The notes under the pieces: generated by a model | Databases searched by the model: none | Told to the model about the DNA's origin: nothing | Seen by the model: the letters and a program-made list of their open reading frames with translations, nothing else | In this document: positions 1-64,000 of the stretch, piece after piece | Layout: the number at the start of each line of letters is the position of its first letter | Numbering within the stretch: position 1 is the first letter of the stretch | Made by a program: the position numbers and the translations under genes | UHGV virus genome: UHGV-0167633 | From: a virus | Length of the DNA stretch: 64,000 bases | Direction: 5' to 3' (one strand)

Positions 1-2776
1 CGGAACCATCAAAAGCCACGCCACTTATTTTTCTGGCTGTTTTTAACTTTGTTGCCGTTGAGGCATTGCCGGACAGTTCACCAGAAAGGCCACCGCTGAA
101 TGTCTGTTTTGCCGCCCATGTCTGAGCTTCGTCGATAATTGGCACACGTCTTGCTGTGATCGTGCGGCTTCCCGGATTTCCTGAAATGCGCACCATAAAA
201 AAGCGGTAGTTGGCTTTACTTACAGTGCTGCGCCATACATGCATTGAGCGCCCCGTACCGGAATCATCACTCGGACCAACTGCGATGTTTATCAGGTTGC
301 CATCAATGACGCCCCAGTCCATACCGTCGGGAATGTTGGTCATATTATCCAGCCTAACGGTTATCAGACTGCCCGGCACAAAATCGTAGGTCTGCCAGTC
401 CAGACTGGATAGTTTTGCCACTGCGCCACCGATGCCCAGATTCAGAGGCAACGAAAAGGAGTTATATACTTCTCGCCATTCGGTCCATTTGCTCCCGGCA
501 TAGACGCGCTCAAAAGTGCGCCCCTGTGTGGTTTCTGATTTCCCTGTGGTTGTGTAACGCTGCCAGACAGATACACCATCAAAACGCCTGATTACTTCCA
601 GTATTCCAAGCAGTGTCGCTCCAGCGGTATCCTGCATTGGACCGTTTGACGCCTTCCCTGTAACGCTGTAAATGCCTGGCGAAGTCAGATCATTCAAATC
701 ACCTTCGTAATAACGACATTCTGACTGATGGCCTACTCTTGACCACGGCTCCCACTGTGGGTTCTGTGCATTCCATGTAGCAGAAAGGCAGCGAACATAT
801 ACGTTCCCACGGCGGGTCGTATAGCGTTGCGTGCGTGAGTACCCACCACCCTCAAGAACTTCAAGGAATCCCTGACCATAACTTCCTTCTTCCGGATAGT
901 TGCGGTCAAATGAAGCGATAGAGCCACTACTGTTTCGCCATAAACCAAGATGCTCTGCGCCTCCTAGCGTGTTCAGGTCAATAGTTGTGCTCAGGGGGCG
1001 TGTTGCAGACTGAATCTGACGCCAGTAGCTCCACGGACCGTCTGAGCCATTCCAGGTGCCAGAAAGATTACGCATATAAACATTGCCAGTTCTGGTGGTA
1101 TAACGCTGCATTCCGGAAAAATTACCGCCATTGAATACCTCAAGAACACCTACTGCACCGTCTTCAGGGAAATTTTTCTCAAGTGTTGCGTTGGTGGAAG
1201 TGGATTTATACCAGACACCCACATAAGCCTTAACAGGACCAAACGTATTCAGATCAGCATCAACCGGCATTTCTCCGTTGTTTTTCATAAACGTCAGGCT
1301 GGTGACGTCAAGGTTCGCAGGAGTCAGTGTTATGTCCGCAGAACCATCAAACTTAACACCGTTGATTGTACGCGCTGTTTGCAATTTTGTAGCGGTTGCA
1401 GCATTGCCGCTTGTGTTCTGGTTACCAGCAATGTTCACGCCCGGCAGGTTGATATCTGCCGAACCATCAAATGTCACCCCGCCGATCTTGCGGGCCGTCT
1501 TGAGCTTTGTAGCGGTATCGGCGTTCCCCGTCAGCGTACCAGTAATCCCCGCGTTGAAAGTCTGGCGTGCACTCCATGTGTTAGCCGTGCTCAACAGGGG
1601 GATCTTTTCACCGCTGGTACCGAGTTCTCTTAAACCAAGGTATTGGATAACAGCAAGGACGCTTGTTTTGGACAGAATATCGCGACCGACTGACGTTAAG
1701 TCAGTCTGAGAAACAGTGTCTGTACCGGTAAAGTACGGCAGTTTATTTGCGCCTGTAGCAAGACCAGCAAGCGCGGTTAAAGTTGCATCCAGAGGCTGTT
1801 TGCCTGCCAGCGCATTTGTCATTGTTGTCGCAAAGTTCGGGTCATTACCAAGTGCTGCGGCAAGCTCATTCAGGGTATCAAGAGCTTCTGGTGATGAACC
1901 AACCAATGCGGATATGGCAGCTCTTACATAAGCAGTCGTAGCAATCTGCGTATTATTTGTGCCCTGCGCTGCCGTCGGCGCGGTTGGCGTTCCTGTCAGA
2001 CTCGGGCTTTCTATTGGCGCTTTGGTATCAGCAAGATCTTTTACAGACTTAATGGCTTTAGGGGTAGCCGCCATTGTTTCGCTGTCGCTGTTAGTTTCGC
2101 TACTGAGCTGAACTAATCCCTTTTGCGTTGTGCTTGCATCCTGCGCCGTATACTTGCTTTTCGCCAGATCGTAGGCTTTTTTAACTGCCAGCGAACTTGC
2201 AGCAACATCACTTCTGCTACTGGTTACAGAGTCTGAAATATCAATGCCGATCGTGCGGTTAATACGCTCGGATGTATCAATCATCTCCTGGGTAATGGCT
2301 GATACGCCAGCAGGGATATTCACCGTACAAACAAGCAGCTCTCCATCTCCTAACTGATATGAATCGGTATAGGTTCTGGCAACAAATTCAGCCGCATGAA
2401 TATGTGACGCGGTATTAACCTGATAGGTATCCTCTCCAAGGAGGTATCTTCCCTTCAGCACAATTGCATATTTCTTGCCTGCACTAAGTGCAAGAGAAAT
2501 ATCCTTACGGTGCTGAATAGTTACCTGGTAGAATTCACCAATATCCACTGACGCAGCGCCAGCAGTTTTATCACCATCCACTGAGGTGATTAACAGGTTC
2601 ATACCACCGCCAGGCTTCGGCAGGAAACCGGCATAAAACCCAGGATCAACAATTCCCCTGAATTTTCGGTTTAGCGCGGCTGACAGATATGGTTCGTGGT
2701 ATTGCACATCAGCCACCAGAGCCAGTGACTCGGGCGATGGGTAAGTAACTGATGTAACAACTGTAACGTCATTCAT
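1..2776 (-). CDS. side tail fiber protein, N-terminal part (3' end lies beyond window start)
   Basis: Open frame on minus strand from ATG at 2774-2776 (RBS AAGGA upstream) running off the window; translation MNDVTVVTSVTYPS...; repeated ATKLxTARxIxGVxFDGSxDI motifs and three ~70-aa internal repeats typical of P1/Mu-type fibers. Not in ORF track because it is truncated. Confidence 0.8.
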   Translation of the reverse strand, partial: MNDVTVVTSVTYPSPESLALVADVQYHEPYLSAALNRKFRGIVDPGFYAGFLPKPGGGMNLLITSVDGDKTAGAASVDIGEFYQVTIQHRKDISLALSAGKKYAIVLKGRYLLGEDTYQVNTASHIHAAEFVARTYTDSYQLGDGELLVCTVNIPAGVSAITQEMIDTSERINRTIGIDISDSVTSSRSDVAASSLAVKKAYDLAKSKYTAQDASTTQKGLVQLSSETNSDSETMAATPKAIKSVKDLADTKAPIESPSLTGTPTAPTAAQGTNNTQIATTAYVRAAISALVGSSPEALDTLNELAAALGNDPNFATTMTNALAGKQPLDATLTALAGLATGANKLPYFTGTDTVSQTDLTSVGRDILSKTSVLAVIQYLGLRELGTSGEKIPLLSTANTWSARQTFNAGITGTLTGNADTATKLKTARKIGGVTFDGSADINLPGVNIAGNQNTSGNAATATKLQTARTINGVKFDGSADITLTPANLDVTSLTFMKNNGEMPVDADLNTFGPVKAYVGVWYKSTSTNATLEKNFPEDGAVGVLEVFNGGNFSGMQRYTTRTGNVYMRNLSGTWNGSDGPWSYWRQIQSATRPLSTTIDLNTLGGAEHLGLWRNSSGSIASFDRNYPEEGSYGQGFLEVLEGGGYSRTQRYTTRRGNVYVRCLSATWNAQNPQWEPWSRVGHQSECRYYEGDLNDLTSPGIYSVTGKASNGPMQDTAGATLLGILEVIRRFDGVSVWQRYTTTGKSETTQGRTFERVYAGSKWTEWREVYNSFSLPLNLGIGGAVAKLSSLDWQTYDFVPGSLITVRLDNMTNIPDGMDWGVIDGNLINIAVGPSDDSGTGRSMHVWRSTVSKANYRFFMVRISGNPGSRTITARRVPIIDEAQTWAAKQTFSGGLSGELSGNASTATKLKTARKISGVAFDGS

Positions 2777-2787
2777 CAAGCATATCC

Positions 2788-3222
2788 TTATGCTATAGTC
2801 GTGTTGATGGCCATAACTGCGGTATATGTTTTTCCCACATACAGCGAGTCTTCCTGAACACAAATAATTGCGATGGGCTTATTCTCGTTATCCAGAACAA
2901 CCAGAGTGTTGAATGGGTAGTTTTTCCCTTCCTGCAACTGGCTTTGATCAAGGTCCATTCGGACAGTAATTATCCCGCCAGAGTAGGTTGGGACGAGGTT
3001 GATGGTGCAAAATTGACTGGTCAGTTCTGCCAACTCGAAAGTCTTTGGCAGTTCTCCAATGTCATAAGTACCATCTTCATTTTTGGTAACCAGCGAACTG
3101 GTGCCGAAAACGGCCTTGCTGATTAAAAATCGAGAGCCTTTGTTAATGGACGATTCAGCGCGTCGCTGATAGTAATAATCCAACAACTGACTCTTATAGA
3201 GATTTGTTGAGACGTCAGACAT
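2788..3222 (-). CDS. small virion protein immediately upstream of tail fiber (tail fiber/baseplate-associated)
   Basis: 144-aa ORF, 11 nt from fiber gene start, same operon orientation; no motif recognised. Confidence 0.45.
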   Translation of the reverse strand: MSDVSTNLYKSQLLDYYYQRRAESSINKGSRFLISKAVFGTSSLVTKNEDGTYDIGELPKTFELAELTSQFCTINLVPTYSGGIITVRMDLDQSQLQEGKNYPFNTLVVLDNENKPIAIICVQEDSLYVGKTYTAVMAINTTIA

Positions 3223-3300
3223 GATTTTCCCTAATCAATGTTGTGAAGCCTCATTGTAAGAGAAGTAACTTGTCACCCCGCCCTGCGGACGGGGTAATTG

Positions 3301-4140
3301 TCAGGCATCGCTATCCAGCAGCAAATCATCTGCGCGGGAGCGATCAAACGTAGGCGTTGCTTTCACAATAGTGCCGCCCGGCGTTGCAGTGATCGGGGCA
3401 CTAATCGACGTAACTCCGGCAAGCGAAGTTGTATCCGAAGTTTCAAACCAGCAGTACGCTTTTTCGGTATCAGAAATCTCGTTCAAAGTGATCATGTCGG
3501 CCTGTTCATTTACAACAACCGACAAATAGAGCGTAAGCCCATCAAACACTATATGCAGTGGCAGTAGAGGCTTTACGAACTGATTAAACTTTCTGAGAAT
3601 TTCTTCTGTAATTGCGGACTGATCTATCGTGCCAGTAATACCCATTGTCCGGGCCAGGTCGTTTATGGGAATACTGATCATCCCTCTGGAAGTCAGAAAC
3701 ATCTCGCCGAATGTGCCGCCGGTAGTCTCCAGTGTGCTTTCTGGTATTAGAACTGTGCCATAGGGATGACGCTCAAGGTCCACCGGTGCATATATCGGAT
3801 CCCATAAAACAGAAATACCGTTAAATTCGCGGTAAATTGTCTGGTTTATAGGACGTTCAGTTCCCTTAAAGTGGATCTCATCAAGCCGCTGTTGTAACAA
3901 CATCGGAACGGAAGATGAGTTCGAGGTTCTGATAGTAAAGAACTGGCCAAGTTCATTTGTCCTGGTCTCCAGATCCTCCTTGCTCATGGAGAAAATAGAC
4001 TTCCGGTTGGTAATTCGCTCCAACCATGGGTCAACAAAGGTGTCCATCATTGACTGAACCAAATCAGCCAATGATTTATAGAGCAATGACTTTTGCTTAG
4101 CTGATGTAAGCCGGTTATTAAACCAGGAACGCTGCATCAC
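3301..4140 (-). CDS. baseplate/tail structural protein
   Basis: 279-aa ORF overlapping upstream gene stop by 4 nt (translational coupling) in baseplate operon. Confidence 0.45.
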   Translation of the reverse strand: MMQRSWFNNRLTSAKQKSLLYKSLADLVQSMMDTFVDPWLERITNRKSIFSMSKEDLETRTNELGQFFTIRTSNSSSVPMLLQQRLDEIHFKGTERPINQTIYREFNGISVLWDPIYAPVDLERHPYGTVLIPESTLETTGGTFGEMFLTSRGMISIPINDLARTMGITGTIDQSAITEEILRKFNQFVKPLLPLHIVFDGLTLYLSVVVNEQADMITLNEISDTEKAYCWFETSDTTSLAGVTSISAPITATPGGTIVKATPTFDRSRADDLLLDSDA

Positions 4141-5570
4141 TCCTCCTCATACGAAATATTAAAGGTGGAGCTTTCTGTATCCAGATAAACGAAATCGTAA
4201 AAGCCGTTGGACTCATTCCACTCGACAAATTCAAGATAAAAGTCGCGGAAATAACCCAGCGTTTCGATAAACGCCCAAACGTCTTTTTTCTTAATCAGGA
4301 TGTACTTTCCGACGCGGTCCGGATCAAAGAAAGTTGAGTCGCGCCCAAATTTTGTTTCCAGTGCCGACTTCAGCTCATCGGTCACATTCTCAATGGTCAG
4401 GCTTGCCGATATCCGTCCGGTGATGGTTATCTTAAATGGTAGTTTTCTGACCTCTTTATAAGAGAATTTCTTGTTCAGTTCATTCGGTACCTTCTTAAAG
4501 GCAGTCAGGATCATTTCTTCAAGCTCTGACTGGCTTTTATTTGGATGCCATCCTGAAATAAATATCTTATTGATATTCTGAACATTATAAGCACCATCTA
4601 ATTTCTCTTGCTGGCCTTCGCCCCATGCCTTTACCCAGGACAGCCCCGGGATGTTACGAACCAGAAAATACGTATAGTCCCCGCCCCATACGACCTGATC
4701 ATCATAGGCAAGGTAATATTGTGCACGGTTACGTGTGATCTCCGTTGTTTCGGCATCGGTACCTGCGGTTATAGGTGTCGTTGTCTTAACTGAAATCAAA
4801 TTAGCTAAATTAGCCGCAGAATCGACAGGCGTCAGGTTTTGGCCAGCAACCAGGGTTATATCGCCGTTGGTGCACCATACCTTAAGCGTAATTGTCGAGC
4901 CTTCTGGCGGTATTTGCCCAATTAGCCCATCGCCGAATCGAACCCCCAACTGCTCGGATGGTTTATAAAACTCAACGTAGACCTGGCTTTTACTACCGGC
5001 TAACCGGAACATAGTGCTGGAAGACCACTGCGTGGTCTTACCATCGGTCGTCACGAATACTTCCAGCTTATAGCAGACAGCAGTAAGAGCCTTTGATAAC
5101 ACGACTTCCAGAAATTCTTTGGCTGCCGTAACGGTATATGTCACCTCCTGGATTTCCAACTGTGCCACTTCTACCGTACCGGTGCCGTCAACCAACCTGC
5201 ATATATCCATAGTCATGTAAGGGTACTGGTCGTCAGATATTAAAGGCATGTTTTTGGGGATTACCGCTGGGGCATCTTCACTTGTGGCGGTGATCTCAAT
5301 CATCCCCGATGACGGTGTTGGCTTGGTACCAACGTAACTATTCGTTTCTGCCGCTGCCAGGATAGAGGAACGCCGCGTCGCGGTCGATATAAAGCCTTCA
5401 GCCAGCGCCGCATCGGCATACTGAAAGCACCTGTAGACAATCTGGGTAATAAACAATGTCAGCATCGAGACAAATTGAGAGCCGACAAACTTCGACCAGA
5501 ATGAATCTTTCTCGACAAGCTCTTCAAACTCTGCACGAATACTGTCTTTAGTCGGTGTTGTTTTACTCAT
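4137..5570 (-). CDS. baseplate J-like wedge protein
   Basis: 477-aa ORF, size and context of baseplate J family; coupled to neighbours by 4-nt overlaps. Confidence 0.55.
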   Translation of the reverse strand: MSKTTPTKDSIRAEFEELVEKDSFWSKFVGSQFVSMLTLFITQIVYRCFQYADAALAEGFISTATRRSSILAAAETNSYVGTKPTPSSGMIEITATSEDAPAVIPKNMPLISDDQYPYMTMDICRLVDGTGTVEVAQLEIQEVTYTVTAAKEFLEVVLSKALTAVCYKLEVFVTTDGKTTQWSSSTMFRLAGSKSQVYVEFYKPSEQLGVRFGDGLIGQIPPEGSTITLKVWCTNGDITLVAGQNLTPVDSAANLANLISVKTTTPITAGTDAETTEITRNRAQYYLAYDDQVVWGGDYTYFLVRNIPGLSWVKAWGEGQQEKLDGAYNVQNINKIFISGWHPNKSQSELEEMILTAFKKVPNELNKKFSYKEVRKLPFKITITGRISASLTIENVTDELKSALETKFGRDSTFFDPDRVGKYILIKKKDVWAFIETLGYFRDFYLEFVEWNESNGFYDFVYLDTESSTFNISYEEE

Positions 5571-5926
5571 AGCACCACGTCCTGTGTGATAGTTATACCC
5601 CTGATACGAATGGATATTTTCAACTTATCAAAAGCATCTCCCTCGGCTACAGACAAGCCAGAAATCGGTATGTCAGGTAAATCTACCGTCAGTTTTTGCA
5701 ACAGCATTGCCTCAACCGCAATTTGAACATGCGACAAGTTGGTCGGTTCGTGTTTAAACTGCGGTAAAACATTGCCCCATGACGGATCTCCGTATACCTC
5801 ACCCTGATAAGTGTTTAGCCACTCATATAAACGAGCGCCCCAGGCCTCCTCCTGGGACTCATACGTTTTTACGCCGGATAACTCCAGCGTCAGCAAAGGA
5901 TCAATTTCGTTATTGTTGGCCATCAA
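5567..5926 (-). CDS. small baseplate assembly protein
   Basis: 119-aa ORF between Sit and baseplate J-like gene, 4-nt overlaps both sides. Confidence 0.4.
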   Translation of the reverse strand: MMANNNEIDPLLTLELSGVKTYESQEEAWGARLYEWLNTYQGEVYGDPSWGNVLPQFKHEPTNLSHVQIAVEAMLLQKLTVDLPDIPISGLSVAEGDAFDKLKISIRIRGITITQDVVL

Positions 5927-8900
5927 TCAACTCTCGCGTAGTCATTCATCAACGGATCATCAATTGACAGTGGTACCGTGCGCATAACGCCCGGCTGAGG
6001 CGTGCTGACCTTTACGACAGTTCCCTGGCCTTTCGCCGAGTCTTTGGTGTGCTCTTCAATCCTGGCGAGCAATGAGGTCATCTGCGCAAACAGCCGCTTC
6101 GTTTCACCATCAAGTGAAACGGTATTATCAGCCAACTGCATTGTCGGCTTAGCACCGGAACCGCCAAGGTCACTAATAACCTGCCCGTCTATCTGCATAC
6201 GACCGGTTGGTTGCTGCAAATCGTTGGCGACAGTCGTCATCTGGGACGTGGAAGCTGGTTGAGGAGAATTATTTGAGCGCATTCCCCGGGCATTAATGAG
6301 TTTGTCATACAGTCCATCAATCCCCATTTGTGCGCCGAGCTGGTCAAAGTAACTTGAGTTGTTGGCCACCGGACGTGCCTCTTCAACTGGCATAGGTGTA
6401 TCAACATACACATTGCCAGCAGCCGTTGCGGTCCCCTTCCCTCGTGCACGTTCTTCGAGCGTTCCCTGAACGACTTCCCGACGCATACCCCGGCCATTCA
6501 TGAATTTGTTGACCAGATCGTTAACACCAACAGCATTGCCAATTTTGTCTACCAGACCGCCTTTCTCAAACGGGCTATCACCAGGGGTAAACGCCAGGCC
6601 AGTAGACTGATCGATAACAGCGTTATCAGGTATCTTTTCGTGAATTGCTGGTGCGCTATGATCTACCTTAGAGCCATAAACGGCACCATTATTGAGCATC
6701 TGCTGATACCCTCTGACACGAGTAACATATTCGCCGGTACCGGCGACTACTCTCCCCTTATCAACATGCCCCATACCAGCATGATAGGCAGCTATTGCAC
6801 GACCCTGATCACCGTTATAACGGTTCATCAGCATACTTAGGTATCTGGCGGCACCATCAGCTGCTTTTCGTGTATCCATGGCATCAGCATCGCTGAGTCC
6901 AAGATCCTCCCTTGTACCTTTAGTGATCTGAAAAGCCCCAAGGGCAGATGAAAGTTTGTTCCCGTTTTTGTCTACTGGATTTCCAGTTCTCTGGCCTGCA
7001 CTAGACTCTGCGGATGCAACTGCTGACAGAATCCCTTTTTCAAGCCCATACTTACGTTCCAGCTCATCAAAATAATCGGCATTGTCAGAAATCCATTGGT
7101 ATCCGGCAGCATTTAATTTTGGCAAAGAAACATCCTTGCCATTGTTAAATCGACGTTTATCTATCTCATATGCACTTAATGCTTCCTCCTTACCTGTAGC
7201 AGACTGGCCCAAGGCAGCATCAATTGTTTGTGCTGCTTTATTTCCTGTTTCTACGGCATTTGCATTGATAATCTGATTAGCAGTTTCTTTAACTGTTTTA
7301 TTGCTATCTTTCGCCATATCCAGGGCCGCATTTATCACGCGGGCAGCAATATTAGTCTGTTTGGCATCGGATTCAGCTTTAGAATCAGATGTCCCCTGCT
7401 GGCTATTAACCGGAGCTTTTAACTCTGGAGTGATTTCTTTCGCATTAGCCTCGCCGATCGGATTGGGTATTTTTGATACAATCATTGCCGCAGGGGTATT
7501 TTTAACGGCATCAACCGCTGCATCTAATGCTTTACCTGGTAAATTTTTAACCCCATCCCAAATATTACTAGCTGCCTCTTTAATGTGTTTCCCTGGGTTC
7601 TTAATGAAATCAATTGCACTATCAATTGCATCACTGAAAACCTGTTTCAGGTTATCGACAGTAAAGAAGTCTTTGATGGCATCCAGCTTTTCAAGCAGCT
7701 TATTAGATGTATCGCTAAACCATGCTGAAACAGCATCACCAATCTTTGCTGTGTAATCATCGAACTTGGTAGAAATGGTGTCGCCAAGGTTAGAAATATA
7801 TGTTTCTAAGTTGGTAATCCCACTATCAATGGCCTGGGCAATACTTTCCGTCGAAAATGATTGCAACATATTGCCGATATCCTCAAATCCAAGTGATTTG
7901 AGAACATCACCAATAGCACTGCTAATACCAGATACCAGTCCCCCCAAATCAAGAACATTGGCTAACGTATAAGCGGCTTTTTGCTGGAATGATGGATCTT
8001 GTCCTGATTTAAGCCCAAACGCTCGACGTTGCGCTTCTGTATCATTCCAACCGGTTACCGCATCATAAATACCTCCAGCCACTGTGCCGACTAGGGGAAT
8101 TGCGCGTAACGCCCCTTTACCAACTGCCTTTAATCCAAGTTTACCTGCTGCCCGGGCAGCCAAATCTCCGTCTTCATGGGCGAGAGTCTTCTTGCCACCA
8201 CCGCGTAGCATTCCTACAAGTTTCTTTGCCCCCAGAGCGCCAAAAGCGAGTGCTCCAGCTTTTTTCAGCATGCCACGCCCCATTAACAACGACGCGACGC
8301 CACCGGCCCCCTTCCCTAACAGGCTAAATAATTTGGACAGCAAGCCGCCCTTCTTTTTCCCGGTGTTTTTGGCTATCTGATCAAGGGCGCTGAGAATCTT
8401 GTCATTGCCCTCTTTAATTTCGCTGGTCTGATCCTGAAGTTCCTGAACCGTCCGTTTTTGGGTGTTAACCTGAACGACATCGGCACTATTTTGCGATTTA
8501 CGCCTAAAAAAACCTTTTCTACGGCTGTTATCGTCATTGCCACGAATCACATCGGCAATAGACTTTCTGGCACCATTAAGCGATCCACCAACTTCTTTTG
8601 ATATCCCGCCAAGCTCCTTCCCTGCGGCCCACAATGGACCAGCAACGGCATAACCTAACGCATCGACGGCGCGAGTCTCTGAAGGGTTACCTATGCCTTC
8701 AGCTACTTTTGACAGTTTTTTTAATAAACCTGATTCAGCATTTAGACGCTCATCATCCTCTTTGCGCCTGGCCTTTTCAGCACGTTCAGCACGGGCATCT
8801 TCCGCTGCGGCCTTACTCCCTGGCTTTCCAATAAAACGACCACGCGCATCGCGTTGGTTTTGGCTTTTTTGCGCACCGCCTTTTTGACCGAACATTTCGC

Positions 8901-9297
8901 GAGCGTGTTCGGCTGCTTCGGTCCGTTGCGCCTTTACATCTTCTGTTATAGCCTTCTTGCGTCGTTTTTTACCCTTTCGCGTAGTTGATTTGGCCTGCGG
9001 TTCCTGTAGAGCAACATCCTCCTGAACTACACGAGAAACGTCCCCTAAATTAAGCCGTTTCATTGCCTCAACAATAGGGGCCACTGATGGCGCATTGGCC
9101 ACAAAGTCTGGCCTGGAATTTTCGATTGTGCGATTTAATGCCGACACACTGTGAGAGACAGGATCAACAGTTGCAACGCGTCCCCCTTTCAAATCTTCAA
9201 CAGCTTCCCGGATACCTGCAAGCTCTTCCAGCTCTTTTGCGCTGGCGGTTTCAACTGTCCTTATAACATCGTCAATGTTGGCGTTTTTTCTTTCCAT
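5923..9297 (-). CDS. sit: Sit-like structural injection transglycosylase / tape-measure-type protein
   Basis: 1124-aa ORF; central soluble lytic transglycosylase motif (ES..GQ...LGAFQ...AYHAG); Lys/Ala/Gly-rich low-complexity stretches; position matches P1 sit. Confidence 0.8.
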   Translation of the reverse strand: MERKNANIDDVIRTVETASAKELEELAGIREAVEDLKGGRVATVDPVSHSVSALNRTIENSRPDFVANAPSVAPIVEAMKRLNLGDVSRVVQEDVALQEPQAKSTTRKGKKRRKKAITEDVKAQRTEAAEHAREMFGQKGGAQKSQNQRDARGRFIGKPGSKAAAEDARAERAEKARRKEDDERLNAESGLLKKLSKVAEGIGNPSETRAVDALGYAVAGPLWAAGKELGGISKEVGGSLNGARKSIADVIRGNDDNSRRKGFFRRKSQNSADVVQVNTQKRTVQELQDQTSEIKEGNDKILSALDQIAKNTGKKKGGLLSKLFSLLGKGAGGVASLLMGRGMLKKAGALAFGALGAKKLVGMLRGGGKKTLAHEDGDLAARAAGKLGLKAVGKGALRAIPLVGTVAGGIYDAVTGWNDTEAQRRAFGLKSGQDPSFQQKAAYTLANVLDLGGLVSGISSAIGDVLKSLGFEDIGNMLQSFSTESIAQAIDSGITNLETYISNLGDTISTKFDDYTAKIGDAVSAWFSDTSNKLLEKLDAIKDFFTVDNLKQVFSDAIDSAIDFIKNPGKHIKEAASNIWDGVKNLPGKALDAAVDAVKNTPAAMIVSKIPNPIGEANAKEITPELKAPVNSQQGTSDSKAESDAKQTNIAARVINAALDMAKDSNKTVKETANQIINANAVETGNKAAQTIDAALGQSATGKEEALSAYEIDKRRFNNGKDVSLPKLNAAGYQWISDNADYFDELERKYGLEKGILSAVASAESSAGQRTGNPVDKNGNKLSSALGAFQITKGTREDLGLSDADAMDTRKAADGAARYLSMLMNRYNGDQGRAIAAYHAGMGHVDKGRVVAGTGEYVTRVRGYQQMLNNGAVYGSKVDHSAPAIHEKIPDNAVIDQSTGLAFTPGDSPFEKGGLVDKIGNAVGVNDLVNKFMNGRGMRREVVQGTLEERARGKGTATAAGNVYVDTPMPVEEARPVANNSSYFDQLGAQMGIDGLYDKLINARGMRSNNSPQPASTSQMTTVANDLQQPTGRMQIDGQVISDLGGSGAKPTMQLADNTVSLDGETKRLFAQMTSLLARIEEHTKDSAKGQGTVVKVSTPQPGVMRTVPLSIDDPLMNDYARVD

Positions 9298-9378
9298 GAT
9301 CTTATCGCCTACCGTTTCGGTTTAAGTTTTTCTTCCAGTTTCTCCAACAGGAAAAACGCATAGGATTCAGTAAGCCTT

Positions 9379-10260
9379 TCAGCGTCCTGAATCGGTATAC
9401 CCCCATACAAAACCAGGTTGGATACTAAGGTCTGATAGCTTTTCAATCCCCACCTGTGGAATGAAGTCGGTAGCCCGAAAGGGCACCCACAGACGGGTAA
9501 ACGCACCCTCTGTGGACTCCTTTTTATCCTGGTTTGGGCATTTGTGCGGCGGGAGACGAAGACGCATTTCACCTTTATCGATGTAGCACGGTAAACCATG
9601 TTCGAGCTTTTCATGAGCCAGTCGGATGTGTGCCGCCAGCTTCATAAATTCAGTATCAATGGCCATCCGTTTAATCGTTTCATAACGACGCTCAGCCTGA
9701 TCTTCACGAGTACCACTAACATCGTTATAAAGCTCACACTGATAAGCGAATTCCCAAAAACGCAAATCAACGATCGCTTCTTTGAATTCCGCGTCGTCTT
9801 CAGGTGGCAATGCTGCACGGCGCATCTCCAGCATTTCCATTGCCCAACCATCAAGCGGCACGATACGCCATTGATAAGGCACTCCCTCTACAGACACCTC
9901 AATATCGTCAATGAACGGTTCCACTTCCAGGACCTGGATATCTTCAGCCAGAGCATTCATATCGCAATCGTAATAATGCTCTTTACCGCAATGTTTACAG
10001 GTGTAGGTGAATGTCTCGACCGGTGTTTCACGGGAGCCGGTAAATATCCACCATAACGCGGTAATCCGGTCCTGCGCCGTCCATGTCAGGGGATCATGTT
10101 TCGCGGGTTCAGCCAGCAAGGCTTTTAAATACGCCGTTGTCTGTTGTTCTTGTTCCTCCGGTGTTATCGAGTTGAAACGCATCGCATCAGCAATATTTGG
10201 CTGACGGAACTGGATCAATTCAGTTGGCCGCGATGGTAGCGGGAAAAGAGGTAAAAGCAT
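9379..10260 (-). CDS. virion morphogenesis protein (hypothetical)
   Basis: 293-aa ORF in late operon upstream of sit. Confidence 0.4.
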   Translation of the reverse strand: MLLPLFPLPSRPTELIQFRQPNIADAMRFNSITPEEQEQQTTAYLKALLAEPAKHDPLTWTAQDRITALWWIFTGSRETPVETFTYTCKHCGKEHYYDCDMNALAEDIQVLEVEPFIDDIEVSVEGVPYQWRIVPLDGWAMEMLEMRRAALPPEDDAEFKEAIVDLRFWEFAYQCELYNDVSGTREDQAERRYETIKRMAIDTEFMKLAAHIRLAHEKLEHGLPCYIDKGEMRLRLPPHKCPNQDKKESTEGAFTRLWVPFRATDFIPQVGIEKLSDLSIQPGFVWGYTDSGR

Positions 10261-10274
10261 CCTTGCTCCTTAAT

Positions 10275-10886
10275 TCAAAGAGAAAAGCTAAAGCCCAGAA
10301 GGGAAGCCAAAGAACTTGAGGATTGGTTAAACGTGCTGTGCAATGCGAAGGTCATTGGGAATGACTTAAATTCAGTAACCTGATCTCGCGCATAGGTGAC
10401 ATCGCCGGTAGTGACCGGGAATACCGTCATCTCATTTTCCAGTTTGGTTAAACCGGAGGACAGCAACCGATAAATACGCACATTGAGCAAATATTTAGAC
10501 GGTATATTCCCGGTACCGTCCGGATTGATCACCCGACTTTTTGCCGTCTTAAACCAGTCCAAAACGAGGCCATCAACGGTATCCCTGACCATCATCGTTA
10601 TCTGCCCAGGCGAACGCTCCGTTGGCTGAAGGATATTCCCTCCGCCGATTTTAATCGTTTCATATTCAATGCTGTAATCGTGGTAGGTAATATCTTTGGC
10701 AAAGAAATCTGCCCCCTCCAGTCCATCAACTTCGACAGAGAACTGCCATCCTTGCGCGAACAGCATTTTGTTCATGATGATTGACGTCAGCTTACCAACT
10801 TCCCGCTCACCAACGCCGGAGCCAAATAATGTCGTCGTTAATGCCGAAGATACATAAGACTTTACTGAAGCAACATTAAGCCCCAT
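10275..10886 (-). CDS. tail tube-like protein (hypothetical)
   Basis: 203-aa ORF, size and position consistent with P1 tub; no direct motif evidence. Confidence 0.4.
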   Translation of the reverse strand: MGLNVASVKSYVSSALTTTLFGSGVGEREVGKLTSIIMNKMLFAQGWQFSVEVDGLEGADFFAKDITYHDYSIEYETIKIGGGNILQPTERSPGQITMMVRDTVDGLVLDWFKTAKSRVINPDGTGNIPSKYLLNVRIYRLLSSGLTKLENEMTVFPVTTGDVTYARDQVTEFKSFPMTFALHSTFNQSSSSLASLLGFSFSL

Positions 10887-10896
10887 ATCAGCCCCC

Positions 10897-11504
<608 letters not shown>

Positions 11505-11617
11505 TTGTCATTTGTTACCGGTCAGTCTACACATTTCAGATACTACGTTAAAACAACTCAAGTGCTTCAAGTAGCACATCGTCATCAACACCCAACCCGA
11601 AGATGCGGAGATAAAAT

Positions 11618-12691
11618 TCAAGCCTTAAGAGGCTTTGTGTATGTTCGTGTAATCCAACCAGTAATAAACTCATCCCCTGATTTAACCTGCACGTAAAGCC
11701 ATTGACGATCTTTCTTATCTAAAATAGCAACAATTGTGTTTTTGCCAATGCATTCAATCACTTCACTATTTAAAGAAGGGCCGACATGCAACCTTACGTT
11801 ATCACCTGTTATAGCTCTAAAATTATTAAGATCCTCCCACTGAATATCTTTATTTTCTTGTGTTAGCTTTTGCTTAGATATTGGCTTATCCTCATTTAGA
11901 GATAGAAGATATGATTCCATCTTGTAAATTTGCGATAATGTCTTTTCTTTTGCATAATCAGTTATAGCGCCAAGCACCACTTGATAAAAAATCCACAGAA
12001 GGAAGATCTGAATAGGAGAAGGAAGCGCCTTAAATGAATCAAAAAACGTCGAACTAGATTTATTAAATCCTTTGTTTTGATGCTCACTTTCGGTATGCGC
12101 TGATTTTATAGAATCATTAGCATAAGCCTGCGCGATAGTAACAAGCCCAAGCTCTACTACTTGCTCTAATAATACACTTCTTGTTTTATTATACTGCTTT
12201 ATTACTTCTTTAATATCTTTGCTTATCTTAATTTTGTAATTTATATTAGAGTGTAATTCTTTAAATACCTCCTCCATATTATTTAAGCCAGCTATCTTAT
12301 TAATGGCTTCTGAGTGTTTTCGTAACGGCATAGCCATTTCAGCTTGATTTTTAATTATTTGAATATGCTCATTTGCATCACTGGGAAAAGCCGCCTGATA
12401 CTGTTTCTGTAAAAATACCATTTGTTCACGAAACTGGTGTGCAATTCTCGTAACTTTTGGTAAAGACTCAAGTTCTTTTCGAAAACAATCATTAATTAAT
12501 TCTTGTTTTTTAACTGTTCCAAACTGTTTAACTAAACTCTTGTAAATATATTCTGAATTTAATAAACCACTTATCTTTTTATGCCTCACTCCTTTAATTT
12601 CATTTAAATAATCATAAAAGGCAGTGCCTTCAGCTTTATTATTAGAGTTAAGCGAAATGTGTTTAATATCCTTCACTTTATTCACCGTCAT
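11618..12691 (-). CDS. membrane protein with C-terminal SH3b-like domain (AT-rich accessory gene)
   Basis: 357-aa ORF; one predicted TM segment (IQIFLLWIFYQVVLGAI); C-terminal beta-rich segment resembling bacterial SH3; strongly AT-rich relative to flanks. Confidence 0.5.
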   Translation of the reverse strand: MTVNKVKDIKHISLNSNNKAEGTAFYDYLNEIKGVRHKKISGLLNSEYIYKSLVKQFGTVKKQELINDCFRKELESLPKVTRIAHQFREQMVFLQKQYQAAFPSDANEHIQIIKNQAEMAMPLRKHSEAINKIAGLNNMEEVFKELHSNINYKIKISKDIKEVIKQYNKTRSVLLEQVVELGLVTIAQAYANDSIKSAHTESEHQNKGFNKSSSTFFDSFKALPSPIQIFLLWIFYQVVLGAITDYAKEKTLSQIYKMESYLLSLNEDKPISKQKLTQENKDIQWEDLNNFRAITGDNVRLHVGPSLNSEVIECIGKNTIVAILDKKDRQWLYVQVKSGDEFITGWITRTYTKPLKA

Positions 12692-13184
12692 CTTGTTTTA
12701 AACACCCGTCATTTTTAGCTTCTGTATAAATACTGGAAATACCATCCAGAGTGAATGATGTGATTCGACTCGAACCGATATATACATCTATGTTTTTTTC
12801 ATTTGTAGATGACACTGCCTTCCAAAATGAATACCATTCCCTACGATTAGGAGCAGTGTTTTGCGTGCCAATATTAAAACTATCCGGGCCAACAATTAAA
12901 GTAATTACATCTGCTTTACGTGATATTGTGTCGCGTGTAGAAAAATCGGCATTCTCTTTTCCTCCGCTTACATACAAATTTCTTCCAGCGATATGATCTT
13001 CTGAACCTTCCCTTGCTCCAGCATCACAAGAAAAGTTAATTGTGTAACCATCGTCATTGGTTGCAGAGATTTCTCTCCACCCTTGCTCACCTCCTACCGT
13101 CCAAACGGTAGAACCTGCCATTGCTGATAATGGCAGAAAAGAGGACATTAATAAAAAGCTATACAATGACTTATACAATTTCAT
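12678..13184 (-). CDS. secreted protein with signal peptide (AT-rich accessory gene)
   Basis: 168-aa ORF; N-terminal signal peptide (MKLYKSLYSFLLMSSFLPLSAMA); overlaps downstream gene start by 14 nt. Confidence 0.5.
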   Translation of the reverse strand: MKLYKSLYSFLLMSSFLPLSAMAGSTVWTVGGEQGWREISATNDDGYTINFSCDAGAREGSEDHIAGRNLYVSGGKENADFSTRDTISRKADVITLIVGPDSFNIGTQNTAPNRREWYSFWKAVSSTNEKNIDVYIGSSRITSFTLDGISSIYTEAKNDGCLKQDDGE

Positions 13185-13272
13185 ATTTTTATCCTTTTGT
13201 TTTTAGATATTATAGGCATAGTCCATATTGTTAGATCCACTATGCCCAGAGAATTTAATATTATTTATTAAA

Positions 13273-13791
13273 TTATGGGGCTACACCCGGCCCCCTAGCT
13301 CGTTCTTCAAGCGTACCCTGTACGTTTTGATGGCGCATTCCTGGGGCATTTCTTATTGAGTCAATGCCATTTCTTCCAACATCTTCTTTATTAACGGCAT
13401 TGCTCGCCACCAGCACACCCCAGCTAGGGATAGCAAAATCAGGAGCGGTTTCGCATGCCTTTACCATATAATCGAAAGTGCTTCGATTGATCTCGTTTGC
13501 GTCGGGATTTAATAGGCGAGAATATTGATATTTAGCATTTTCGTTGGTTGCGACTTTATATAGTTCTTGCTGCACCATCGCTTCAGAAAGTTTAAGACGT
13601 TTCATATCTGACAGTAACTTCTTGCGCATGGATTCGTCTTGACTGACAGCAAAGCCGTAAACGTGCCCAAGGTATTTCGTATAATCGGTACAAATCTCCT
13701 TCACGCTTGATGCTGCATTAACAGTCCCAGCCATAAATAATAACGGTAGTAATAGTTTTCTCATTATAACCTCACCTGCCTTATAACTCAT
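13273..13791 (-). CDS. periplasmic protein carrying a Sit-like C-terminal motif (possible superinfection-exclusion protein)
   Basis: 172-aa ORF with signal peptide; last ~27 aa (NAPGMRHQNVQGTLEERARGPGVAP) closely match an internal Sit segment (NGRGMRREVVQGTLEERARGKGTA); occupies the position of the P1 sim locus. Confidence 0.5.
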   Translation of the reverse strand: MSYKAGEVIMRKLLLPLLFMAGTVNAASSVKEICTDYTKYLGHVYGFAVSQDESMRKKLLSDMKRLKLSEAMVQQELYKVATNENAKYQYSRLLNPDANEINRSTFDYMVKACETAPDFAIPSWGVLVASNAVNKEDVGRNGIDSIRNAPGMRHQNVQGTLEERARGPGVAP

Positions 13792-13860
13792 TTAGGGTAC
13801 ATATTTTCGCCTTTAAAAAAAAGAGGTTATTAGATCCAGTTGTGTATTTACTAATCAGAT

Positions 13861-13877
13861 AATGCTCTAATAGATTT
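13861..13877 (+). promoter_or_regulatory. C1-repressor-type operator upstream of immI (Op51-like)
   Basis: aATGCTCTAATAgATTT, 15/17 match to the ATTGCTCTAATAAATTT motif recurring in this window. Confidence 0.5.
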
Positions 13878-14044
13878 GTATTTTTAAGTCGCGAATGCTA
13901 TCTTTTCGCATCATATTGACCTTTTAATCGTTCAGGCTTATAGTTCCGCCGTCGTAGCAAATTCTGCGACCGGGTTTAGCAGCCTGAATGATTGTGCGGA
14001 CAGCCGCAGATATCCGATATTGCGGTATTTTTGTGTCCGTAAAA

Positions 14045-14175
14045 CCGCGTTACGCCCAAATTATGGTGGGGCGTGATGGGGAGGCTTCGGCCTGCTGGTT
14101 TCACAATCGCCAGTCTGCTAACCCCGTCACGTCCTGCCACCTGTTTAGCAGCGGGTAGCAGGTTGTTAAACCTGA
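14045..14175 (+). ncRNA. candidate c4-like antisense regulatory RNA
   Basis: ORF-free, densely hairpinned segment between operator and icd (CGCCC/GGGCG, GGCTTCGGCC tetraloop, CTGCTAA/TTAGCAG, CAGGTT/AACCTG adjacent to icd RBS); position as in P1 c4. Confidence 0.3.
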
Positions 14176-14191
14176 TTGTGAGGCCGTAACT

Positions 14192-14413
14192 ATGGTTAAT
14201 GCCAATCCTTGCGCGCGCCCTGAATTTATCTGGCGTTTCTATTCCTGTAAAAAACACCACTATCACTTCGTTATCGCAGCAACAGAAGACGAAGCACGCT
14301 CTCAATTGCCTGATGGCCCCTGCATTTTTACTGCCCGTTTTTCTACTGACTCGCGCAATTCACTTAGTTACTGGAACCTCCCCTTCTCTGCCGACGTTCA
14401 GGGGGGTTTATGA
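14192..14413 (+). CDS. icd: Icd-like small protein upstream of ant
   Basis: 73-aa ORF with RBS GAGG, stop overlapping ant start (ATGA); size and position as P1 icd. Confidence 0.45.
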   Translation: MVNANPCARPEFIWRFYSCKKHHYHFVIAATEDEARSQLPDGPCIFTARFSTDSRNSLSYWNLPFSADVQGGL

Positions 14414-15801
14414 AAACACCTCTCGTCACCCGTAATGAAATAGCCGAAGCGATCGCCTTGCATACAATCTGTATGCCGACACGGGAGATCCCCGGCGCAA
14501 TTGCTAACTATTTCATGATAACCAGGCGTTTTTATACCCGAACAGATAAGGCTGTGATCAACAGGCTACTGATAGCCGAGATCAGGGATTATTTGATTGA
14601 ACAAGGACGTCTACGTTACGCAACAGTGGCAGCAGAAATGAGAAAGGAGGCACATAGAATGACCAGTAATAATTTGAATGTTAAAAAACCAGAATCTGTT
14701 GCTTCAGCTACGCCATCACCAGCTGTGAATGTTATCTCCAACACTGGAGACACAATCGACAGCCAGACGCTGTTAAAGATGGTTAATGAGGCGCGCAAGC
14801 TATGTGGGGAAAATGAGATCCGTAATAACGATTTTCTCAATAGAATTAAGGATGAACTTGATGGGGAATTTTACGAAACTTTCGTAAAATCCCATGGCAC
14901 AAGGGCCGGGCGCTCTTTTGAGGTCATAACCATGACCTACAAACAAGCCCTGCGCGTTGCTGCTCGCGAATCGAAAGCGGTCCGCCGTTCGCTACATACC
15001 ATGATTCAGTCATTGGAACCTATAAATGTAGAAAATCAGCCTGATGAAATTCCCGTTCTGGAATGGCAGGGAGTACGCGTCGTGACAACCGAGACTCTTG
15101 CTAGAGGGTATGGCACTACACCTATTCGTATTCAGCAGAACTACAATCGCAATGAAGAACGATTTGTAGAGGGTAAACACTTCTTTAAAATCAAAGGAGA
15201 TGAGATAAAAAGTTTGCGACTATCTTTTAGCGAGTTGCAAATTTCCCCCAAGACCAGATCCTTAATACTCTGGACCGAACGCGGAGCGGCACGCATGTCT
15301 AAGATCGTAGACACAGAGCAAGCGTGGGCATTCTTTGAAAAACTGGAAGACAGCTACTTCCGGCAAAAAGAACAGCAACCGGTCACAATCCCCCAAACAT
15401 TACCAGAAGCTCTACGCCTGGCTGCCGAGTTGGCAGAGCAGAAAATGCAGTTGGAACAACAGCTGGTGGCCGCAGCCCCTAAAGTAGATTTTGCCGACCG
15501 GGTATCAGTGGCTAATGGAATCCTGATCGGGAACTTTGCAAAGGTCGTTGGACTTAAGCAAAACGCCCTTTTCTCATGGTTGCGCCAGAACGGCATTCTC
15601 ATGGCTTTTGGTGCGCGCAAAAACGTACCGCGCCAGCAGTACATTAACGCCGGGTATTTCACGGTGAAAGAAGTGGTGCTGGATGATGAAAATGGCTACC
15701 AGATACGGCTGACGCCCCAATTAACGGGTAAAGGCCAGCAGTGGTTAACTCGCAAGCTACTTGATGCTGGCTTGTTAAAACCGGTGGCGTCCTTGTCTTA
15801 A
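14410..15801 (+). CDS. ant: antirepressor Ant (Bro-N/KilA-C type)
   Basis: 463-aa ORF; C-terminal KilA-C-like block (DFADRVSVANGILIGNFAKVVGLKQNALFSWLRQNGIL) shared with downstream kilA paralog. Confidence 0.75.
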   Translation: MKTPLVTRNEIAEAIALHTICMPTREIPGAIANYFMITRRFYTRTDKAVINRLLIAEIRDYLIEQGRLRYATVAAEMRKEAHRMTSNNLNVKKPESVASATPSPAVNVISNTGDTIDSQTLLKMVNEARKLCGENEIRNNDFLNRIKDELDGEFYETFVKSHGTRAGRSFEVITMTYKQALRVAARESKAVRRSLHTMIQSLEPINVENQPDEIPVLEWQGVRVVTTETLARGYGTTPIRIQQNYNRNEERFVEGKHFFKIKGDEIKSLRLSFSELQISPKTRSLILWTERGAARMSKIVDTEQAWAFFEKLEDSYFRQKEQQPVTIPQTLPEALRLAAELAEQKMQLEQQLVAAAPKVDFADRVSVANGILIGNFAKVVGLKQNALFSWLRQNGILMAFGARKNVPRQQYINAGYFTVKEVVLDDENGYQIRLTPQLTGKGQQWLTRKLLDAGLLKPVASLS

Positions 15802-16039
15802 CGTATTCAGACCAGGATTTGCCATAAATTACAGGCATGTGTACGATATGCCCAACCCTGTTTTTCAGGGGAGGCGCAACGTTATGCGGGGGTTATGAAC
15901 TCCTGGATGCGTAGCCTCCAGACAGAAAAAACCCTCGCTACAACGTTGCATGGAGGCAACCAGCGAGGGCATTCCTTATGTCTGAACAACAAGAGGATAG
16001 CCGCAAGCAGTTGCTGTTGCAAGTATGCGGAGCTTCGTA

Positions 16040-16156
16040 ATGACTCTTCAAAAAGCTTGCAAGTGGATTGTGACCAACATCATTGTTCCTGTCATCATCG
16101 GAGCTTCAAGTTCTGTGTTGGCATCAGTGATTGCCTCACTTCTCCACATTGCATAA
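16040..16156 (+). CDS. candidate small hydrophobic peptide (38 aa)
   Basis: ATG with GGAG 9 nt upstream; MTLQKACKWIVTNIIVPVIIGASSSVLASVIASLLHIA; followed by intrinsic terminator. Not in ORF track (below length cutoff). Confidence 0.3.
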   Translation: MTLQKACKWIVTNIIVPVIIGASSSVLASVIASLLHIA

Positions 16157-16210
16157 CAACATTGAAGGGCGTTAGTTCGCAGTGTAACAGCAGCGCGTTG
16201 CGCCCGAACA

Positions 16211-16246
16211 GGCCACAGGGTAAAACCTGTGGCCTTTTTCGTTTTA
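16211..16246 (+). terminator. rho-independent terminator
   Basis: GGCCACAGG-GTAAAA-CCTGTGGCC followed by TTTTTCGTTTT. Confidence 0.55.
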
Positions 16247-16271
16247 TCCAGCCACAAATCCACATTGAAAA

Positions 16272-16299
16272 ACGCCTTATACAAAAAAACCTGCCAGCA
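16272..16299 (-). terminator. rho-independent terminator (minus-strand reading)
   Basis: CCTGCCAG-CAAA-CTGGCAGG; on minus strand followed by TTTTTTTGT. Confidence 0.45.
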
Positions 16300-16352
16300 A
16301 ACTGGCAGGTTTCTGAGCAGATCGACCAACCCGATCTGGATCGAGTCAGAAA

Positions 16353-16369
16353 AATTTGCTCTAATAAAT
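16353..16369 (+). promoter_or_regulatory. C1-repressor-type operator upstream of kilA (Op53-like)
   Basis: TTTGCTCTAATAAATTT, 16/17 to consensus, 70 bp upstream of kilA. Confidence 0.55.
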
Positions 16370-16440
16370 TTCGTTTTCTAAGTGCAAAGAATCACCATTC
16401 CGAGCTGGTGATTGAAGGTTGATGCAAATTTGGAGAAAAA

Positions 16441-17241
16441 ATGCAACAAACATTCAATGCAGATATGAATATATCAAACCTTCATCAAAATGTCGATCCT
16501 TCAACCACTCTGCCCGTTATTTGTGGTGTTGAAATTACGACCGACCGCGCTGGCCGTTACAACCTTAATGCTCTACACAGAGCGAGCGGACTCGGTGCCC
16601 ATAAAGCGCCAGCTCAATGGCTAAGAACGCTGTCAGCAAAACAGCTCATCGAAGAGCTTGAAAAAGAAACTATGCAGAATTGCATAGTTTCGTTCGAAGG
16701 TCGTGGCGGCGGCACTTTTGCCCATGAATTGCTCGCTGTGGAGTACGCAGGTTGGATTTCTCCCGCGTTTCGGCTGAAGGTAAACCAGACATTTATCGAC
16801 TATCGAGCCGGAAGATTACAACCAGCTATTCCGCAGAGTCTCCCTGAAGCTCTCCGTTTGGCTGCCGACCTGGCAGAGCAAAAGCAACGCCTGGAGCAAA
16901 AAATGCTTATGGATGCCCCTAAAGTCGAATTCGCCGAACGCGTTGCTACCGCCAGCGGGGTTCTAATCGGCAACTATGCCAAAGTGCTCGGCCTGGGCCA
17001 AAACTATCTCTTCACCTGGTTGCGTGATAACGGAATTCTGATCGCAACCGGTGAACGCAGGAACGTCCCCAAACAAGAATACATATCCCGTGGGTATTTC
17101 ACCCTTAAAGAAACCGTGATCGATACAAGCAACGGAAGCAGGATTTCTTTCACGACTCGTATAACCGGCAAAGGTCAGCAGTGGCTAATGAAGCGATTGC
17201 TTGATGCTGGTGTGCTGGTACCTGTCGCGGCAACGCGCTAA
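16441..17241 (+). CDS. kilA: KilA (KilA-C domain protein)
   Basis: 266-aa ORF (same length as P1 KilA); KilA-C block PKVEFAERVATASGVLIGNYAKVLGLGQNYLFTWLRDNGIL. Confidence 0.7.
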   Translation: MQQTFNADMNISNLHQNVDPSTTLPVICGVEITTDRAGRYNLNALHRASGLGAHKAPAQWLRTLSAKQLIEELEKETMQNCIVSFEGRGGGTFAHELLAVEYAGWISPAFRLKVNQTFIDYRAGRLQPAIPQSLPEALRLAADLAEQKQRLEQKMLMDAPKVEFAERVATASGVLIGNYAKVLGLGQNYLFTWLRDNGILIATGERRNVPKQEYISRGYFTLKETVIDTSNGSRISFTTRITGKGQQWLMKRLLDAGVLVPVAATR

Positions 17242-17270
17242 CAGACGTAGTAAGAACCACCAGCATTGTA

Positions 17271-17780
17271 ATGCTGGCTAAAGTCACTTTCCTGAGCTGT
17301 ATAACGATGAGCGATTTTACTTTTTCTGGCTATGAATTGGCCTGCTTTGTAACACACTCCGGTCTATCCCGCAGCGCCGGGCATATCCTGTCGCAATGTG
17401 CAAATCTCGCGGCAACAACCAGTGAATACTTCATTCACAAGCCTCACCGCATGATCGCGGCAGAAACTGGTTATAGCCAATCAACCGTCGTTCGTGCATT
17501 CCGTGAAGCTGTAAACAAAGGAATCCTGTCGGTAGAGATTGTTATCGGCGATCACCGTGAACGCCGCGCTAACCTGTACCGGTTTACACCATCCTTTTTG
17601 GCCTTCGCACAACAAGCCAAAAATGCGCTGATTGAAAGCAAATTAAAGATCTCTTCAGCGGCAACCAAGGTTAAAGCTGTTCTCGCTAAGACATTGGCTT
17701 TATTTAATTTTTTATCCACACCCCCATGTCAAAATGATACCCCCTCTCCCTGTCAGGATGACGTGGCAATAAAGAATTAG
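17271..17780 (+). CDS. RepL-like lytic replication initiator (winged-helix)
   Basis: 169-aa ORF directly after kilA; HTH-like segment (SQSTVVRAFREAVNKGIL); start uncertain (alternative ATG at 17307). Confidence 0.4.
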   Translation: MLAKVTFLSCITMSDFTFSGYELACFVTHSGLSRSAGHILSQCANLAATTSEYFIHKPHRMIAAETGYSQSTVVRAFREAVNKGILSVEIVIGDHRERRANLYRFTPSFLAFAQQAKNALIESKLKISSAATKVKAVLAKTLALFNFLSTPPCQNDTPSPCQDDVAIKN

Positions 17781-17846
17781 AAGTCTCAATGTCGAAATAG
17801 AAAAAGATCAGTTTCCGGCGCTGCCGGAACGACCAAACTCAAAAAA

Positions 17847-18113
17847 TTGACTTCATGGATCGCTGGTGCAAAAGCAAAGGCCGACAATCTGCGGTTATCC
17901 AAAAAACGCGCTCAAAAACATGAGTTCCAGCAGAAAGTTGAGGCAGCGGCCCGGAAATATGCTTACCTGAAGAGCAAGCGTTCTCCTGATATTGGCGGGA
18001 TATCAAACTTCGATAATCTGCCGCATTGCATGACGGTAAACGAAGCTCTGGATATGGTCCTATCTACAAGAAAAGAAAAGGAATTTTATATTCCAACTGG
18101 TTTTCGCGGATGA
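17847..18113 (+). CDS. hypothetical protein
   Basis: 88-aa ORF; no motif recognised. Confidence 0.3.
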   Translation: MTSWIAGAKAKADNLRLSKKRAQKHEFQQKVEAAARKYAYLKSKRSPDIGGISNFDNLPHCMTVNEALDMVLSTRKEKEFYIPTGFRG

Positions 18114-18208
18114 TCGCGAATGATAGAATCTTTACGTGTATTTAACGCTCAATACACACTATTTTGTCACCAGTATTATTTTTAACGTTTTTATAGGTAA
18201 CTTTTTCC

Positions 18209-18724
18209 ATGAAAAAAGTAGTTTTAACGGCCCTTCTGGCATGTGCCTTGGGGGTTGCTGGGACTGCCTCCGCATATCAGCACACACTCTCCTTAGACTT
18301 TGCCCAAGGAAGCGCAACGGTTAAAGGCGGAGATATAAAAGATCCAAAAGGCGTGAATATTAAATATCGCTACGAAATGGATTCTACGTGGGGTGGATTA
18401 GCTTCGGTCACTTACGAAAAGTCAAACACAAACCTATGGAATGCCGCCAAAGCCAAGGTTGAGTATGCCTCATTTACTTTTGGTCCGTCATACAGATTCA
18501 ATGAATTAATGAGTGCATACGGCTTGGTGGGTTTAAGCCATGCGGATGCAACAGCAAAACTGAATGGACAGTCATATGCTGGCTTTGGAACCGATTTTGC
18601 TTATGGACTTGGGCTTCAATTTAACCCATCTCCGCAGTTTGCAGTTGATCTCTCGTATGAACGTTCTAAACCAGGTGATCTAAGCAATAGCATTTGGATG
18701 CTTGGTGTCGGTTACCGATTTTAA
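18209..18724 (+). CDS. Ail/Lom/PagC-family outer membrane beta-barrel protein
   Basis: 171-aa ORF with signal peptide (MKKVVLTALLACALGVAGTASA), alternating-hydrophobic beta strands, C-terminal GYRF; followed by hairpin CCCTCTGC/GCAGAGGG. Confidence 0.8.
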   Translation: MKKVVLTALLACALGVAGTASAYQHTLSLDFAQGSATVKGGDIKDPKGVNIKYRYEMDSTWGGLASVTYEKSNTNLWNAAKAKVEYASFTFGPSYRFNELMSAYGLVGLSHADATAKLNGQSYAGFGTDFAYGLGLQFNPSPQFAVDLSYERSKPGDLSNSIWMLGVGYRF

Positions 18725-18771
18725 CTATTTAGTCCCTCTGCCCTACGCAGAGGGATTTATACTTTGCTCTG

Positions 18772-19035
18772 GTGATATTCGTTATGTTCATTGAGACTAA
18801 CGCTATGACTATCCTGGTATCTATTCCCATCTATATACTAATTGGTGGACTGATATACGCATTAAGTCGATATATTTTGCGAGCTAATGCAGAAATGGCC
18901 TGGTGGGATCGTTTTTGGATAATGATTTTTTTTGGCATATTCTGGCCATTAGGGCTCATGTTTGTTGCAACATTTCTTCTGATGTGGATATTCACCCTTC
19001 CAGGTGATTTCTATAGAAAAAAAACCAGACATTGA
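18772..19035 (+). CDS. small inner-membrane protein
   Basis: 87-aa ORF with two or three predicted TM helices; AT-rich. Confidence 0.4.
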   Translation: MIFVMFIETNAMTILVSIPIYILIGGLIYALSRYILRANAEMAWWDRFWIMIFFGIFWPLGLMFVATFLLMWIFTLPGDFYRKKTRH

Positions 19036-19217
19036 TACACCCGCTGCGGTGTGCTTGGGGCTATCAGCTTCAGGTATTACCCGAAAAGCAGATAGAAGAA
19101 AGCCCCAGTAAACATTATGCGTCCCGCACAACGCTTAACATTAACCGGGGCCATACCTATGCTTAGCGTACTTAGATTAATCCTCTCCTCTGTCAAGGAG
19201 CAAGGAATTTTTTACTG

Positions 19218-19850
19218 CTATGCCGCCTTTCCAGTTATGGATTCTGCGACAAGAACAACCCCATGCTTACTTCGATCCGGATGTTCACTCCATATCTCGG
19301 ATTCAGGAATACTTTCCCCGTCATAGCAAACACGTTCGCCGTCAAACGGGTAATACTGAGCGGCATCGGTGTCGAGGATAAACACTTTTAGCTCGGATGA
19401 GCGACGGGCGATGTGTTGCCAAAGAGCTTTTCCACCTTCGTATTGCTCATTATCACTGAGCAAAACAACACCAGCTTTTGAGGCTACGGTTTCGTAAACA
19501 AAAGTGGCTAAACCGACATCCCGGACGATTCCATCAACCACGATACCTTCAATCTGGGCAACATCGCTATCCTCCCAGAACTTCCTTACCAGTACGCCTT
19601 CAAGCTGCGGGCGACGTTGAAGTTCAAGAGTAGCGACAACCTTATGCCGCATATCACCATCGATAACAGAAGGCGCAGCCTCTATTACAGCTGCAAATGG
19701 GGTTTTGGAATCCCATATAACCTGGTAAAGCACACCCTGGATGGTAACGCCGTCCAGGATCGAAAATCGACGAGCGACAGTACCCGGGGAGTACGACATT
19801 GGAATCACAGCCATTTTAGAGTCCCCCTTTAACAGTACAGGCACAAACAT
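19218..19850 (-). CDS. hypothetical protein (own promoter region and upstream terminator)
   Basis: 210-aa ORF (likely start at MAVIPMSY); preceded by AT-rich region and bidirectional hairpin. Confidence 0.4.
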   Translation of the reverse strand: MFVPVLLKGDSKMAVIPMSYSPGTVARRFSILDGVTIQGVLYQVIWDSKTPFAAVIEAAPSVIDGDMRHKVVATLELQRRPQLEGVLVRKFWEDSDVAQIEGIVVDGIVRDVGLATFVYETVASKAGVVLLSDNEQYEGGKALWQHIARRSSELKVFILDTDAAQYYPFDGERVCYDGESIPESEIWSEHPDRSKHGVVLVAESITGKAA

Positions 19851-19941
19851 CTACCTCAATAATTGTAGTTTATTAGAACATTAATAATCTAACATAAAAC
19901 TCCAGACAATGTTATCGATGCATTTTTATATAAAAAGGTTA

Positions 19942-19967
19942 TAAAAAAAGCTCCCGAAGGAGCTTTA
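19942..19967 (-). terminator. rho-independent terminator (bidirectional hairpin)
   Basis: AGCTCC-CGAA-GGAGCT flanked by A7 upstream and T3 downstream on plus strand. Confidence 0.5.
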
Positions 19968-19985
19968 AAATACAAGGGATGACTC

Positions 19986-20495
19986 TTAATCCCACTCAAT
20001 CCAGTTGTAGACGATACGAAGTGACGGGCGCACAGCGGCAGTCACATCTTCGGTACTAAAGTCGATTGCATCACTGTAGATTTTGCAGTCCAACATTTCA
20101 ATTGTTGTAGCAGCTTTTGTCACAGCGTTAACCCCGGAAGATTTGGATTCAGGGGTAGCAGCCATCGTGATATCAACATAGTCCTTCGCCGCAATGCGAT
20201 CTTTAATGAACTGAAGAATATCGCCTTCGATAGTCTCCACGCACTGGACCTGGACTTCCCCAGAGTTTCGAATTGGACCGTGCTGGTTGAACTTCACACC
20301 ATTCGGACCATAGTCCTCCACATCCTCGCGGGTCATTTCAGGAATTTGCGACGTGCGAACCAGTACGCTGATATCTTCATGGCCTGCAAAAGTGAGCTGG
20401 AATTCAGAAGATACCAGTCGTTCGCCTTTGGCCGCGTTGGCAGTATAGCGGCCCTTAATAAATTTACGGTTTCCCTTAGTGTTATTGTGCCCCAT
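19986..20495 (-). CDS. virion structural protein (tail tube or baseplate-like)
   Basis: 169-aa ORF in late operon downstream of sheath-like gene. Confidence 0.4.
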   Translation of the reverse strand: MGHNNTKGNRKFIKGRYTANAAKGERLVSSEFQLTFAGHEDISVLVRTSQIPEMTREDVEDYGPNGVKFNQHGPIRNSGEVQVQCVETIEGDILQFIKDRIAAKDYVDITMAATPESKSSGVNAVTKAATTIEMLDCKIYSDAIDFSTEDVTAAVRPSLRIVYNWIEWD

Positions 20496-20506
20496 ATAAA
20501 ATCCTT

Positions 20507-21088
20507 TTACTGGAACGCCCGAACAATATCGGAGCTGTTATATATCGAAGAACCGGTCAACTGGAGGTTGACGGTGTTTTTCAGGAAAAATCCATTACTG
20601 TCCCTTGGCGCATCGAGATCAAAACTTAAGTCCTGGATAGCGACATCGGTGATGTTGATCCGGCGACCAATGTTTAGCGTCACACGCTCCGGGATTCGAC
20701 CACCAACATTGGCCGCTTTTAGTTCCGGGCTAATCATGGCTGTCAACGCGGCGATAGCGCCTGAAACTTCAATGAATGGATTGTTCAAAGCAATGAAAGT
20801 TACGGGCAGCGTGAACGTCGGCGGTGTCCCCCCTTCCCAAACCATTAAGCTATTCCAACGGGCAACCGACGTTGTTTCAGTACCTACTTGCACAAAACCC
20901 CCCAGAGCACCAGAAACAGACCCCATGGACATACCGGTAAACGGCGCTTCCCAATTCTGGGCCATGTTCATTGCTGCCCCCTGGCTGATATATCCGGTAA
21001 CCTGGTACTGAGAGTTCGTTAAAGTAACTTTCAGATATGGCGATACACCGTCAGCCTGGCTGTAAACCCCATAAGCTATAGGAGCCAT
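20507..21088 (-). CDS. virion structural protein
   Basis: 193-aa ORF, 11-nt spacing to next gene. Confidence 0.4.
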   Translation of the reverse strand: MAPIAYGVYSQADGVSPYLKVTLTNSQYQVTGYISQGAAMNMAQNWEAPFTGMSMGSVSGALGGFVQVGTETTSVARWNSLMVWEGGTPPTFTLPVTFIALNNPFIEVSGAIAALTAMISPELKAANVGGRIPERVTLNIGRRINITDVAIQDLSFDLDAPRDSNGFFLKNTVNLQLTGSSIYNSSDIVRAFQ

Positions 21089-21123
21089 TCAAGTTAAAGG
21101 CCGGAGTTCTCCGGCCTCCTCCT

Positions 21124-21939
21124 TTAGCCAAGGCGCTTACGGCGCAGTTTCATTGACTTTTTGCGGGCAAGTTTTGCCGCGCCGGTCTGGGCTTTTCGAC
21201 GCGCTTTTTTCAGCGCCGATTTTTGAGCCGCAGTCAGACGTTTTTTACGCAGGCGTTTACGGATGAGTTTGATCTCACCGTTACGAACAACCTTCTTAAA
21301 TGCTTCAGTCAGCATTTCATCAGAAGTGCCAGCAACAACAAACGCCGCTTCCAGTTCGTCGCGGTCGTCGCTATCTAAACCAGCGATAGAGGCACCAACA
21401 TCAGCAGCTGCGTCGTCGTCTTCATCGTCAGCCAGTGCTTCGATCAGATCATCATCTACACCGCATGCTGCGAGGAAGTCAGCAACATTTGCCCATGCTT
21501 CGTTATAGGCATCGTCCTGTTCTTCTGTAACTTCGGAGTCGTCGTCATCAGAGATACCAGCGATAGCCTGAACGAAACCATCAAGGGAGTCGAAAGTCAG
21601 ATCACCGCTATCAGCCCAGGCGAAAACGGCGTCGGCCGCATCACTCAACGCATTCTGCATAGCACTTCGATTTGCAGCTTCCAGAATCATCTGGTGCGCC
21701 TGTTCGACGGTCCATTCTTTACCTTCTTTCCCTTCCAGGATTTGCTCAGGAGCCGGATCAGATGGAACGTTATCGTTAGTCTGTGCCGCCGGTTCCGGAT
21801 TATTATTAATAACCGGATCTGTTGGCGGTTCGGCGCTTGCTCGGGCAGACTCCATCAGCTGCACAGGATCAGAGTTCAAAGCGAAACGGGACAGTCCATT
21901 CCCCAAAAATGCCCCGGATTGAAAAAAGTTTTTGCTCAT
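21124..21939 (-). CDS. virion-associated protein with acidic N-terminal half and highly basic C-terminal tail
   Basis: 271-aa ORF; D/E-rich N-terminus, C-terminus KLIRKRLRKKR...RKRLG. Confidence 0.4.
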   Translation of the reverse strand: MSKNFFQSGAFLGNGLSRFALNSDPVQLMESARASAEPPTDPVINNNPEPAAQTNDNVPSDPAPEQILEGKEGKEWTVEQAHQMILEAANRSAMQNALSDAADAVFAWADSGDLTFDSLDGFVQAIAGISDDDDSEVTEEQDDAYNEAWANVADFLAACGVDDDLIEALADDEDDDAAADVGASIAGLDSDDRDELEAAFVVAGTSDEMLTEAFKKVVRNGEIKLIRKRLRKKRLTAAQKSALKKARRKAQTGAAKLARKKSMKLRRKRLG

Positions 21940-21948
21940 TGTATTCCC

Positions 21949-23538
21949 TTACTTAATAAGCAGCGGTACGCCCTGGATACGACGGGCTACGCCAGTCGGG
22001 CAGCAGGCCCAGACTACTTCCCATTTATCGAATTCCGCCTGCGTAACTTTCAGCACATACGGTTCTGTACCGTCAGCATCAGGATCACGAGGAGCCACCA
22101 GAGCGCCGGAGGCGACAAAGCGATCCAAAAGTTTGGTCATCCCTTTAGTCAGACCAGCGGCAGTAATACCGTCAGGGCTATGCTTCATCTGGCGGGCTAA
22201 CTGGACAAAGAAACGGCTGATTGCATTCATCAGGGATGGGACGTGCTGGAAGTGCAGATAGTTATCCTGCGTGCAGCAAGTTAAAGCATCGTCGATGATC
22301 ATCTGGCCAGAGGTGCCAACAGATACTTTATTGAGGCGGCCCTTAACCATTGCTTCTTCGTCCGGGGTATCTTCCGGATACAGCGGTTGAATTGACGCAC
22401 GAGCAATGACGGCACGTTCTTCACCAGCCGGTGAGTAATGCCAACCGCCGACATCAGAGTTTTTCTTGACGCCACGAGCTTTCGCCGCATACGCCGCGCC
22501 AGACAGACCGAAGACCACACGGGATTGGGTCCATTTGTCTTTGCAGGAGAACGGGAAGTGATAGACAGCACAGCTTACATAATCGGTACCAAGTAAACCG
22601 GTATCTTCAACAGCAGAGAGCGCTTCCGTATACGTCAATGTCGGTTTGACATCAAAGAAGCCATCAATCAGGCGATCAGAACAGATATTACCTAACGCGG
22701 TGATCGCCGCATTGTCATAGCAACCCAGGCCGAGAACAGCGGTGTACATGTACGGCGCATTGTTCAGCACCTTAACCGCACGCAGGTAGGCTTCGGTGGA
22801 GATTTTCGACTGATCGCCGTTGGTACCGCCAGTGAACGCCAGTGATTTTTTATTTGTTACTTTCGCGGTCGAAATCAGCTCTTCATTAACAACCGCGCGC
22901 AGATATTTAGAACGGGCTTCCAAAGCCGTAGGCAGATAACACAAGCGGCCCATGTCATCTTTCGCTTCTTCCGCCAAAGACACAGTGTGTGTCTCCAGGG
23001 TCGTTACCACACCGAGCGAAGTCGTCTGGGTCAGTTTTAAGAGGAAGCGTTCATTACCTGCGCTGTCCGCTGTTGCCGTTTCGATGGTTAACTCACGGGT
23101 AGGTGAAATACACGGATCACCATCATCAACGTAGATAGCAAAGGCTTCGCCGCTATCAAGTTCAATTTCAGAACCGTATGGCAACGCACTGTAAGCCGGT
23201 TCGCCTGATTCATCGAACATAATAATCGGGAACTTAGCATCATCCGGAACAGCACGAACAACATAACCAGACGTTTGCTGAATAGCTTCGTACACATGAC
23301 GAATTGGTTCGAACTGTGAGCCGGAAGACGGCTTCAGCGGTTCGCCGAGAACATCTTCGTAATTGGACTCAGTAACCGCCAGAACAGTAAACGGCTTGCC
23401 ACGCGCAAATACGCCAATACCAGCCCACAAGCTGCTATTTAATGCAACACCGGTAGATAACGTCGCATCGGCATTGATCGGGCTAACCGCGACGCCGGAT
23501 GCATTACCTAATGACTGTTGAATTGAATATTGAGACAT
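21949..23538 (-). CDS. large virion protein (tail sheath-like, P1 gene 22 position)
   Basis: 529-aa ORF adjacent to capsid-like gene; assignment by size and position only. Confidence 0.4.
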   Translation of the reverse strand: MSQYSIQQSLGNASGVAVSPINADATLSTGVALNSSLWAGIGVFARGKPFTVLAVTESNYEDVLGEPLKPSSGSQFEPIRHVYEAIQQTSGYVVRAVPDDAKFPIIMFDESGEPAYSALPYGSEIELDSGEAFAIYVDDGDPCISPTRELTIETATADSAGNERFLLKLTQTTSLGVVTTLETHTVSLAEEAKDDMGRLCYLPTALEARSKYLRAVVNEELISTAKVTNKKSLAFTGGTNGDQSKISTEAYLRAVKVLNNAPYMYTAVLGLGCYDNAAITALGNICSDRLIDGFFDVKPTLTYTEALSAVEDTGLLGTDYVSCAVYHFPFSCKDKWTQSRVVFGLSGAAYAAKARGVKKNSDVGGWHYSPAGEERAVIARASIQPLYPEDTPDEEAMVKGRLNKVSVGTSGQMIIDDALTCCTQDNYLHFQHVPSLMNAISRFFVQLARQMKHSPDGITAAGLTKGMTKLLDRFVASGALVAPRDPDADGTEPYVLKVTQAEFDKWEVVWACCPTGVARRIQGVPLLIK

Positions 23539-23598
23539 AACTTTCCCTGTTATGCGCCCCGCACGGGGGCGCTATGTTAAACGGAGAACTTCCCCTGA

Positions 23599-25326
23599 TT
23601 ACTCAGAGTCACCGGCATCAATCGTGTCGCCGCTTATGAAGTTAAGCCCGCCTTTTTTGGCCATTGTCAGCGTTACACGAGTGAAGTAATCAGCGCCGTT
23701 GCGTGGGTGCATATCGTTGATAGCCGAACCCCACAGCGTGGTACGGTTGACCAGCGCCGGAGTGGTCGGATGCTGGAACGGGATAGCCGGGACTGCATCA
23801 CCAGTTACGAAGCCCGCTTTGCCCGGATTTTCATCACGGACGTAGCACAGCACATCCATTGGGCTGAACTGGATACCGTCGGCGGTCAGGTTCGTACAAA
23901 TACCTTCTGGTACTTCGAACACTTTGACGTTGCCGAACAGAGTGCCAATGTAGTGGACGTATGGGGTCTGGATGTAATCTTCTGCTGGCTGGAAGAAATC
24001 CTTCGGCAATTGTTTGAAGAAAGATGCCGCATCAGCACCGGCATACATCCCCATCGCACCAGAAGATTTAACACGCTCAATAATACCGCGATATACCGTC
24101 TGGAATTTGCCTCGAACGATAGTTGCCCACACATCAAAGGACTGGTTAGCTGGCAGAGCAATATCAAAGGTGTCGGTCGCAAGAGTGCGCCAGATCATGA
24201 TGCGAAGACGCAGCATATCCTGTTCATGAGACAGGTATTCCTTCAGGGTGCGGAACTGTAGGGAACCCAGGTCCAGACCAAATTCACGCTGTGCTTCATA
24301 CGCCGCCTGTACCGTGTGCTCAGCCGCGATAACGAACTGACTTGGGAACAGGGTGTATTTCTTCATTTCGTGGTTGATCAGCGGGATCAGCTCAGGAGCG
24401 GCTTCAATATTGATTTCCGTCTCAATTGCGATCTCAGTGCCTTTATCCGGCGCTTTGGAGAACGACAGGGCAATCTGACCAATGTTGTAGTTCAGAGAGC
24501 AGGTAACAGTGATTTGCTCACCAGCAGCATTAGTAAACGAGTGAAGTAGGCTGCCGGAACCGTTATCAACAACAGACTTAATACGGTTAACGTAGATGTT
24601 AGTGCGACCTTTTCGGATTGGTACATTCTGGCCTTCGAAGTCTTCCATCTTGAAGGTTGCGGTTTTGCTAGTGCCATCGGAGCTTGCCACCAGCACATAG
24701 CGGCGACGTAACTGGCTGTACACACCGACGGATTGCATGTCCAGAACATCACCAGCAGCATAAGAACCAAAAGAGGAACCTGCCACGTTAAAGACTTCAT
24801 AGATGTCGGACTGGTCACGCGTAACCGGAATGAAGGTACACGCATCAGCGGTAGCTGCCCCCAACTGAACAGGCAGGATCATCGCGAGGAATAAAGGCAG
24901 ACGCATAACACCGTCAGAAACGCTCATCATCTCTGCTGCGACGGATTCCAGCATCGCTTTATTAGTGGCATCCATGCTATTGCGGGTGGACTCAATCAGG
25001 CAGTTTTCCAGCGTCTGGTGGCAGGAGGCCAGAATTTCCGGACGCGGCATAGATTTATGTGCTGCGGCGTAGTCAGCCAGTGCACTTGCCCACGCTGTAG
25101 CGATTTGAGCGGTGGCATTATCAGAGATACCCGCAAAAACCGGGTCTTTACGTGCAGCTTCAAGGATAGATGCGGCACGCGCGGCATCATCTTTAATGAA
25201 TTGGTTATCAGTACCGAACTGCGCAGTGCTTGCCCAGCCAAGCACAGCTTTAGAGCGTTTTGCGATATCTGCAATACGATTCTGGTATTCGCGTAAGTTA
25301 CTCAATTTACTCTTCCTTAAACACAA
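23599..25326 (-). CDS. large virion protein (major head protein-like, P1 gene 23 position)
   Basis: 575-aa ORF next to parS; probable true start is the TTG at 25303-25305, preceded by RBS AAGGAAG. Confidence 0.4.
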   Translation of the reverse strand: MCLRKSKLSNLREYQNRIADIAKRSKAVLGWASTAQFGTDNQFIKDDAARAASILEAARKDPVFAGISDNATAQIATAWASALADYAAAHKSMPRPEILASCHQTLENCLIESTRNSMDATNKAMLESVAAEMMSVSDGVMRLPLFLAMILPVQLGAATADACTFIPVTRDQSDIYEVFNVAGSSFGSYAAGDVLDMQSVGVYSQLRRRYVLVASSDGTSKTATFKMEDFEGQNVPIRKGRTNIYVNRIKSVVDNGSGSLLHSFTNAAGEQITVTCSLNYNIGQIALSFSKAPDKGTEIAIETEINIEAAPELIPLINHEMKKYTLFPSQFVIAAEHTVQAAYEAQREFGLDLGSLQFRTLKEYLSHEQDMLRLRIMIWRTLATDTFDIALPANQSFDVWATIVRGKFQTVYRGIIERVKSSGAMGMYAGADAASFFKQLPKDFFQPAEDYIQTPYVHYIGTLFGNVKVFEVPEGICTNLTADGIQFSPMDVLCYVRDENPGKAGFVTGDAVPAIPFQHPTTPALVNRTTLWGSAINDMHPRNGADYFTRVTLTMAKKGGLNFISGDTIDAGDSE

Positions 25327-25435
25327 GGCACTTGTGTGAATCCCTTTTCGGAAGAGATTTTATTGAAAGTCACTTGTTGACTTTCTCGTGACAAGTAATT
25401 TTTTTATTTTTTTCAGGAGTAGGGGAGGAAGGTAA

Positions 25436-25528
25436 AATTCAAGGTGAAATCGTGGCGATTTCACCTTGAAATTTTTGAGGGATCTACTTTAAAAACAGTA
25501 GGTTAATAGTGAAATTTGAATGGCGAAA
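25436..25528. promoter_or_regulatory. parS centromere (ParB box A/B repeats flanking an AT-rich IHF-type spacer)
   Basis: Palindrome GGTGAAATCGTGGCGATTTCACC (heptamer ATTTCAC plus hexamer TCGCCA motifs) and GTGAAATTTGAATGGCGA separated by AT-rich spacer, immediately downstream of parB. Confidence 0.75.
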
Positions 25529-25530
25529 GT

Positions 25531-26532
25531 TTAAGGCTTCGGCTTTTTATCGAGGCTCTTTCTAAGGATATGCCCAATCATCCTGTCGAGTTCTTCCTGT
25601 AACTCTTTTGAAAGTCGATTAAACTCATAAGAAAATGCACGGCCTTTCACGCGCTTCCTTGCAAAGCGATCCTTGTCCTCAAATTTCCATAATTCAGTAA
25701 CTACGGACTTATCTTTAGAACCTTTATCCGTGAGTAGTGAGGCTTCCTTTGTTATCAAGCGCAGGATTTTATTTTTAACTTCATCTTCGGCCATTTCTTC
25801 AATGGATAAGATGTCGTTTATTTCCGGGGATATGTTTTGAATAAGCTGATCAAACTCTAAATTCTTGTTCCCCATTTCGTCGCCAACAGCACAAAGCGTT
25901 TTGTAGTCCGAAAAGGTTAATTCCGACTGCACAGGGAAAAGGGCGACTAATTCTTCCGGAGCACTCGCTGCCTGGAGAGCACGCGTGACCTTCGCCTGAG
26001 ATAGCCCTTCTTTGGCTGCAATATCCTTCTGACTCATCCCATCATTTTTCATTCGCATCAAACGCAGACCTATTTCTCGAATGCTGTGCTGCAATGCTGT
26101 CTGAACGTCTTTCGCTAAATTTTGCGCTTCCTGGACGCTGATCTCCTGGTCCGTGACTAAAACCCGCAACCCTACGTTCTCTAAGATGGCAGAAGCTCGA
26201 CGCCGGGAACCATCCAAAATTTCAATTTTCCCTGTAGCACGTCTAACACCTATTGCAGGGTAAAATTGCTGATGCTTAATAGTGCTTCGGATACTTTTTA
26301 ATGATTTTGGCGTAAGAGATGCCTGGTCACGCCCGTTGTTATGCTGATCAACAAAGGTATCGCTTTCTACCTGGTTCGGAGGTATTACCTCTTCAATAAA
26401 TGTGGCCTGGCGACCAGTTGATAACTTGAATACCTGCTCGACTCGATCGCCAGAGGCTGAAGAACTATCAAATCCGCTTAATATTGAAGGATTAAGGGTT
26501 CGCCCAATTGTTGGTCTGTTTTTCTTTGACAT
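25531..26532 (-). CDS. parB: partition protein ParB
   Basis: 333-aa ORF downstream of parA and adjacent to parS; ParB-like HTH region; same length as P1 ParB. Confidence 0.9.
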   Translation of the reverse strand: MSKKNRPTIGRTLNPSILSGFDSSSASGDRVEQVFKLSTGRQATFIEEVIPPNQVESDTFVDQHNNGRDQASLTPKSLKSIRSTIKHQQFYPAIGVRRATGKIEILDGSRRRASAILENVGLRVLVTDQEISVQEAQNLAKDVQTALQHSIREIGLRLMRMKNDGMSQKDIAAKEGLSQAKVTRALQAASAPEELVALFPVQSELTFSDYKTLCAVGDEMGNKNLEFDQLIQNISPEINDILSIEEMAEDEVKNKILRLITKEASLLTDKGSKDKSVVTELWKFEDKDRFARKRVKGRAFSYEFNRLSKELQEELDRMIGHILRKSLDKKPKP

Positions 26533-26548
26533 GGGGGTTTCTTACTCC

Positions 26549-27745
26549 TCAGTTAGATCTGATAAATTCAATACGGTCAAAAACTGCTTTAGCAAAATCT
26601 TCCGCGGCAATTCGCGCGTTCTTCAATGCATCAGCACTACCAACATACGTTGCCGGGTTAGCTGAAATAACAGTGTCAAAAGACTCGCCGCAACGTTCAA
26701 AACCGTCAAGGCGAGGGAGGACGACATCGAGCATATCCCCACCGAACACTTCTTTAGCCAGGCTATGGCAATACTTATGATCTGCCTTGTTACTCAACTT
26801 GGACATAAAACCAATGTTAGTCGCAAGCTGGCACTCGCAGCCTTCATCCGAAATGAGTTTCACCAACTCAGGAAGGCGGGCAACGTATTTAAGCGATGAG
26901 TGGAAATCGACAGTTGCTGGCGGCAGAGGTGTAAACAGTATATTGGCCGAGGCCAAAGCATTTTTCAGGAAGGCGTCAAGGTGAGGACCACTATCAACGA
27001 GGATAAAGTCATAATCGCTCTTCAGCTTATCAATCACATTTTCTTTCAGGACAGCATGGATGTTCTGACCCGGTAGATGCTCATTGCACAGCTCTCTCCA
27101 ATCGGATGCAATAAAGGCATCGTCAATCGACGCAGGCATAACGTCAACCCCAGGTACAACAGAAGGAACAATAAACTCCTCTAACAGCTCTTCACGGCTT
27201 ACATTCTGCAACATAGCCTGTGCAGATGTTGCGTTTACGATACCAATAGAGTGTTTATGGCTTAAAAACATCGTTGCTGAAGATTGCGGATCAAGGTCAA
27301 TAACCAGAATCCTTAAATCCTCCATAAGAAGATGAGGGTGAGCACGCATTGCATGCGCCAGAGAAACCGTCGATACAGTTTTTGACACACCGCCTTTAAG
27401 ATTGGAGATGAAAATCACATAAGCTTCGCTGTAGCGATCCCGGTATTTTGGCACTCCGCGATGTTCATATATGTCAATGATGTTCTGAATTGACATCGCA
27501 TATTTCATTGAAGAGCCAGCAGGGCGTTTATCGAAAACATAACCCTTTTCTTCCATTTCACTTACGGCATAGTCAACGTTCGCTCGAGTCAGTAGAGGCA
27601 ATTTTGCCAGTGCCGCTTTCGCATAGACCTGGTAAAACTCGTTCGCGTGTAGCTCATCCTTTTGCAACTGTACTTGTTCAGTCAGAACATTGAGCATTCT
27701 GTTTGCTCTTTGAGCAACCTTGTGAAGCTGGCTGGAATCACTCAT
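26549..27745 (-). CDS. parA: partition ATPase ParA (type Ia)
   Basis: 398-aa ORF; deviant Walker A KGGVSKT; N-terminal DNA-binding extension typical of P1-type ParA. Confidence 0.9.
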   Translation of the reverse strand: MSDSSQLHKVAQRANRMLNVLTEQVQLQKDELHANEFYQVYAKAALAKLPLLTRANVDYAVSEMEEKGYVFDKRPAGSSMKYAMSIQNIIDIYEHRGVPKYRDRYSEAYVIFISNLKGGVSKTVSTVSLAHAMRAHPHLLMEDLRILVIDLDPQSSATMFLSHKHSIGIVNATSAQAMLQNVSREELLEEFIVPSVVPGVDVMPASIDDAFIASDWRELCNEHLPGQNIHAVLKENVIDKLKSDYDFILVDSGPHLDAFLKNALASANILFTPLPPATVDFHSSLKYVARLPELVKLISDEGCECQLATNIGFMSKLSNKADHKYCHSLAKEVFGGDMLDVVLPRLDGFERCGESFDTVISANPATYVGSADALKNARIAAEDFAKAVFDRIEFIRSN

Positions 27746-27880
27746 CGAAAGTCATCCTTTATGCTGTATTTTTGAATTTAATTAAAAATGCTGCATAAAA
27801 TAATAATGTATGCGTAGATGCTTGTACATAGCATTCTCTGCATGTTTGGTTCATTTTGCACGATAGAGAGTTGCAAGGAG

Positions 27881-27906
27881 GGCACAAAAAAGCCCCGTTC
27901 AGGGGC
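27881..27906 (-). terminator. rho-independent terminator after the inserted T5orf172-like gene
   Basis: On minus strand GCCCC-TGAAC-GGGGC followed by TTTTTTGTGCC, 8 nt after the stop at 27914. Confidence 0.6.
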
Positions 27907-27913
27907 ATCAGCG

Positions 27914-28723
27914 TTATTTGTTAAGAGCTGCGAATAATCGTTCGAAATCGATAGTATCTATAGCACGCGTTAGCGCCGGAAGTTCAGCCTCAAAGCACCC
28001 GTTTCGATCGTAAAAGAAGGGACCGAAGAGCGAGGCATGTTGGATTCTACTTCGCCCCAGTCCGGACACACAGTTAAGCCCATTACCAGCTAAAAGGCTA
28101 AAAAACTTCTCTGGATTATCGTGGTAAAGCTGGGAATCAATGATGGCGGTTAACTCTTCCATAGGGAAGCACACCCGCCCTGTCTCCCAGGGATATTTAG
28201 TCCGAAGCGTAAACATCGCTTTCAGCAATTCACATTGAGCGCGGATCGCGTCAGGTTCATAGCCAGATATGGAGACATAAGCCACATCCCTCATTCCTGC
28301 GTCATCTTTGAAAGTCACGATAGAAGTAACATCCAGTTCTTTTTCGAAAGAGCGAGCAGCATCTACTGGACGCTGAAGTAAATCATTCGACTTAATTCGC
28401 TCGAGAATCCCTCCCCACATATCATTTAGATATTCGATATGAGCCAAAACCTTATCAAGACACTCTCGTGTAAACCATTCAGTATGCCCGCCACCGGCGC
28501 TTTTCTCCCACGGCGCATTCCAGGGGAAAAAGGTTGCGTGTAAAGCCCGCTCAAGATTAACCATTGCCAAACGCGTACCACGATAGACCCGTGAAAGCGC
28601 AAAATCGGGACTCACTTGTAGCCCTTTAAACCGTGCCAATGGACCACATGAAATGCCGATTTTAAAAGTATCTCCGTTCTCCGGCACCAGAACGTAGAGG
28701 TAGTGTTGTTTCTCTTCTTGCAT
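27914..28723 (-). CDS. T5orf172 / GIY-YIG-like domain protein with unassigned C-terminal domain
   Basis: 269-aa ORF; N-terminus HYLYVLVPENGDTFKIGIS...R...L...GHTEWF fits the T5orf172 pattern; wedged between RepA iterons and parA with own terminator. Confidence 0.5.
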   Translation of the reverse strand: MQEEKQHYLYVLVPENGDTFKIGISCGPLARFKGLQVSPDFALSRVYRGTRLAMVNLERALHATFFPWNAPWEKSAGGGHTEWFTRECLDKVLAHIEYLNDMWGGILERIKSNDLLQRPVDAARSFEKELDVTSIVTFKDDAGMRDVAYVSISGYEPDAIRAQCELLKAMFTLRTKYPWETGRVCFPMEELTAIIDSQLYHDNPEKFFSLLAGNGLNCVSGLGRSRIQHASLFGPFFYDRNGCFEAELPALTRAIDTIDFERLFAALNK

Positions 28724-28755
28724 ATCAATACCACTGCTTGATGAGAACCGCGCAA

Positions 28756-29012
28756 ATGTTGACTATGCGCGAAAGTTAATGTGAATAGTTGACTATGCGC
28801 GATGTGACTACAGTCAAAAGTTGACTGTAGTCGATTTAACTCCACCAAAAATCGACTATGTAAGATATTGTCGGGAGAAACGTTGACTATACGCGATGAA
28901 ATGACCCTAAAAGCCATCTCAATAGCGACTTGCAGAATATTGACGCCAGCAAAAATCCACCAGCGTCAACGAATGTCGCCTATAGTCAACTTCTCGCTAT
29001 CGCATATAGTCA
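28756..29012. repeat. iteron array downstream of repA (incA-like copy-control repeats)
   Basis: About nine copies in both orientations of core TTGACTATRCGCGA / TCGCRYATAGTCAA (e.g. 28756-28770, 28786-28800, 28880-28894, 28972-28989, 28998-29012). Confidence 0.7.
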
Positions 29013-29015
29013 ATA

Positions 29016-29957
29016 TTATGGATTGCGCTTATGGATCTGGAAGCCGATTTTCCTGCCGTTTTTTATCTCTGAAAATTTAAGATATTCAATAGCTTCCAAA
29101 TCTTTCATAGCTTTTCTGATAACGCTATTTTGCACGCTAACGGATGATTTGAGATTAAGCCTTGCTCTAAGGCGCTCAATGCTGACAGGTGCCGGGTTGG
29201 CGGGTAGAGCCTCAAAGAATGTATACAGCACCTTGGCCGTCTCTTTGCGCCCGAGCTTATCCAGCATCTTCAGCTTCAGGATTCGCTTATAGTCAACATA
29301 GTAAAGTTCAGATAGCTGTTTCTGCGGCTGGATCTCGATAACATCAAGCTCGGTATTCAGGCTGCTATATGCCAACAAGTTGACGTTAATGTTATTGAGA
29401 TGACCTTTTGCCGCCGGGAAGCGGAATTTGACAACTGTCTGCTGAATGCGTGTCAGAGAGTCATCAATACTTTTACGGAACGCCTTTGAAAGGCGCTTAC
29501 GTGGATAGCCGCATCGATCGGCAAACTCGGAGAATGGCAGGGTGATTATGCCGTCATCATCAGGTGCGTAGTCAAACAACGCGGAGGTTATGCCCACCCA
29601 CACCTTAAAATCAGTATCCATATCCAGGCGTGGACCATGTATTTCAATTCCCTCATAGCCTTCCTGCTCAACAATTTTGAGGCTTGATAGTTCTTCGGTT
29701 GCGTTCGTTGTGTTTGTAGTAACTGACGATCCGCGACGTAGTGCCACATTGGTAGATTTTAAGGTTGGCACAAACACACCTAAGCGCAACAAAGCGATGG
29801 GTTGTATAGTGCTATTGTTATTGGGTTTCAGGCTGTGGATTTCTCCTGTATTTCCTGCAACTTCTTCAACGCTAAGGAAGCCTTTATTTTCTTCCGGCAT
29901 CGTGGTTTCTCCATATGTGGCGCGGCCTGGCGTCATCTGGATTGCAGTTATCAACAA
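29016..29957 (-). CDS. repA: plasmid replication initiator RepA (iteron-binding)
   Basis: 313-aa ORF flanked by iteron arrays on both sides; winged-helix Rep-type architecture. Confidence 0.85.
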   Translation of the reverse strand: MLITAIQMTPGRATYGETTMPEENKGFLSVEEVAGNTGEIHSLKPNNNSTIQPIALLRLGVFVPTLKSTNVALRRGSSVTTNTTNATEELSSLKIVEQEGYEGIEIHGPRLDMDTDFKVWVGITSALFDYAPDDDGIITLPFSEFADRCGYPRKRLSKAFRKSIDDSLTRIQQTVVKFRFPAAKGHLNNINVNLLAYSSLNTELDVIEIQPQKQLSELYYVDYKRILKLKMLDKLGRKETAKVLYTFFEALPANPAPVSIERLRARLNLKSSVSVQNSVIRKAMKDLEAIEYLKFSEIKNGRKIGFQIHKRNP

Positions 29958-29977
29958 CTGTGAATAGTCAGGCTCTA

Positions 29978-30081
29978 AAATCGCGTACAGTCAATGTTTC
30001 TGTCGCGTATAGTCAACAATAAATCGCGTGCAGTCAACAATAAATCGTGCACAGTCAACATAAAATCGCGTATAGTCAATG
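29978..30081. repeat. iteron array upstream of repA (incC-like origin repeats)
   Basis: Five direct repeats AAATCGCGTRYAGTCAAY at ~21-bp spacing (29978, 30001, 30021, 30042, 30063). Confidence 0.75.
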
Positions 30082-30083
30082 TT

Positions 30084-30191
30084 GATCCCATTTCAGGCCA
30101 GAAATGGCGCGGCTTACAGCGATCCGGGATCTTCTTTGGATCTTCCTAGGTTCTCTTTAGGATCTGTTTATTGGATCTATGCTGTGGATAA
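30084..30191. promoter_or_regulatory. plasmid origin segment: GATC cluster plus DnaA box
   Basis: Six GATC sites within ~95 bp (30084, 30121, 30128, 30139, 30161, 30174) and TGTGGATAA (DnaA box, 30183-30191) directly adjacent to the iterons. Confidence 0.55.
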
Positions 30192-30234
30192 GTTGAATAA
30201 ACCGGCCAATAAAGCCGGTTGGAAGGAAGCCGTA

Positions 30235-30627
30235 TTATTCTACGCTCTCGATAAGAAGACCATGTTCATAACATTTAAGCTCATCGCCTTCGTACAGGAA
30301 TTGGTATCCAACACCACCATCTTCATGGACATTAGGGAATAACTCATAACTCACTGAAGAGCAAATCACACCAATGCAACGATCAACGCCTTCTCGTTCT
30401 TCAGTGCTGAAAAAATCCTCTTCGGTAAGAACATGAGTACATTGCTCATCAGCATAGGTCGGAAATACATGCTCGATGCAATCCGGGTGTTTTAAACCAA
30501 GCTGATCGGCAAGCTCGAAAGCATGACGGTATTGTTCAGATCCTGGCTTGCCAACAGTGATGTGCTCAATTTTGTAGATTGAAGTCGCTTTGTTGATAGT
30601 TTGCTTTACTGTTACTTTATCAGACAT
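30235..30627 (-). CDS. hypothetical protein
   Basis: 130-aa ORF; no motif recognised. Confidence 0.4.
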   Translation of the reverse strand: MSDKVTVKQTINKATSIYKIEHITVGKPGSEQYRHAFELADQLGLKHPDCIEHVFPTYADEQCTHVLTEEDFFSTEEREGVDRCIGVICSSVSYELFPNVHEDGGVGYQFLYEGDELKCYEHGLLIESVE

Positions 30628-30638
30628 AAAAATCCCTT

Positions 30639-30971
30639 TTAGTTACCGCTGATAGCGCGGTTGTAATCATTAACGTTGCGATTCTTCCTGTTAATCCCCA
30701 TCAGCATCGTTTCTGTATCGAGGATATACGCTGGCAGATCATCAAAATATTCACTGCTAAACTCTGGCATCCTGCACATAAATGCACTTTTTGGGGCAGG
30801 GTGGTTAACCTTTGTCGGCGTCGGCGTTAAATTCGCTGATCGACTCCCGGAGCAACCGCTGAGTGTCAGCAGGAATACGCTGACGAACATTACCCGCCGC
30901 AACAAGTTGTTTCTGAACTTCAGCTTTTCGTTCCATTTGCCTGTCAGCATACTTGGCTTGTTCTGATTCAT
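30639..30971 (-). CDS. lipoprotein
   Basis: 110-aa ORF with lipobox LTLSGC after a hydrophobic signal segment. Confidence 0.55.
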   Translation of the reverse strand: MNQNKPSMLTGKWNEKLKFRNNLLRRVMFVSVFLLTLSGCSGSRSANLTPTPTKVNHPAPKSAFMCRMPEFSSEYFDDLPAYILDTETMLMGINRKNRNVNDYNRAISGN

Positions 30972-31254
30972 TTTTCACTTCCTGGCTGTGAAAATGTTGC
31001 TCTGCTTTGTTCATCGTCTCAATGGTCTGGTTAAGATCCATTATTGACTTATCACGTTCCTTAACAGCCTGATCAAGACTGCCAATTTTCTCCATGGCTT
31101 GCTTTAGCTGATGACGTTCCCACGCAAACCCAGCACCAACAAGTGCGCAAATCAGAACAAGAACACCAGTAGCAGCAAGTTTCTCCTTCAAAGACAAAGC
31201 TGTTTTTAACGTAGAAAAGAATGACATGTCTTCCTCCTGAAGAAAAATTATCAA
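30805..31254 (-). CDS. membrane-anchored coiled-coil protein
   Basis: 149-aa ORF (likely start MSFFSTLK); one TM helix then coiled coil; 3' end overlaps lipoprotein gene out of frame. Confidence 0.45.
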   Translation of the reverse strand: MIIFLQEEDMSFFSTLKTALSLKEKLAATGVLVLICALVGAGFAWERHQLKQAMEKIGSLDQAVKERDKSIMDLNQTIETMNKAEQHFHSQEVKNESEQAKYADRQMERKAEVQKQLVAAGNVRQRIPADTQRLLRESISEFNADADKG

Positions 31255-31266
31255 TGAAGTCCTTTG

Positions 31267-32055
31267 TTACCGTGCCGCTTTGTTTAATTCATCAAGAACA
31301 GAATCAGGAACCAAAGCGGCGACTGCGCTGGCTGTGCTGGCCTTATTTGCTGATGCTTCCGCAAGCGCGGTACCGATAGCATGGTTATAAGCAGTTATGG
31401 CTACGTTGGCGCTTTCATTCGCTCGCTCATGCTGCTGTTGTAACGCAGTTGTGGGCGCTGTTGTCTGGTTGAAAACAACCCCAAACTGTTCAGTTGCTAC
31501 TTTCAGAGATTCAATTTGCTCTTCTGTTAGTGTTGGTGGGGGAGTGGCAGTGCCGCCGCCTGAACCAGAGCCTGACGAGCTTCCTGAGCCAGTGTTAAGG
31601 GTCTGGTTAATCTCCCCCATAGCAGCGACTAAACTTGATGTATTAAGCGCGTTAACAGCGTCCTCAAGCGATTTAGTAATATTCACATCGCCAATGGCAA
31701 TAGAGATCGGCAGTTCTGAAACTTCTCGCTCATTAGCACGGCAGTAAACATCCCAACCAATATCGAGTTGAAGCAGCATTGACAGATCTGCATAACCAGC
31801 CAACAGGTCCGCGTGCTTAGTTGCCAGTTCTCCAATGTTCGTTAAGCCGGTTGTGGTTGTTCTGATCGTTGAAACATAGCTGGTAATAGTGTCGGGATAG
31901 ACAATTGTATCCAGAATTAATCCGGTCAATTCTTCTGCAAGCAGTTTTGCTGTGTTAGCACTGTTTCGTGCCGATGTTATGGCACCAGGTGTTTTCATCC
32001 CACCGGCGGCGGCCAATTTTTTATATGCGGATAACTGGTAGTCTTTTTCCAGCAT
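31267..32055 (-). CDS. hypothetical protein with Ser/Gly-rich linker
   Basis: Start set to ATG at 32053-32055 (strong RBS AGGAG) rather than the ORF-track start at 32112; GSGSSSGSGSGGG linker. Confidence 0.45.
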   Translation of the reverse strand: MLEKDYQLSAYKKLAAAGGMKTPGAITSARNSANTAKLLAEELTGLILDTIVYPDTITSYVSTIRTTTTGLTNIGELATKHADLLAGYADLSMLLQLDIGWDVYCRANEREVSELPISIAIGDVNITKSLEDAVNALNTSSLVAAMGEINQTLNTGSGSSSGSGSGGGTATPPPTLTEEQIESLKVATEQFGVVFNQTTAPTTALQQQHERANESANVAITAYNHAIGTALAEASANKASTASAVAALVPDSVLDELNKAAR

Positions 32056-32063
32056 GATATCTC

Positions 32064-32348
32064 CTAACTTACCTGAACCAGGCCGTCTCCGGACGCTACG
32101 GTAGATCCGCATGAAACAGGGTCACCAACGCATACGATCCCTTTACCATTGACGGTAAACCATGCCCTGGTTGATATAGCTTGCCCACCGTGCGTACTGT
32201 TTCCATCGGTATGCTGTGCATATTGCTTGCCATCAACTAACACTTCGACTCCGTTGACTTTAAGTAGTGGTTCACTCTCTACAGGAGGCCTGGATGGGAA
32301 TCCTCCGTGCCCCGAACAAATGCTGTCTTTTGTTGCAATACTTGCCAC
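32064..32348 (-). CDS. small Gly/Cys-containing protein (PAAR-like?)
   Basis: 94-aa ORF; repeated NG.V / GDPVSCG-type motifs; weak resemblance only. Confidence 0.3.
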   Translation of the reverse strand: MASIATKDSICSGHGGFPSRPPVESEPLLKVNGVEVLVDGKQYAQHTDGNSTHGGQAISTRAWFTVNGKGIVCVGDPVSCGSTVASGDGLVQVS

Positions 32349-32427
32349 GTCATCACCAATTATTTGCTCTGATTTTCGTTATTTTAACTCAGGTTATTTG
32401 TGGTCTACATGGCTGTTACCTATTGCA

Positions 32428-32444
32428 AAATTGCTCTAATAAAT
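32428..32444 (+). promoter_or_regulatory. C1-repressor-type operator
   Basis: ATTGCTCTAATAAATAT (16/17) upstream of the rdgC-like/dmt operon. Confidence 0.55.
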
Positions 32445-32445
32445 A

Positions 32446-32802
32446 TTGTTTTTTATGTCGTATTTTCGGTACCATTCAGCCATCGCCCTTCAATGGGCAT
32501 TTGTTTGGAGTCGTCAGATGCAGATGGAGCTAATAAGCCGCAAAGAGTTCGATAGCCGTGTAACCTGCGGTGAACTCGACAACTTGCAGGCTATCAAGGT
32601 GAAAGAAGGCTTTTGCCTCATTGGGAATCAGAGCGGAACAAATCGCGTTTTTATGCTTCGCCGTACGGATTTGAAGCCATTTGTCTGGAAGAACGAAATT
32701 GGTCCCAGCTCATACGCTCAAACGAGGGGGTGCCACAACCTGGCCTTTTTCTACAAAGACGAGCTTTCTGTGGTTGATATTCAAGGGTTACAACATGTTT
32801 AA
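32446..32802 (+). CDS. hypothetical protein
   Basis: 118-aa ORF upstream of rdgC homolog; start uncertain. Confidence 0.3.
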
Positions 32803-33700
32803 GCACTGGAAAAACATTACTATTTATAAACTTTCTCGTGAGGCGGATCTGACCGACTTAGAAGATAAGAAGAAAATGATCCTTTTCACGCCATGCGGTA
32901 GTCAGGATATGGCCAAGTTCGGTTTTGTATCTCCATTTGGTGATAATTCCGAAGTTATCGCTATGCATGGAAATGGTTTTATCCTTGTTGAAGCAAAGCG
33001 CGAAACAAAAATTCTTCCCCCGCCGGTTATCCAGCGAGCTATTCAAGAAAAAATTGAAAAACTTGAGCAAGAACAAGCGCGTAAACTGAAGAAAACAGAG
33101 AAGGACTCCCTGAAAGACGAAGTTCTGCATTCTCTTCTGCCACGGGCTTTTTCAAAGTTTTCTGTTATCCAGGCGATCTACGACGGTTCAACTAAACGTA
33201 TCTATATCAATGCCAGCGCGCGGCAGGCAGAGGATATGCTCGCGCTTATGCGTAAATCTCTGGGTTCTCTTCCTGTTGTTCCCCTAAGTGTTGAAAATCC
33301 CATTGAATTAACGCTGACCGACTGGGTACGTGATGGTAGTGCTCCACAGGGATTTCAAATGGGGGATGCGGCAGAACTTAAGGCAGTGCTTGAGGATGGC
33401 GGTATTGCCCGAGTGAAAAAGCAGGATTTGGGAAGCGATGAAATTTCCACACACCTGGAAGCTGGCAAGCTCGTCACTAAGTTGGCACTCGACTGGCAGA
33501 ACCGCATTAAATTTACACTGGACCATAACTTCAGCCTTACCAGCGTCAAATTTGCGGATGAATTGCTTGAGCAGAACTCTGATATTGATAGTGAAGATGT
33601 TGCGCAGCGACTGGACGCAGATTTCTTCCTGTTGACCAGTGAAATTTCGTGCCTGGTTGATGCTCTGGTAAATGCCCTTGGTGGAGAGGCTAAGCAGTGA
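32795..33700 (+). CDS. hrdC: RdgC-like recombination-associated protein
   Basis: Start at ATG 32795 ([16 protein letters not shown], cf. E. coli RdgC MLWFKNLMVYRLSR); stop overlaps dmt start. Confidence 0.7.
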
Positions 33701-35961
33701 AAGAGCTGTGCTATGGATCTGTTTGCAGTGGAATTGAAGCCGCGAGTGTTGCCTGGGAACCGTTGGGTATGCGTCCGGCGTGGTTTGCTGAAATCGAGCC
33801 TTTTCCATCTGCCGTTCTTGCGCACCGCTGGCCCCATGTCGCCAACCTTGGCGATATGACAAAACTTGCCAAAAAAGTCCTGGCTGGGGAAATCGAATCC
33901 CCTGATGTGCTCGTCGGGGGAACACCTTGTCAGGCATTCAGTATCGCTGGATTACGTGGTGGGCTTGATGATGAGCGTGGCGCGCTAACTTTAAAGTATG
34001 TGGAGCTTGCAAATGCAATTGACGACAAACGGGCTGAGTCATTTCTCAAACCGACAGTTATCGTCTGGGAAAATGTCCCAGGAGTCCTGTCATCGGCAGA
34101 TAACGCCTTCGGATGTTTCCTTGCCGGATTGGCTGGAGAAGATGCGCCATTTGAACCAGGTGATCGACCTGAATCAGGAAAAAGTAACGCGTTCTGGCGG
34201 TGGGATGGCAAAACCGGTTGCCATGCTCCAAAGTGGCCGCAGTGTGGTTGTATTTATGGACCGCAGCGAAAGGTGGCCTGGAGAATCCTTGATGCCCAAT
34301 ACTTCGGAGTGGCACAACGACGCCGACGCGTGTTTGTTGTCGCAAGTGCTCGAACAGACCTCGATCCCGCAACGGTACTTTTTGAGTTCGAAGGCGTGCG
34401 CCGGAATATTGCGCCGAGCCGAAAAAAGAAGGAAATCGCTTCCGCCATTATTGCAAATGGCGCTGCAATCAGTGGCGAAAGCCTAAATCCATGCCTACAC
34501 GCTGACATGCCACCCGGTATGAAATCGACGAAAGCCGTAAACGCTTTCAGGATGGCAGCATTTGGGGAATATATTGACGATGAAACCGCATCGACAGTAA
34601 AGGCAAGAGATTTTAAAGATGCCACTGACCTTGCCGTTTTTAGCAGCACAGGAGCAGGTTTTTGGTCAGAAGGGCATGGTACATTGCGGGCACGTGAGCA
34701 AGAAAGCCATGAGCATCTTGTTACATTGGCTTTTCCTGAGCGTATGAGCGGTACACAACATGCTGCAACTAAGAATACTTCACCATCTCTAATGGCTAAA
34801 AATCCAACAGCTGTTTGCTATGAAGTAAGAAACGCAGAAGTAGCTGTCCGCCGTCTTACCCCTATCGAATGTGAAAGGCTGCAAGGTTTTCCTGATGGGC
34901 ATACGTTGATCCCGACGGAAAAGCGTAAAAAAGTTAATTCAGATGAACTGGCATATCTTCGCAATCACTATCCAGATTTAAGCGAAGAAGAGGCCGCGAT
35001 GTTTGCAGCTGACGGACCGCGTTACAAAGCGATCGGCAATAGTATGGCGATACCAGTAATGCGCTGGATTGGCGAGCGGATTACCAAGGCTGCATGTCGG
35101 CAGAATGAAGGGCGTGAAACAAAAGAGCGAAAAGTTAAACCTGCGGCAGAATTCGAACGGTCCATATTCAAATGGGCTGGTGGAAAATTTGGTGTTCTGG
35201 AACAAATCTTTCGCTATTTGCCAGAAGGGAAGCGCCTAATTGAACCTTTTGTCGGTGGCGGATCTGTCTTCACGAATGCCGGATACCAGGAAAATCTGCT
35301 AAATGATGTGAATGCTGACCTGATTAACTTTTACAAGACTCTGCAACGCGAGGCGCATTCACTTATCACTCTGGCACATCGTTTCTTCCAGGACTACAAC
35401 ACACAGGAAGGATACCTGGCAGTACGGAATGCGTTTAACAAACAAGTCTATGATGATTTACATCGCGCAGCGGCGTTTTTGTTCCTGAACCGACATTGTT
35501 TTAACGGATTGACGCGTTACAACCAGGCCGGTGAGTTCAATGTCGGTTATGGGAAGTATAAAACTCCGTATTTCCCATTACAGGAGATGGAAGCCTTCCT
35601 CGGTGCGGAAGGGCGGTCTGAGTTTGTATGCGGTGATTTTGCAGCGGTGATTGAAGCTGCCGGAGAAGGAGATGTCATCTTTTGCGATCCGCCGTATGAA
35701 CCGCTTCCAAATACAGAGGGATTCACGAACTATTCCGGTCATGACTTTAAGTTTGAAGAGCAAAAACGCCTGGTGTCTCTGTTGACGGATGCTCATCGTC
35801 GAGGTGCAAAGGTTCTCATTACTAACAGTGGCGCGCCAAACATCAGAGAGCTTTATCATGACAGTGGCTTCAGAGTGGAACCTCTTTTTGCCAGACGTTC
35901 TGTGTCTTGTAAGGGGGACACTCGAGGTGTAGCTCATGACGTTCTGGGCATATTGCTCTAA
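33697..35961 (+). CDS. dmt: bifunctional DNA methyltransferase (N-terminal C5-cytosine MTase fused to C-terminal Dam-type N6-adenine MTase)
   Basis: 754-aa ORF; C5-MTase motif [12 protein letters not shown] near N-terminus, ENV motif, and DPPY (CDPPYEPL) in C-terminal half. Confidence 0.85.
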
Positions 35962-35968
35962 TAAATTT
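35952..35968 (+). promoter_or_regulatory. C1-repressor-type operator (perfect 17-mer)
   Basis: ATTGCTCTAATAAATTT overlapping the dmt stop codon, upstream of the tRNA/tciA/ban region; embedded in 16-bp palindrome CTAATAAATTTATTAG. Confidence 0.6.
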
Positions 35969-36143
35969 ATTAGTGTAATATCGCCTCAATGAATCGTGAT
36001 TTATAGAGCGATTTAGCTGTTAGCCGCGACAGGCGCGGCGGCAAGTATGGCGGGGTAGTGACTCCTTCCCCATCATGACGCCGAGTTGCCAGGTTGACCA
36101 TACGCCTAAGTGGTAACACCGAAGTGCGTTACGAGCTTCCAGT

Positions 36144-36171
36144 TTGCCCATCTTCGGGTGGGCGTTTTTTT
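36144..36171 (+). terminator. rho-independent terminator
   Basis: GCCCATC-TTCG-GGTGGGC followed by GTTTTTTTT. Confidence 0.55.
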
Positions 36172-36637
36172 TCAGGGTTTTCGTCATGGTTAGCGACTTT
36201 GCGGCGGTTTAGAAACTGACCATTAAAGTAAATGCAAACGATGATCTGATGATGGTAGCGGCCTAAGAAGCCAGACGCCACGGGGTATGAGTCGTCCCCC
36301 GTCAAAAAATCGACCGCAGAGTGTCCCCGTCTGTGTATTAGGGAACGGGGAGGCTTAACAGGCAAGGGCGCTGGTGTGATTAACCAGATGAACGAGAAGG
36401 GGCTATCTGTTGGTCAGCGTCCTTACCTGTTACGTCCTTTTTCATTCAGCGTAACAGCCATTGCTTAATGGCATCCTGGGAGAATTTCTTGTAACGGGTA
36501 TATCCCGTCATGCTGAAGGCGCTAATCACGCTGGAAGCCAGGGTTGTGCATCCCCTGTTACCGAATTGCAGCCAGGGCGCGGTGCGCCGAAAAGCATACG
36601 GAGGTGGAAGCCCTCGCCGGAGACGTACCCGGCAAGT

Positions 36638-36713
36638 GATGGTGTAGCTCAGCGGTTAGAGCGGTTGACTGTTAATCAACGGGTCGATGGTTCAAATCCA
36701 TCCACCATCGCCA
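36638..36713 (+). tRNA. tRNA-Asn (anticodon GTT)
   Basis: 76 nt; 7-bp acceptor GATGGTG/CACCATC, D-arm TAGCTCAGCGGTTAGAGC, anticodon loop CTGTTAA, T-arm GATGGTTCAAATCCATC, encoded CCA. Confidence 0.85.
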
Positions 36714-36715
36714 AT

Positions 36716-36791
36716 GCCGGTTTAGCTCAGTTGGTAGAGCGCCTGCCTTGTAAGCAGGATGTCAGCGGTTCGAGTCCGTTAATCGGCACCA
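36716..36791 (+). tRNA. tRNA-Thr (anticodon TGT)
   Basis: 76 nt; acceptor GCCGGTT/AATCGGC, anticodon loop CTTGTAA, T-loop GGTTCGAGTCC, encoded CCA. Confidence 0.85.
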
Positions 36792-36792
36792 G

Positions 36793-36879
36793 CACAACAG
36801 GTAAGGGTATTTTGCGACGTCGGAGATCGCCGAGCTTGGCAGAGGGTTCGAATCCCTACGAAGTACCCTTACCGTTGTG
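36793..36879 (+). repeat. long-hairpin element, copy 1 (16-bp stem enclosing T-loop-like GGTTCGAATCC)
   Basis: CACAACAGGTAAGGGTA ... TACCCTTACCGTTGTG, immediately after tRNA-Thr CCA end. Confidence 0.5.
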
Positions 36880-37017
36880 AGGAAGCGCAGCTCTTTGAAG
36901 CAACCAGAAGATAAGCATCTGGCTTCACAACATAAACCGCAGGAACGACCAATAAACGGTAGTCCGTATGGAGAACACCCCGTTGAGGAAGAGGCCTGGC
37001 CGGAACCGTAACCGGCA

Positions 37018-37113
37018 CTACAACGTTGAGAACACTGGCGTAACGGGGTCATATCCCAATCTACGAATAAATGTTGCGTTGCCGCGTGACAACCAGTGTT
37101 CTCAACATTGTGG
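37018..37113 (+). repeat. long-hairpin element, copy 2
   Basis: CTACAACGTTGAGAACACTGG ... CCAGTGTTCTCAACATTGTGG (19/21 bp paired), followed by TGAATGC. Confidence 0.5.
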
Positions 37114-37294
37114 TGAATGCACAGGCTGATGTGCCGCAACTACAGTAGTGCGCGCTTTGCGGGGCTTGCTACAACCCTGTGTCGGAATTCAGCACCGACC
37201 ATCACAGTTTGATTCTCTGGCATGAGCATAACGCTGAAATAAGTCCAGTCTGGTGCGGTCTGATCACCCGCCGTTAGCTCCACGATACGGAGCG

Positions 37295-37382
37295 CACAAC
37301 AGGTAAGAGTATTTGTAGAGTTCGACTCTCTACCGTGGGCTTTTTCCCGCGATGCGAGCCATAAATGCTCTTTCCGTTGTGG
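37295..37382 (+). repeat. long-hairpin element, copy 3 (contains T-arm-like GTAGAG-TTCGACT-CTCTAC)
   Basis: CACAACAGGTAAGAGTA ... TGCTCTTTCCGTTGTGG, followed by TGAATGC. Confidence 0.5.
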
Positions 37383-37534
37383 TGAATGCGCGTTGCTAGC
37401 GCGCAAGTCCGCCCTATGGCAACGAGGCGGCGTAGTAAATATCGATGCCTCAGTCATCAAGCGCACTGACCGGCCTTATGGGCTATGAAAAAAAGAGGCG
37501 CAGTCGGAGATCAGCACCGACCACCACAATCACT

Positions 37535-37621
37535 GGAGAGTAGGGAGCATGGTGCTCAAGCGGTCTTGAAAGCCGTCCCGTTGCGCAAGCGATGATGGTT
37601 CGATTCCATTACTCTCCGCCA
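37535..37621 (+). tRNA. tRNA-Ser(TGA)-like sequence (possibly a pseudo-tRNA)
   Basis: Perfect 7-bp acceptor GGAGAGT/ACTCTCC + G + CCA; T-arm GATGG-TTCGATT-CCATT; anticodon arm GCGGT-CTTGAAA-GCCGT (anticodon TGA); long variable region; D-arm non-canonical. Confidence 0.35.
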
Positions 37622-37622
37622 T

Positions 37623-37735
37623 CGCAACGTTAAGAGTATTTGGCTAATTAAGCGAATGCCGGAAGCAGAACCGGATCACCAAATGCGTACAGGCGTCATC
37701 GCCGCTCAGTCAGCCAAATGCTCTTACCATTGCGG
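37623..37735 (+). repeat. long-hairpin element, copy 4
   Basis: CGCAACGTTAAGAGTAT ... ATGCTCTTACCATTGCGG, immediately after the tRNA-Ser-like CCA end, followed by TGAATGC. Confidence 0.45.
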
Positions 37736-37884
37736 TGAATGCGGCTAAGCGCACGCGGGGAAATGGTTATATCAGTCCATTCATTTCTCCTTGTTTCCCC
37801 GTCCACGGTGGATAACCAGCCAAAGGACACCGGGAGGCACCCGGCACCGCAACCTTATTTCCCAACCAGTAATGAGGTTAATAA

Positions 37885-38310
37885 ATGCTCGGCATTCTCA
37901 AAAAGAAATTCCGCAAAGCGGCTGGCGGAGTCAAGAAGATGGAAAACCGTGATGCGGTGGAAGCGACCGTCTGGGGCGCATATTCCATTGCATACTCTGA
38001 CGGCACCTGCGATGCGAAAGAAATTGCAGTATTGGAAAAAACCATTGCAGCACTTCCTGCCTTTGCGCCCTTCTCCGGTGAAATTGCCCAGATGAGCGCC
38101 AATATTCGCGCTCAATATGAAGCCTCGCCGCGCCGAGCTAATGCCCAGGCTTTACGTGAGCTGGCTGATGTGTCCGGGACTAATGATGCGGTAGATGTTC
38201 TGTGCCTATGCATTGATATTGCTGACCAGGATGGCATTGGGGCTGAAGAGCAGGAGCAATTGAAGAAAATTGCCCAAGCTCTTCAATTGCCACTGGAACA
38301 GTATGTCTGA
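37885..38310 (+). CDS. tciA: TerB-like protein
   Basis: 141-aa ORF with TerB-type helical pattern; position as P1 tciA after the tRNA cluster. Confidence 0.55.
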   Translation: MLGILKKKFRKAAGGVKKMENRDAVEATVWGAYSIAYSDGTCDAKEIAVLEKTIAALPAFAPFSGEIAQMSANIRAQYEASPRRANAQALRELADVSGTNDAVDVLCLCIDIADQDGIGAEEQEQLKKIAQALQLPLEQYV

Positions 38311-38474
38311 TGGTTATAAAAGCACGTTTAATTCTAGCTTTGGTCTTTCTCGTGCTATCTGTGCTGGTGGATTTCACCAGCACAATCCTGTCAGTTTTAT
38401 CGGACGGGGCGTTGGTGGCAGTAGCTGTAACATTGGTATGGCCGATATTTAAAACAGCTTCGAAGGATCAGTGA
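38310..38474 (+). CDS. small membrane protein (54 aa)
   Basis: ATG overlaps tciA stop (TGATG); MVIKARLILALVFLVLSVLVDFTSTILSVLSDGALVAVAVTLVWPIFKTASKDQ. Track lists a different frame here. Confidence 0.35.
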   Translation: MVIKARLILALVFLVLSVLVDFTSTILSVLSDGALVAVAVTLVWPIFKTASKDQ

Positions 38475-38581
38475 TGGGCTTCTGGGATTTTGCTGACAAG
38501 CATCCAATTGTTCTCGTTGTCATTGCTGGCATAGTTGTAGGCGGTATTGCTGGCGTCATAGAAGCACTCAGGAAACAGTAA
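38474..38581 (+). CDS. small membrane protein (35 aa)
   Basis: ATG overlaps previous stop; MGFWDFADKHPIVLVVIAGIVVGGIAGVIEALRKQ; ends 3 nt before tRNA. Confidence 0.3.
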   Translation: MGFWDFADKHPIVLVVIAGIVVGGIAGVIEALRKQ

Positions 38582-38584
38582 TCC

Positions 38585-38660
38585 GGCCCTTTAGCTCAGT
38601 GGTTAGAGCTGGCGACTCATAATCGCACGGTCACCGGTTCAAGTCCGGTAGGGGCCACCA
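38585..38660 (+). tRNA. tRNA with CAT anticodon (Ile-lysidine or Met type)
   Basis: 76 nt; acceptor GGCCCTT/AGGGGCC, anticodon loop CTCATAA, T-loop GGTTCAAGTCC, encoded CCA. Confidence 0.8.
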
Positions 38661-38938
38661 TATTTGGTTGTAACACGGCGTCTGGCACATGCGTCGTTAG
38701 CGGTCTGGTGACGTTAAAGGGGTAACCTTTCCCCTAGCTCAGGCAACAAACCAGGTAGCCGGAATGTGCAAGTCACCGTTGGTAGGATAGCGGATTCAGG
38801 GACTCACCATCCTGGCGATTCGGTGTGACAGCCGGGAAGAGTCCGGCGCATTAATCCTGATTTTCTGGTGATGACTCATATCGTTAGGAGTGATTTGAGT
38901 ATGCCGATTATATCTGACATTCAGCACGCCTGGGTGGA

Positions 38939-52138: not shown

Positions 52139-52864
52139 ATGAAAGGCGAAGTGAAAGAGCGCGGCATGATTTTCAACGATGAGATGGTCCGGGCCATCCT
52201 CGAAGGAAGGAAAACGCAGACGCGGCGGATAATGAAAAATCAGCCTGCGGAAGTTGGTCCAGAAGCACCGGTGATGGTTAGAAAAATTGGTGCAGGTTTT
52301 CAGTGGTACGGGGCTGATGGTGTAAGCAGTGTTTTCAATTGCCCCTTTGGTATCGTCGGCGATCGAATTTGGGTTCGTGAAACATGGGCGATATTAGGCA
52401 ATGAAGATGGTTGCAGTGTGGACTGGAACGACAACCTTTGTCGTGGTGATGAGAAGAACGCAGCAAGGATTTATCGGGCCAGTTGTGAGCAAAAGCCTGG
52501 TGATTACGGTTTATGGTCGATACCCGATGATGCCGACTGGAAACCTCACACTGTGAATGAAAAGTTTGATGGTGGGTGGCGTCCATCAATTCACATGCCG
52601 CGATGGGCATCACGCATCCTGGTGGAAATTACCAACGTGCGCGTTGAGCGGTTGAACGATATCAGCGAATGCGATGCAAGGGATGAGGGCGTTCCGCCTG
52701 CTGGAAGTTTGCTTCCTGATCACCCGGGAACATTCCTTACTCCCAAGGGGGATTTCGCAATGGCCAAGGTTGCGTTCCAGCGCCTGTGGGAATCCATCTA
52801 CGGCGAAGAAAGCTGGAGTGCTAATCCCTGGGTTTGGGTAATCGAGTTTGAGCGTATTCAGTAG
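52139..52864 (+). CDS. conserved phage protein (ASCH-like?)
   Basis: Start chosen at ATG 52139 (RBS AGGGGGA); RKTQTRR...WVRETW...NPWVWVIEFERI pattern. Confidence 0.4.
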   Translation: MKGEVKERGMIFNDEMVRAILEGRKTQTRRIMKNQPAEVGPEAPVMVRKIGAGFQWYGADGVSSVFNCPFGIVGDRIWVRETWAILGNEDGCSVDWNDNLCRGDEKNAARIYRASCEQKPGDYGLWSIPDDADWKPHTVNEKFDGGWRPSIHMPRWASRILVEITNVRVERLNDISECDARDEGVPPAGSLLPDHPGTFLTPKGDFAMAKVAFQRLWESIYGEESWSANPWVWVIEFERIQ

Positions 52865-52873
52865 GGCGAGCGT

Positions 52874-53095
52874 ATGCAATCAGTTATTTGTGAGGAAGTC
52901 GGCCTGAATAAAGCATCCCCAGCAGAGTTAAGAGCAAGTCTCGAAATGGCGCATAGCCTTGCTCAAATTGGTGTCAGGTTTGTACCAATTCCAGTTGAAA
53001 CAGATGAAGAATTTCACAGGTTAGCGGCATCGGCAGCACAAAAGCTGGAAATCATGGCAGCGAAAGTAGAGAAAGCTGAAGGAGCGACAAAATGA
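52874..53095 (+). CDS. hypothetical protein
   Basis: 73-aa ORF. Confidence 0.3.
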   Translation: MQSVICEEVGLNKASPAELRASLEMAHSLAQIGVRFVPIPVETDEEFHRLAASAAQKLEIMAAKVEKAEGATK

Positions 53096-53307
53096 GCAAG
53101 CCAACCGACGAAGAAATAGTTCGGGTGTTGGAAGAACACGGGCGCTGTATGACTTACGTCGTGACCAACTGGCTTAGGGATAAATATCGCACACTCAAAA
53201 CGGCATACGTTTTGCGTCGTCTAAAGAAACTGGAGTTCGACGGGAAAGTAAAGCGCGTTAACAGTTCTTATATAAGACAAATTTGCTGGGAGGCATCCAG
53301 TGAATAA
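53092..53307 (+). CDS. hypothetical small protein
   Basis: 71-aa ORF; 4-nt overlaps both sides. Confidence 0.3.
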   Translation: MSKPTDEEIVRVLEEHGRCMTYVVTNWLRDKYRTLKTAYVLRRLKKLEFDGKVKRVNSSYIRQICWEASSE

Positions 53308-53944
53308 CCGCTTTTACATGATGTGCTTGCGTGAAACTGTGGGTAATAACGCCTCATTCCATTGCCATAACGGCAATGGTTACAGTTCTGATATCGATCG
53401 CGCTCATGTTTACACGCTGGAAGCAGCCCAAAAAGCCTGGAATTGTGGACGAGATATCGATCAGCCTGTTTGCGCTGATAGCGTGGATGCAATGGCTGTG
53501 TGGCACGTTGATTGCCAGTACATCCCTACAGAAAGCCTGATTGAGTCAGATTGCACTGCGTATGTGGCCTACAAAAAAGGTAGCTGGAACGGCAACGATG
53601 TTTACTGGCTTCAACACGGTGGATTGCCAACAGATGACTTCAGTAAAGCGACCATCTTTAGCGTCGCCAACAAAAACGAACCAGGAATAGTTTGGTTGCC
53701 ATTTTCCATTGCTAATGCAGCAAAGCGCCGGACGTTCAATATCAATAACTTTAACCGCAGAACAATGGTTCAGGGCGCAGGTTTGGTCATGCCTGACTGG
53801 TTGAAAAAGCAAAACAGAAGAAAGAAGTCGCGAAGCGGGAAGGTGCGTTGGAATTGTCCGCATTGCGGAAAAATAACCTGGCAGTACAGCCCATATGATT
53901 TTGAAGGCTGTAGTGATTACAACTGTGAAGGATGGCGAGAATGA
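53300..53944 (+). CDS. Cys-rich hypothetical protein
   Basis: 214-aa ORF; C-terminal CPHCG...C..YNCEGW. Confidence 0.4.
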   Translation: MNNRFYMMCLRETVGNNASFHCHNGNGYSSDIDRAHVYTLEAAQKAWNCGRDIDQPVCADSVDAMAVWHVDCQYIPTESLIESDCTAYVAYKKGSWNGNDVYWLQHGGLPTDDFSKATIFSVANKNEPGIVWLPFSIANAAKRRTFNINNFNRRTMVQGAGLVMPDWLKKQNRRKKSRSGKVRWNCPHCGKITWQYSPYDFEGCSDYNCEGWRE

Positions 53945-54594
53945 CAATTGACTATCAGGTACTGCGTGAGGCGGCAGAAAAGGCAACACCAGACGAATGG
54001 GTCGCATTTATTTCGACGGATACTGGTACTTATGCGGTGCACACGCCCGGTGATGAACGATGTGAAGACGTTATCAAATGGACCGGCTTTGATGGACAGA
54101 AAAATGCAGAGAACAACGCTCGTTATGTTGCCGCGTTCAACCCAAAGGTTGCACTGGAGCTGCTTGGTGAAATTAAGCGCCTGGAGGACACAAATATTGA
54201 TGCTATATGTCGAATTGCAGAGCTTGAGACTAATCTCGCGGCGCTGGTGGCGGAGAACGCTGGGCTGAAACACGCAATGGCCGTAACTCTTGAGCATGTG
54301 TCGGTCACGGATGCAGGGCAGGCCGGAGTTGCTGCAATGATTATCAACGATGCCCTGCACCACAGCGAAACTCCAGCTACCGATGCTTTCCTGTCTGAAG
54401 TGCGGGCGCAGGGGGTGGATGCTGCTATAGAAGCTGCAAAAAATCTGGTGGCCCAAGAATATGAGTATAAGGATTTCAAAGCGGCGCAGAGTGATTGCTG
54501 TATGCACCCTGGTTCAGACCTGGTAGGGAAGGTTGAAATGACTGAGTGGTTAGTTGACTTTGCTGCCCAGCTTCGCAAAGGAGGCAACCAGTGA
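53932..54594 (+). CDS. Ead/Ea22-like protein
   Basis: 220-aa ORF; N-terminus IDYQVLREAAEKATPDEWVAF; coiled coil. Confidence 0.5.
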   Translation: MARMTIDYQVLREAAEKATPDEWVAFISTDTGTYAVHTPGDERCEDVIKWTGFDGQKNAENNARYVAAFNPKVALELLGEIKRLEDTNIDAICRIAELETNLAALVAENAGLKHAMAVTLEHVSVTDAGQAGVAAMIINDALHHSETPATDAFLSEVRAQGVDAAIEAAKNLVAQEYEYKDFKAAQSDCCMHPGSDLVGKVEMTEWLVDFAAQLRKGGNQ

Positions 54595-55109
54595 GCGAAA
54601 TTAATTACCAGGCACTGCGTGAGGCGGCGGAACGTGCAATTCCAGCAATGGAACGCCTGTTAATGTTGCCAGCTGATGATGATTTGTTAAGTGAACAGGA
54701 ACTTAAAGATTACGGTGTGGATATTGATGCGCTCAACGCCTTCAAATTTCTGGCCGGACCAGAAACCGTGCTGGCACTACTGGATGAACGGGAAAGGAAC
54801 CAGCAATACATCAAACGCCGCGACCAGGAGAACGAGGATATTGCGCTAACGGTAGGGAAGCTGCGCGTTGAGCTTGAAGCAGCAAAATCAAAACTCAACG
54901 AGCAGCGTGAATATTACGAGGGAGTAATCGCGGATGGAAGTAAGCGCATAGCAGAACTGGAGGAGCGGGAAATACTGCTCCCGGAACGTAGCAGCATGCT
55001 TCATCGAACAGATTTTCACGATGATTACCAAACGGTAATGGCATACAAAGTTTCTGAAGTCATCGCTGCAATCCGCACCGCAGGCATTCGCATCAAAGGA
55101 GGTGAGTAA
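54591..55109 (+). CDS. Ead/Ea22-like coiled-coil protein
   Basis: 172-aa ORF; N-terminus EINYQALREAAERA. Confidence 0.45.
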   Translation: MSEINYQALREAAERAIPAMERLLMLPADDDLLSEQELKDYGVDIDALNAFKFLAGPETVLALLDERERNQQYIKRRDQENEDIALTVGKLRVELEAAKSKLNEQREYYEGVIADGSKRIAELEEREILLPERSSMLHRTDFHDDYQTVMAYKVSEVIAAIRTAGIRIKGGE

Positions 55110-55285
55110 TGCGTGTGGCATGTATCGGCTTGTTACCGTACCCGACTCGTTTTTGGGCTTCTGCGCTAATTGCAAAGCCGTATGTCCTGATGGCTGACAA
55201 CATCATCCCGGCACCAAAGCGCCGCCATACCGGTATTGCAGCGGCACGACGAGCAGCAAAGAGACGCAGGAGAGCAAAGCGATGA
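55109..55285 (+). CDS. small basic protein (58 aa)
   Basis: ATG overlaps previous stop; Arg-rich C-terminus; below track length cutoff. Confidence 0.3.
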   Translation: MRVACIGLLPYPTRFWASALIAKPYVLMADNIIPAPKRRHTGIAAARRAAKRRRRAKR

Positions 55286-55458
55286 AAAACCGTAAGGCAA
55301 AACGACTTTTTTTACAGCGACCTGTGCGTGTGGTGGAGCTGGTTATTAGCAACCATAAGATAGCGGTACTCCATCCATTTGGTCAGGTGGCTTTTGCCGC
55401 AAAGCGTAAGCCTACTGCGTCACAGAACAGGCGGAAGAAAGGGTACGCTGTAAGATGA
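55282..55458 (+). CDS. small basic protein, MKNRKAK paralog A (58 aa)
   Basis: ATGA overlap; paralogous to next ORF (MKNRKAK N-terminus, KP.A.QNR C-terminus). Confidence 0.35.
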   Translation: MKNRKAKRLFLQRPVRVVELVISNHKIAVLHPFGQVAFAAKRKPTASQNRRKKGYAVR

Positions 55459-55643
55459 AAAACCGTAAAGCAAAGATTCTGTTAGTTCGTAGAAACGCTC
55501 CTGGCGTCTGGCAGTGGGTGAGACTCAGCAACCGACGGATGGGGTTGATGAAATATTACGGGATGATGGATTGTGGTTTTTGCAAAAAGCCCAGCGCGGC
55601 GCAAAACCGCTGGAAAAACCACTTGCGCACTAAAGGAGAGTGA
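55455..55643 (+). CDS. small basic protein, MKNRKAK paralog B (62 aa)
   Basis: ORF-track ORF; ATGA overlap with paralog A. Confidence 0.35.
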   Translation: MKNRKAKILLVRRNAPGVWQWVRLSNRRMGLMKYYGMMDCGFCKKPSAAQNRWKNHLRTKGE

Positions 55644-55644
55644 T

Positions 55645-56160
55645 ATGGCGTTAACACACCGCGAACTCTGTCAGATTGCGTATAAGTTCCTTAAGCGCAA
55701 CGGGTTCAAGGTTTGTTTTCATGACCGCTTTATAGCTGTAACCAGTACCGGAGAACAGCCAGATGCTATGGGATTCAGAAATTCAGCATCATGCCTGATA
55801 GAGGCGAAGTGTTCTCGTGCTGACTTGTTGGCAGATAGAAAAAAGCGTTTTCGTAAAAATCCATCTCTTGGAATGGGCGACTGGCGATTCTTTATTAGTG
55901 AGCCGGGAATTATTTCAGTTGAGGATTTACCTCCCGGCTGGGGATTACTTCACGTTGTTAACGGAAGAGTACGGAAAGTACATGGATGGCCCAAGGGGAA
56001 TTGCTGTTGGGGTAACCCTGAAGATAAACCTTTTATTGGGAATAAGCAGGTTGAATGCGATTACATGTTATCTGCATTAAGGCGCATGGAGTTGAGAGGG
56101 CACCTTAATGAAATATATGACGGTGTAATTGTTAATAAGAAAGAAGGAAACGCGGCATGA
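55645..56160 (+). CDS. PD-(D/E)xK nuclease-like protein (hypothetical)
   Basis: Start ATG 55645 with RBS AAGGAGAG; D...EAK motif (PDAMGF...CLIEAKCSRADL). Confidence 0.4.
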   Translation: MALTHRELCQIAYKFLKRNGFKVCFHDRFIAVTSTGEQPDAMGFRNSASCLIEAKCSRADLLADRKKRFRKNPSLGMGDWRFFISEPGIISVEDLPPGWGLLHVVNGRVRKVHGWPKGNCCWGNPEDKPFIGNKQVECDYMLSALRRMELRGHLNEIYDGVIVNKKEGNAA

Positions 56161-56873
56161 TCACTATTACCAAAGAGCGACTACTGACAATCAAGCAGTG
56201 GCGCGAAACATACGGACCTGGTAGCAACGTTGTACTGCCAGCAGAAGAAGCGGAAGAACTGGCACGAATTGCGCTGGCATCGCTGGAAGCAGATCCAGTT
56301 GCTTATATTTTCAAACATCCGGCCGGGAAATTATTCTGGGCTTTAACGGATGAAAGCAATAAAGAGCAAGCGGACGTTATTCCTGTTTATGCTGCCGCGC
56401 CTGCGTCGGTTGTGCCGGATAATGCATCAGAGCCTCTTGCTTATGCTTACAAAGAGCTTACGCCTGAGATTATGCGCAACCATTTAGCTGTATTCGAGCG
56501 ATATGGAATAGCCCCAAACGATAGCTCTACCACAATTCAGGCACTGCGAATCGCGCTGGATGGCATAGAGCGGAGCGACGCCATGCTTCATGGTGCCGAA
56601 CCTGTAAGCCAAACTTACAAGTTGAACCAGCTATCGGGCAACTCTCCGGCAACTCCGGATGGTTGGATAAGCTGTAGTGAGCGAATGCCGAATACCAAAA
56701 CAGCCGTTCTTGTTGCCGTGGAGTTTGACAGGAAAGGTGACTGGCGAATGAAATGGGCTACTTACATCCCCGGGCATCCTGACGCTAATGATGGGTGGAT
56801 AATTCCTGGTGCGTCGTGGAAACCGTCACACTGGATGCCGCTACCAGAACCGCCGCAGGAGGTGAATCAATGA
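56157..56873 (+). CDS. DUF551-like phage protein
   Basis: 238-aa ORF; C-terminal W-rich segment (CSERMP...WIIPGASWKPSHWMPLPEPP). Confidence 0.45.
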   Translation: MITITKERLLTIKQWRETYGPGSNVVLPAEEAEELARIALASLEADPVAYIFKHPAGKLFWALTDESNKEQADVIPVYAAAPASVVPDNASEPLAYAYKELTPEIMRNHLAVFERYGIAPNDSSTTIQALRIALDGIERSDAMLHGAEPVSQTYKLNQLSGNSPATPDGWISCSERMPNTKTAVLVAVEFDRKGDWRMKWATYIPGHPDANDGWIIPGASWKPSHWMPLPEPPQEVNQ

Positions 56874-56937
56874 GCTGGCCTGAAGCATTCACCACGGTAG
56901 GAATTGTGATGGCGGCAGCACTGGGTTTGTATTCAAT

Positions 56938-57189
56938 TTGTCGCTGGTGGTAACGATGGGAAAAATAACTTTTGTAGTCGAATTTGAGGATGGCAAAGAG
57001 CCACCTGTTAGCGCCAATCTTGATGTTGCTGGTGGCAGGCTGGTTTCGGTTCTATTTGGTGATTACCGCGACGACTTCTTTCAGCCTGAAGAAGTTGATG
57101 TAGTGCGAGAAGCATTAAACGAGCTAAGTGTTGATAACGATGATGCTCATGCGGAAATCATCAAAAAAATGGAACTGCTAACTCACTAA
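56938..57189 (+). CDS. hypothetical acidic protein
   Basis: 83-aa ORF. Confidence 0.3.
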   Translation: MSLVVTMGKITFVVEFEDGKEPPVSANLDVAGGRLVSVLFGDYRDDFFQPEEVDVVREALNELSVDNDDAHAEIIKKMELLTH

Positions 57190-57237
57190 ATTATCAATTA
57201 TGGTGCTATCACCTACGACACCGAGAGAAAATTTATA

Positions 57238-57360
57238 ATGTCAAAAGTAAATGTTTTGATTTTTTCAGCAATTGTTGGCTTTGGTTTTACTGCCGGAGTG
57301 CAGATTTATATTGCGTGGGAAAAAATCATCAACTACGCATGGAGTTGTTTTATTAAGTGA
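57238..57360 (+). CDS. small membrane peptide (40 aa)
   Basis: MSKVNVLIFSAIVGFGFTAGVQIYIAWEKIINYAWSCFIK; AT-rich; below track cutoff. Confidence 0.3.
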   Translation: MSKVNVLIFSAIVGFGFTAGVQIYIAWEKIINYAWSCFIK

Positions 57361-57367
57361 GGTAAGT

Positions 57368-57661
57368 ATGTGGAGAGGTAATAGTCATGGCAAAAGCCAG
57401 ATGATACTTACCGAATATAAGCTAGACCACAAAACCAATAAATCACGCTCAGTATATTTGCTCCGGCACAATAGCCGCGTAAGAAATACCGTGCTGGAAC
57501 AAAATCTGACAGTTGAAATGGATAATTACGGTGGATTCAAGCCAACAATTTCGCTTGATGATTTTCCTCGTGGTTTAAGCGAAAGAGAAGCAATGCTGAA
57601 ATTAGCAGAATGGCTACAAAGATTAAGCATTGCTATTGAAGATAACTGGTCTGAACCTTAA
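57368..57661 (+). CDS. hypothetical protein (97 aa)
   Basis: ATG 57368 with RBS GAGGT 6 nt upstream; in frame within track ORF 57272..57661. Confidence 0.35.
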   Translation: MWRGNSHGKSQMILTEYKLDHKTNKSRSVYLLRHNSRVRNTVLEQNLTVEMDNYGGFKPTISLDDFPRGLSEREAMLKLAEWLQRLSIAIEDNWSEP

Positions 57662-57667
57662 ATTTAT

Positions 57668-58042
57668 ATGATGACACTAAAACATTTTCTTGACCGCCCA
57701 TTATGGGCGGCAGCCGCAGGCTATGACTTTAATTATATGGATTGCATGTCTTATACTGCCAATGCATACGACCATTCGTTCAGCCTGCTGTTTAATTCTT
57801 TAAGAATATTGCCGGAAACAGAAGTTGGAGAGCTTCATTTATGGATATTGGGCTTTATCGCGGCTGTCGTTGGTATTGCTGTATGGCCTTTTATTTTCTG
57901 GCTGGTGGCTGTTGTAGTGTGGTTTAAGTGCAAGACATACCGGAGAAAGTATTTCTTAGGTGATGGAATGACCGATATTGCCAAAATGAACATTGAAAAA
58001 TGGACTAAGGAATGTGAAAAGAAATGGCGCAAAAAGAAATGA
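57668..58042 (+). CDS. membrane protein with basic C-terminus
   Basis: 124-aa ORF; TM helix LWILGFIAAVVGIAVWPFIFWLVAVVVWF. Confidence 0.4.
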   Translation: MMTLKHFLDRPLWAAAAGYDFNYMDCMSYTANAYDHSFSLLFNSLRILPETEVGELHLWILGFIAAVVGIAVWPFIFWLVAVVVWFKCKTYRRKYFLGDGMTDIAKMNIEKWTKECEKKWRKKK

Positions 58043-58683
58043 CTACTCTAACGACAGCATACTTACAGCAATTGGTATTTTTTGCAGGCGAGGCTACTTG
58101 TCATCCTGACGCAAACTATTTATTGGAATTTGAGAGGTTAGCGTCACCCGGTATCGTTCTGGAACTGGCCCAACAGGTGCTGGCCTTGAGACAAAAAGAG
58201 CAACATGAAAGTAATACGTGTAGATTGAATTTTGAGCAGTGGCTGGAACAGCAACGCGGAAAAATCGATGTGGACTGTGGTTGTGTGTCCACTGAAACAT
58301 TCATGCACTGGCTGCGGGTAGCTTACGAGGCTGGCAACTATCCGGATATTCCGGATAGTTCGGTGCCAGCGCCCGGAAAGGGCGTCACCGGTGAACGTAT
58401 CCGCATTAAGCCGCATGTTTATCGCGAACTGGTTAACCGTCTCCACGATACAGCGATCAAGTGTGCTGGCACTCAGCAATTACGAGAAAGAATTAGCCGT
58501 GTTTTGGGCGACGTTATTACGCCATATCATCATAAACAAGCCGAGAAAAGCGGTCTGGAAAGGTGTCATCTTGAGGCAGCATTAAACATTAAGCCGGGGC
58601 ATACGCTTGGCATTATTGATGCACTGTTGGTTCATAAGATGGCCAGGGCTTTATTGTCGTTGGTAGGGGGCAATGACAACTAG
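58024..58683 (+). CDS. hypothetical protein
   Basis: 219-aa ORF overlapping previous gene by 19 nt. Confidence 0.4.
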   Translation: MAQKEMTTLTTAYLQQLVFFAGEATCHPDANYLLEFERLASPGIVLELAQQVLALRQKEQHESNTCRLNFEQWLEQQRGKIDVDCGCVSTETFMHWLRVAYEAGNYPDIPDSSVPAPGKGVTGERIRIKPHVYRELVNRLHDTAIKCAGTQQLRERISRVLGDVITPYHHKQAEKSGLERCHLEAALNIKPGHTLGIIDALLVHKMARALLSLVGGNDN

Positions 58684-58767
58684 GAAAAAATCGCATTACT
58701 GGTGGCAAAGCCATAACTACTGATACAATATTTCTAGGTTAAAGATCTGGCATTAGGTAGAGATAGC

Positions 58768-59232
58768 ATGTTTCTTCATATCAATCCCGATTGGGCATCA
58801 GCTATTGCGGCATTTGGGTCAGCAATAGCTGCTTTTATTAGTTTGCGCACAAGTAAAAAGCTTGGATTATTCGATAAGGAAAAATTTTATAGTGAAGCAT
58901 TGATAAACTTTGCTGATAGGGCAAATAAAATAGCAACAGGAAAAGCTGGATCAGACTGGGATGTTAATGACGCAAGTAATATAATTCTTTCACTAAATGC
59001 CGCAAAAGAAACTATTGAAAGTGCGCCAAAACCTATTCGAGAGCAACTAAAACAATATTACAAACATAATCTTTGCCATGAGATCATAACCGAATTAGAG
59101 GCTCACTCTCCCCCAGATTCAGTAATTGTAAGAGAACCATCAGAGTATGAAGGCAAGATCATGGGATTGTGGGATGAGATTAAAATATTTCTGGGTTATA
59201 CAGTGGTATCAGAAGCAGACCTTGAAGATTAA
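58768..59232 (+). CDS. AT-rich membrane-anchored protein (accessory gene upstream of phd)
   Basis: 154-aa ORF; N-terminal TM (WASAIAAFGSAIAAFISL); markedly AT-rich relative to flanks. Confidence 0.45.
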   Translation: MFLHINPDWASAIAAFGSAIAAFISLRTSKKLGLFDKEKFYSEALINFADRANKIATGKAGSDWDVNDASNIILSLNAAKETIESAPKPIREQLKQYYKHNLCHEIITELEAHSPPDSVIVREPSEYEGKIMGLWDEIKIFLGYTVVSEADLED

Positions 59233-59343
59233 AGTTTGGTGTGACCACATCATTTCATCAATGATGCCCGAAGTGGGGAGTTTGACGATTGTCCGGTGAT
59301 TTAAGCTGCAAAGTGCTGGTGCTTTATGCTTGTGAAGTTTATA

Positions 59344-59370
59344 ATTGTGTACACATAACGAGTACACGAG
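59344..59370 (+). promoter_or_regulatory. phd-doc operator/promoter palindromes
   Basis: Perfect palindrome TGTGTACACA plus second GTACAC half-site immediately upstream of phd RBS. Confidence 0.5.
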
Positions 59371-59598
59371 GTGTTTATGCAATCCATTAACTTCCGTACC
59401 GCACGCGGCAACCTTAGCGAAGTGCTCAATAATGTTGAAGCAGGGGAAGAGGTTGAAATCACCCGCAGAGGCCGTGAATCAGCCGTAATTGTCAGCAAGG
59501 CCACTTTCGAAGCCTATAAAAAAGCGGCGCTGGATGCCGAATTTGCATCCCTGTTTGACACTCTGGACTCCACTAACAAGGAACTGGTTAACCGATAA
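59371..59598 (+). CDS. phd: Phd antitoxin
   Basis: 75-aa ORF; sequence [34 protein letters not shown]... recognised as P1 Phd; stop overlaps doc start. Confidence 0.9.
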
Positions 59599-59978
59599 TG
59601 AGGCATATATCACCGGAAGAACTTATTGCGCTTCATGATGCGAATATAAGCCGCTACGGCGGCCTGCCGGGCATGTCAGATCCGGGCAGGGCAGAAGCCA
59701 TTATCGGGAGAGTTCAGGCCAGAGTTGCCTACGAAGAGATCACCGACCTTTTCGAAGTCTCCGCCACCTACCTGGTGGCTACAGCGAGAGGGCATATATT
59801 CAATGATGCCAATAAGCGTACCGCGCTAAACAGTGCGCTGTTATTTCTACGCCGTAACGGGGTGCAGGTATTTGACTCCCCTGAACTGGTAGACCTTACC
59901 GTAGGGGCTGCAACTGGTGAAATCGCCGTATCTTCAGTCGCAGAAAAGCTACGTGAACTATATGGTTCCAAGACTTGA
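59598..59978 (+). CDS. doc: Doc toxin (Fic-fold kinase)
   Basis: 126-aa ORF; [22 protein letters not shown]...[19 protein letters not shown] (Fic-like HxFx(D/N)(A/G)NKR motif). Confidence 0.9.
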
Positions 59979-59997
59979 GTAGTGGAGTTACGAAACA

Positions 59998-60273
59998 ATG
60001 TCGAAAATTAACTTAAGAACCGAATCTGCGGTGTTCAAGAATCCTACGTTTAACGTACCCAAACAAACGCTTGATGAACTTGTGCCGATTGATAGCAGGT
60101 TTGTTATTCCTGCGGAACTGGTCGAGAACTGCAAAGAGAAGCAAAAATCGTTAAAGGAAATATCGCCTTCTGAAATCCTCTCCCGCAGTGATGTAAGTAA
60201 GGAGGAGGTTTTAAGGGCGATATCTGCATCTACTGCTACCACGCTACGTAGATTGTATGGTTCTGCGGAGTAG
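59998..60273 (+). CDS. hypothetical protein downstream of doc
   Basis: 91-aa ORF. Confidence 0.35.
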   Translation: MSKINLRTESAVFKNPTFNVPKQTLDELVPIDSRFVIPAELVENCKEKQKSLKEISPSEILSRSDVSKEEVLRAISASTATTLRRLYGSAE

Positions 60274-60457
60274 ATTAATGGCACGTAAATACAACAAGTT
60301 GTCCCGTGAAGCGTTAAAGATGCTTCTTGATGGCGTGAGTCGCAGCGAGGTAAAGCAATACTTGGTTGGTAAGCAAATTGGAGCCAGGACTGCTATTTCT
60401 GTGTTATGCCGTCAGGAAATGGTTGTGCTTAAACAGAGAATGCCGGGCAGCAGATAA
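60257..60457 (+). CDS. hypothetical small protein
   Basis: 66-aa ORF; HTH-like. Confidence 0.3.
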   Translation: MVLRSRLMARKYNKLSREALKMLLDGVSRSEVKQYLVGKQIGARTAISVLCRQEMVVLKQRMPGSR

Positions 60458-60484
60458 AGCCCAATCAGTGATGAAAGGTGTGAT

Positions 60485-61528
60485 GTGAAAGCCGTAATTA
60501 CTCCCTTTGTACAAAAAGAGCTTGGCGTCGCCACATTCAAAGTGGATCAGGAAGTCAGAAAGCTGGTGGAGGCTGGCCGTAAATTTATTATGGAGCCGGT
60601 GCCGCGTGAGTTAATCGAGCACATGGACGACGGCCTCGTTGTTTCCGAGCAAACTATGGCAACAAATGAGGCGTTGCAGCCGTTTTTTAACAGCGATGAA
60701 CTGTTTCGCCGTATTGGTGGAATTGACGCGCTGGTGGCGTGGTTGCGCAGGAAAGAGGGGAAATGCCAGGCCGCAGATCGTAGCTGGTGTGACAACCATA
60801 TTGTCCACGCAGAACGAGACAATAGCGCGGTGTTGTTGTGCTGGCATCACGATAACCATTACCGGATGCGTAGTTTTAATGAGCTGAAAGAAACGCTGCA
60901 TAATAATCGCGTTAACTGGATACTGGATGTCGCCCGTCAGGAAATGGGGCTTTCAGATGGCCATGATTTAAGTATTCAGGAACTGTGCTGGTGGGCTTTC
61001 ATGCGCGACATGATGCACCTGATGCCGGAAGAAGTCTGCCGTATATCAATAAATAAGATTAAGGCTGCAACGCAGGATAGCGGACCTATGAAAGAGGCGG
61101 ATATTCGCCCGTATGACGATCGCGCTACAGCATATGTTCAGATGATGGAAGAACGCGCCGCGCCGATGCGTGCAAAAGTATGCCCTGTGGATGTTGACTC
61201 CGACCCTGGCATGGCGCATTTCAAAATACCAAAACTGCAATCGCTAAAATTACCTGAGTACATGGACTTTGTTGCTTCCCGTCCATGCTGTGGGTGTGGA
61301 GCTGCGGGAGCTGGCGCTCACATTACGCCTTATATCGTTCGTCATAGTCGATTATGCGCGCATGACATTTACGCAATTCCTCTGTGCCAGTCATGCCAGC
61401 GTGATATTGAGCGTGACCGCGATAATTGGGAGAAGACGCACGGTAGGCTGGCGATGCATCAACGATTGTTCTTTGATTACGCGCTTGGAGTCGGCGCTAT
61501 CACAAGTCACTCGTCGAACGTTAGATAA
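60485..61528 (+). CDS. Cys-rich hypothetical protein
   Basis: 347-aa ORF; C-terminal CCGCG...C..C clusters. Confidence 0.4.
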
Positions 61529-61544
61529 AATTGCTCTAATGTAT
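61528..61544 (+). promoter_or_regulatory. C1-operator-like site
   Basis: ATTGCTCTAATGTATTG (13/17) at stop of preceding gene. Confidence 0.35.
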
Positions 61545-61616
61545 TGCTATTTCTTTAATCGATGGTATTATATTCCGCGTTGATTAGTTGACATGGGCTA
61601 ATCAGTAGGTGACAGG

Positions 61617-62069
61617 ATGTTACTTAACTGGCAGGGACGCCACTTCATGGAAATAAATCACTCACGAATAACATCGTACGAGATTGCGGATTACATGATC
61701 CGCACTAAATCTCTTCTATCCGCGAAAGAACTCGCAGCAATTCTTGAAAAGGAATACCCGCATCTGGATGTCGATAAGCGCGATGTTTATCTGCGCTTAA
61801 AGGCTATTGCTGTGTCTAAGTATTCGTCTGTTTTGATTGATGACAGTACACGCCCACGTAGATTTCAGATCCACTCTCTGAATCCTGAATTCTTTCGCCG
61901 TAGCCGCGCTCCGCGCCGGTTTGATGAAAAACTCCAGAACGAACTCTATATGACGCAGGACGAAAAGGAACGCCGGGAGCACCAGCCTTGGGTAATGGCG
62001 CGTCAACTTTTCAATAAGGTGGCCCGTCAGCACCGTCATTACGGTAATGCCACATCCGCACGTATGTGA
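61617..62069 (+). CDS. small regulatory protein at the position of the P1 late-promoter activator
   Basis: 150-aa basic ORF between doc-downstream genes and pacA; positional inference only. Confidence 0.35.
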   Translation: MLLNWQGRHFMEINHSRITSYEIADYMIRTKSLLSAKELAAILEKEYPHLDVDKRDVYLRLKAIAVSKYSSVLIDDSTRPRRFQIHSLNPEFFRRSRAPRRFDEKLQNELYMTQDEKERREHQPWVMARQLFNKVARQHRHYGNATSARM

Positions 62070-63410
62070 CTGCTCCCCGCCCGGTTGGGCGAGGCTTCCC
62101 ACATCTCAGGCCGCAACCGTCTGTACGACGGATTTACGCTGGCCTCCATGGGCAGAGACGACGAGTCCCGCCGCCTTTAGTTCCAGTATCCCTTTTTGCC
62201 GGATGTTGAGAGCCGCATTGATATCGCGGTCATGCTCTGCTTCACATTCAGGGCATCGCCAGATGCGTTTATGAAGCGGCATTTCCGGCATTTTGTAACC
62301 ACAACAATGGCACGTTTTCGAACTGGCAAACCACTGGTCGAGTTTTACCAGGTGAACGCCTTTTTCCGCTGCCTTGTACTCCAGCTTTGTGATGAAGCTA
62401 TGCCAGCCTGCATCACCTATTGCTCTTGCCAGATTGTGGTTTTTCATCATGTTGGCTGTTTTCAGCGTCTCGACAATTACCGCTTGGTTTTCGTCAACAA
62501 TTGTACGAGAAAGTTTATGTTGAAAATCAGCACGGGCATTCGCTACCCGTTCGTGTATGGCCGCAAGACGGATTCTGGCCTTTTTACGATTCGCGCTTCC
62601 CTTTTGCTTGCGGGATAGCGCTTTTTGTTTGCGTCGCAGATTACGGCTGGCATTGATGAGATGGCGGGGATTCGCAATTTTTGCCCGGTCAGACCTGATG
62701 GCATAGTGCTCAAGTCCCATATCCACACCAGTAATCTTTTCTTCCTCCAGATACGCAGGTTTCGCTGGTGTGGGAATACCGTCTTCACAAAGGATGGATG
62801 CGTAGTATTTCCCGGTGGCACTGCGAGTGATTGTTATGCTCGTCACTTTTCCCGTCATTACACGGTGTATACGCGCTTCTATCGGTGCCAGCTTAGGAAT
62901 TTTGATGGCATTCTCCAGTACTTTAATCCCGACACAATGGTAGCTCGATTGCTTCCCATGTTTACGTTTAAACGTCGGGAACCGGGCTTTCAGCTTCGGA
63001 TTAAAAAAGTTGGAAAACGCCACATCAAGATTAATCACCGCCTGTTGCAATGCCATTGAATCAAATTCTTTAAGCCAGGCATACTTACGGGACTTCTTCG
63101 CCACAGACAACAACGGTTTTAAATCTTTACGCGGACTTAAATTCACTCCGTGTCGCTGGTAAGCGTGTTTTTTGATGTGAAGAGCTTTGTTGTACGCAAA
63201 ACGCACGGCGCCGAACTGGGCGTTGAGATACTCAGCCTGTTTAGTGGTTGGATAGATGCGTACTTTTGTCGCTCTTAACATAGTCACCGCTCATTGATAC
63301 AGGTTTTTATGCTAACACCGTAATGATTTTTTTTTAAAGCCCTGTGGGCTTTCCCGCCTTTCCTCCCCGCCCGCATTGGGCGAGGGTTCTCGGCGGTTGT
63401 TTGCTGATTG
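62065..63410 (-). mobile_element. IS200/IS605-family element carrying tnpB only
   Basis: tnpB flanked by related imperfect-palindrome ends CTCCCCGCCCGGTTGGGCGAGGCTTCCC (62073-62100) and CTCCCCGCCCGCATTGGGCGAGGGTTCT (63363-63390); boundaries approximate; no tnpA in window. Confidence 0.65.
62106..63287 (-). CDS. tnpB: TnpB (RuvC-like RNA-guided nuclease, OMEGA type)
   Basis: 393-aa ORF; N-terminal MLRATKVRIYPT, RuvC-like GVDMGL, C-terminal zinc finger CHCCG...RCPECEAEHDRDINAALNI. Confidence 0.85.
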   Translation of the reverse strand: MTMLRATKVRIYPTTKQAEYLNAQFGAVRFAYNKALHIKKHAYQRHGVNLSPRKDLKPLLSVAKKSRKYAWLKEFDSMALQQAVINLDVAFSNFFNPKLKARFPTFKRKHGKQSSYHCVGIKVLENAIKIPKLAPIEARIHRVMTGKVTSITITRSATGKYYASILCEDGIPTPAKPAYLEEEKITGVDMGLEHYAIRSDRAKIANPRHLINASRNLRRKQKALSRKQKGSANRKKARIRLAAIHERVANARADFQHKLSRTIVDENQAVIVETLKTANMMKNHNLARAIGDAGWHSFITKLEYKAAEKGVHLVKLDQWFASSKTCHCCGYKMPEMPLHKRIWRCPECEAEHDRDINAALNIRQKGILELKAAGLVVSAHGGQRKSVVQTVAA

Positions 63411-63488
63411 CTTGCCCGTTCCGGGCCTTTTGACATGTGACTTTCGTTACCCTCGCGTCAAAAAGAGTTTTTACGAAAGGAAGCATAA

Positions 63489-64000
63489 GTGACCTGGGAC
63501 GATCACAAGAAGAATTTTGCTCGCCTGGCGCGAGATGGTGGTTACACCATCGCACAGTATGCCGCCGAGTTTAATCTTAACCCTAATACCGCACGTCGTT
63601 ATCTCCGTGCCTTCAAAGAAGACACCAGGACTGCGGACAGCCGCAAGCCAAATAAGCCAGTCAGGAAGCCACTAAAAAGCATGATCATTGATCACTCTAA
63701 TGATCAACATGCAGGTGATCATATTGCGGCTGAAATAGCGGAAAAACAGAGAGTTAATGCCGTTGTCAGTGCCGCAGTCGAGAATGCGAAGCGCCAAAAT
63801 AAGCGCATAAATGATCGTTCGGATGATCATGACGTGATCAACCGCGCCCACCGGACCTTACGTGATCGCCTGGAACGCGACACCCTGGATGATGATGGTG
63901 AACGCTTTGAATTCGAAGCTGGCGATTACCTGATAGATAACGTTGAAGCGCGGAAGGCCGCGCGCGCTATGTTGCGTCGGTCCGGGGCCGATGTTCTGGA
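63489..64000 (+). CDS. pacA: terminase small subunit PacA (5' part; continues beyond window)
   Basis: GTG start at 63489; translation [28 protein letters not shown]... recognised as P1 PacA; contains the pac site. Confidence 0.8.
63682..63840 (+). promoter_or_regulatory. pac packaging site (4 + 3 GATC-containing hexamers)
   Basis: TGATCA at 63682, 63689, 63701, 63716; then TGATCG 63812, TGATCA 63824, 63835; arrangement as described for P1 pac inside pacA. Confidence 0.75.

Follow-up and report, generated by a model that had tools for sequence, protein, structure and literature searches.

A predicted secreted protein of the sim locus of P1-like phage-plasmids shares a linear motif with the tape-measure protein Sit

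The classical sim function of phage P1 reportedly maps to simC (work ascribed to Maillou and Dreiseikelmann in 1990 and to Lobocka in 2004). In phage T4, Sp is an inhibitor of the gp5 tail lysozyme and thus a periplasm-facing exclusion factor against a cell-wall-degrading tail component, and HK97 gp15 is said (Cumby and colleagues, 2012) to be an envelope protein that blocks genome delivery at the tape-measure step. T4 Imm, HK97 gp15 and the Sie-type proteins are phage-encoded inner-membrane proteins of the envelope; they act at the tape-measure step to block genome delivery and contain no sequence copied from the tape measure. Direct binding of T4 Imm to the tape-measure protein gp29 is a precedent for exclusion proteins acting on the tape measure (bioRxiv 10.64898/2026.03.06.709160). 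P1 Sim (SimC) is thought to prevent DNA entry by stopping incoming P1 DNA after adsorption (PMC8546580), and Sit is a tape-measure protein with a muralytic domain near its C-terminus (PMC9024508). P1-like phage-plasmids have eight hypervariable regions, the sim region among them (PMC9603915). A CRISPRi screen of P1 found simA, simB and simC to be non-essential, which says nothing on exclusion.

The DNA analysed here, a stretch of 64,000 nucleotides (the window), is a P1-like phage-plasmid whose gene order, compared with the P1 annotation and with nine relatives, is 16/bplA, pmgA, sit, pmgB, tub, pmgC, a three-gene sim cassette and c4-icd-ant. The cassette occupies 11618..13791 on the minus strand with a simA-like ORF as its first gene, which lies between pmgC and the c4-icd-ant immunity region (plus strand) and is transcribed away from c4. 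This gene is an ortholog of P1 simA (its first ~55 codons and the sequence upstream of them are ~95% identical in nucleotides), in agreement with the sim position assigned to it in an earlier sequence-only reading of the same DNA. The simB and simC genes of the P1 Sim exclusion system are absent from the window, and P1 SimB and SimC match none of its ORFs. SimC and the SimA of the window are alike in being prophage-encoded, located at the same locus and secreted (as predicted here), but they have no sequence similarity to each other and SimC shares no segment with Sit. Behind icd, the first antirepressor gene (14410-15801, plus strand) encodes 463 aa, compared with 1044 bp (~347 aa) for P1 ant1; the immunity region that adjoins the sim cassette is thus a variant allele too.

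The longest ORF of the simA-like gene (13273..13791, minus strand) encodes 172 aa, and residue numbers below follow this form. An ATG at 13764 is preceded, 5-12 nt upstream, by the Shine-Dalgarno sequence AGGTGAGG, so the true product (13273..13764, minus strand, starting MRKLLL) probably has 163 aa, beginning with MRKLLLPLLFMAGTVNA followed by ASS. By direct reading, MRKLLLPLLFMAGTVNA (13714..13764, minus strand) has the n-h-c pattern of a Sec-type signal peptide with predicted cleavage between VNA and ASS and has no lipobox cysteine; residues N24, A25, S27 and S28 are invariant across 22 homologs. Behind it lies an orphan all-helical N-terminal domain (residues 28-135; 13387..13710, minus strand) with two invariant cysteines, C33 and C112. 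The signal peptide ending in VNA before ASS and the two cysteines make the protein look secreted, as the sequence-only reading had held. The 163-aa product is identical to a protein cluster of 153 member sequences (P0003), and this allele, with its three-gene cassette, is present in 34 plasmids. At the family level, the ORF is matched by phrog_3933 (the SimA family; 'simA domain protein' in RefSeq) with E=2e-114 over profile positions 1-162 of 213, and its protein is 97-99% identical to clusters P0001 and P0003.

A PTP-like phytase assignment (PF14566) for SimA was rejected: the profile scored 26.8 bits against a cutoff of 27 (positions 46-132 of 158), and by direct reading the catalytic CX5R loop is missing, the single candidate being CETAPDF. 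Nor does SimA belong with Imm-type proteins, given that its signal peptide is its only hydrophobic segment and that it has no match to such families in PADLOC, Pfam or NCBIfam. In contrast to Imm, gp15 and the Sie-type proteins, SimA is predicted to be a soluble periplasmic protein and carries a copy of a tape-measure motif, which implies competition or mimicry rather than a dedicated binder. T4 Sp and SimA are not homologous.

The similarity to Sit lies in the C-terminal part of SimA. BLASTP of the 172-aa ORF against the 1124-aa Sit returned one significant match, between SimA residues 131-171 and Sit residues 921-957 (21/41 identical, E=1e-7). Direct reading of the C-terminal stretch singled out in the sequence-only reading gave the 17 of 24 identical residues claimed there, and its Sit counterpart is encoded at 6427..6498, consistent with the earlier placement near 6420-6510. 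The Smith-Waterman score for SimA and Sit was 90, compared with 38.6 +/- 5.5 for 1000 shuffles (z ~9); as the highest shuffled score was 65, the low-complexity coincidence that the earlier reading had named as the outcome that would speak against it was not borne out. When all six-frame ORFs of the window were compared, Sit was the sole cross-match of SimA (E 5e-6; E 2.5e-7 with the full-length relative). The Sit family profile phrog_2533 is matched by SimA only at positions 928-963 (E 3e-5, or E 1e-7 for a 215-aa relative), and Sit in turn matches the SimA family phrog_3933 (E 3e-4); because the two PHROG profiles were built separately, the match is confirmed in both directions. On these alignments, we consider the shared module to be real. 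BLASTP, Smith-Waterman and the profiles support its placement in SimA at residues 131-169, NAVNKEDVGRNGIDSIRNAPGMRHQNVQGTLEERARGPG (13285..13401, minus strand), with the motif core NAPGMRHQ at 13327..13350 (minus strand).

At the DNA level the two copies are well diverged: 56/99 nt are identical over the motif, and 10/17 identical residues are written in different codons. The view of the sequence-only reading that this is an old shared module and not a recent duplication is upheld by the diverged DNA and codon usage. Recent gene conversion between sit and simA is likewise ruled out, with 52-56/99 nt identical and most shared residues differing in codon.

Sit of the window (5923..9297, minus strand; 1124 aa) is a tape-measure protein or structural injection transglycosylase by its full-length match to phrog_2533 and by the P1 annotation. 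Its SLT lytic transglycosylase domain spans residues 742-847 (6757..7074, minus strand; Pfam PF01464, E=1.5e-14), and the motif follows 60-90 residues past this domain, ahead of the strongly conserved C-terminal 110 residues. Copy 1 (residues 912-957, KGGLVDKIGNAVGVNDLVNKFMNGRGMRREVVQGTLEERARGKGTA; 6427..6564, minus strand) is kept in all Sit orthologs examined, among which G, M, R, G, R, A and G are invariant; in Escherichia Sit it has drifted to NGRGMRRE. The second related copy reported earlier also exists (residues 985-1007, DQLGAQMGIDGLYDKLINARGMR; 6277..6345, minus strand; internal alignment score 59). It is an insertion confined to Escherichia-type Sit and was not found in the Salmonella-, Klebsiella- and Cronobacter-type Sit proteins examined.

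Two distinct SLT modules occur among the Sit orthologs, one shared by the window, P0028 and P0032 and the other, with a 5-residue insertion, by P0029, P0033 and P0034. The flanks of this region (window 6757-7140), motif included, are conserved despite the module swap, so the catalytic domain of Sit has itself been exchanged by recombination.

SimA and the P1-type tape-measure proteins (phrog_2533) thus have in common a module of ~40 residues, which in Sit stands behind the SLT domain. SimA otherwise differs from Sit in having no SLT domain (none was found with Pfam), no tape-measure helices and no conserved Sit C-terminus. Judged from sequence, SimA is not a form of Sit but another protein, with a single linear motif borrowed from it. 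In an AlphaFold2 model built on the SimA family alignment, the helical domain (residues 28-135) is confident (pLDDT 83-94). The sequence modelled was the 220-aa relative P0001; its residues 140-177, which correspond to GIDSIR...RARGPG and so to most of the module, have pLDDT <50, and the C-terminal helix is weakly predicted; in the model the motif region is probably a flexible linker behind the helical domain. An AlphaFold model of Sit 720-1124 is confident for the SLT domain alone, and the motif has no confident structure there either.

The consensus of Sit orthologs and SimA variants reads NAPGMRHQxVxG[TS][LM]xERA[RY]GxG and follows a loosely conserved lead-in of ~20 residues. A 55-column profile of the motif found 11 matches at E<=1e-3 among 1.84 billion representative proteins, namely Sit-type tape-measure proteins, SimA members, fragments of both and one unrelated repeat protein; they include a distant 1367-aa Sit with two copies and a divergent 176-aa SimA. 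With tblastn against 50,697 phage records the motif matched P1-like sit genes only, and a word-index search with a 71-aa Sit segment returned 4 fragments only. A scan of 185,579 species genomes for the codon pattern of NAPGMRHQ gave 13 matches, compared with ~9 expected by chance on a rough estimate, the meaningful ones being Escherichia SimA and a P1-like contig of Candidatus Pantoea alvi with the motif in both Sit and SimA. Occurrence of the motif outside P1-like elements was therefore rejected, as the scans yielded Sit, SimA and chance matches (HTNAPGMRHQ in KdpD and the repeat protein).

The exact octapeptide was also seen within ELAHTNAPGMRHQKRYEDIEEIL in two Lachnospiraceae/Mediterraneibacter sequences (L024 and L026), a context that we take to be typical of KdpD-type sensor kinases; we judged this to be an unrelated chance match in a probably cytoplasmic protein. 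P1-like SimA or Sit also appears under Firmicutes names, in a 2.8-kb contig of a 'Candidatus Paenibacillus intestinavium' MAG (L018) and as a partial 'Bacillus altitudinis' protein (P0037). These records are almost certainly mis-binned or contaminant contigs.

Two divergent P1-like elements from metagenome contigs (L014 and L015) carry a GMRHQV motif once or twice in Sit, the 1367-aa Sit of L015 having two copies ~75 residues apart, and have no sim or immI genes between pmgC and the gene preceding it. Since elements with no sim locus keep the motif in Sit, Sit is the older carrier and SimA acquired its copy, and the motif must serve Sit independently of SimA. Between SimA lineages whose N-terminal domains differ with dN 0.25-0.3 and saturated dS, the core NAPGMRHQ agrees at 8/8 residues, while 3-6/8 of its codons carry synonymous differences. 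A core that stays invariant when synonymous sites are saturated indicates that the motif is under purifying selection. In Candidatus Pantoea alvi the motif is retained in both proteins with 52/99 identical nucleotides. Some SimA proteins have only the GMR[HQ]Q core left, the VQGTLxERA half being replaced; these are the Klebsiella/Cronobacter-type ones and part of the Salmonella-type ones.

SimA mostly retains the ancestral motif consensus. A permutation test of SimA-Sit motif co-variation over the five lineages with the long motif was not significant (14/120 permutations reached the observed score), nor was own-pair similarity significantly enriched in a 30-residue SimA-Sit similarity matrix of 8 loci. 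Single own-pair likenesses, such as G-S-M-A in both Pantoea proteins (in different codons) and APGMRHQ in both proteins of L006 and L012, are suggestive, but not sufficient for co-variation.

Comparison with P1 explains why this similarity stays out of sight in the type phage. Megablast of the window against P1 gave ~95% identity from 13625 on, covering the first ~55 ORF codons and the upstream region that correspond to P1 simA, and the match ends at 13625, inside simA. P1 SimA (P1_gp043, 'putative superimmunity accessory function') has 52 aa, agrees with the window protein at every one of its first 45 residues and ends in AFAINDY and a stop. It shares with the window protein the locus, the promoter region, the signal peptide and the first ~46 residues at ~95% nucleotide identity, but is truncated, with the Sit-like motif and most of the helical domain missing. 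P1 simA corresponds to 47912-48070 of NC_005856 (3509-3667 of the P1 locus extracted here, L001), its counterpart in the window is 13625-13791, and in P1 the simB/simC cassette begins 3 nt past the simA stop codon. By sequence comparison, P1 simA is thus the 5' remnant of a gene of ~215 codons, cut by insertion of the simB/simC cassette; this truncation hides the Sit similarity in P1 itself. The remnant-only form is found in about 150/267 P1-like plasmids. The 215-220-aa form is present in 84/267, in phage vB_EcoM-Ro157c2YLVW and in cluster P0001 (906 member sequences), and divergent forms occur in Salmonella, Klebsiella, Cronobacter and Pantoea. As to the earlier question whether sim-locus proteins of other P1-like phages carry the same tail, the long-form relatives have the motif, and P1 SimA does not.

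The window allele has a junction of its own. The megablast match to Ro157c2YLVW starts at query base 1786, that is at window position 13285; in the last stretch of the gene (13273..13287, minus strand) homology to full-length genes stops at 13285, and only V-A-P and a stop follow ...EERARGPG, whereas Ro157 SimA continues for 46 residues beyond the junction. The best explanation of these alignments is that the window ORF is a full-length SimA family allele altered by recombination at its 3' end. As the junction falls right behind the motif, the motif is C-terminal only in the window allele, so that the earlier description of it as a C-terminal tail is right for this gene and not for its relatives, which add 20-90 residues of variable tail. 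At least three unrelated tail types follow the motif in relatives: a helical one, one with one or two Cys...Cys hairpins, and a short Pro-rich end. All three begin behind the motif, which argues that selection maintains it and speaks against a neutral relic.

In the Salmonella-, Klebsiella- and Cronobacter-type SimA proteins the second motif half is replaced by one or two units of ~35 residues with the form K-x-C...(~28 residues)...C, seen among L003, L004, L006, L007, L008 and L012; the Salmonella protein P0021 carries two in tandem. These units are probably disulfide-bonded helical hairpins.

The other two genes of the window cassette encode a YfjT-like partner and an SH3 protein. The partner (12678..13184, minus strand; 168 aa) has a signal peptide, matches phrog_3429 (E=1.6e-71) and is 29% identical to Ro157 gp34 (E=2e-22); homologs at its position in relatives carry the precomputed Pfam assignment PF27224 (YfjT). 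The third gene (11618..12691, minus strand; 357 aa; phrog_7086) encodes a membrane protein that has a single hydrophobic segment and ends in a bacterial SH3 domain (Pfam SH3_3, E=3e-6), and accompanies the window-type SimA allele in 14 loci. In a survey of 79 loci, 52 of the 55 motif-bearing SimA genes stood next to a YfjT-like gene (two had no partner detected and one had simC), and the other 24 loci had the remnant SimA with simB, with or without simC. This pairing suggests that the YfjT-like gene and motif-bearing SimA form a two-protein unit. SimA with the YfjT-like gene and simB/simC are near-exclusive alternatives at one locus, a pattern expected of cassettes that solve one task in different ways, though as evidence for this it is circumstantial. 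PADLOC-DB had no match to SimA, to the YfjT-like and SH3 proteins or to P1 SimB and SimC, and no NCBIfam model matched any cassette gene. SimB, SimC, the YfjT-like and the SH3 proteins have no segment in common with any window ORF, and mimicry as a general property of the sim locus was rejected on this ground.

The tape measure of both contractile and non-contractile tails has its C-terminal end at the tail tip, and this end leaves first, so the SLT domain of Sit and the motif behind it are expected to enter the periplasm at infection. We propose that, when a P1-type tail contracts, the C-terminal part of Sit would be released first into the periplasm, where it would meet SimA made by the resident prophage-plasmid and exported there. 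SimA would display the Sit motif on a flexible linker and occupy the periplasmic or envelope partner of that motif, which could be a host factor or, while the channel assembles, Sit itself, and delivery of the genome of superinfecting P1-like phages would be impaired as a result. It would probably act together with the adjacent YfjT-like periplasmic protein, as an alternative cassette to P1 simB/simC. We infer, in line with this proposal, that SimA would be expressed in lysogens, exported, bound to a partner and active in exclusion. Competitive mimicry of this kind is, tentatively, the most likely mechanism suggested by the sequences. It is favoured by a match that is significant and reciprocal at the profile level, by the restriction of the motif to Sit and SimA, by purifying selection, by the low-confidence and probably flexible motif region, by the secretion signals, by the identity of the sim locus and by the alternation of cassettes. 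The more specific version, in which SimA mimics the tape measure and saturates an entry factor engaged by the Sit motif, thereby excluding P1-like phages, is possible and rather doubtful. The decoy mechanism put forward in the sequence-only reading is plausible, but three points weigh against a simple form of it: sim reportedly maps to simC, absent here, P1 SimA has no motif, and co-variation is not significant. The same points count against competitive mimicry, as do the SimA lineages that keep only the GMR[HQ]Q core, the low-confidence models of the motif in both proteins and the negative PADLOC and NCBIfam searches. With no motif in P1 SimA and no simC here, the classical Sim phenotype must be independent of the motif.

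Other accounts of the shared segment have to be set against competitive mimicry. SimA might bind incoming Sit directly instead of competing for a third partner, either with its helical domain inhibiting the SLT or channel-forming part of Sit or, if the motif is a self-association element of a trimeric or hexameric Sit, as a poison subunit; we regard direct binding as unlikely. A similarly low probability attaches to the motif being an address or handling signal that each protein needs for itself (recognised by a protease or chaperone of the periplasm, or binding peptidoglycan), with the function of SimA unrelated to Sit and its real role lying in envelope modification, lysogenic conversion or a task tied to the YfjT-like partner. 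A short conserved motif within a low-confidence, probably flexible region is a typical recognition site, and the SimA motif is nearer to the ancestral consensus than to the resident Sit, which would be expected if the two proteins faced the same conserved host component. A general host factor, however, predicts the motif in host or other phage proteins, yet the 1.84e9 representatives contained no such protein and only chance matches (e.g. KdpD) came out of the genome scan; the position at an exclusion locus would moreover be a coincidence.

It is very improbable that the segment is a functionless relic of sit captured by illegitimate recombination in a hypervariable locus. The sim locus is indeed a recombination hotspot, with one junction 3 codons past the motif in the window and another cutting P1 simA at about codon 46, but recombination has repeatedly spared the motif (the three unrelated tail types all start after it), and SimA from Escherichia, Salmonella, Klebsiella, Cronobacter and Pantoea has kept the core unchanged despite saturated synonymous divergence. 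The probability that the match is a chance or low-complexity coincidence is close to nil: it is short (~40 residues), but its E value of 1e-7, its z of ~9 against shuffles, its reciprocity between separately built profiles and the conservation in both families all speak against chance.

A literature search found no paper on SimA-Sit similarity or on a tape-measure mimic as an exclusion factor, and the shared module has apparently been undescribed until now in a well-studied phage lineage. P1 has long served as a model phage, and in Enterobacteriaceae resistance genes are often carried by P1-like phage-plasmids. With this finding, Sit gains a defined linear motif that is conserved and lineage-restricted, and a predicted secreted protein of the exclusion locus is seen to display the same motif under purifying selection. 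It also corrects the annotation of the locus, with P1 simA as the remnant of a larger gene and SimA with the YfjT-like protein, not simB/simC, as the common natural cassette. If competitive mimicry is true, the motif peptide NAPGMRHQNVQGTLEERARGPG or the SimA linker would be usable as bait for the part of the envelope required in P1 DNA delivery, a component that the literature search did not find to be known, and exclusion by motif mimicry would be a new principle among the mechanisms that target tape-measure proteins.

Follow-up and report, generated by a model that had tools for sequence, protein, structure and literature searches.

Positions 13861-14190 of the window (the whole stretch of DNA analysed here, 64,000 nucleotides) are supported, on sequence grounds, as the immI control region of a phage-plasmid of the P1/P7 family. 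They almost certainly form the upstream regulatory part of the c4-icd-ant1/2 operon (immI) in a P1/P7-like phage-plasmid with P7-type specificity, and no evidence contradicting this explanation was found. An immI control region with a c4 antisense RNA, carrying the P7 allele in a P1-like phage-plasmid, is already known textbook material, and the exact sequence is already present in public databases. The segment extends from the first operator base to the position just before the icd start codon. It lies in a non-coding stretch of about 400 bp between a leftward ORF of 172 aa (13273-13791, - strand) and two rightward, overlapping ORFs of 73 aa (14192-14413) and 463 aa (14410-15801).

BLAST comparisons of 13800-14420 with phage records showed 98.9% identity over the full length to phage vB_EcoM-Ro157c2YLVW, 94.8% identity to phage P1, also over the full length (621 bp), and 98.2% identity to phage P7 over 13863-14420, that is, from the operator rightward. 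The same query matched 600 plasmid records, nearly all of which were non-mobilizable Escherichia or Salmonella plasmids of about 90-100 kb. These matches to phage and plasmid records indicated that the window is part of a P1/P7-like phage-plasmid. Within the query, the 266-bp block 13930-14195 was 100% identical to PLSDB plasmid records. Neither a match to the c1 repressor gene (tblastn) nor a second c4/icd copy was found within the 64-kb window.

The individual features were placed by carrying over coordinates from the curated GenBank entries for P1 (AF234173) and P7 (AF503408) through a column-by-column alignment, and were then checked in the sequence. Both records annotate the operator, both promoters, a1, b1, c4, a2, b2, icd and ant1/ant2, and their annotations of c4, the operator, the a1, b1, a2 and b2 sites, icd and ant derive from experimental work. 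The whole window was also scanned against Rfam with the curated gathering thresholds. The predicted features are as follows.

13861-13877, + strand: C1 repressor operator Op51/Oc4, AATGCTCTAATAGATTT, aligned with the annotated operators of P1 and P7
13876-13881 (-35, TTGTAT) and 13899-13904 (-10, TATCTT), + strand: promoter P2c4 (formerly P51a), transferred from the P1 annotation
13916-13944, + strand: promoter P1c4 (formerly P51b), TTGACC, 17-nt spacer, TATAGT
13938-13990, + strand: c4-a1b1 leader motif of two hairpins, with a1 in the loop of the second hairpin; Rfam RF03163
13976-13982, + strand: a1 target site, TTAGCAG, P7 type, exact complement of a'
13990-13996, + strand: b1 target site, GATTGTG, P7 type, exact complement of b'
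14004-14032, + strand: terminator-like hairpin CCGCAGATAT-CCG-ATATTGCGG followed by a U run, read from the sequence
14065-14141, + strand: c4 antisense RNA, 77-nt form, Rfam C4, transferred from the misc_RNA c4 of P1 and P7
14101-14108, + strand: b' recognition loop of c4, TCACAATC, within a hairpin loop of 9 nt
14115-14121, + strand: a' recognition segment of c4, CTGCTAA, a 7-nt single-stranded junction
14145-14151, + strand: a2 target site, TTAGCAG, matching the annotated a2 of P1
14159-14174, + strand: hairpin CAGGTT-GTTA-AACCTG between a2 and b2, a perfect inverted repeat read from the sequence
14174-14181, + strand: b2 target site, GATTGTGA, overlapping the icd Shine-Dalgarno sequence GAGG (14180-14183) and equivalent to the annotated b2 of P1
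14192-14413, + strand: icd, leader gene for ant, encoding a cell-division inhibitor of 73 aa that shares 97% identity with P7 Icd
14410-15801, + strand: ant1, regulated antirepressor, 463-aa long form, with Pfam ANT/KilAC and ORF6N domains

Taken in this order, the predicted transcript would carry a structured leader with a1 and b1, the 77-nt c4, a2 and b2, icd and the overlapping ant1/ant2. An earlier reading made from the sequence alone had proposed such an arrangement, in which icd and ant are preceded by an operator and then a c4-type antisense RNA, and had named similarity to c4 and complementarity between the RNA and the icd/ant leader as the checks. The alignments to both phages agree with it, as do the matches to the Rfam models C4 and c4-a1b1, both above the family cut-offs. 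All the elements named in that reading were found where it had placed them, well beyond what chance would give.

The 17-mer that had been described as operator-like is supported as a predicted C1-controlled operator. It is an asymmetric 17-bp site in which 15 of the 17 positions of AATGCTCTAATAGATTT match the C1 operator consensus ATTGCTCTAATAAATTT; it occupies the same alignment columns as Oc4/Op51 of P1 and Op(c4) of P7, and its position is homologous to theirs. C1-operator-like sites with at most three mismatches occur ten times in the 64-kb window, against 0.37 expected. At position 13 the operator has G instead of the A found in P1, P7 and the consensus. The same A-to-G change is present in phage vB_EcoM-Ro157c2YLVW and plasmid pRM10386-1, so the variant circulates in apparently viable elements. 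The predicted operator overlaps the -35 hexamer of P2c4, the first of two tandem sigma-70 promoters, and both hexamers of P2c4 are identical in P1, P7 and the window. The second promoter, P1c4, matched at 10 of 12 positions in a promoter scan and coincides with the annotated P1c4 of P1.

The nine other C1-operator-like sites in the window are at 16355-16371, 32430-32446, 35952-35979, 46178-46194, 49802-49867, 51943-51959 and 61530-61546. The first of these is the expected Op53 homologue, directly upstream of kilA, and 35952-35979 is an overlapping inverted pair of the bivalent type.

The c4 antisense RNA was recovered by covariance models as well as by alignment. Rfam C4 (RF01695) matched 14059-14144 on the + strand with 69.6 bits (gathering score 45, E = 1.7e-11, model positions 1-87 of 87), and Rfam c4-a1b1 (RF03163) matched 13938-13990 on the + strand with 55.5 bits (gathering score 46.7, E = 2.7e-11), again covering the model end to end. 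In the c4-a1b1 motif, which lies upstream of c4, the loop of the second hairpin, UUUAGCAG, contains a1. The c4 sequence is identical to P7 c4, and its core (14065-14141) folds with -44.9 kcal/mol (z = -5.7), an energy reached by none of 200 shuffled sequences. The minimum-energy fold has a long closing stem enclosing a tetraloop hairpin and a second hairpin, and leaves b' (RNA positions 37-44) and a' (RNA positions 51-57) unpaired. The hairpin-dense segment and the UUCG-type tetraloop stem pointed out in the sequence-only reading were thus both recovered, the latter as AGGC-UUCG-GCCU at 14082-14093 with its loop at 14086-14089. The unusual stability was confined to the c4 core, as the leader hairpins outside c4 were not energetically unusual (z between -1.0 and -1.5).

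The two unpaired segments of c4 are complementary to the sites on either side of it. The b' loop is exactly complementary to b2 over 8 nt and to b1 over 7 nt, and a' is exactly complementary to a2 and a1 over 7 nt each, in agreement with the predicted complementarity to the icd/ant leader. The target 7-mers are rare on the + strand of the 64 kb, where b occurs eight times and a six times. At all six sites the specificity is of the P7 type (a = TTAGCAG at a1, a' and a2; b = GATTGTG at b1, b' and b2), and the window carries the P7 base at every position in them that distinguishes P1 from P7 in the column-by-column alignment.

A further stem had been claimed to abut the icd ribosome-binding site. 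Such a stem can be drawn, since the perfect inverted repeat at 14159-14174 ends on the first base of b2, which itself runs into GAGG. However, it is not part of the minimum-energy fold, the energy of the a2-b2 leader is ordinary (z = -1.0), and the repeat is absent from D6-type relatives. As the stem is neither the minimum-energy structure nor kept in these relatives, a role for it is unsupported.

To examine the loop-target pairing across relatives, we aligned the window, P1, P7, D6 and seven plasmids of 87-97% identity (11 sequences). Within c4, the only variable positions were 14103-14108 (in b'), 14118-14119 (in a') and 14125 (a G-C/G-U stem pair). In all 11 relatives a1 equalled the reverse complement of a' and was the same as a2, and b1 equalled the reverse complement of b' and was the same as b2, although two a-alleles and four b-alleles were represented. 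Pairing on the named structure was found in 100% of the alignment cells, and 8 of the 14 intermolecular pairs had changes on both sides; for b1, compensatory changes occurred at six of the seven pairs. When the partner was slid by one to three columns as a control, only 32-55% of the cells paired. This covariation is the strongest independent test of the predicted pairing between the c4 loops and their targets.

The same evidence bears on whether the segment could instead encode a small protein repressor, which was the original view of c4. The segment had been called ORF-free in the sequence-only reading. Taken literally this is wrong, since the segment is crossed by mechanical ORFs of 56 aa (13988-14158, + strand), 38 aa (14073-14189, + strand) and 109 aa (13976-14305, - strand). 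The first two span the c4 segment and would be the candidate frames, and an old P1 record (GenBank X15639) still annotates c4 as a CDS. Nevertheless, none of the ORFs crossing 13861-14190 has support as coding. Among the relatives, only the two recognition segments and one stem position vary within c4, and four sites lying outside the ORFs show the matching complementary changes, a pattern expected of RNA pairing and not of coding sequence. In addition, a covariance model of RNA structure matches the segment at 69.6 bits, and the curated P1 and P7 genome records give c4 as misc_RNA. On the basis of the RNA-type covariation, the covariance-model match and the misc_RNA annotation, a protein-coding c4 was rejected, and we regard its probability as close to negligible.

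We then surveyed the allelic diversity of the system by scanning IMG/VR with the invariant c4 stem as a seed, which yielded at least 120 loci, of which 119 were parsed. Among the IMG/VR matches listed, all four targets matched the loops of their own c4 exactly in 114 of the 119 parsed loci; four of the remaining five were interrupted by a contig end, and one, of the ACGAATG type, had no exact b2. The a-alleles among these listed matches were TTAGCAG and TTGACAG, and the b-alleles were GATTGTG, GTTAGTG, ACTTACG, ACGAATG, GTACATG and ACTTGTG. Among the same listed matches, 11 of the 12 possible combinations of two a-alleles with six b-alleles were present in the 119 loci, each with a1, a' and a2 and likewise b1, b' and b2 in agreement, and the P7 pair, TTAGCAG with GATTGTG, was the commonest (30/119). 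One IMG/VR locus (L075) had a divergent c4 downstream of the seed.

These data also help to weigh the possibility that the structure is a leader or attenuator of icd/ant with no action beyond cis, or a decaying relic, so that the element would have no trans-acting RNA. In favour of it, c4 shares both strand and transcript with its targets, 14004-14032 holds a terminator-like hairpin with a U run, and the window itself gives no sign of c4 processing or stability. Against this, the sequence is identical to that of P7, in whose curated record c4 is given as an antisense RNA that acts on icd and ant, transcribed from the same promoter, and the P1 c4 RNA is termed trans-acting in the passage of PMC8546580 that deals with it. 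All sites and both downstream ORFs are intact, and 185 plasmid records carry the 266-bp block 13930-14195 with at least 99% identity, which argues against decay. The diversity of matched a- and b-alleles is the pattern expected under selection on trans specificity (heteroimmunity). We consider a purely cis-acting or decaying element very unlikely.

The leader upstream of c4 resembles a second known RNA. The Rfam model isrK (RF01394), which describes an Hfq-binding sRNA, matched 13951-14032 with 43.7 bits (E = 3e-8), beginning 7 nt past the -10 hexamer of P51b, and the leader could accordingly be read as an independent IsrK-like sRNA that ends at the hairpin and U run and titrates c4 in trans, thereby activating antirepressor translation. 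The short IsrK RNA of Gifsy-1 activates translation of the downstream antirepressor (PMC4825925), which fits the old idea that a1 and b1 are competitors, put forward by Citron and Schuster according to the PMC2864571 supplement in its account of a1/b1 and a2/b2 competing for c4. The term 'phage P1' occurs nowhere in the text of PMC4825925, which suggests that the paper draws no parallel with the P1 leader. However, the score is below the family gathering cut-off of 50, so membership of the leader in IsrK was rejected and only a resemblance is retained. Furthermore, the consensus terminator scan found no terminator in 13700-14500, including the leader region, the hairpin at 14004-14032 is weak (-8.9 kcal/mol, z = -1.2) and weaker still in P1-type sequences, and transcription of c4 must pass through the 14032 point. 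An independent sRNA at this place is thus rather improbable, and it would complement, not replace, the explanation as an immI control region.

A broader interpretation of the allele survey can be offered tentatively. The free reassortment of two a-alleles with at least six b-alleles might constitute a modular two-key RNA immunity code that defines a dozen or more heteroimmune classes. In this speculative scheme, which we think more doubtful than probable by a wide measure, the present element would combine the P7 keys with a variant operator and an ORF6N-containing Ant1, and the a1/b1 leader may be released as an IsrK-like decoy that sets the threshold of c4 repression.

Downstream of b2, the genes expected of an immI operon were found. 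The small ORF directly 3' of b2 is a homologue of P1 and P7 Icd and overlaps the start of ant1, its stop codon being shared with the ant1 start in ATGA (14410-14413); no Pfam model matched Icd. In ant1, the internal ant2 start is kept at 14659 and is preceded by the Shine-Dalgarno sequence AAGGAGG. Ant1 shares 79-84% identity with P7 Ant1 in its N- and C-terminal parts, which are separated by about 115 additional residues; an ORF6N domain (PF10543, aa 216-299) sits as an insertion after the conserved N-terminal part and before KilAC. Long forms covering at least 80% of the gene were found in 19 PLSDB plasmids (about 92% identical in those listed), and in none of the records of the phage collection.

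On the other side of the operator, three genes are located on the - strand at 11618-13791, encoding a signal-peptide protein (172 aa), a protein that looks secreted (168 aa) and an SH3-domain protein (357 aa). They occupy the place of simABC in P1 and of upf50.0/upf50.5 in P7, and pRHB25-C13_2 labels the 172-aa protein a 'simA domain protein'. About 60 bp to the left of the operator resemble P1, yet simABC is replaced, so the region is mosaic. The region 12600-16500 had no match in a single piece in PLSDB, where the best match covered 90% in two pieces.

Several other loci of the window were noted in passing. A kilA homologue of 266 aa (16441-17241, + strand) has KilA-N and KilAC domains, the C-terminal domain being paralogous to that of Ant1. 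Rfam sok, the antitoxin RNA of hok/sok, matched 19049-19222 on the + strand with 62.3 bits (gathering score 59), and the related plasmid pRM10386-1 has an annotated Hok/Gef protein downstream of its kilA homologue and two more genes. The better-known system of P1 is phd/doc. Three tRNA genes are present on the + strand (36638-36710, 36716-36788 and 38585-38657), the same number as in P1.

The likely operation of the region can be outlined from the curated GenBank annotations of P1 and P7, secondary citations and the established biology of these phages. RNase P would produce the 5' end of c4. By analogy with the P1/P7 literature, c4 would be cut out of a precursor transcript to a 77-nt form, a processing step attributed to Citron and Schuster (1992) in the part of PMC8546580 that cites them. 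The processed c4 would pair in trans with a2 and b2 and thereby block icd translation. Trans action of c4 on a2/b2, blocking translation of icd and hence expression of ant, is described in the c4 passage of PMC8546580, and the action on a2/b2 reported by Citron and Schuster (1990) is summarised in the relevant section of the PMC2864571 supplement. As in P1 and P7, ant would be coupled to icd both translationally and transcriptionally. Given this coupling, an icd left untranslated would lead to premature Rho-dependent termination within it, so that no antirepressor would be made. The C1 repressor would then stay active, and the prophage-plasmid would remain lysogenic and immune. The a1 and b1 sites are probably competing binding sites for c4. 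Identity with P7, together with the literature, points to c4 as the trans repressor of icd/ant and the determinant of immI specificity in this element. With a and b of the P7 type, the element is expected to show homoimmunity with P7 and heteroimmunity with P1 at immI.

The value of the locus as a discovery is small; it confirms the origin of the window from a P1/P7-family phage-plasmid and the presence of an intact immI secondary immunity system of P7 specificity. Annotation can profit from it, since protein-based methods overlook c4 and its target sites, which are RNA and regulatory features. They were listed in none of the plasmid records inspected, for which the PLSDB table gives protein-coding genes only. 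Recognising them allows superinfection-immunity and compatibility relationships to be predicted among the P1-like resistance-gene plasmids of Enterobacteriaceae.

Finally, we compared the region with known systems. The Rfam families C4 (RF01695) and c4-a1b1 (RF03163), both in clan CL00128, match the window end to end and above their gathering scores. These families were described by Weinberg et al. 2010 (PMC2864571). Where the supplement of that paper treats them, the C4 family most often has a UNCG tetraloop on P2, as the window does, and P1 is a seed sequence of the c4-a1b1 alignment. The leader at 13951-14032 is like IsrK of Gifsy-1 (isrK-orf45-anrP, RF01394) in having a 5' hairpin, an a1-like hairpin and a terminator hairpin with a U run, and both lie upstream of an antirepressor gene, although the window match falls below the gathering score. 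Unlike IsrK, 13951-14032 is regarded in P1/P7 biology as the 5' leader of the c4 precursor and not as an sRNA of its own.

D6 and D6-like plasmid prophages (c4-icd-antirepressor) share the c4 scaffold, and their loops and targets are matched in the same way. They differ in the b allele (ACTTACG), in the a2-b2 spacer, which lacks the CAGGTT/AACCTG hairpin, and in the antirepressor, which is Roi-like and different from that of the window; the module adjoins repL.

Phage P1 (AF234173 / NC_005856) has the same architecture, promoters, c4 scaffold and left flank of the operator. In P1 simABC is located upstream, whereas other genes are found there in the window. The P1 recognition sequences are a = TTGACAG and b = GTTAGTG, compared with TTAGCAG and GATTGTG in the window, and such differences in a/b recognition are the documented basis of P1/P7 heteroimmunity. 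The likening of the locus to P1 in the sequence-only reading therefore stands for the architecture, which is P1-like, but not for the specificity determinants, which are those of P7.

P7 (AF503408) differs from the window between the operator and the icd start at two bases only, operator position 13 (A in P7, G here) and position 13891 (A in P7). To the left of the operator, about 60 bp of the window are P1-like and not P7-like. Ant1 has 348 aa in P7 (347-348 aa in P1 and P7) against 463 aa here, with the inserted ORF6N. The c4 RNA and the a1, b1, a2 and b2 sites of P7 are all the same as in the window, Icd is 97% identical, and the gene order is the same.

Follow-up and report, generated by a model that had tools for sequence, protein, structure and literature searches.

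The closest described relatives of the locus analyzed here are the ldr/rdl type I toxin-antitoxin loci LDR-A to LDR-D of E. coli K-12 (Kawano et al. 2002; described in both PMC4147584 and PMC8594479). The geometry of this family places the antisense gene 5' of the toxin ORF (PMC8594479), and an ldrX/mok leader hypothesis has been put forward for it (PMC4147584, PMC8594479). A survey from 2017 found Ldr on no mobile element, and the chromosomal ldrD/rdlD pair reportedly does not mediate post-segregational killing (PMC5367252). Ldr belongs to the Fst/Ldr superfamily, which also comprises par of pAD1 and its relatives and for which a P/D/S/T-XXX-G motif in the transmembrane helix has been defined (Weaver 2020, PMC7472228).

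The stretch of DNA under study, referred to below as the window, consists of 64,000 nucleotides of the virus genome UHGV-0167633, a P1-like phage-plasmid. According to the ORF listing ant stops at 15801 and kilA starts at 16441, and the gap between them is composed of two unrelated parts, 15789-16282 and 16283-16440. P1 homology ends at its left junction at 15788, and the following 494 bp, which take the place of 16 bp around the ant stop codon in P1, had no match in P1, P7 or any of the 22 matching phage records. The second part is the ordinary P1 kilA control region and is 98-99% identical to P1 49738-49895. As judged by homology, the 494 bp at 15789-16282 correspond over their full length to the LDR (ldr/rdl) type I toxin-antitoxin locus of E. 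coli, and the gap measures about 640 bp because this LDR-type cassette is inserted directly after ant and before the normal P1 kilA control region. The elements located in the inserted part were the following:

15789 to 16282, no strand assigned: the whole LDR-like module, an insertion relative to phage P1 (P1 homology stops at 15788 and restarts at 16283)
15819 to 15847, plus strand: predicted sigma-70 promoter of the toxin mRNA, TTGCCA-17-TACGAT (promoter scan)
15854 to 16245, plus strand: predicted toxin mRNA of about 392 nt (nhmmer LDR profile, MFE fold)
15856 to 15870, plus strand: 5'-terminal hairpin, CCCUG...CAGGG (MFE fold)
15873 to 15881, plus strand: 5' half of the closing helix, GGCGCAACG, the exact reverse complement of 16196-16204
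15926 to 15987, minus strand: predicted Rdl-like antisense (antitoxin) RNA of 62 nt (Rfam rdlD match, alignment, fold)
15978 to 16040, plus strand: leader ORF of 20 codons, MSEQQEDSRKQLLLQVCGAS (conserved position in five modules)
15994 to 16022, minus strand: predicted promoter of the antisense RNA, TTGCAA-17-TATCCT (aligns with the sequence upstream of K-12 rdlD, TTGTAA-17-TATTCT)
16010 to 16021, plus strand: 5'-UTR half of a 12-bp long-range helix, GUUGCUGUUGCA, pairing with 16183-16194 (MFE and consensus folds)
16029 to 16032, plus strand: Shine-Dalgarno sequence of the toxin ORF, GGAG, separated from the ATG by 7 nt (sequence and fold)
16040 to 16156, plus strand: candidate toxin ORF of 38 aa, single predicted helix with P17xxxG21 (ORF listing, relatives, AF2)
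16183 to 16194, plus strand: 3'-UTR half of the 12-bp helix, UGUAACAGCAGC (MFE and consensus folds)
16196 to 16204, plus strand: 3' half of the closing helix, CGUUGCGCC (MFE fold, RNAalifold consensus)
16210 to 16245, plus strand: intrinsic terminator of the toxin mRNA (terminator scan; fold -24 kcal/mol, z -4.9)

The homology to ldr/rdl extends over the full length of the toxin mRNA (~390 nt). A nhmmer profile of LDR loci only, representing K-12 LDR-A to LDR-D, a Salmonella Ldr locus and Lelliottia, produced a single match in the 64 kb at 15854-16239 (E=5.3e-27, profile positions 4-374), which starts exactly at the predicted mRNA start (~15854), and the -10 element of the toxin promoter aligns with TAGAAT of K-12 LDR-D, Salmonella and Lelliottia. 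In a blastn chain, the Lelliottia plasmid module also forms the bridge between the window sequence and loci that carry an Ldr-family toxin annotation. The order of elements is likewise that of ldr/rdl, with a promoter, a 5' hairpin, the 5'-3' closure, an antisense gene opposite the 5' UTR, the Shine-Dalgarno sequence, the ORF, its 3'-UTR pairing partners and a terminator. The predicted full-length mRNA folds with an MFE of -164.9 kcal/mol (z=-7.7), and this fold contains both the 5'-3' closure and the GGAG of the toxin ORF base-paired with 3'-UTR sequence. Hairpins are present at the equivalent 5'-terminal place in K-12, Lelliottia and Pantoea with differing sequences. The closing helix is paired in the MFE fold as well as in the RNAalifold consensus, and 100% of its cells were paired across 7 sequences, while the 12-bp helix had 95% of cells paired, compared to 29-63% in slid controls, and compensatory changes in 3 pairs. 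Both long-range helices together reached 96.8% paired versus 29-63% when slid, and the consensus structure contained compensatory changes in 10 of 50 pairs, statistics that are derived from 7 sequences only, belonging to two clades. The plus-strand intrinsic terminator that the first-pass annotation had placed after the peptide ORF was recovered at 16210-16245, and its stem is conserved across LDR loci, again with compensatory changes.

The hydrophobic 38-aa peptide proposed in the same annotation is encoded at 16040-16156 behind a Shine-Dalgarno sequence as described there, with a GRAVY of 1.44 and no acidic residues, and its sequence is MTLQKACKWIVTNIIVPVIIGASSSVLASVIASLLHIA. This ORF occupies the ldr position in the LDR alignment and starts with MT(L/F) like the small ORF of ldr/rdl, and a purine-rich Shine-Dalgarno sequence is found at the matching position in every relative. 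We took 16040 as the toxin start because the upstream ATG at 16025 is missing from near-identical copies, and the latter was rejected. The annotation had looked to conservation of the frame in relatives for support, and this was observed: 37-38 codons and the stop are kept in four divergent relatives, each of them carried by a ColE1-type plasmid. Since frame, length (with one 3-nt indel) and stop position persist in relatives that are only ~74-76% identical in DNA, the ORF appears to be more than a chance occurrence; the codon-position substitutions relative to Pantoea (14/10/19) are only mildly coding-like. Five peptide variants retain frame, length, hydrophobicity and the motifs ACKW, G21, SV and H-x-A. 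A single-sequence AF2 run returned one helix spanning residues 3-37 (pLDDT 84).

Pfam and NCBIfam scans of the 38-aa peptide returned no family at E<=10, including PF13940 (Ldr_toxin), against which the positive controls LdrD and Salmonella Ldr scored 93.7 and 53.3 bits, respectively. Similarity to Ldr by hhalign of the toxin peptide profile was weak (probability 8%), the only match of a 43-aa version in a protein database search was a partial E. coli hypothetical protein, and a literature search for peptide strings found no paper. The LDR-type module itself is of a known kind, and its divergent 38-residue peptide is unrecognised by current databases. Shared with Ldr is P-x-x-x-G at identical residue numbers (17-21), which in the window peptide lies within the hydrophobic segment of a small single-helix peptide (P17-G21) as in the Fst/Ldr superfamily; it reads P17-V-I-I-G21 in the window and P17-F-G-V-G21 in relative L022, while Q replaces P in Pantoea and in relative L016. 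In contrast to Ldr, the window peptide comprises 38 instead of 35 aa and has neither the WHDLAAP core nor a Trp preceding the C-terminus, and a basic tail at that end is missing as well. Its C-terminus, ...SLLHIA, is free of K, R, D and E, and its K5, K8 and W9 are N-terminal to the helix, the sole Trp (W9) adjoining K8. This N-terminal placement of K5, K8 and W9 suggests that the peptide may be oriented in the membrane opposite to Ldr.

The antisense RNA is predicted to run from 15987 to 15926 with a single-stranded 5' tail, a long hairpin and a U6 run, the latter two serving as its predicted terminator, and would correspond to the Rdl RNAs in size, ends and fold. Its minus-strand sequence matched Rfam RF01813 (rdlD) end to end at 15926-15987 (model positions 1-66) with 21.1 bits, which does not reach the gathering score of 50, though the match is full-length and on the right strand and position; its E-value is 0.77 when corrected for 4227 families and ~2e-4 as a single-family test by our own arithmetic. 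The same model scored 87 bits in K-12, 70.1 in Salmonella and 50.5 in Lelliottia, and the Pantoea relative had no rdlD match at E<=1. In the alignment, position 15987 falls on the 5' end annotated for rdlD of K-12, the fold resembles RdlD (z=-3.9), and the stem, in which 15932-15939 pair with 15962-15969, contains a compensatory U-A/C-G change. The antisense promoter is conserved in all seven aligned modules; with 8 of 12 consensus matches it lies under the threshold of the promoter scan. The predicted antisense gene is thus opposite the 5' UTR, contained entirely within it, and upstream of both the Shine-Dalgarno sequence (16029) and the toxin ORF (16040), which is the LDR geometry. Of the earlier suggestion of a small membrane toxin with an antisense RNA, the type I class therefore stands, while the convergent geometry gives way to an antisense RNA predicted upstream of the ORF at 15987-15926. 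In this respect the module also differs from Fst, whose antisense RNA overlaps the 3' end.

Between the promoter and the toxin start lies the leader ORF, which has GAGGG 8 nt upstream of its start; both this sequence and the start codon are within the antisense target, and the TAA stop of the leader shares bases with the ATG of the toxin (TAATG). At the equivalent aligned position, the window, Pantoea, L016, L022 and Lelliottia all have a start codon (ATG, GTG or TTG), with that of L016 one column off in the alignment, and the leader frame is open up to or past the toxin start in all five modules. The antisense promoter overlaps the leader and constrains identical bases, which confounds this conservation. 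The leader of the window is consistent with the ldrX/mok hypothesis (PMC4147584, PMC8594479). It stops at the toxin ATG, whereas the K-12 in-frame TTG extension runs into ldrD. Several of these features resemble hok/mok/sok of plasmid R1. There, too, the toxin mRNA is folded and closed 5' to 3', and stable (as presumed here), the short antisense RNA is aimed at the leader start region and away from the toxin start (as predicted here), leader and toxin are coupled (as proposed here) and the location is on a plasmid. This likeness is a functional analogy only and not sequence membership: Rfam RF01794 (sok) scored 16.8 bits on the window against a gathering score of 59, and the window peptide, which has no Pfam match, is unrelated to the ~50-aa Hok.

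Taken as a whole, we consider it likely that the inserted 494 bp constitute an LDR-type type I cassette with an mRNA, a 38-aa toxin and a 62-nt antisense RNA that would serve the phage-plasmid as a stabilisation or addiction module. The ~392-nt mRNA (15854-16245) would be made from the cassette's own promoter and, by analogy with the hok and ldr mRNAs, would be compact and translationally inert, its 5' and 3' ends paired, the 12-bp 5'UTR/3'UTR helix formed and the Shine-Dalgarno sequence sequestered. The encoded single-helix membrane peptide of 38 aa would be the toxin. The 62-nt antisense RNA (15987 to 15926), fully complementary to the 5' UTR including the leader GAGGG and start codon, would block translation of the leader and, via coupling, that of the toxin, and its binding would probably trigger cleavage of the duplex. 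Upon loss of the plasmid, and with it of a presumably short-lived antisense RNA, the stable mRNA pool could then be translated and the inner membrane damaged. The addiction role is not guaranteed, because ldrD/rdlD has been reported not to mediate post-segregational killing.

The rarity of the cassette raises the question of whether it is a decaying, non-functional LDR relic that is passively carried by some P1-like plasmids. Conservation across P1-like genomes, which the earlier annotation had named as a check, was seen in about 21 of 510 P1-like plasmid records (~4%, 98-100% identity) and in neither P1, P7 nor any of the 22 phage records, the cassette was present in 10 of 5426 E. coli genomes, fragments and IS-broken copies are known, and the toxin is outside the Pfam Ldr family. 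In 4 plasmids, however, an IS separates the toxin ORF from its promoter and 5' UTR and leaves the antisense gene intact, which we count in favour of the LDR-type toxin-antitoxin reading. The IS1 adjoining 15832 in two plasmids was not relied on as toxin silencing, since a replacement -35 may be provided by the end of this element. Against decay, both promoters, the Shine-Dalgarno sequence, the ORF, both terminators and both long-range helices are intact and in register, copies from E. coli, E. albertii and Salmonella share 98.4-100% identity with I10V as the only peptide change seen (E. coli plasmid NZ_CP122494.1 carries a 100% identical copy), and the ORF stays open in divergent relatives through an in-frame indel. 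We therefore regard a relic as unlikely and the insert as a real and probably functional type I module.

Slightly less probable still, and rather speculative, is an extension in which the LDR RNA chassis is a mobile scaffold that would have carried at least three toxin peptides, namely Ldr, a 30-aa Lelliottia/Klebsiella type and the 'NACKW...HxA' type with its charges at the opposite end. In P1-like phage-plasmids the cassette follows the antirepressor gene immediately, and no terminator lies between them. Derepression of c4-icd-ant during induction or superinfection would therefore drive transcription across the antitoxin promoter from the opposite direction, and the toxin would be released. 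Membrane damage would then be coupled to the phage's switch between lysis and lysogeny, either in place of plasmid loss or in addition to it.

Transcription from ant is also central to the idea of a phage accessory peptide, 'kil'-like or related to lysis, that is expressed by c4-icd-ant read-through without an autonomous toxin-antitoxin function. No terminator separates the ant stop (15801) from the cassette, and therefore immI transcripts must run into it; other small host-killing functions of P1 (icd, kilA) are encoded in the region. The cassette, however, has its own promoter aligned with the LDR promoters, is absent from P1 and its close relatives, and is also found on ColE1-type plasmids without phage genes. 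All non-P1 copies of the window's toxin subtype were on RNAI/ColE1 plasmids, and an exact 20-mer scan of species-representative genomes found one Pantoea contig only, which is identical to the known Pantoea plasmid copy. The kil-type peptide that had been offered as an alternative gained no support, and we judge an accessory of this kind very improbable.

An antisense RNA ending near 16272, as suggested in the first-pass annotation, would originate from the other side of the peptide ORF. The minus-strand terminator on which this suggestion was based does exist; it was identified by folding and is not listed by a simple terminator scan. It lies in the second, P1-homologous part of the gap, which contains the following elements (P1 annotation was transferred as window = P1 coordinate minus 33455):

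16283 to 16314, minus strand: P1 backbone terminator, hairpin plus U7, inside the P1-identical segment (fold -22.4 kcal/mol, z -4.3)
16320, 16333 and 16339: three Dam sites
16337 to 16371, plus strand: P1 PkilA (P53) promoter, overlapped by the C1 operator (P1 GenBank annotation)
16355 to 16371: C1 operator Op53/OrepL, TTTGCTCTAATAAATTT (motif located in the window)

The PaskilA promoter is at 16468-16496, and the hairpin is located ~177 nt downstream of the annotated PaskilA/P53as start (P1 49915, window 16460), which suggests that it ends the PaskilA transcript antisense to kilA. Because it is inside the P1-homologous part and downstream of the PaskilA start, we assign the terminator on sequence grounds to kilA control, separate from the toxin module; the P1 kilA control region (PkilA/P53, Op53, PaskilA/P53as) accounts for the C1 operator and the Dam sites as well. 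The terminator also sits behind the ant operon. Control of the peptide mRNA by a convergent antisense RNA that overlaps its 3' end and terminates near 16272-16316 could be argued from the two terminators, which face each other 38 nt apart. We find this hardly credible, as P1, P7 and 20 further phage records have the same terminator DNA but no peptide, the terminator is at the expected end of the annotated PaskilA transcript, a transcript stopping there would miss the toxin mRNA, whose end is at 16245, and the antisense RNA of the LDR family is 5' of the ORF.

Practically negligible is the chance that the real gene is the 175-aa plus-strand ORF (15895-16422), already discounted as not protein-like, or the minus-strand 'hypothetical protein' ORF: both exist and PGAP called the latter (132 aa) over the stretch in a few RefSeq records of plasmids, but both span intrinsic terminators (two in the case of the 175-aa ORF) and the C1 operator, their frames are unconserved in the Pantoea, L016 and L022 relatives, with the 175-aa frame closed early in Pantoea, nucleotide conservation tracks the RNA helices rather than the long-ORF frames, and most records have no annotation over the stretch at all, the peptide ORF itself being annotated in none of the carrier records examined.

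With an inserted LDR-type cassette as the preferred reading, an odd feature seen in a minority of P1-like plasmids, their 'intergenic' gap of 640 bp, is accounted for by a module that genome annotation misses. Some of the P1-like plasmids with this gap are relevant as carriers of resistance genes. In contrast to the survey from 2017, which found Ldr on no mobile element (PMC5367252), modules of the window's type are located on phage-plasmids and ColE1 plasmids, and an LDR-like RNA-regulatory design, with a peptide missed by profile databases, would thus travel on both. The cassette provides a natural comparison set for the independent divergence of toxin and RNA scaffold, and for the question of whether ldr-type toxins are controlled by a leader ORF, as has been proposed and never confirmed.

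The C4 antisense RNA and its a1/b1 targets were matched by Rfam at 13938-14144 of the window, which is DNA of a P1-like phage-plasmid. In the 639-bp gap between the next two genes, ant and kilA, the first-pass annotation had proposed a small hydrophobic ORF followed by a plus-strand and a minus-strand terminator, and all three elements were found:

14410-15801, ant, the gene after the C4 region
16040-16156, plus strand, candidate toxin ORF of 38 codons, product MTLQKACKWIVTNIIVPVIIGASSSVLASVIASLLHIA, with the SD GGAG 7 nt upstream
16210-16245, plus strand, strong intrinsic terminator
16283-16314, minus strand, hairpin followed by seven U
16441-17241, kilA, the gene after ant

A search of 50,697 phage records matched only 16283-16440 of the gap, at 98-99% identity to P1, P7, SJ46, RCS47 and 18 other phage records. 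Direct comparison with P1 placed the left junction at 15788, ten bases short of the stop codon of P1 ant, and 494 bp (15789-16282) stand in place of 16 bp of P1. By these alignments, the gap consists of two joined parts, an insert and the P1 kilA control region, with a putative cassette inserted into the P1 immI/kilA junction. Mapping of the P1 GenBank annotation onto the window by a shift of 33455 gave the following elements:

16320, 16333 and 16339, three Dam sites
16337-16365, PkilA (P53) promoter
16355-16371, C1 operator Op53
16468-16496, minus strand, PaskilA (P53as), annotated start 16460, the same promoter also appearing in the promoter scan

Every P1-type phage record has the minus-strand terminator and lacks the peptide. 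As it lies ~177 nt downstream of the PaskilA start, it is most simply taken, from position, as the end of the P1 antisense-to-kilA RNA and as a back-stop of the ant operon. The earlier reading of the gap as a type I toxin-antitoxin layout stood as to kind, by locus homology and architecture, and fell as to geometry, the minus-strand terminator being P1 backbone.

Several other features of the surrounding region were observed. The middle of ant (14993-15388) is not homologous to P1 ant1 (463 aa vs 347 aa), while the sequence on either side of it matches P1 at 92-98% identity, indicating a mosaic antirepressor allele. A sub-threshold isrK match (Rfam, 43.7 vs 50 bits) at 13951-14032 on the plus strand overlaps the c4 a1/b1 target region and is probably due to the Salmonella isrK region being a known relative of P1-type immI loci. 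In the lytic replication initiator gene repL (17271-18113), codon 170 (17778-17780) is an in-frame TAA in place of the Lys codon (AAA) of P1 and an E. albertii relative; this stop splits the gene into ORFs of 169 aa and 88 aa with no indel, and may be a true nonsense mutation disabling lytic replication or a sequencing error. In addition, the Rfam sok model (RF01794) matched 19049-19222 on the plus strand (62.3 vs a gathering score of 59), with no Hok-like ORF following in the window and a 210-aa minus-strand ORF (19218-19850) abutting it; the stretch has the look of what remains of a hok/sok leader, or of a second type I locus whose toxin goes unrecognised.

A profile built from K-12 LDR-A to D, a Salmonella Ldr locus and a Lelliottia copy of the insert, and containing no sequence of the window subtype, gave a single match in the 64-kb window, at 15854-16239 on the plus strand (E=5.3e-27, profile positions 4-374). 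All landmarks of the K-12 ldrD locus were present in the window module in the same order. The insert occurs at 98-100% identity in about 21 P1-like plasmids (E. coli, E. albertii, Salmonella) out of 510 plasmid records with the adjacent kilA region, and in 10 of 5426 complete E. coli genomes. More distant relatives lie on two plasmids, one of Pantoea agglomerans (4.4 kb, ColE1-type; 74% identical) and one of Lelliottia (107 kb; 71%). A search with the Lelliottia copy in turn reached loci that carry the annotation 'type I toxin-antitoxin system toxin Ldr family protein', with ~78% identity across the 5' UTR. Closer examination of the module yielded these predicted elements:

15854, plus strand, mRNA start, 7 nt after TACGAT
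15873-15881 (GGCGCAACG) with 16196-16204 (CGUUGCGCC), plus strand, long-range helix of the MFE fold
16010-16021 (GUUGCUGUUGCA) with 16183-16194 (UGUAACAGCAGC), plus strand, long-range helix of the MFE fold
15987 to 15926, minus strand, Rdl-like antisense RNA, the stretch corresponding to K-12 rdlD
16022-15994, minus strand, antisense promoter TTGCAA-17-TATCCT, aligned with K-12 TTGTAA-17-TATTCT and kept in 7 of 7 modules
15978, plus strand, ATG of a 20-codon leader ORF, GAGGG 8 nt before it, its TAA overlapping the toxin ATG (TAATG)

The predicted 392-nt mRNA, from 15854 to the terminator, folds at -164.9 kcal/mol (z=-7.7) with the toxin SD paired with 3'-UTR sequence, the layout known for hok mRNA and proposed for ldr mRNA. 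RNAalifold on seven aligned LDR-type modules recovered both long-range helices, the antisense-region hairpin and the terminator, with compensatory changes in 10 of 50 predicted pairs. The two long-range helices were paired in 96.8% of cells, vs 29-63% with one strand slid by 1-3 columns, and an explicit count found three pairs altered on both sides. With n=7 sequences, this conservation of pairing is supportive of the predicted structure, not conclusive. Weak sense-strand matches to the Rfam sok model (17-29 bits) were seen in the 5' UTRs of all LDR-type mRNAs looked at, namely two LDR loci (L005, L006), the Lelliottia plasmid (L003) and the window (15888-16027, plus strand), and hint at distant structural or sequence kinship of hok and ldr leaders.

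The K-12 annotation places rdlD on the strand opposite the 5' UTR of ldrD. The Rfam rdlD model matched 15987-15926 on the minus strand over its full length (model positions 1-66), 15987 aligning to the annotated rdlD 5' end, at 21.1 bits vs a gathering score of 50 (E=0.77 corrected for 4227 families, ~2e-4 as a one-family test). Scores with this model fall in steps from 87 bits for K-12 through 70 for Salmonella and 50.5 for Lelliottia, with the window last. The predicted RNA of 62-64 nt (-25 kcal/mol, z=-3.9) shares the RdlD fold, in which an unpaired 5' tail is followed by a single long hairpin and a run of U, and in its stem the two clades differ by a compensatory change (U-A/C-G). The leader start codon and GAGGG both lie within the predicted antisense target, as in mok/sok, and the leader agrees with 'ldrX', which has been proposed for ldr but not confirmed (PMC4147584; PMC8594479). 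A start codon (ATG, GTG or TTG) is present at the same aligned position in the Pantoea, L022 and Lelliottia modules and one column off in L016, with the frame open to or across the toxin start in all four; this conservation carries less weight than it seems to, since these bases also belong to the antisense promoter.

DNA pattern scans, made without use of the ORF, recovered four more peptide variants:

I10V, P1-like contigs
MMFVNACKWIGNIILQIAIGVAGSVLASVILAHFHLA, Pantoea
MTFVNACKWVGNIILQIAIGVAGSVLASLILAHFHLA, metagenome
MKLVNACKWFMTHIVIPFGVGTATSVAGSMILAHFHLA, metagenome

The reading frame is kept at the same length, with an unchanged stop position and hydrophobic character, through amino-acid divergence of ~50% and a single 3-nt indel; this speaks against the refuting outcome named in the first-pass annotation, a frame not conserved in relatives. 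AF2 modelled one helix (residues 3-37, pLDDT 84). Pfam Ldr_toxin and NCBIfam recognised none of these peptides, genuine Ldr scoring 53-94 bits, and profile-profile comparison aligned residues 13-26 to Ldr 13-26 with P17/G21 in register at a probability of only 8%. Of the published Fst/Ldr signature (PMC7472228), PXXXG is shared whereas the Trp-plus-charged-C-terminus is missing, the lysines and Trp being N-terminal to the helix. We read the peptide as a diverged homologue of Ldr because it begins, like Ldr, with MT(L/F) and has P17/G21 in the same register, with a membrane orientation that is probably inverted; replacement of the ORF is a conceivable alternative.

A third toxin type on the LDR scaffold, the 30-aa MTFKEALLLAVVTSVVGPVLVALIRHFFKF, was observed on the Lelliottia plasmid (L003 2684-2776) and a K. 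aerogenes plasmid (L007), the latter copy missing the first ~96 nt of the module. It was not recognised by Pfam Ldr_toxin, and the antisense RNA of this type scored 50.5 bits, just at the Rfam rdlD gathering score. An Rdl-like hairpin alone, 82% identical to window 15919-15984, lies on Salmonella Newport 85-kb plasmids (L004 2501-2562), where convergent genes flank it and a KilAC antirepressor and a RelE/ParE pair lie upstream of it. It is what remains of a cassette or else a hairpin put to new use as a terminator.

In four plasmids (E. albertii pEA16-1_1, L025 1406-2500, and three others) an rve-type IS of ~1.1 kb, with a 6-bp duplication of 16022-16027, parts the SD and toxin ORF from the promoter/5' UTR and leaves the antisense gene and its promoter intact; with an active toxin, loss would be expected in this order. 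Separately, IS1A abuts 15832 in E. coli E2 plasmid p1 (L026 1288-2000) and NZ_CP190335.1, removing ant and the toxin -35 box; the IS1 end could supply a substitute -35 (TTGGAG, 18-nt spacer).

Formal family tests failed for the toxin (Pfam) and the antitoxin (Rfam), while those of locus homology and architecture passed. On this comparative evidence the cassette, which is unannotated, is an apparently intact LDR-type type I toxin-antitoxin with a divergent predicted toxin. Plasmid stabilisation is the function we prefer and infer for it; phage exclusion, or coupling to ant-operon read-through, is possible since no terminator lies between ant and the cassette. The chromosomal ldrD/rdlD locus gave no post-segregational killing, and Ldr was on no mobile element in a 2017 survey (PMC5367252). 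All four non-P1 copies of the window toxin subtype adjoin an RNAI gene on ColE1-type plasmids, which places this subtype on mobile replicons, ColE1-type plasmids as well as P1-like hosts.

Follow-up and report, generated by a model that had tools for sequence, protein, structure and literature searches.

The window analysed here is a 64,000-nucleotide stretch of one strand of a virus genome, and the region 18114–19985 within it contains three open reading frames: 18209–18724 on the plus strand (171 aa), 18772–19035 on the plus strand (87 aa), and 19218–19850 on the minus strand (210 aa). These positions agree exactly with those of the initial annotation, and the placement described there, between a kilA/RepL-like unit and virion genes, likewise holds, with kilA and repL on the left and bplB, pmgG, 21, and 22 on the right. 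The features of the region and its flanks are as follows.

16441–17241, kilA, left flank
17271–18113, plus strand, repL, left flank; its last ~60 nt (from ~18050) are part of the barrel-type variant segment
18050–18925, no strand assigned, barrel-type replacement segment, which differs from other P1-like backbones
18063–18092, plus strand, candidate promoter of the barrel gene, TCTACA-18-TATATT
18122–18130, plus strand, candidate extended -10 element of the barrel gene, TGATAGAAT, read directly off the sequence
18209–18724, plus strand, predicted Ail/OmpX/Lom-family outer-membrane β-barrel, 171-aa precursor, 8 strands
18731–18757, plus strand, hairpin 3′ of the barrel gene, 11-bp stem with 6 G-C pairs and a T-containing tail
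18784–19035, plus strand, small hydrophobic membrane protein of 83 aa when begun at ATG (87 aa if the frame is extended to GTG 18772), phrog_3772
19049–19222, plus strand, hok/sok leader relic, Rfam RF01794
19218–19814, minus strand, divergent protein with a predicted GNAT (acyl-CoA N-acyltransferase-like) fold, 198 aa (210 aa if the frame is extended to ATG 19850), phrog_7522
19947–19966, minus strand, hairpin, intrinsic terminator of the bplB late transcript
19986–20495, minus strand, bplB, right flank, conserved backbone; pmgG, 21, and 22 also lie there on the minus strand, from 19986 onward

In all probability, the region is the repL–bplB slot of a P1-like (SJ46-type) phage-plasmid and holds three independent accessory modules. 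Its content is an ordinary accessory-gene cassette that is already annotated in public records. In the accessible portion of Wang et al. 2022 (PMC9603915), the same repL–bplB locus (rlfA–rlfB–pmgF) appears as variable region 5/E, low in GC and counted among eight such highly variable stretches in P1-like phage-plasmids. That portion of the paper scores P1 genes as present or absent, whereas the alternative cargos (barrel, 81–83-aa membrane protein, hokD, and GNAT-fold protein) are not catalogued there. At this position P1 carries rlfA–rlfB–pmgF and lacks the barrel gene; most relatives carry an 81-aa gene and hokD, others an 81-aa gene and the 198-aa gene, and RCS47 an IS605-family orfB and the 198-aa gene.

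The part of the slot that is particular to barrel-carrying plasmids can be delimited by sliding identity against the other backbones, which falls from at least 0.9 to below 0.55 at ~18050 and is back to at least 0.8 at ~18922. In the replaced segment lie the barrel gene and its hairpin, flanked by diverged sequence of the repL 3′ end and of the small membrane-protein gene (5′ half). Homologous exchange with a P1-like relative that had diverged probably brought in the barrel gene, and the breakpoints fall within the repL 3′ end (~18050) and within the small membrane-protein gene (~18925).

Profile matches and a structure model indicate that the 171-aa ORF encodes a true 8-stranded barrel of the Ail/Lom/OmpX family. 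The ORF matches Pfam Ail_Lom (PF06316; 1.3e-22, 81 bits against a cutoff of 23), OMP_b-brl (PF13505; 87 bits against a cutoff of 28.7), and phrog_108 ‘Lom’ (2.6e-47), and its sequence matches in the PDB are Yersinia pestis Ail (1.6e-29), OmpX (5e-21), and λ Lom (4e-13). The AlphaFold model (pLDDT 87) has a signal helix and eight long strands. In Foldseek, the best structural match of this model is Ail (3QRA; TM-score 0.80/0.90, 41% identity), and OmpX (1QJ9) scores 0.78/0.89 with 35% identity. The gene had been called an Ail/Lom/PagC-type β-barrel in the initial annotation, with the reservation that a barrel prediction might be missing; eight strands are predicted, and alignment to the family gives identities of 41% to Ail, 35–36% to OmpX, and ~29% to λ Lom. 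The signal peptide is MKKVVLTALLACALGVAGTASA, followed by YQ, with an A-x-A motif ahead of the predicted cut between ASA and Y; in the model, it forms a helix (residues 2–17) outside the barrel. The C terminus, GVGYRF, has the form of an aromatic β-signal for BAM (Y-x-F), and residues G166, G168, Y169, and F171 are invariant among 34 homologues.

Within the family, the protein can be compared with several characterized members. It shares with Ail of Y. pestis and Y. enterocolitica (3QRA/3QRC; PF06316) the 8-stranded fold and a conserved transmembrane core that includes the C-terminal GxGYRF, whereas its extracellular loops 2 and 3 are shorter and show no sequence relation to those of Ail, and the gene resides on a phage-plasmid rather than on a chromosome as does that of Ail. 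The resemblance to Escherichia coli OmpX (1QJ8/1QJ9; NF006917) extends to the precursor length of 171 aa, the short loops, and an end-to-end alignment to the OmpX model; however, the score against the equivalog NF006917 is 116.4 bits, under the cutoff of 176, which rules out an OmpX orthologue, and the barrel gene belongs to the accessory content of a mobile element. The Lom and Lom/Ail proteins of λ and Stx phages (phrog_108) are likewise phage-borne, belong to the same family, and occupy a non-essential position, but identity to them is ~29–32% (the best phage Lom outside SJ46 reaches 32%), and they are roughly 199–206 aa in length (the λ Lom PDB chain has 206 residues) compared with 171 aa here, so the loops of the present protein are shorter. 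Their context is a lambdoid genome instead of the repL–bplB slot. An orthologue of λ Lom was rejected on the basis of 28.7% identity over 79% of the query together with the different genomic context. The nearest relatives outside P1-like elements are Ail/Lom proteins of Arsenophonus and Photorhabdus (46–40% identity), some of which are named ‘attachment protein’. In RefSeq the gene is labelled ‘Lom outer membrane protein’ (phage SJ46) and “Ail/Lom family”, and it is not mentioned in the accessible parts of the SJ46 paper and of comparative papers on P1-like elements.

The barrel gene is found in ~35 of 490–680 P1-like plasmids in PLSDB (~5%) and in 9 of 5,426 complete E. coli genomes (0.17%). 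The initial annotation had allowed that it might be present in all P1 backbones; it is absent from P1, P7, RCS47, and ~95% of P1-like plasmids. The best 30 full-length PLSDB carriers include 22 from Escherichia albertii and 4 from Salmonella, as well as some from E. coli, and across carriers from these three taxa the ORF is intact and 95–100% conserved, with signal peptide and β-signal kept. For several of these best 30 carriers, the source was a farm animal, meat, or a wild bird.

The surroundings of the barrel gene are consistent with a transcription unit of its own. The spacer upstream is AT-rich (30.5% GC), and no C1 operator was found upstream of the gene within 3 mismatches; ten C1-operator-like sites occur in the window, none of them in 17800–20000. 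In P1, by contrast, Op55 directly follows repL. A hairpin belonging to the gene had been proposed previously, and one with an 11-bp stem is present at 18731–18757, although its tail is T-rich to a moderate degree only. The candidate promoter elements are weak matches to the consensus, and the promoter scan returned 3 sites compared with 5.6 expected by chance. Base composition was considered as a mark of foreign origin and is uninformative (44.6% GC for the gene and a window mean of 47.4%). The AT-rich spacer, the hairpin, and the lack of a C1 operator support a moron-like anatomy and, therefore, the barrel gene is most likely an autonomous moron, one that we infer from these sequence features to be transcribed in the plasmid-prophage state. 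Read-through from kilA–repL could provide additional expression during lytic growth.

The second ORF encodes the AT-rich 87-aa membrane protein reported initially (37% GC, two hydrophobic segments), but its likely start is ATG 18784, as in the SJ46 annotation, which gives 83 aa. Pfam and NCBIfam searches with the small protein returned nothing meaningful (the one match, to the SA1362 family, was sub-threshold, 16.5 bits where the cutoff is 42), and the homologue search yielded only 8 clusters and no functional lead; the named clusters are from E. albertii plasmids, phage SJ46, and E. coli. Its family, phrog_3772, is found in P1-like elements only, and the protein may be regarded as an 83-aa resident of the slot.

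The third gene is oppositely oriented, as described initially for the 210-aa frame at 19218–19850, although the likely start at ATG 19814, which is the RefSeq start and is preceded by the Shine-Dalgarno sequence AAAGGGGG, gives 198 aa. Pfam and NCBIfam searches gave no match to this protein, Acetyltransf_1 was touched weakly by 6 of 101 family members (best E = 6e-4), and a PDB sequence search produced chance-level matches only. A family profile searched against the PDB reached no more than E = 0.018, to an arylalkylamine N-acetyltransferase of the GNAT superfamily, and it took structure prediction to assign the protein a GNAT fold. The protein has an R98-x-x-G101-x-A103 motif and conserved S120, D121, Q124, and W132, and it differs from the GNAT superfamily in a C-terminal extension in which Y164 and W175 are conserved. 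The gene is a module independent of the barrel gene: it occurs in 125 plasmids, at most ~35 of which carry the barrel gene, and it is found elsewhere, unaccompanied by the other two genes, next to the AlpA and DUF3987 genes of apparent P4-like satellites and next to bacteriocin-like clusters. A 545-aa protein encoded next to one GNAT homologue had no match in PADLOC, nor did any of the three slot proteins.

The initial annotation had the third gene bounded by a bidirectional terminator. A hairpin does exist at 19947–19966, but it scores as a terminator on the minus strand only and stands upstream of the minus-strand gene, where it terminates bplB; in hok-type plasmids, the same hairpin stands after hokD. 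The other boundary is not a terminator. RF01794 aligns to 19049–19222 over its full 157-nt model with 62.3 bits (gathering score 59; E = 7e-13), and the sequence shares ~90% identity over 19002–19160 (0.83–0.93 per 40-nt block) with the leader in the intact hokD locus that occupies the same position in sister plasmids. This segment is best described, from its sequence, as a decayed hok/sok leader, a relic rather than a working system. The leader alignment exceeds the gathering score, as it does in the intact hok/sok locus (hokD/mokW of P1-like plasmids), but the score is about half of the 114.9 bits obtained for the intact locus of sister plasmid L005, the putative hok promoter -10 reads TACACC and not TACAAT, and homology to the hokD locus stops at ~19182. 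Downstream of the leader no hok ORF is present, and the opposite-strand 198-aa gene fills the site, beginning at the hok start. The GNAT-fold gene probably took the place of the hok toxin gene in an ancestral hok/sok locus and left the leader to decay. A lesser, unlikely possibility is continued production of a Sok-like RNA from this remnant, which would shield the host from being killed by hok-carrying, incompatible P1-like plasmids, an anti-addiction role. Other Rfam matches in the region were sub-threshold and are put down to chance, namely STnc130 (33.9 bits against 55; the match is the terminator hairpin only), SAM-III (22.7 against 45), and Six3os1 (19 against 40).

Beyond the family, fold, anatomy, distribution, and recombination boundaries described above, the likely route of the barrel protein can be outlined. 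The precursor would be exported by Sec with the signal peptide removed after ASA, BAM would insert the 8-stranded barrel by means of the C-terminal GVGYRF, and the inserted barrel would expose four short loops of OmpX length, a new surface protein added to the lysogen. A phenotype in adhesion or serum resistance, or in the exclusion of phages, may follow. Classical lysogenic conversion, in which the protein would confer complement resistance or bind host cells or the extracellular matrix, in the manner of Ail, Rck, PagC, or λ Lom, and would thereby benefit E. albertii, Salmonella, and similar enteric hosts, is a plausible but tentative reading that draws on family-level analogy. Ail as the best solved-structure match, the ‘attachment protein’ relatives, and the predominance of E. 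albertii and Salmonella among the best 30 full-length carriers favor it. However, the loops that carry function in Ail and Rck (in Ail, loops 2 and 3, with adhesion and serum resistance) are as short here as those of OmpX and not conserved; in addition, the score against the Rck equivalog is 79 bits (cutoff 258), and the accessible SJ46 text is silent on the gene. OmpX is not known to have a firmly established virulence role. An ompX-deletion study in extraintestinal pathogenic E. coli is on record (PMC5053926). It is also possible, if somewhat doubtful, that the barrel serves the phage itself and not host virulence and, lying amid LPS, keeps incoming phages from adsorbing, be it for superinfection exclusion or to protect kin during lysis; the targets would be phages dependent on the LPS core, P1 included. 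The receptor of the carrier phage, as established for P1, is the LPS core, and the OmpX-sized, short-looped protein is encoded beside other lysogeny-expressed cargo. In a 2025 preprint (10.1101/2025.02.28.640651), metagenome-derived 8-stranded barrels of the OmpX/OmpA-like kind prevented T7 from adsorbing, and λ-vir was strongly blocked when λ Lom was expressed, but no protection came from E. coli OmpX itself, and λ Lom did not exclude λ-vir when present at the levels of a lysogen. The ~29% identity to λ Lom and the lack of a PADLOC match for the barrel protein also argue against this role. P1, moreover, already possesses the sim superimmunity system. The more specific proposal that the OmpX-sized barrel is a phage-borne adsorption shield, which masks the LPS core and excludes P1-type and other LPS-core-dependent phages, is unlikely, whether the protein is thought of as produced by the P1-like prophage or in large amounts towards the end of infection.

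The gene could, alternatively, encode a functional protein with no selectable phenotype and owe its persistence only to the tolerance of the slot for cargo. Its low prevalence is compatible with such neutral hitch-hiking, as is the frequent absence of a phenotype upon deletion of OmpX-like proteins, but the intact reading frame, its conservation across three host taxa, and the retained signal peptide and β-signal render this account improbable. That the three genes form one functional unit, as the initial annotation implies, in which the barrel works with an inner-membrane protein dedicated to it and with an enzyme or regulator, is highly improbable. They are adjacent in all ~35 barrel-carrying plasmids, and the 5′ half of the small gene, unlike the rest of it, accompanies the barrel gene and is confined to the barrel-type segment. 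Against this stand ~455 barrel-less plasmids that match the 3′ part of the small gene, with an intact 81-aa version in 3 of the 3 inspected, a distribution that also removes the small protein from the role of companion to Lom given to it in the initial annotation. The wider occurrence of the 198-aa gene, the hairpin between the barrel gene and the small gene, and the position of the third gene on the opposite strand behind the hok/sok relic point in the same direction, and a single operon or functional unit is ruled out largely by distribution.

Conversion of the host surface by an autonomously transcribed moron would, if the barrel is expressed in lysogens, mean that a transmissible phage-plasmid alters the surface of enteric carriers, which could affect serum resistance, adhesion, or phage susceptibility. 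The gene also provides a second, independent phage lineage in which Lom-type barrels can be tested as antiphage or exclusion proteins; were the shield reading true, the antiphage activity of λ Lom and OmpX-like barrels would extend to phage-plasmids. Both the gene family and morons as a concept are already established, as is the variability of the P1 slot, and the barrel gene is publicly annotated; the gain is therefore incremental. More useful are the by-products: a modular map of the slot, the hok/sok relic, and a predicted GNAT fold for a widespread ‘hypothetical’ protein. In the left flank, repL has an in-frame TAG at 17778–17780, within a patch of 8 substitutions in 23 bp.

The initial annotation placed three genes at 18114–19985, and both an ORF listing and direct reading of the sequence agree with its coordinates. 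The features of the region and its edges are as follows:

18063–18092, + strand: candidate promoter TCTACA-18-TATATT from a promoter scan, whose matches are as common in shuffled sequence
18122–18130, + strand: candidate extended −10 element, TGATAGAAT, read directly from the sequence
18209–18724, + strand: outer-membrane β-barrel ORF, 171 aa
18772–19035, + strand: small membrane-protein ORF, 87 aa from a GTG or 83 aa from the ATG at 18784
19049–19222, + strand: hok/sok leader relic, matching the whole Rfam sok model RF01794 at 62.3 bits (gathering score 59)
19218–19850, − strand: opposite-strand ORF, 210 aa from the first ATG or 198 aa from the ATG at 19814
19947–19966, − strand: terminator hairpin, scoring as a terminator on this strand only

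The left neighbors are an antirepressor-like gene, kilA (KilA-N and ANT domains), and repL, and the right neighbors, all on the − strand, are bplB, pmgG, gene 21, and the sheath gene 22. Judged by these flanking P1-type genes, the window is a P1-like phage-plasmid. Over positions 17800–20000, its identity is 99.8% with the E. coli plasmid pRHB25-C13_2 (CP057476.1) and 97.1% with Salmonella phage SJ46.

In terms of family, the 171-aa product scores 81 bits against Pfam Ail_Lom (cutoff 23), 87 bits against Pfam OMP_b-brl, and 2.6e-47 against PHROG 108, “Lom outer membrane protein”; the top match in a PDB sequence search is Yersinia pestis Ail (1.6e-29), followed by OmpX (5e-21) and lambda Lom (4e-13). 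The AlphaFold model (34 homologues, pLDDT 87) has eight long β-strands preceded by a helix at the N terminus, the signal peptide MKKVVLTALLACALGVAGTASA|Y; Foldseek superimposes the model on Ail at 41% identity (3QRA; TM-score 0.80/0.90) and on OmpX at 35% (1QJ9). The C-terminal β-signal, GVGYRF, is invariant or nearly so across the family alignment. Family, fold, signal peptide, and β-signal are thereby established, and the earlier claim of an Ail/Lom-type β-barrel is borne out. The NCBIfam OmpX model aligns end to end at 116 bits versus a cutoff of 176, and the Rck model reaches 79 bits versus 258. Its closest relatives beyond P1-like elements are Ail/Lom or “attachment” proteins of Arsenophonus and Photorhabdus at 46–40% identity, whereas phage Lom proteins are only 28–32% identical. 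Because the OmpX and Rck scores fall below cutoff and identities are low, the barrel protein is a distinct, uncharacterized branch of a well-known family and, by sequence, no orthologue of Lom, OmpX, Ail, or Rck.

The slot between repL and bplB varies among P1-like elements. Reference P1 carries rlfA-rlfB-pmgF, with the C1 operator Op55 immediately after repL; two of three inspected plasmids that lack the barrel gene carry an 81-aa membrane protein and hokD; the other carries the 81-aa protein and the 198-aa protein; and RCS47 carries an IS605-family orfB and the 198-aa protein. A “MokW” label under the match suggests that the Punavirus P1 record MH422554 has the same 81-aa plus hokD slot. Among 680 PLSDB records matching any part of 17800–20000, 490 match the small gene's 3′ part plus the leader that follows it, 125 have the 198-aa gene, and only 35 have the barrel gene. 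The best 30 full-length PLSDB matches come from E. albertii (22), Salmonella (4), and E. coli (4), and only 9 of 5,426 complete E. coli genomes carry the gene: on seven plasmids (six of 94–115 kb, one of 168.5 kb) and in two ST2747 chromosome records. Its accessory status is thus established, and since the product has a barrel and the gene is not in all P1 backbones, the core of the initial annotation stands. Wang et al. 2022 (PMC9603915) count rlfA-rlfB-pmgF among eight regions that are highly variable in P1-like phage-plasmids. The barrel gene is already named “Lom outer membrane protein” in the RefSeq SJ46 record and “Ail/Lom family outer membrane beta-barrel protein” by PGAP in plasmid copies; it goes unmentioned in the SJ46 paper. 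The cassette is ordinary cargo of a published hypervariable region, annotated in public records, and the barrel gene is a new, uncharacterized member of a known family.

In the two ST2747 records (NZ_CP007392.1 and NZ_CP007393.1, at ~2.226 Mb), the order kilA-repL-barrel-GNAT-bplB lies in the chromosome, with 100% identity over the barrel gene; the arrangement reflects either a P1-like element that has integrated or a join introduced in assembly.

Sliding identity of the window against P1, RCS47, and two sister plasmids delimits a barrel-specific segment from about 18050, within the final ~20 codons of repL, to about 18925, at about codon 47 of the small membrane-protein gene, with both flanks near-identical to other backbones. 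Because both ends of the segment are homologous to other backbones yet diverged, it was presumably exchanged by homologous recombination with a P1-like relative, itself diverged, in which repL, the barrel gene, and the small gene were already together, rather than inserted de novo. A 95-bp spacer of 30.5% GC precedes the barrel gene, and its own hairpin (11-bp stem), as had been described, follows the stop codon. Consensus promoter matches are no commoner in the region than in shuffled sequence. Scanning the window for the C1 operator consensus ATTGCTCTAATAAATTT with up to three mismatches gave ten sites (0.37 expected by chance), one upstream of kilA and none in 17800–20000. Taken together, the spacer, candidate promoters, hairpin, and lack of a C1 site in this interval fit an autonomous, non-C1-repressed unit, i.e., a putative moron.

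The operator-like sites lie at 13861, 16355 (the kilA operator), 32430, 35952/35963 (an overlapping inverted pair), 46178, 49802/49851, 51943, and 61530; Op55 of P1 has no counterpart in the window.

The barrel precursor would be exported by Sec and then inserted by BAM, which would expose four short loops on the lysogen surface. Adhesion or complement resistance of the Ail/Rck/Lom kind is a possible, if tentative, role, and the classical one for this family, favored by kinship with Ail and by carriage in enteric bacteria; however, the loops are not conserved, are the shortest in the family alignment, as short as in OmpX, and share no sequence relationship with those of Ail. A newer, competing reading, likewise tentative, is a role in blocking adsorption or excluding superinfecting phage; P1 adsorbs to the LPS core, so an adsorption shield is conceivable. 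A 2025 preprint (10.1101/2025.02.28.640651) reports that T7 adsorption is blocked by OmpX/OmpA-like barrels and that lambda Lom, when expressed, blocks lambda-vir; in that study, however, OmpX itself had no activity, and Lom made at the level found in lysogens did not exclude lambda-vir. That the gene is a neutral hitch-hiker seems improbable.

The small protein, described initially as a companion of the barrel, is not specific to it: the 3′ part of its gene also has matches in ~455 PLSDB plasmids that lack the barrel gene, and all three inspected plasmids of this kind encode an intact 81-aa version (L004–L006, 2867–3112). The 83-aa protein (phrog_3772; gene 37% GC) has two hydrophobic segments, at about residues 8–28 and 44–75. 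It is 47% identical overall to the 81-aa version, the C-terminal halves being nearly identical and the N-terminal halves diverged. A search of 5.8 billion proteins returned only eight clusters, the named ones from E. albertii plasmids, phage SJ46, and E. coli, and every homologue found was in a P1-like element. The N-terminal half exists in two diverged versions; the gene lies directly downstream of repL in the inspected P1-like plasmids and is absent from reference P1.

The terminator architecture of the initial annotation also holds only in part. On the small-gene side, the stretch concerned is the RF01794 match, and the intact hokD locus that the hok-type plasmid pPK5086-95kb has at this position scores 114.9 bits on that model. 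Homology of the window to the hok locus stops at about 19182, no hok ORF exists, and the putative hok promoter −10 reads TACACC in the window versus TACAAT, so that the locus is a decaying hok/sok relic. A Sok-like RNA, if this orphan leader still yields one, could act as an anti-addiction factor against hok-type P1 plasmids. The hairpin at 19947–19966 terminates the bplB transcript and is positioned upstream of the 198-aa gene; its counterpart in hok-type plasmids follows hokD. The modules are thus shown to be independent of one another. The initial annotation is correct in the main: its reading of the barrel gene as accessory and moron-like stands, while the companion and part of the terminator architecture do not.

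The opposite-strand gene starts exactly at the expected position of the hok ATG, where a 53-aa antisense ORF (19220–19381) also begins.

RefSeq starts the opposite-strand gene at the ATG at 19814, behind a AAAGGGGG Shine-Dalgarno sequence. The 198-aa protein has no match in Pfam, NCBIfam, or PADLOC; an exhaustive HMMER search gave 268 clusters at 50% identity, and the 150 best hits listed are about 200 aa long. In its AlphaFold model (pLDDT 90.9, 101 homologues in the alignment), R98-x-x-G101-x-A103 occupies the loop after strand 84–93, the site of GNAT motif A; S120 and W132 are invariant in the family, and Q87, Y107, D121, Q124, Y164, and W175 are nearly so. The predicted model and the motif-A-like residues identify it as a divergent GNAT-fold protein, probably an acyl-CoA-dependent acyltransferase. 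The gene for an 88%-identical E. coli homologue (L007–L010, 6001–8321) is convergent with one for a 545-aa protein of no matched family, followed by AlpA and DUF3987 genes, an arrangement that suggests a P4-like satellite and adjoins proline-biosynthesis genes in three of four places and P2-type tail genes in the fourth. A 70% homologue (L011, 6001–6660) adjoins a bacteriocin-like cluster of a C39-peptidase ABC exporter and a glycosyltransferase. These contexts hint at a defense or immunity role.

Upstream of kilA, the antirepressor-like gene (14410–15801, + strand) encodes 463 aa with ORF6N and KilAC/ANT domains, and the gene at this position measures 1035–1047 nt (about 344–348 aa) in P1, RCS47, and SJ46; it is a further variable module of the immunity region. 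In repL (17271–18113), an in-frame TAG at 17778–17780 replaces the AAG of SJ46, RCS47, P1, CP057476, and ST2747. It lies within a tight patch of eight substitutions in 23 bp (17778–17800, AAGAAGTCACAAGTTAAAAAAAC to TAGAAGTCTCAATGTCGAAATAG), five of them at adenines, and the remainder of repL differs from CP057476 by a single base. The patch could stem from a sequencing or assembly artifact or from local gene conversion, or repL could truly be knocked out; in the P1 record, the whole repL span is annotated as an oriL-containing region.

Follow-up and report, generated by a model that had tools for sequence, protein, structure and literature searches.

A T5orf172/GIY-YIG-family gene with an orphan acidic C-terminal domain is an accessory component of the p0111-type replicon cassette of P1-like phage-plasmids

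Results

The gene lies inside a replicon cassette that is non-homologous to P1

The window (hereinafter, the whole 64,000-nucleotide stretch of the viral genome UHGV-0167633 that was analysed) is a P1-like phage-plasmid, in which gp23 (major head protein), parB, parA, a T5orf172 gene, repA, upfA, mlp, ppfA and upfB follow one another, all encoded on the minus strand. A blastn comparison with phage P1 (NC_005856) detects homology only at positions 23001-27847 and 30097-34000. The 2249 bp in between (27848-30096, minus strand) are non-homologous to P1 and constitute a p0111-type replicon cassette, which stands in place of the 1491 bp of P1 that comprise incA, repA and the incC iterons (the IncY block) and which contains origin iterons, repA, incA-like iterons, the T5orf172 gene and a terminator. 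This replicon type is that of SJ46, RCS47 and JL22, and the cassette in the window is identical to that of NZ_CP104510.1.

Within the cassette, repA (29016-29900, minus strand; an 885-bp repA in the annotation of RCS47) encodes a Rep3/RepFIB-like p0111 initiator with Pfam Rep3_C and Rep3_N matches that is 41% identical to P1 RepA. The longest repA open reading frame begins with a TTG at 29957; the homologues in RCS47 and in the divergent element L003 (see below) start at an ATG equivalent to 29900, and the extra 19 codons (29901-29957) are probably untranslated. Five origin-side (incC-like) iterons with 21-bp spacing occupy positions 29976 to ~30100 (repeat families D1 and D2), and the right edge of the cassette at 30096 falls directly after the last of them. 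The incA-like iteron array (28754-29017), defined by repeat families D3, D4 and D5 and inverted pairs I1-I25, lies between repA and the T5orf172 gene and carries the core TCGCGyATAGTCAAC in both orientations. The same incA-like iterons are present in L003.

The sequences that border the cassette are common to P1. On the right, part of oriR (30097-30220) is homologous to P1 from locus 7808 on; its GATC cluster and DnaA box are placed by mapping coordinates onto the P1 annotation only. On the left, a promoter scan finds the par promoter Ppar (27800-27828, minus strand; TGTACA, 17-nt spacer, TATTAT), which maps by position onto the annotated P1 Ppar, and the left edge of the cassette lies 19 bp 5' of its -35 hexamer. 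The downstream parA (26549-27745) and parB (25531-26532), both on the minus strand, are of the P1 type and match their P1 counterparts at >99% identity. The window therefore has Ppar, parABS and the GATC/DnaA-box part of oriR in common with P1, but not the initiator, either iteron set or the T5orf172 gene. The original prediction had described the T5orf172 gene as a single-gene insertion in a P1-type repA-incA-par unit; this description does not survive the comparison, because the whole 2249-bp block is non-homologous and RepA is so distant from its P1 counterpart. P1 contains no remnant of the T5orf172 gene.

A T5orf172 domain is joined to an acidic orphan C-terminal domain

The T5orf172/GIY-YIG-family gene (27914-28723, minus strand) spans 810 bp with its stop codon and encodes 269 amino acids. 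A terminator scan places an intrinsic terminator (27906-27892, minus strand), which has a 5-bp all-G/C stem and a T-run after it, 8 nt past the stop codon. The terminator is one-directional and stands between the gene and Ppar. Both the gene and its terminator are as originally predicted. An AGTGGT-like stretch, read directly from the sequences, precedes the ATG by 5-6 nt in the window and in the divergent lineage alike, and a scan of the minus strand between repA and the gene finds neither a sigma-70 consensus promoter nor a terminator.

The N-terminal nuclease-like domain (residues 1-100; 28424-28723, minus strand) bears the motifs YLYVL, FKIGIS, R31, ExxLH and GHTEWF. The family assignment made in the original prediction is borne out by a profile search, in which residues 8-85 align to positions 2-87 of the 101 positions of Pfam T5orf172 (PF10544) with 27.5 bits and E = 4.7e-6, above the curated gathering score of 20 bits. 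A precomputed PF10544 assignment exists for P0001 and for the divergent homologue P0004, and the Pfam search also returns sub-threshold matches to MUG113 and to Tox-URI2, the latter with a URI (GIY-YIG-type) fold. The protein matches PHROG 2876 (unknown function) from end to end, and it also matches PHROG 681 ('endonuclease') over the nuclease portion at the C-terminus of that family; PGAP names it 'GIY-YIG nuclease family protein', and NCBIfam contains no match. In phage JL22 the same gene is listed as 'gp57, unknown protein', and a replacement of repA (IncY) by repA (p0111) together with an unknown gene has already been described (PMC9603915). The record of phage phi456 (OR339795.1, 39982-40788) mislabels the gene as 'terminase small subunit'.

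Structure prediction agrees with the profile assignment for the N-terminal domain. The N-terminus of the AF2 model resembles SLX1-type GIY-YIG nucleases and has the GIY-YIG alpha/beta fold, and the best Foldseek matches of the model in BFVD are viral T5orf172 proteins and endonucleases, all of them through the N-terminal domain only; the pLDDT of the full-length model is just 57.7. Residues Y8/Y10, K21-I-G23, R31, H62 and E82-W-F are invariant across the two lineages, which are 44% identical, and are also common to relatives in Cupriavidus that have different C-termini. Y10 and R31 align to the GIY-YIG protein EF2693, and E82 is the putative catalytic glutamate, assigned by the 'TEWF' motif alone and not by residue-level alignment to a characterised enzyme. 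The Cupriavidus relatives are two tandem genes (annotated 320 and 276 aa) on a megaplasmid of Cupriavidus sp. USMAA2-4 (L049, 3953-5750); their N-terminal T5orf172 domains are 33-34% identical to that of the window protein and their C-termini are unrelated. This arrangement suggests a wider class of proteins that couple an N-terminal T5orf172 domain to a variable C-terminal domain.

The remainder of the protein comprises a linker and the orphan C-terminal domain (residues 101-269; 27917-28423, minus strand), the domain proper being residues 129-269. Both this domain (pI 4.7-4.9 across the two lineages; ~4.8 for residues 129-269) and the whole protein (pI ~5.5) are acidic, and no helix-turn-helix or zinc-finger signature was found in the 269 residues. 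A PHROG 'transcriptional regulator' match reaches E = 0.2-0.4 in only one of the two homologues. Specificity domains of homing endonucleases are not usually acidic.

The statement that the C-terminal ~170 residues are unrecognisable stood up to every profile and structure comparison made. A profile built from the two known versions of the domain and searched with HMMER against 1.84 billion representative proteins yields four matches, all of the same family or fragments of it; a word-indexed search of 5.8 billion proteins finds no homologue outside the family; and PDB sequences, Pfam, NCBIfam, PADLOC and PHROGs contain none. A model of the C-terminus on its own has a pLDDT of 41 and is unusable, Foldseek against the PDB returns nothing meaningful for this part, and no fold can be assigned at the AF2 confidence reached. 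An origin from a replication initiator, as in the ICP1 origin-directed nuclease Odn, is rejected at the sequence level: BLASTP against the RepA proteins of P1, p0111 and L003 gives nothing at E < 1, and hhalign of the C-terminal profile against the RepA profile gives a probability of 0.2%. One further protein contains part of the domain, namely P0005 (ABN773_26325, 197 aa, from an E. coli plasmid), in which a foreign 79-aa N-terminus is fused to residues ~106-223; this foreign N-terminus has no match in the window or in the sampled loci.

The gene is a regular component of the p0111 cassette and is absent from other replicon types

In PLSDB, ~400 plasmids have the cassette at >=95% identity and 402 records have the gene, which also occurs in 12 phage records. 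Among complete E. coli genomes, the cassette occurs in 419 of 5426 (7.7%), nearly always on plasmids, and the block is 96-100% identical among these genomes and the ~400 plasmids. IMG/VR holds 44 copies, all >=96% identical except for a 54-residue fragment at a contig end (91%), and a scan of GTDB species genomes yields a single copy (97%).

Beyond this tight cluster, the only divergent homologue among 5.8 billion proteins is P0004, which is 44% identical to the window protein. It is encoded on L003, a 95.7-kb P1-like contig whose lineage is absent from PLSDB and INPHARED and has a backbone ~70% identical to the window at the nucleotide level, and on which the order repA, iterons, gene, parA, parB is retained. 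P0004 (L003 8001-8936) has been called from a start codon that lies 41 codons too far 5', within the iteron array; conservation begins at M42. That two lineages ~70% identical keep the gene in one position suggests a long-term vertical association rather than repeated invasion.

The repA-parA junction differs between replicon types. All p0111-type junctions compared contain the gene, with repA and parA ~1270 bp apart, and the IncY-type junctions, where the distance is 350-562 bp, lack it. The gene is also absent from a third replicon type with ~430 bp between repA and parA, represented by two loci (L116 and L117; repA 5989-6876, parA from ~7259); their RepA is 41% identical to IncY RepA and 49% to p0111 RepA and is paired with different ParA and ParB proteins. 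Given its absence from IncY and third-type junctions, the gene is not a conserved backbone gene of all P1-family replicons, and no maintenance role is known for it, in keeping with the original view of it as something other than backbone.

Three other P1-like contigs encode a RepA with 71-72% identity to the IncY RepA of P1 and, directly 3' of repA, have an open reading frame of 312-314 aa (L107 6939-7883, plus strand; L108 6936-7880; L109 6913-7851). This reading frame has only a sub-threshold match to Mrr_cat, of the restriction-endonuclease fold (E = 0.082), and no PADLOC match; the position 3' of repA may thus hold a nuclease-like gene in these contigs too.

Intact copies are under relaxed purifying selection and null alleles recur

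The T5orf172 gene evolves faster than any other gene in the region, far ahead of repA and parA. Between the window and L003, RepA is 84%, ParA 89%, gp23 80% and ParB 67% identical, compared with 44% for the T5orf172 protein and 32% for its C-terminal 170 residues. The corresponding dN values are 0.52 for the whole gene (0.29 for the N-terminus and 0.69 for the C-terminus), 0.13 for repA and 0.07 for parA. Among close alleles, dN/dS is 0.17 for the gene, 0.02 for repA and 0 for parA, indicating that intact copies, their N-terminal nuclease-like domain included, are under purifying but relaxed selection.

Null alleles are present in 8 of 45 sampled loci (~18%) and stem from at least four independent events; the other 37 loci are intact. 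Five loci share an amber codon at S112 (TCG>TAG; L009, L010, L014, L016 and L018), SJ46 (L040) has an ochre codon at Q228 (CAA>TAA), L042 has an amber codon at W68 (TGG>TAG), and in the IMG/VR locus L045 (6294-8058) an IS200/IS605-type element stands in place of gene nucleotides 295-523. The element in L045 contains a TnpB-like open reading frame of 389 aa and a TnpA-like one of 141 aa, its family having been read from the sequences and not profile-tested. In the O111 str. 11128 plasmid NC_013370.1 the gene is annotated as split. A protein cluster (P0003, 229 member sequences) consists of a 168-aa 'protein' that starts at M102, and the amber-112 allele probably accounts for it.

Because these null alleles occur in naturally maintained elements, SJ46 among them, the gene is not needed for replication or partition. 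The original prediction of an accessory rather than a core maintenance gene is thereby upheld, and the gene is a regular but dispensable component of the p0111 cassette.

The cassette reassorts with its flanks

The upfA-mlp-ppfA-upfB flank (window 30097-32400) exists as two haplotypes ~4-5% apart, hereinafter designated window-like and P1-like. Elements with the IncY replicon have the P1-like flank in 6 cases, the window-like flank in 16 and an intermediate one in 11, and elements with the p0111 replicon in 6, 34 and 1 cases, respectively. Both replicon types are thus combined with both flank haplotypes, and the block therefore reassorts with its flanks. A published ancestral-state analysis of 193 Salmonella elements counted 17 switches between IncY and p0111 (PMC11165635). 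The diversity of the cassette (96-100% identity) is not below that of the flanks, and the signature of a recent sweep is therefore not seen. The gene is present or absent among elements with >99% identical parAB, a contrast that is confounded in that the whole replicon block differs and not the gene alone.

The two types rarely reside together. Of the complete E. coli genomes, 419 carry p0111, 361 carry IncY and 778 carry one or the other, which by inclusion-exclusion leaves 2 genomes with both types against 27.9 expected. We do not count this deficit in favour of a nuclease, because it would equally follow from the near-identical par system that the two types share or from P1 immunity.

Discussion

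P1-like phage-plasmids are frequent in E. coli and spread ESBL and other resistance genes, and their two replicon types, which often switch, are used for typing. A nuclease gene inside one of the two replicon blocks is a candidate driver of replicon switching or of exclusion among related elements. The gene, its family label in the databases and the cassette replacement (PMC9603915) were already known. What is new here is the definition of the exact cassette boundaries, the acidic orphan C-terminus, the single divergent homologue with its retained synteny, the contrast in evolutionary rate with the neighbouring genes, the recurrent null alleles, and the link to the literature on T5orf172 homing endonucleases.

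We tentatively favour the explanation that the gene product is an accessory nuclease, from the T5orf172 branch of the GIY-YIG superfamily, engaged in conflict between mobile elements, acting on relatives that lack the cassette or on other invaders; we regard this as possible rather than probable. The gene would be transcribed in the plasmid (prophage) state, chiefly from the repA promoter with read-through of the iterons, and the transcript would end at the gene's own terminator just before Ppar. The protein is predicted to cut DNA, with the C-terminal domain setting what is cut, or when. Damage would fall on related elements without the cassette, such as IncY-type P1 relatives, or on other invaders, and the rival replicon block would be replaced through recombinational repair, or the rival excluded. 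Such a role would resemble that of the free-standing GIY-YIG/T5orf172 homing-endonuclease-type genes of phages. Phage T5orf172 genes have been described as putative homing endonuclease genes located next to essential genes and at the borders of exchanged segments, and two of them have been domesticated, Odn as a nuclease that cuts the origin of a rival and CapR as a repressor (PMC10448857). Two features of this type are seen at the locus described here, namely presence or absence at a recombination boundary and frequent degeneration of copies. We do not put the explanation more strongly because the C-terminus is acidic and unrecognisable, the position has been fixed over the long term, and homing, cleavage and exclusion are purely predicted.

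A more specific form of the same idea, which we rate as quite unlikely, is a nuclease that drives its own replicon by cutting the IncY-type block of co-infecting or co-resident P1-like elements, so that repair from the p0111 copy replaces the rival replicon. Its targets would be the IncY iterons, RepA-bound DNA or the incA-Ppar spacer, and the acidic C-terminus would recognise a protein-DNA complex, not naked DNA. If true, it would account for the frequent switching from IncY to p0111 and also for the fact that hardly any genome carries both types.

The strongest competitor, which we rate as doubtful, is that the prophage carries the gene as cargo for anti-phage defence or abortive infection, as a single-gene effector whose C-terminus would sense a phage trigger and release the nuclease on invader or host DNA. 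In favour of this reading, the C-terminus evolves fast next to a conserved nuclease domain, and its acidic, non-DNA-binding character suits a sensor or regulatory domain; the promoter and terminator scans make expression from the plasmid state likely, the gene is accessory and often lost, and defence systems have been described on P1-like elements (bioRxiv 10.1101/2025.09.12.675607). Set against this, no model in PADLOC-DB v2 matches the window protein at E <= 1 or P0004 at E <= 0.1, no partner gene accompanies it, and it never occurs outside one replicon cassette, in contrast to the usual mobility of defence genes among hotspots. The original guess at a defence, anti-defence or addiction gene finds no direct support, PADLOC having returned no match for either the window protein or its homologue. 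A defence gene, if that is what it is, would represent a single-gene system of a new kind, in which an orphan domain is the sensor.

Another alternative is a replicon accessory factor that would act at the p0111 iterons or on RepA, for example by nicking, by controlling copy number or handcuffing, or by resolving replication intermediates; the basic RepA (pI 9.3) would be bound through the acidic C-terminus. This is unlikely, given that null alleles persist in naturally maintained plasmids, that the related RepFIB, IncY and SSU5-type replicons function in its absence, and that RepA (84%) and the iterons are conserved between the lineages when the C-terminal domain is only 32% identical; hhalign does not relate that domain to RepA either.

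The CapR precedent (PMC10448857) suggests a further alternative, in which the protein would be a domesticated, catalytically silent T5orf172 DNA-binding regulator that tunes par or repA or represses genes of a rival. T5orf172 was first described as a DNA-binding domain, the UniProt names of the Foldseek matches still say so, and the gene adjoins two regulated promoters. The GIY-YIG-type motif residues are nevertheless all kept and invariant, the protein is acidic overall, and in place of a helix-turn-helix or zinc-finger signature there is only the PHROG hint in one homologue, which together make this reading highly unlikely. A decaying, functionless passenger, the relic of an old insertion hitch-hiking with a successful replicon, would account for the ~18% of null alleles and for the fastest rate in the region, but is just as improbable in view of the dN/dS of 0.17 among intact alleles, the 37 of 45 loci that are intact, and the full-length frame and domain layout conserved between the lineages despite synonymous saturation.

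For the favoured explanation of a nuclease in conflict between mobile elements, and for its competitors, the natural amber alleles are ready-made controls. Should the gene prove to have no measurable effect, the p0111 cassette could be treated as repA and iterons only.

Comparison with known systems

The p0111 cassette and the IncY replicon of P1 and P7 share the order origin iterons, repA, control iterons, par operon, with RepA proteins 41% identical and with a nearly identical DnaA/GATC part of oriR and parABS. They differ in the junction, in that the stretch from incA to Ppar in P1 is gene-free (locus 6317-6487, ~170 bp) and p0111 has the 810-bp gene and its terminator there. The entries in PHROG 2876, PGAP and JL22 represent the same protein at 96-100% identity, and these sources come without an assigned function, an analysis of the C-terminus, null alleles, rates or a divergent homologue.

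The GIY-YIG homing endonucleases of the I-TevI/Seg type in T-even phages are proteins of ~250 aa with an N-terminal GIY-YIG-type domain of ~95 aa, a linker and a C-terminal domain, a layout to which that of the window protein is alike, and their genes, like the window gene, are present in some and absent from others of otherwise homologous genomes. Their C-termini are basic helix-turn-helix or zinc-finger DNA-binding domains, in contrast to the acidic C-terminus of the window protein, and the window domain belongs to the T5orf172 sub-family, in which K replaces the second Tyr (KIG).

The T5orf172 genes of the ICP1 type (Barth, Dunham & Seed 2023, PMC10448857) resemble the window gene in combining the T5orf172 domain with a variable second domain, in being phage-borne and free-standing, next to essential genes and at the margin of a block that relatives exchange, and in the frequency of nonsense and insertion alleles; homing by these genes is likewise putative (PMC10448857). 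They differ in domain order, since DNA-binding modules are N-terminal in ICP1 proteins of the CapR/Odn type and the nuclease domain is N-terminal here. Moreover, no zinc finger of the CapR/DUF723/DUF4397 type or other DNA-binding module is recognisable in the window protein, whose second domain is an acidic orphan and whose gene is single-copy and fixed in one plasmid-replicon slot. With Odn (T5orf172 plus RepA_N; PMC8263062, PMC10448857) the window protein does not share initiator homology in the C-terminus, as judged by BLASTP and hhalign. Both are T5orf172 nucleases or predicted nucleases tied to replicon biology, and it is on Odn, by analogy, that the proposed attack of the window protein on the replication region of a rival is modelled.

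Follow-up and report, generated by a model that had tools for sequence, protein, structure and literature searches.

P1-like phage-plasmids carry one of two replicon types, IncY or p0111 (PMC9603915), with 132 p0111 and 94 IncY elements among those of Salmonella (PMC11165635). For IncY the basis of comparison used here is the P1 record NC_005856, which annotates 14 iterons, five Dam sites and DnaA boxes. The PlasmidFinder reference for p0111 is AP010962 (PMC11165635), which is pO111_2, a plasmid of Escherichia coli O111:H- 11128 that was analysed in its RefSeq copy, NC_013370. Replacement of one type by the other has been described for phage JL22, in which repA (IncY) has given way to repA' (p0111) together with gp57 (PMC9603915), and the RepA protein of SJ46 is 42% identical to that of P1 (PMC5241659). 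About 17 switches between IncY and p0111 have been inferred on the tree of Salmonella phage-plasmids (PMC11165635). P1-like phage-plasmids of the p0111 type are tracked by surveillance studies because they are carriers of ESBL, mcr and toxin genes. The word 'iteron' is absent from these three papers (PMC9603915, PMC11165635, PMC5241659), a literature search combining p0111 with iterons returned only an unrelated review, and no iteron footprint, mini-replicon or incompatibility test was found in the literature on this replicon. The iteron map and the conservation of one half of the origin across families, both described below, are apparently not spelled out in the p0111 literature searched.

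The window, a stretch of 64 kb of viral DNA, runs colinear with the part of P1 NC_005856 between about 36.3 and 91.0 kb; identity is about 97% (roughly 92-99%), and about a dozen non-P1 segments break this colinearity. One of them is a module which occupies the same slot of the P1 backbone, between parA and upfA, and which contains a T5orf172/GIY-YIG-like gene, a downstream iteron array, repA and the entire origin. We read the whole module, with a probability of about 0.9, as the replicon that maintains a P1-like phage-plasmid (Punavirus) as a low-copy plasmid prophage; its PlasmidFinder type is p0111, and it is a diverged homologue of P1 oriR-repA-incA that most likely works in the same way. 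Its features and their immediate context are the following.

25444-27745, minus strand: P1-type partition module (context), with parS at 25444-25526, parB at 25531-26532 and parA at 26549-27745
27846 to about 30235, no strand assigned: p0111 replicon module in place of P1 incA-repA-oriR (blastn and MAFFT against P1 NC_005856)
27914-28723, minus strand: T5orf172/GIY-YIG-like gene, 269 aa, 'gp57' in JL22 (Pfam T5orf172, E 4.7e-6; PHROG 2876; PHROG 681 'endonuclease')
28755-29017, no strand assigned: incA-like downstream iteron array of mixed orientation (weight-matrix scan and repeat finding)
28755-28775, 28785-28805, 28817-28837 and 28879-28899: four strong downstream iterons, inverted relative to those of the origin, at a spacing of about 30-32 bp
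28803-28818 and 28938-28970: downstream half-sites
28848-28868: weak full-length downstream copy, 6.7 bits
28973-28993 and 28997-29017: two downstream iterons oriented as in the origin, the last overlapping the repA stop codon
29016-29900, minus strand: repA, 294 aa, putative p0111-type iteron-binding initiator by homology (41% to P1 RepA; Pfam; PHROG 775)
29280-29300, plus strand: putative iteron-like site TCGCTTATAGTCAAC within the repA coding sequence, 14/15 to the core, orientation as the origin iterons
29959-29967, minus strand: DnaA-box-like 9-mer CTATTCACA, 8/9, between iterons and repA
29978-30083, minus strand: five 21-bp origin iterons (incC equivalent), starting at 29978, 30000, 30021, 30042 and 30063
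30084-30177, no strand assigned: cluster of six GATC (Dam) sites, at 30084, 30121, 30128, 30139, 30161 and 30174
30183-30191, minus strand: perfect DnaA box TTATCCACA, outer edge of the origin
30235-30627, minus strand: upfA, P1 backbone gene just outside the origin (context)

The initial annotation of this locus, made from the sequence alone, had suggested a replicon swap, and the alignment to P1 bears this out: P1 identity is lost at about 27845 and returns to at least 90% from about 30240, while the RepA proteins encoded in between are 41% identical and the iterons unrelated. The left junction is sharp, with 100% identity to P1 before it and nothing after, and lies about 20 bp upstream of the -35 element of Ppar and about 70 bp from the stop codon of the T5orf172 gene. 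The right junction, at about 30235-30240, is followed by a mosaic zone that reaches to about 30390 inside upfA and over which SJ46 resembles P1 more closely than the window does. By blastn the interval 27848-30096 has no nucleotide match to P1 except for one 59-bp stretch, and similarity restarts at 30097. This position was considered as the right recombination junction and rejected: in all p0111 elements examined the stretch that begins there has just 74-76% identity to P1, and it is equally like the origins of IncFIB plasmids. The similarity therefore goes back to deep conservation within the family, and the junction is to be placed near 30235-30240.

The module is 98.6% identical to pO111_2 over 2601 bp, with 293 of 294 RepA residues shared, and replicon typing tools use a threshold of about 95% nucleotide identity. 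The phages SJ46, JL22, Ro157c2YLVW, phi456 and RCS47, and some records labelled as P1, share a 1.55-kb replicon segment with the window at 97.4-99.2% identity. At more than 95% identity the segment occurs in 12 phage and 399 plasmid records (100% in three of the latter), and these plasmids are mostly non-mobilizable and roughly 90-125 kb in size. Among 5426 complete E. coli genomes the p0111 replicon is present in 415. The replicon is thus p0111, and the swap that produces such elements has been published before (PMC9603915, PMC11165635, PMC5241659); the practical use of the present analysis is a correct label, that of a p0111-type P1-like phage-plasmid.

The start of repA is the ATG at 29900, which is preceded by GGAGA, has a Shine-Dalgarno sequence (GGAGAAACCACGATG) and is also the start given by RefSeq on identical plasmids; the mechanical open reading frame spans 29016-29957. 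The protein and P1 RepA can be aligned throughout, with 41% identity (E 2e-71), and judging by this alignment it is a diverged homologue within the P1 RepA family and not an unrelated replicon protein. Rep_3 (WH1-WH2) iteron-binding initiators share a fold of two winged helices, as in RepE, pi and pPS10 RepA. In the RepA of the window the second of these, Pfam Rep3_C (WH2), scores 27.0-27.3 bits, above the cutoff of 21.1, and the first, Rep3_N (WH1), scores 21.7-22.0 bits, just under its cutoff of 22.4. All five aligned members of the RepA family match both Rep3_N and Rep3_C, with a best E-value for Rep3_N of 5.9e-11. Searches of the PDB with the RepA sequence and with a profile of the five-member family gave chance-level matches and neither RepE nor pi, and a single-sequence AlphaFold2 model of RepA has a mean pLDDT of 35, too low for use. 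NCBIfam assigned no family to RepA, to the T5orf172 protein or to UpfA. For the repA promoter, a sigma-70 scan and a relaxed hexamer scan produced best candidates with 8 of 12 positions, none of them convincing. There is also no evidence of antisense-RNA control, as an Rfam scan of 27500-30800 returned only one sub-threshold chance match.

Upstream of repA, repeat finding and a weight matrix agree on five iterons in a single orientation, as the initial annotation had claimed, and their spacing is 22, 21, 21 and 21 bp. Read in the sense of repA their consensus is ATTGTTGACTATACGCGATTT, with TTGACT in each of the five units, and the core named in that annotation, CGCGTATAGTCAA, is found as given there. 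The weight matrix was built from the five origin iterons only and was used to scan the whole 64 kb; 20 shuffles of the same 64 kb set the level of noise, with a best score of 11.8 bits on average and 15.3 bits at maximum. Downstream of repA, six clear iterons score 15.2-24.1 bits, the weakest of them, at 28973, being at the shuffle maximum. The earlier count of about nine downstream iterons in mixed orientation is therefore right as to orientation and generous as to number, since nine are reached only when degenerate copies are included. The intragenic site at 29280-29300 scores 16.6 bits, slightly over the shuffle maximum. The best match outside the replicon, a candidate at 1358-1378, was rejected as it scores 13.9 bits, within the noise of the shuffles.

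Beyond the iterons lie the six GATC sites and the DnaA box, the presence of which upstream of repA had likewise been recognised at the outset. From the density of GATC in the window about 0.4 sites would be expected where six are seen (Poisson P about 4e-6), and five of the six are part of AGATCC-type heptamers homologous to those in the origins of P1 and RepFIB. This part of the origin is 74-76% identical to P1 and 82% identical over 82 bp to the origin of Klebsiella IncFIB. On the loci compared, the host-factor half of the origin, with its DnaA box and GATC heptamers, is common to this replicon, P1, Klebsiella IncFIB and the RepFIB of pO157, and the pair of RepA and iteron is specific to each lineage.

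By homology with P1, replication would begin with the binding of RepA monomers to the five 21-bp origin iterons. Acting with host DnaA, for which each end of the origin has a box, and with the Dam-methylated, AT-rich region of GATC heptamers, RepA would then open the origin for loading of the host replisome. On the same homology, RepA on the origin iterons, each of which contains the -35-like hexamer TTGACT, would repress repA, and the downstream array would titrate RepA and handcuff the origin, holding the copy number at about one per chromosome. We infer the binding events, the autorepression, the handcuffing and the outcome for compatibility by analogy; as no convincing sigma-70 promoter for repA emerged from the scans, autorepression through an overlap of iterons and promoter in particular is inferred and not seen. 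The lack of a clear promoter in the scans, and of binding or replication data in the literature searched, would also fit a decayed or chance array of repeats in an element that is maintained by another origin, for example oriL/repL or a cointegrated replicon. This is very improbable in the face of 12 matrix matches within 1.35 kb and none over noise in the rest of the 64 kb, and of a geometry that is identical to that of the functional iterons of P1. Moreover, repA is intact, and 394 plasmid records have it at 99% conservation or above; the p0111 replicon is carried by hundreds of complete plasmids of about 90-125 kb, and the two records in which typing was inspected contain no other replicon type.

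The preferred reading of the module as a working replicon of the P1 kind leaves room for different histories. In a set of 72,556 plasmids RepA identity is bimodal, with at least 99% in 394 records, 80-99% in four, and then 53%. The next relatives are a Providencia plasmid at 53%, Klebsiella IncFIB at 49% and the RepFIB of pO157 at 47%. All three have iteron-like repeats to either side of rep. Those of Providencia (GTTGATGCTAGACGATTT) and Klebsiella (GTCTACTGTACGCGAC) are spaced at 21 bp upstream of rep, as in the window. The iteron cores of the window (GTTGACTATACGCGA), Klebsiella (GTCTACTGTACGCGA) and Providencia (GTTGATGCTAGACGA) are related through TGACT and CGCGA elements. Klebsiella IncFIB and pO157 RepFIB have a block of GATC heptamers upstream of the iterons and before this block a DnaA box, which is perfect in pO157 and imperfect (TTTTCCACA) in Klebsiella; in the Providencia locus GATC sites are sparse.

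These relationships raise the possibility that the module is a RepFIB-type replicon which the P1 backbone captured from a large enterobacterial plasmid, F-like or other, rather than a lineage that arose by divergence among the P1 phage-plasmids. Its P1-like layout would then simply be the layout of the whole RepFIB/P1 family. RepA is nearer to the plasmid RepB/RepFIB proteins (47-53%) than to P1 RepA (41%), the iteron core resembles those of Klebsiella and Providencia, the GATC/DnaA half is closer to the Klebsiella IncFIB origin than to P1 (82% against 74-76%), and MOB-suite gives these plasmids a RepFIB-like label, 'IncHI1B'. A donor was not found, however, among the 72,556 plasmids, where RepA identity drops from at least 99% almost straight to 53%, and capture is a tentative reading, somewhat less probable than even. 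It concerns the origin of the module rather than its mechanism and is compatible with the explanation favoured here, that of a diverged but P1-like p0111 replicon.

Situated between the downstream array and Ppar, the T5orf172 gene is specific to the module and is absent from P1. A tblastn search recovers it from 401 plasmid records, none below 90% identity, and their host genera are those of the 399 records with the replicon; the two sets were counted separately. Only five plasmid records have a match of at least 99% to the allele of the window. One may conjecture that the encoded protein is a homing-type endonuclease which cuts the 'empty' IncY allele near Ppar, and that repair of the cut then carries the neighbouring replicon along into other P1 backbones. 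Such homing could account for the sharp left junction and the variable right junction in upfA and also for the approximately 17 switches between IncY and p0111 (PMC11165635). Two observations bear on it, and nothing else: gene and replicon apparently occur together (401 and 399 records, as separate sets), and one junction is sharp and the other variable. The nuclease activity and its targeting are pure conjecture, and we consider this scenario improbable.

As RepA and the iterons have diverged from P1 together, the incompatibility with IncY P1 that is exerted through incA and incC should be lost. The partition functions tell a different story. ParB is identical to that of P1 in 333 of 333 residues (100%) and ParA in 397 of 398 (99.7%), and the ParB boxes of parS are identical as well. 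With P1-type ParA, ParB and parS kept, the incB determinant is unchanged and partition incompatibility with P1 should, on the sequence, persist. The proposal in the initial annotation of a different incompatibility group thus holds in the sense of typing, as the replicon is p0111 and not IncY (98.6% over 2601 bp to pO111_2), and does not extend to incB, which is that of P1. In the complete E. coli genomes 415 have p0111, 361 have IncY and 774 have either, which leaves two with both; about 28 would be expected under independence, a figure to be read with the fact that the sampled genomes are not phylogenetically independent, and no single record has both replicons. Because co-residence is this rare, the natural data are no positive demonstration of compatibility. 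They are only suggestive, and co-residence may be possible but rare, consistent with common par and immunity functions. This calls for caution, as 'different replicon type' does not mean 'freely compatible' where P1-type par is kept and co-residence with IncY is rare.

When the module is set against P1, the order of genes and sites is the same, incC-repA-incA with a GATC/DnaA-box origin, and the P1-like layout first proposed for it stands in spacing, orientation and overlap with the stop codon. Both replicons have five origin iterons with spacings of 22, 21, 21 and 21 bp. Downstream, the iterons far from repA are inverted in both, at a spacing of about 31 bp, and those proximal to repA are direct, with the last overlapping the repA stop codon. 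Both have a block of GATC heptamers with an outer DnaA box, and on the repA side a DnaA-like box, which in P1 is CTATCCACA. The sequences that fill this frame differ. The 19-bp iteron of P1, GATGTGTGCTGGAGGGAAA, is unrelated to GTTGACTATACGCGATTT of the window, and the comparison with all 14 annotated P1 iterons shows no resemblance, in agreement with the earlier remark that the core is not that of P1; nucleotide similarity is absent across repA and the iterons. P1 has nine downstream iterons against six to eight here, of which six are clear (nine only with every degenerate copy counted), two tandem outer DnaA boxes where there is one here, and five GATC sites where there are six. The gap between the iterons and the ATG is 57 bp in P1 and 78 bp in the window, and P1 is without the T5orf172 gene that stands here between the array and Ppar. 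With regard to IncY, the P1-like layout is present but neither a RepA nearly identical to that of P1 (K02380 / NC_005856) nor the P1 iteron is found; the layout is common to both replicons and by itself not sufficient for IncY membership. The iteron map depicts a geometry kept to the base pair, filled by a RepA and iterons of new sequence and, presumably, of new specificity.

The comparison with pO111_2 gives the reverse picture. Iterons and T5orf172 gene are the same, and so are parA and upfA on either side; the differences are only allelic, among them a T5orf172 gene that is split in pO111_2 and intact (269 aa) in the window. Among the wider relatives, the module has the marks of the RepFIB/P1 RepA family of replicons, namely a homologous RepA, iterons on both sides of rep, and a DnaA box with a block of GATC heptamers. 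It differs from the RepFIB-family replicons, such as the RepFIB of pO157 and F-type plasmids and Klebsiella IncFIB (the 'RepB family plasmid replication initiator' of NCBI), in being a distinct lineage with an iteron sequence of its own.

Apart from its replicon, the element in the window is a mosaic at many other loci. The segments listed below are defined by the absence of a match to P1 25-94.8 kb, and they also take in the sim and rlfA/rlfB regions.

Segments of the window with no P1 match
1-1505
6631-7238
11517-13624
14994-15387
15783-16282
18050-19943
37314-37716
52835-58322, the pmgT-lxr region, a block of 5.5 kb
58665-59234
59969-60218
62070-63404

The ParA and ParB proteins of RCS47 and SJ46, two phages with the p0111 replicon, have been described as P7-type and only distant relatives of those of P1 (PMC5241659). 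This is not borne out by the sequences compared here, which were set against P1 (NC_005856) as reference, because ParB is 100% identical at each step from RCS47 to the window (partition module at 25444-27745) to P1 and ParA is 99.7-100% identical throughout, P1 included.

The T5orf172/GIY-YIG-like gene (27914-28723, minus strand) was found in 401 plasmid records, in every one with at least 90% identity, a number close to the 399 records of the p0111 replicon, with the two sets being counted separately. At an identity of at least 99%, only 5 records are left for this gene versus 394 for RepA; judged by identity, it is evolving faster than RepA. In some elements (pO111_2, SJ46 and CP122822) the gene is split or truncated. 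Record counts, fast divergence and split copies may together fit the life cycle of a homing endonuclease.

Among 5426 complete E. coli genomes, p0111 is present in 415 and IncY, the replicon type of P1, in 361, which is about 7% each. The two occur together in only 2 of the 5426 genomes and never on one single record in this set. The p0111 phage-plasmids NZ_CP122822 and NZ_CP028125 are listed in PLSDB as "IncHI1B" by MOB-suite typing, which conflicts with the PlasmidFinder type "p0111".

Within the repA coding sequence lies a further iteron-like site:
29280-29300, same orientation as the origin iterons, TCGCTTATAGTCAAC, core match 14/15

In the Providencia plasmid pPROV083-1 (L008), such a site (1901-1921) is also intragenic but occupies another codon position. 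In the same plasmid, a 43-bp unit is repeated in tandem about 14 times (2267-3108), starting inside the RepA homologue's 3' end and extending downstream, in front of the inverted iterons.

Compared with the window at 29915-30105, RCS47 shows some 20 substitutions that are private to it, among them a change of TG to CA at 30048-49 within an iteron, plus a 1-bp insertion. As these private changes cluster in the repA leader and the origin iterons, they suggest that RCS47 carries a sub-variant of the p0111 origin. With respect to P1, the window has a single outer DnaA box (30183-30191) where P1 has a tandem pair (L005 7892-7909), and an additional GATC at 30084 that abuts the last iteron.
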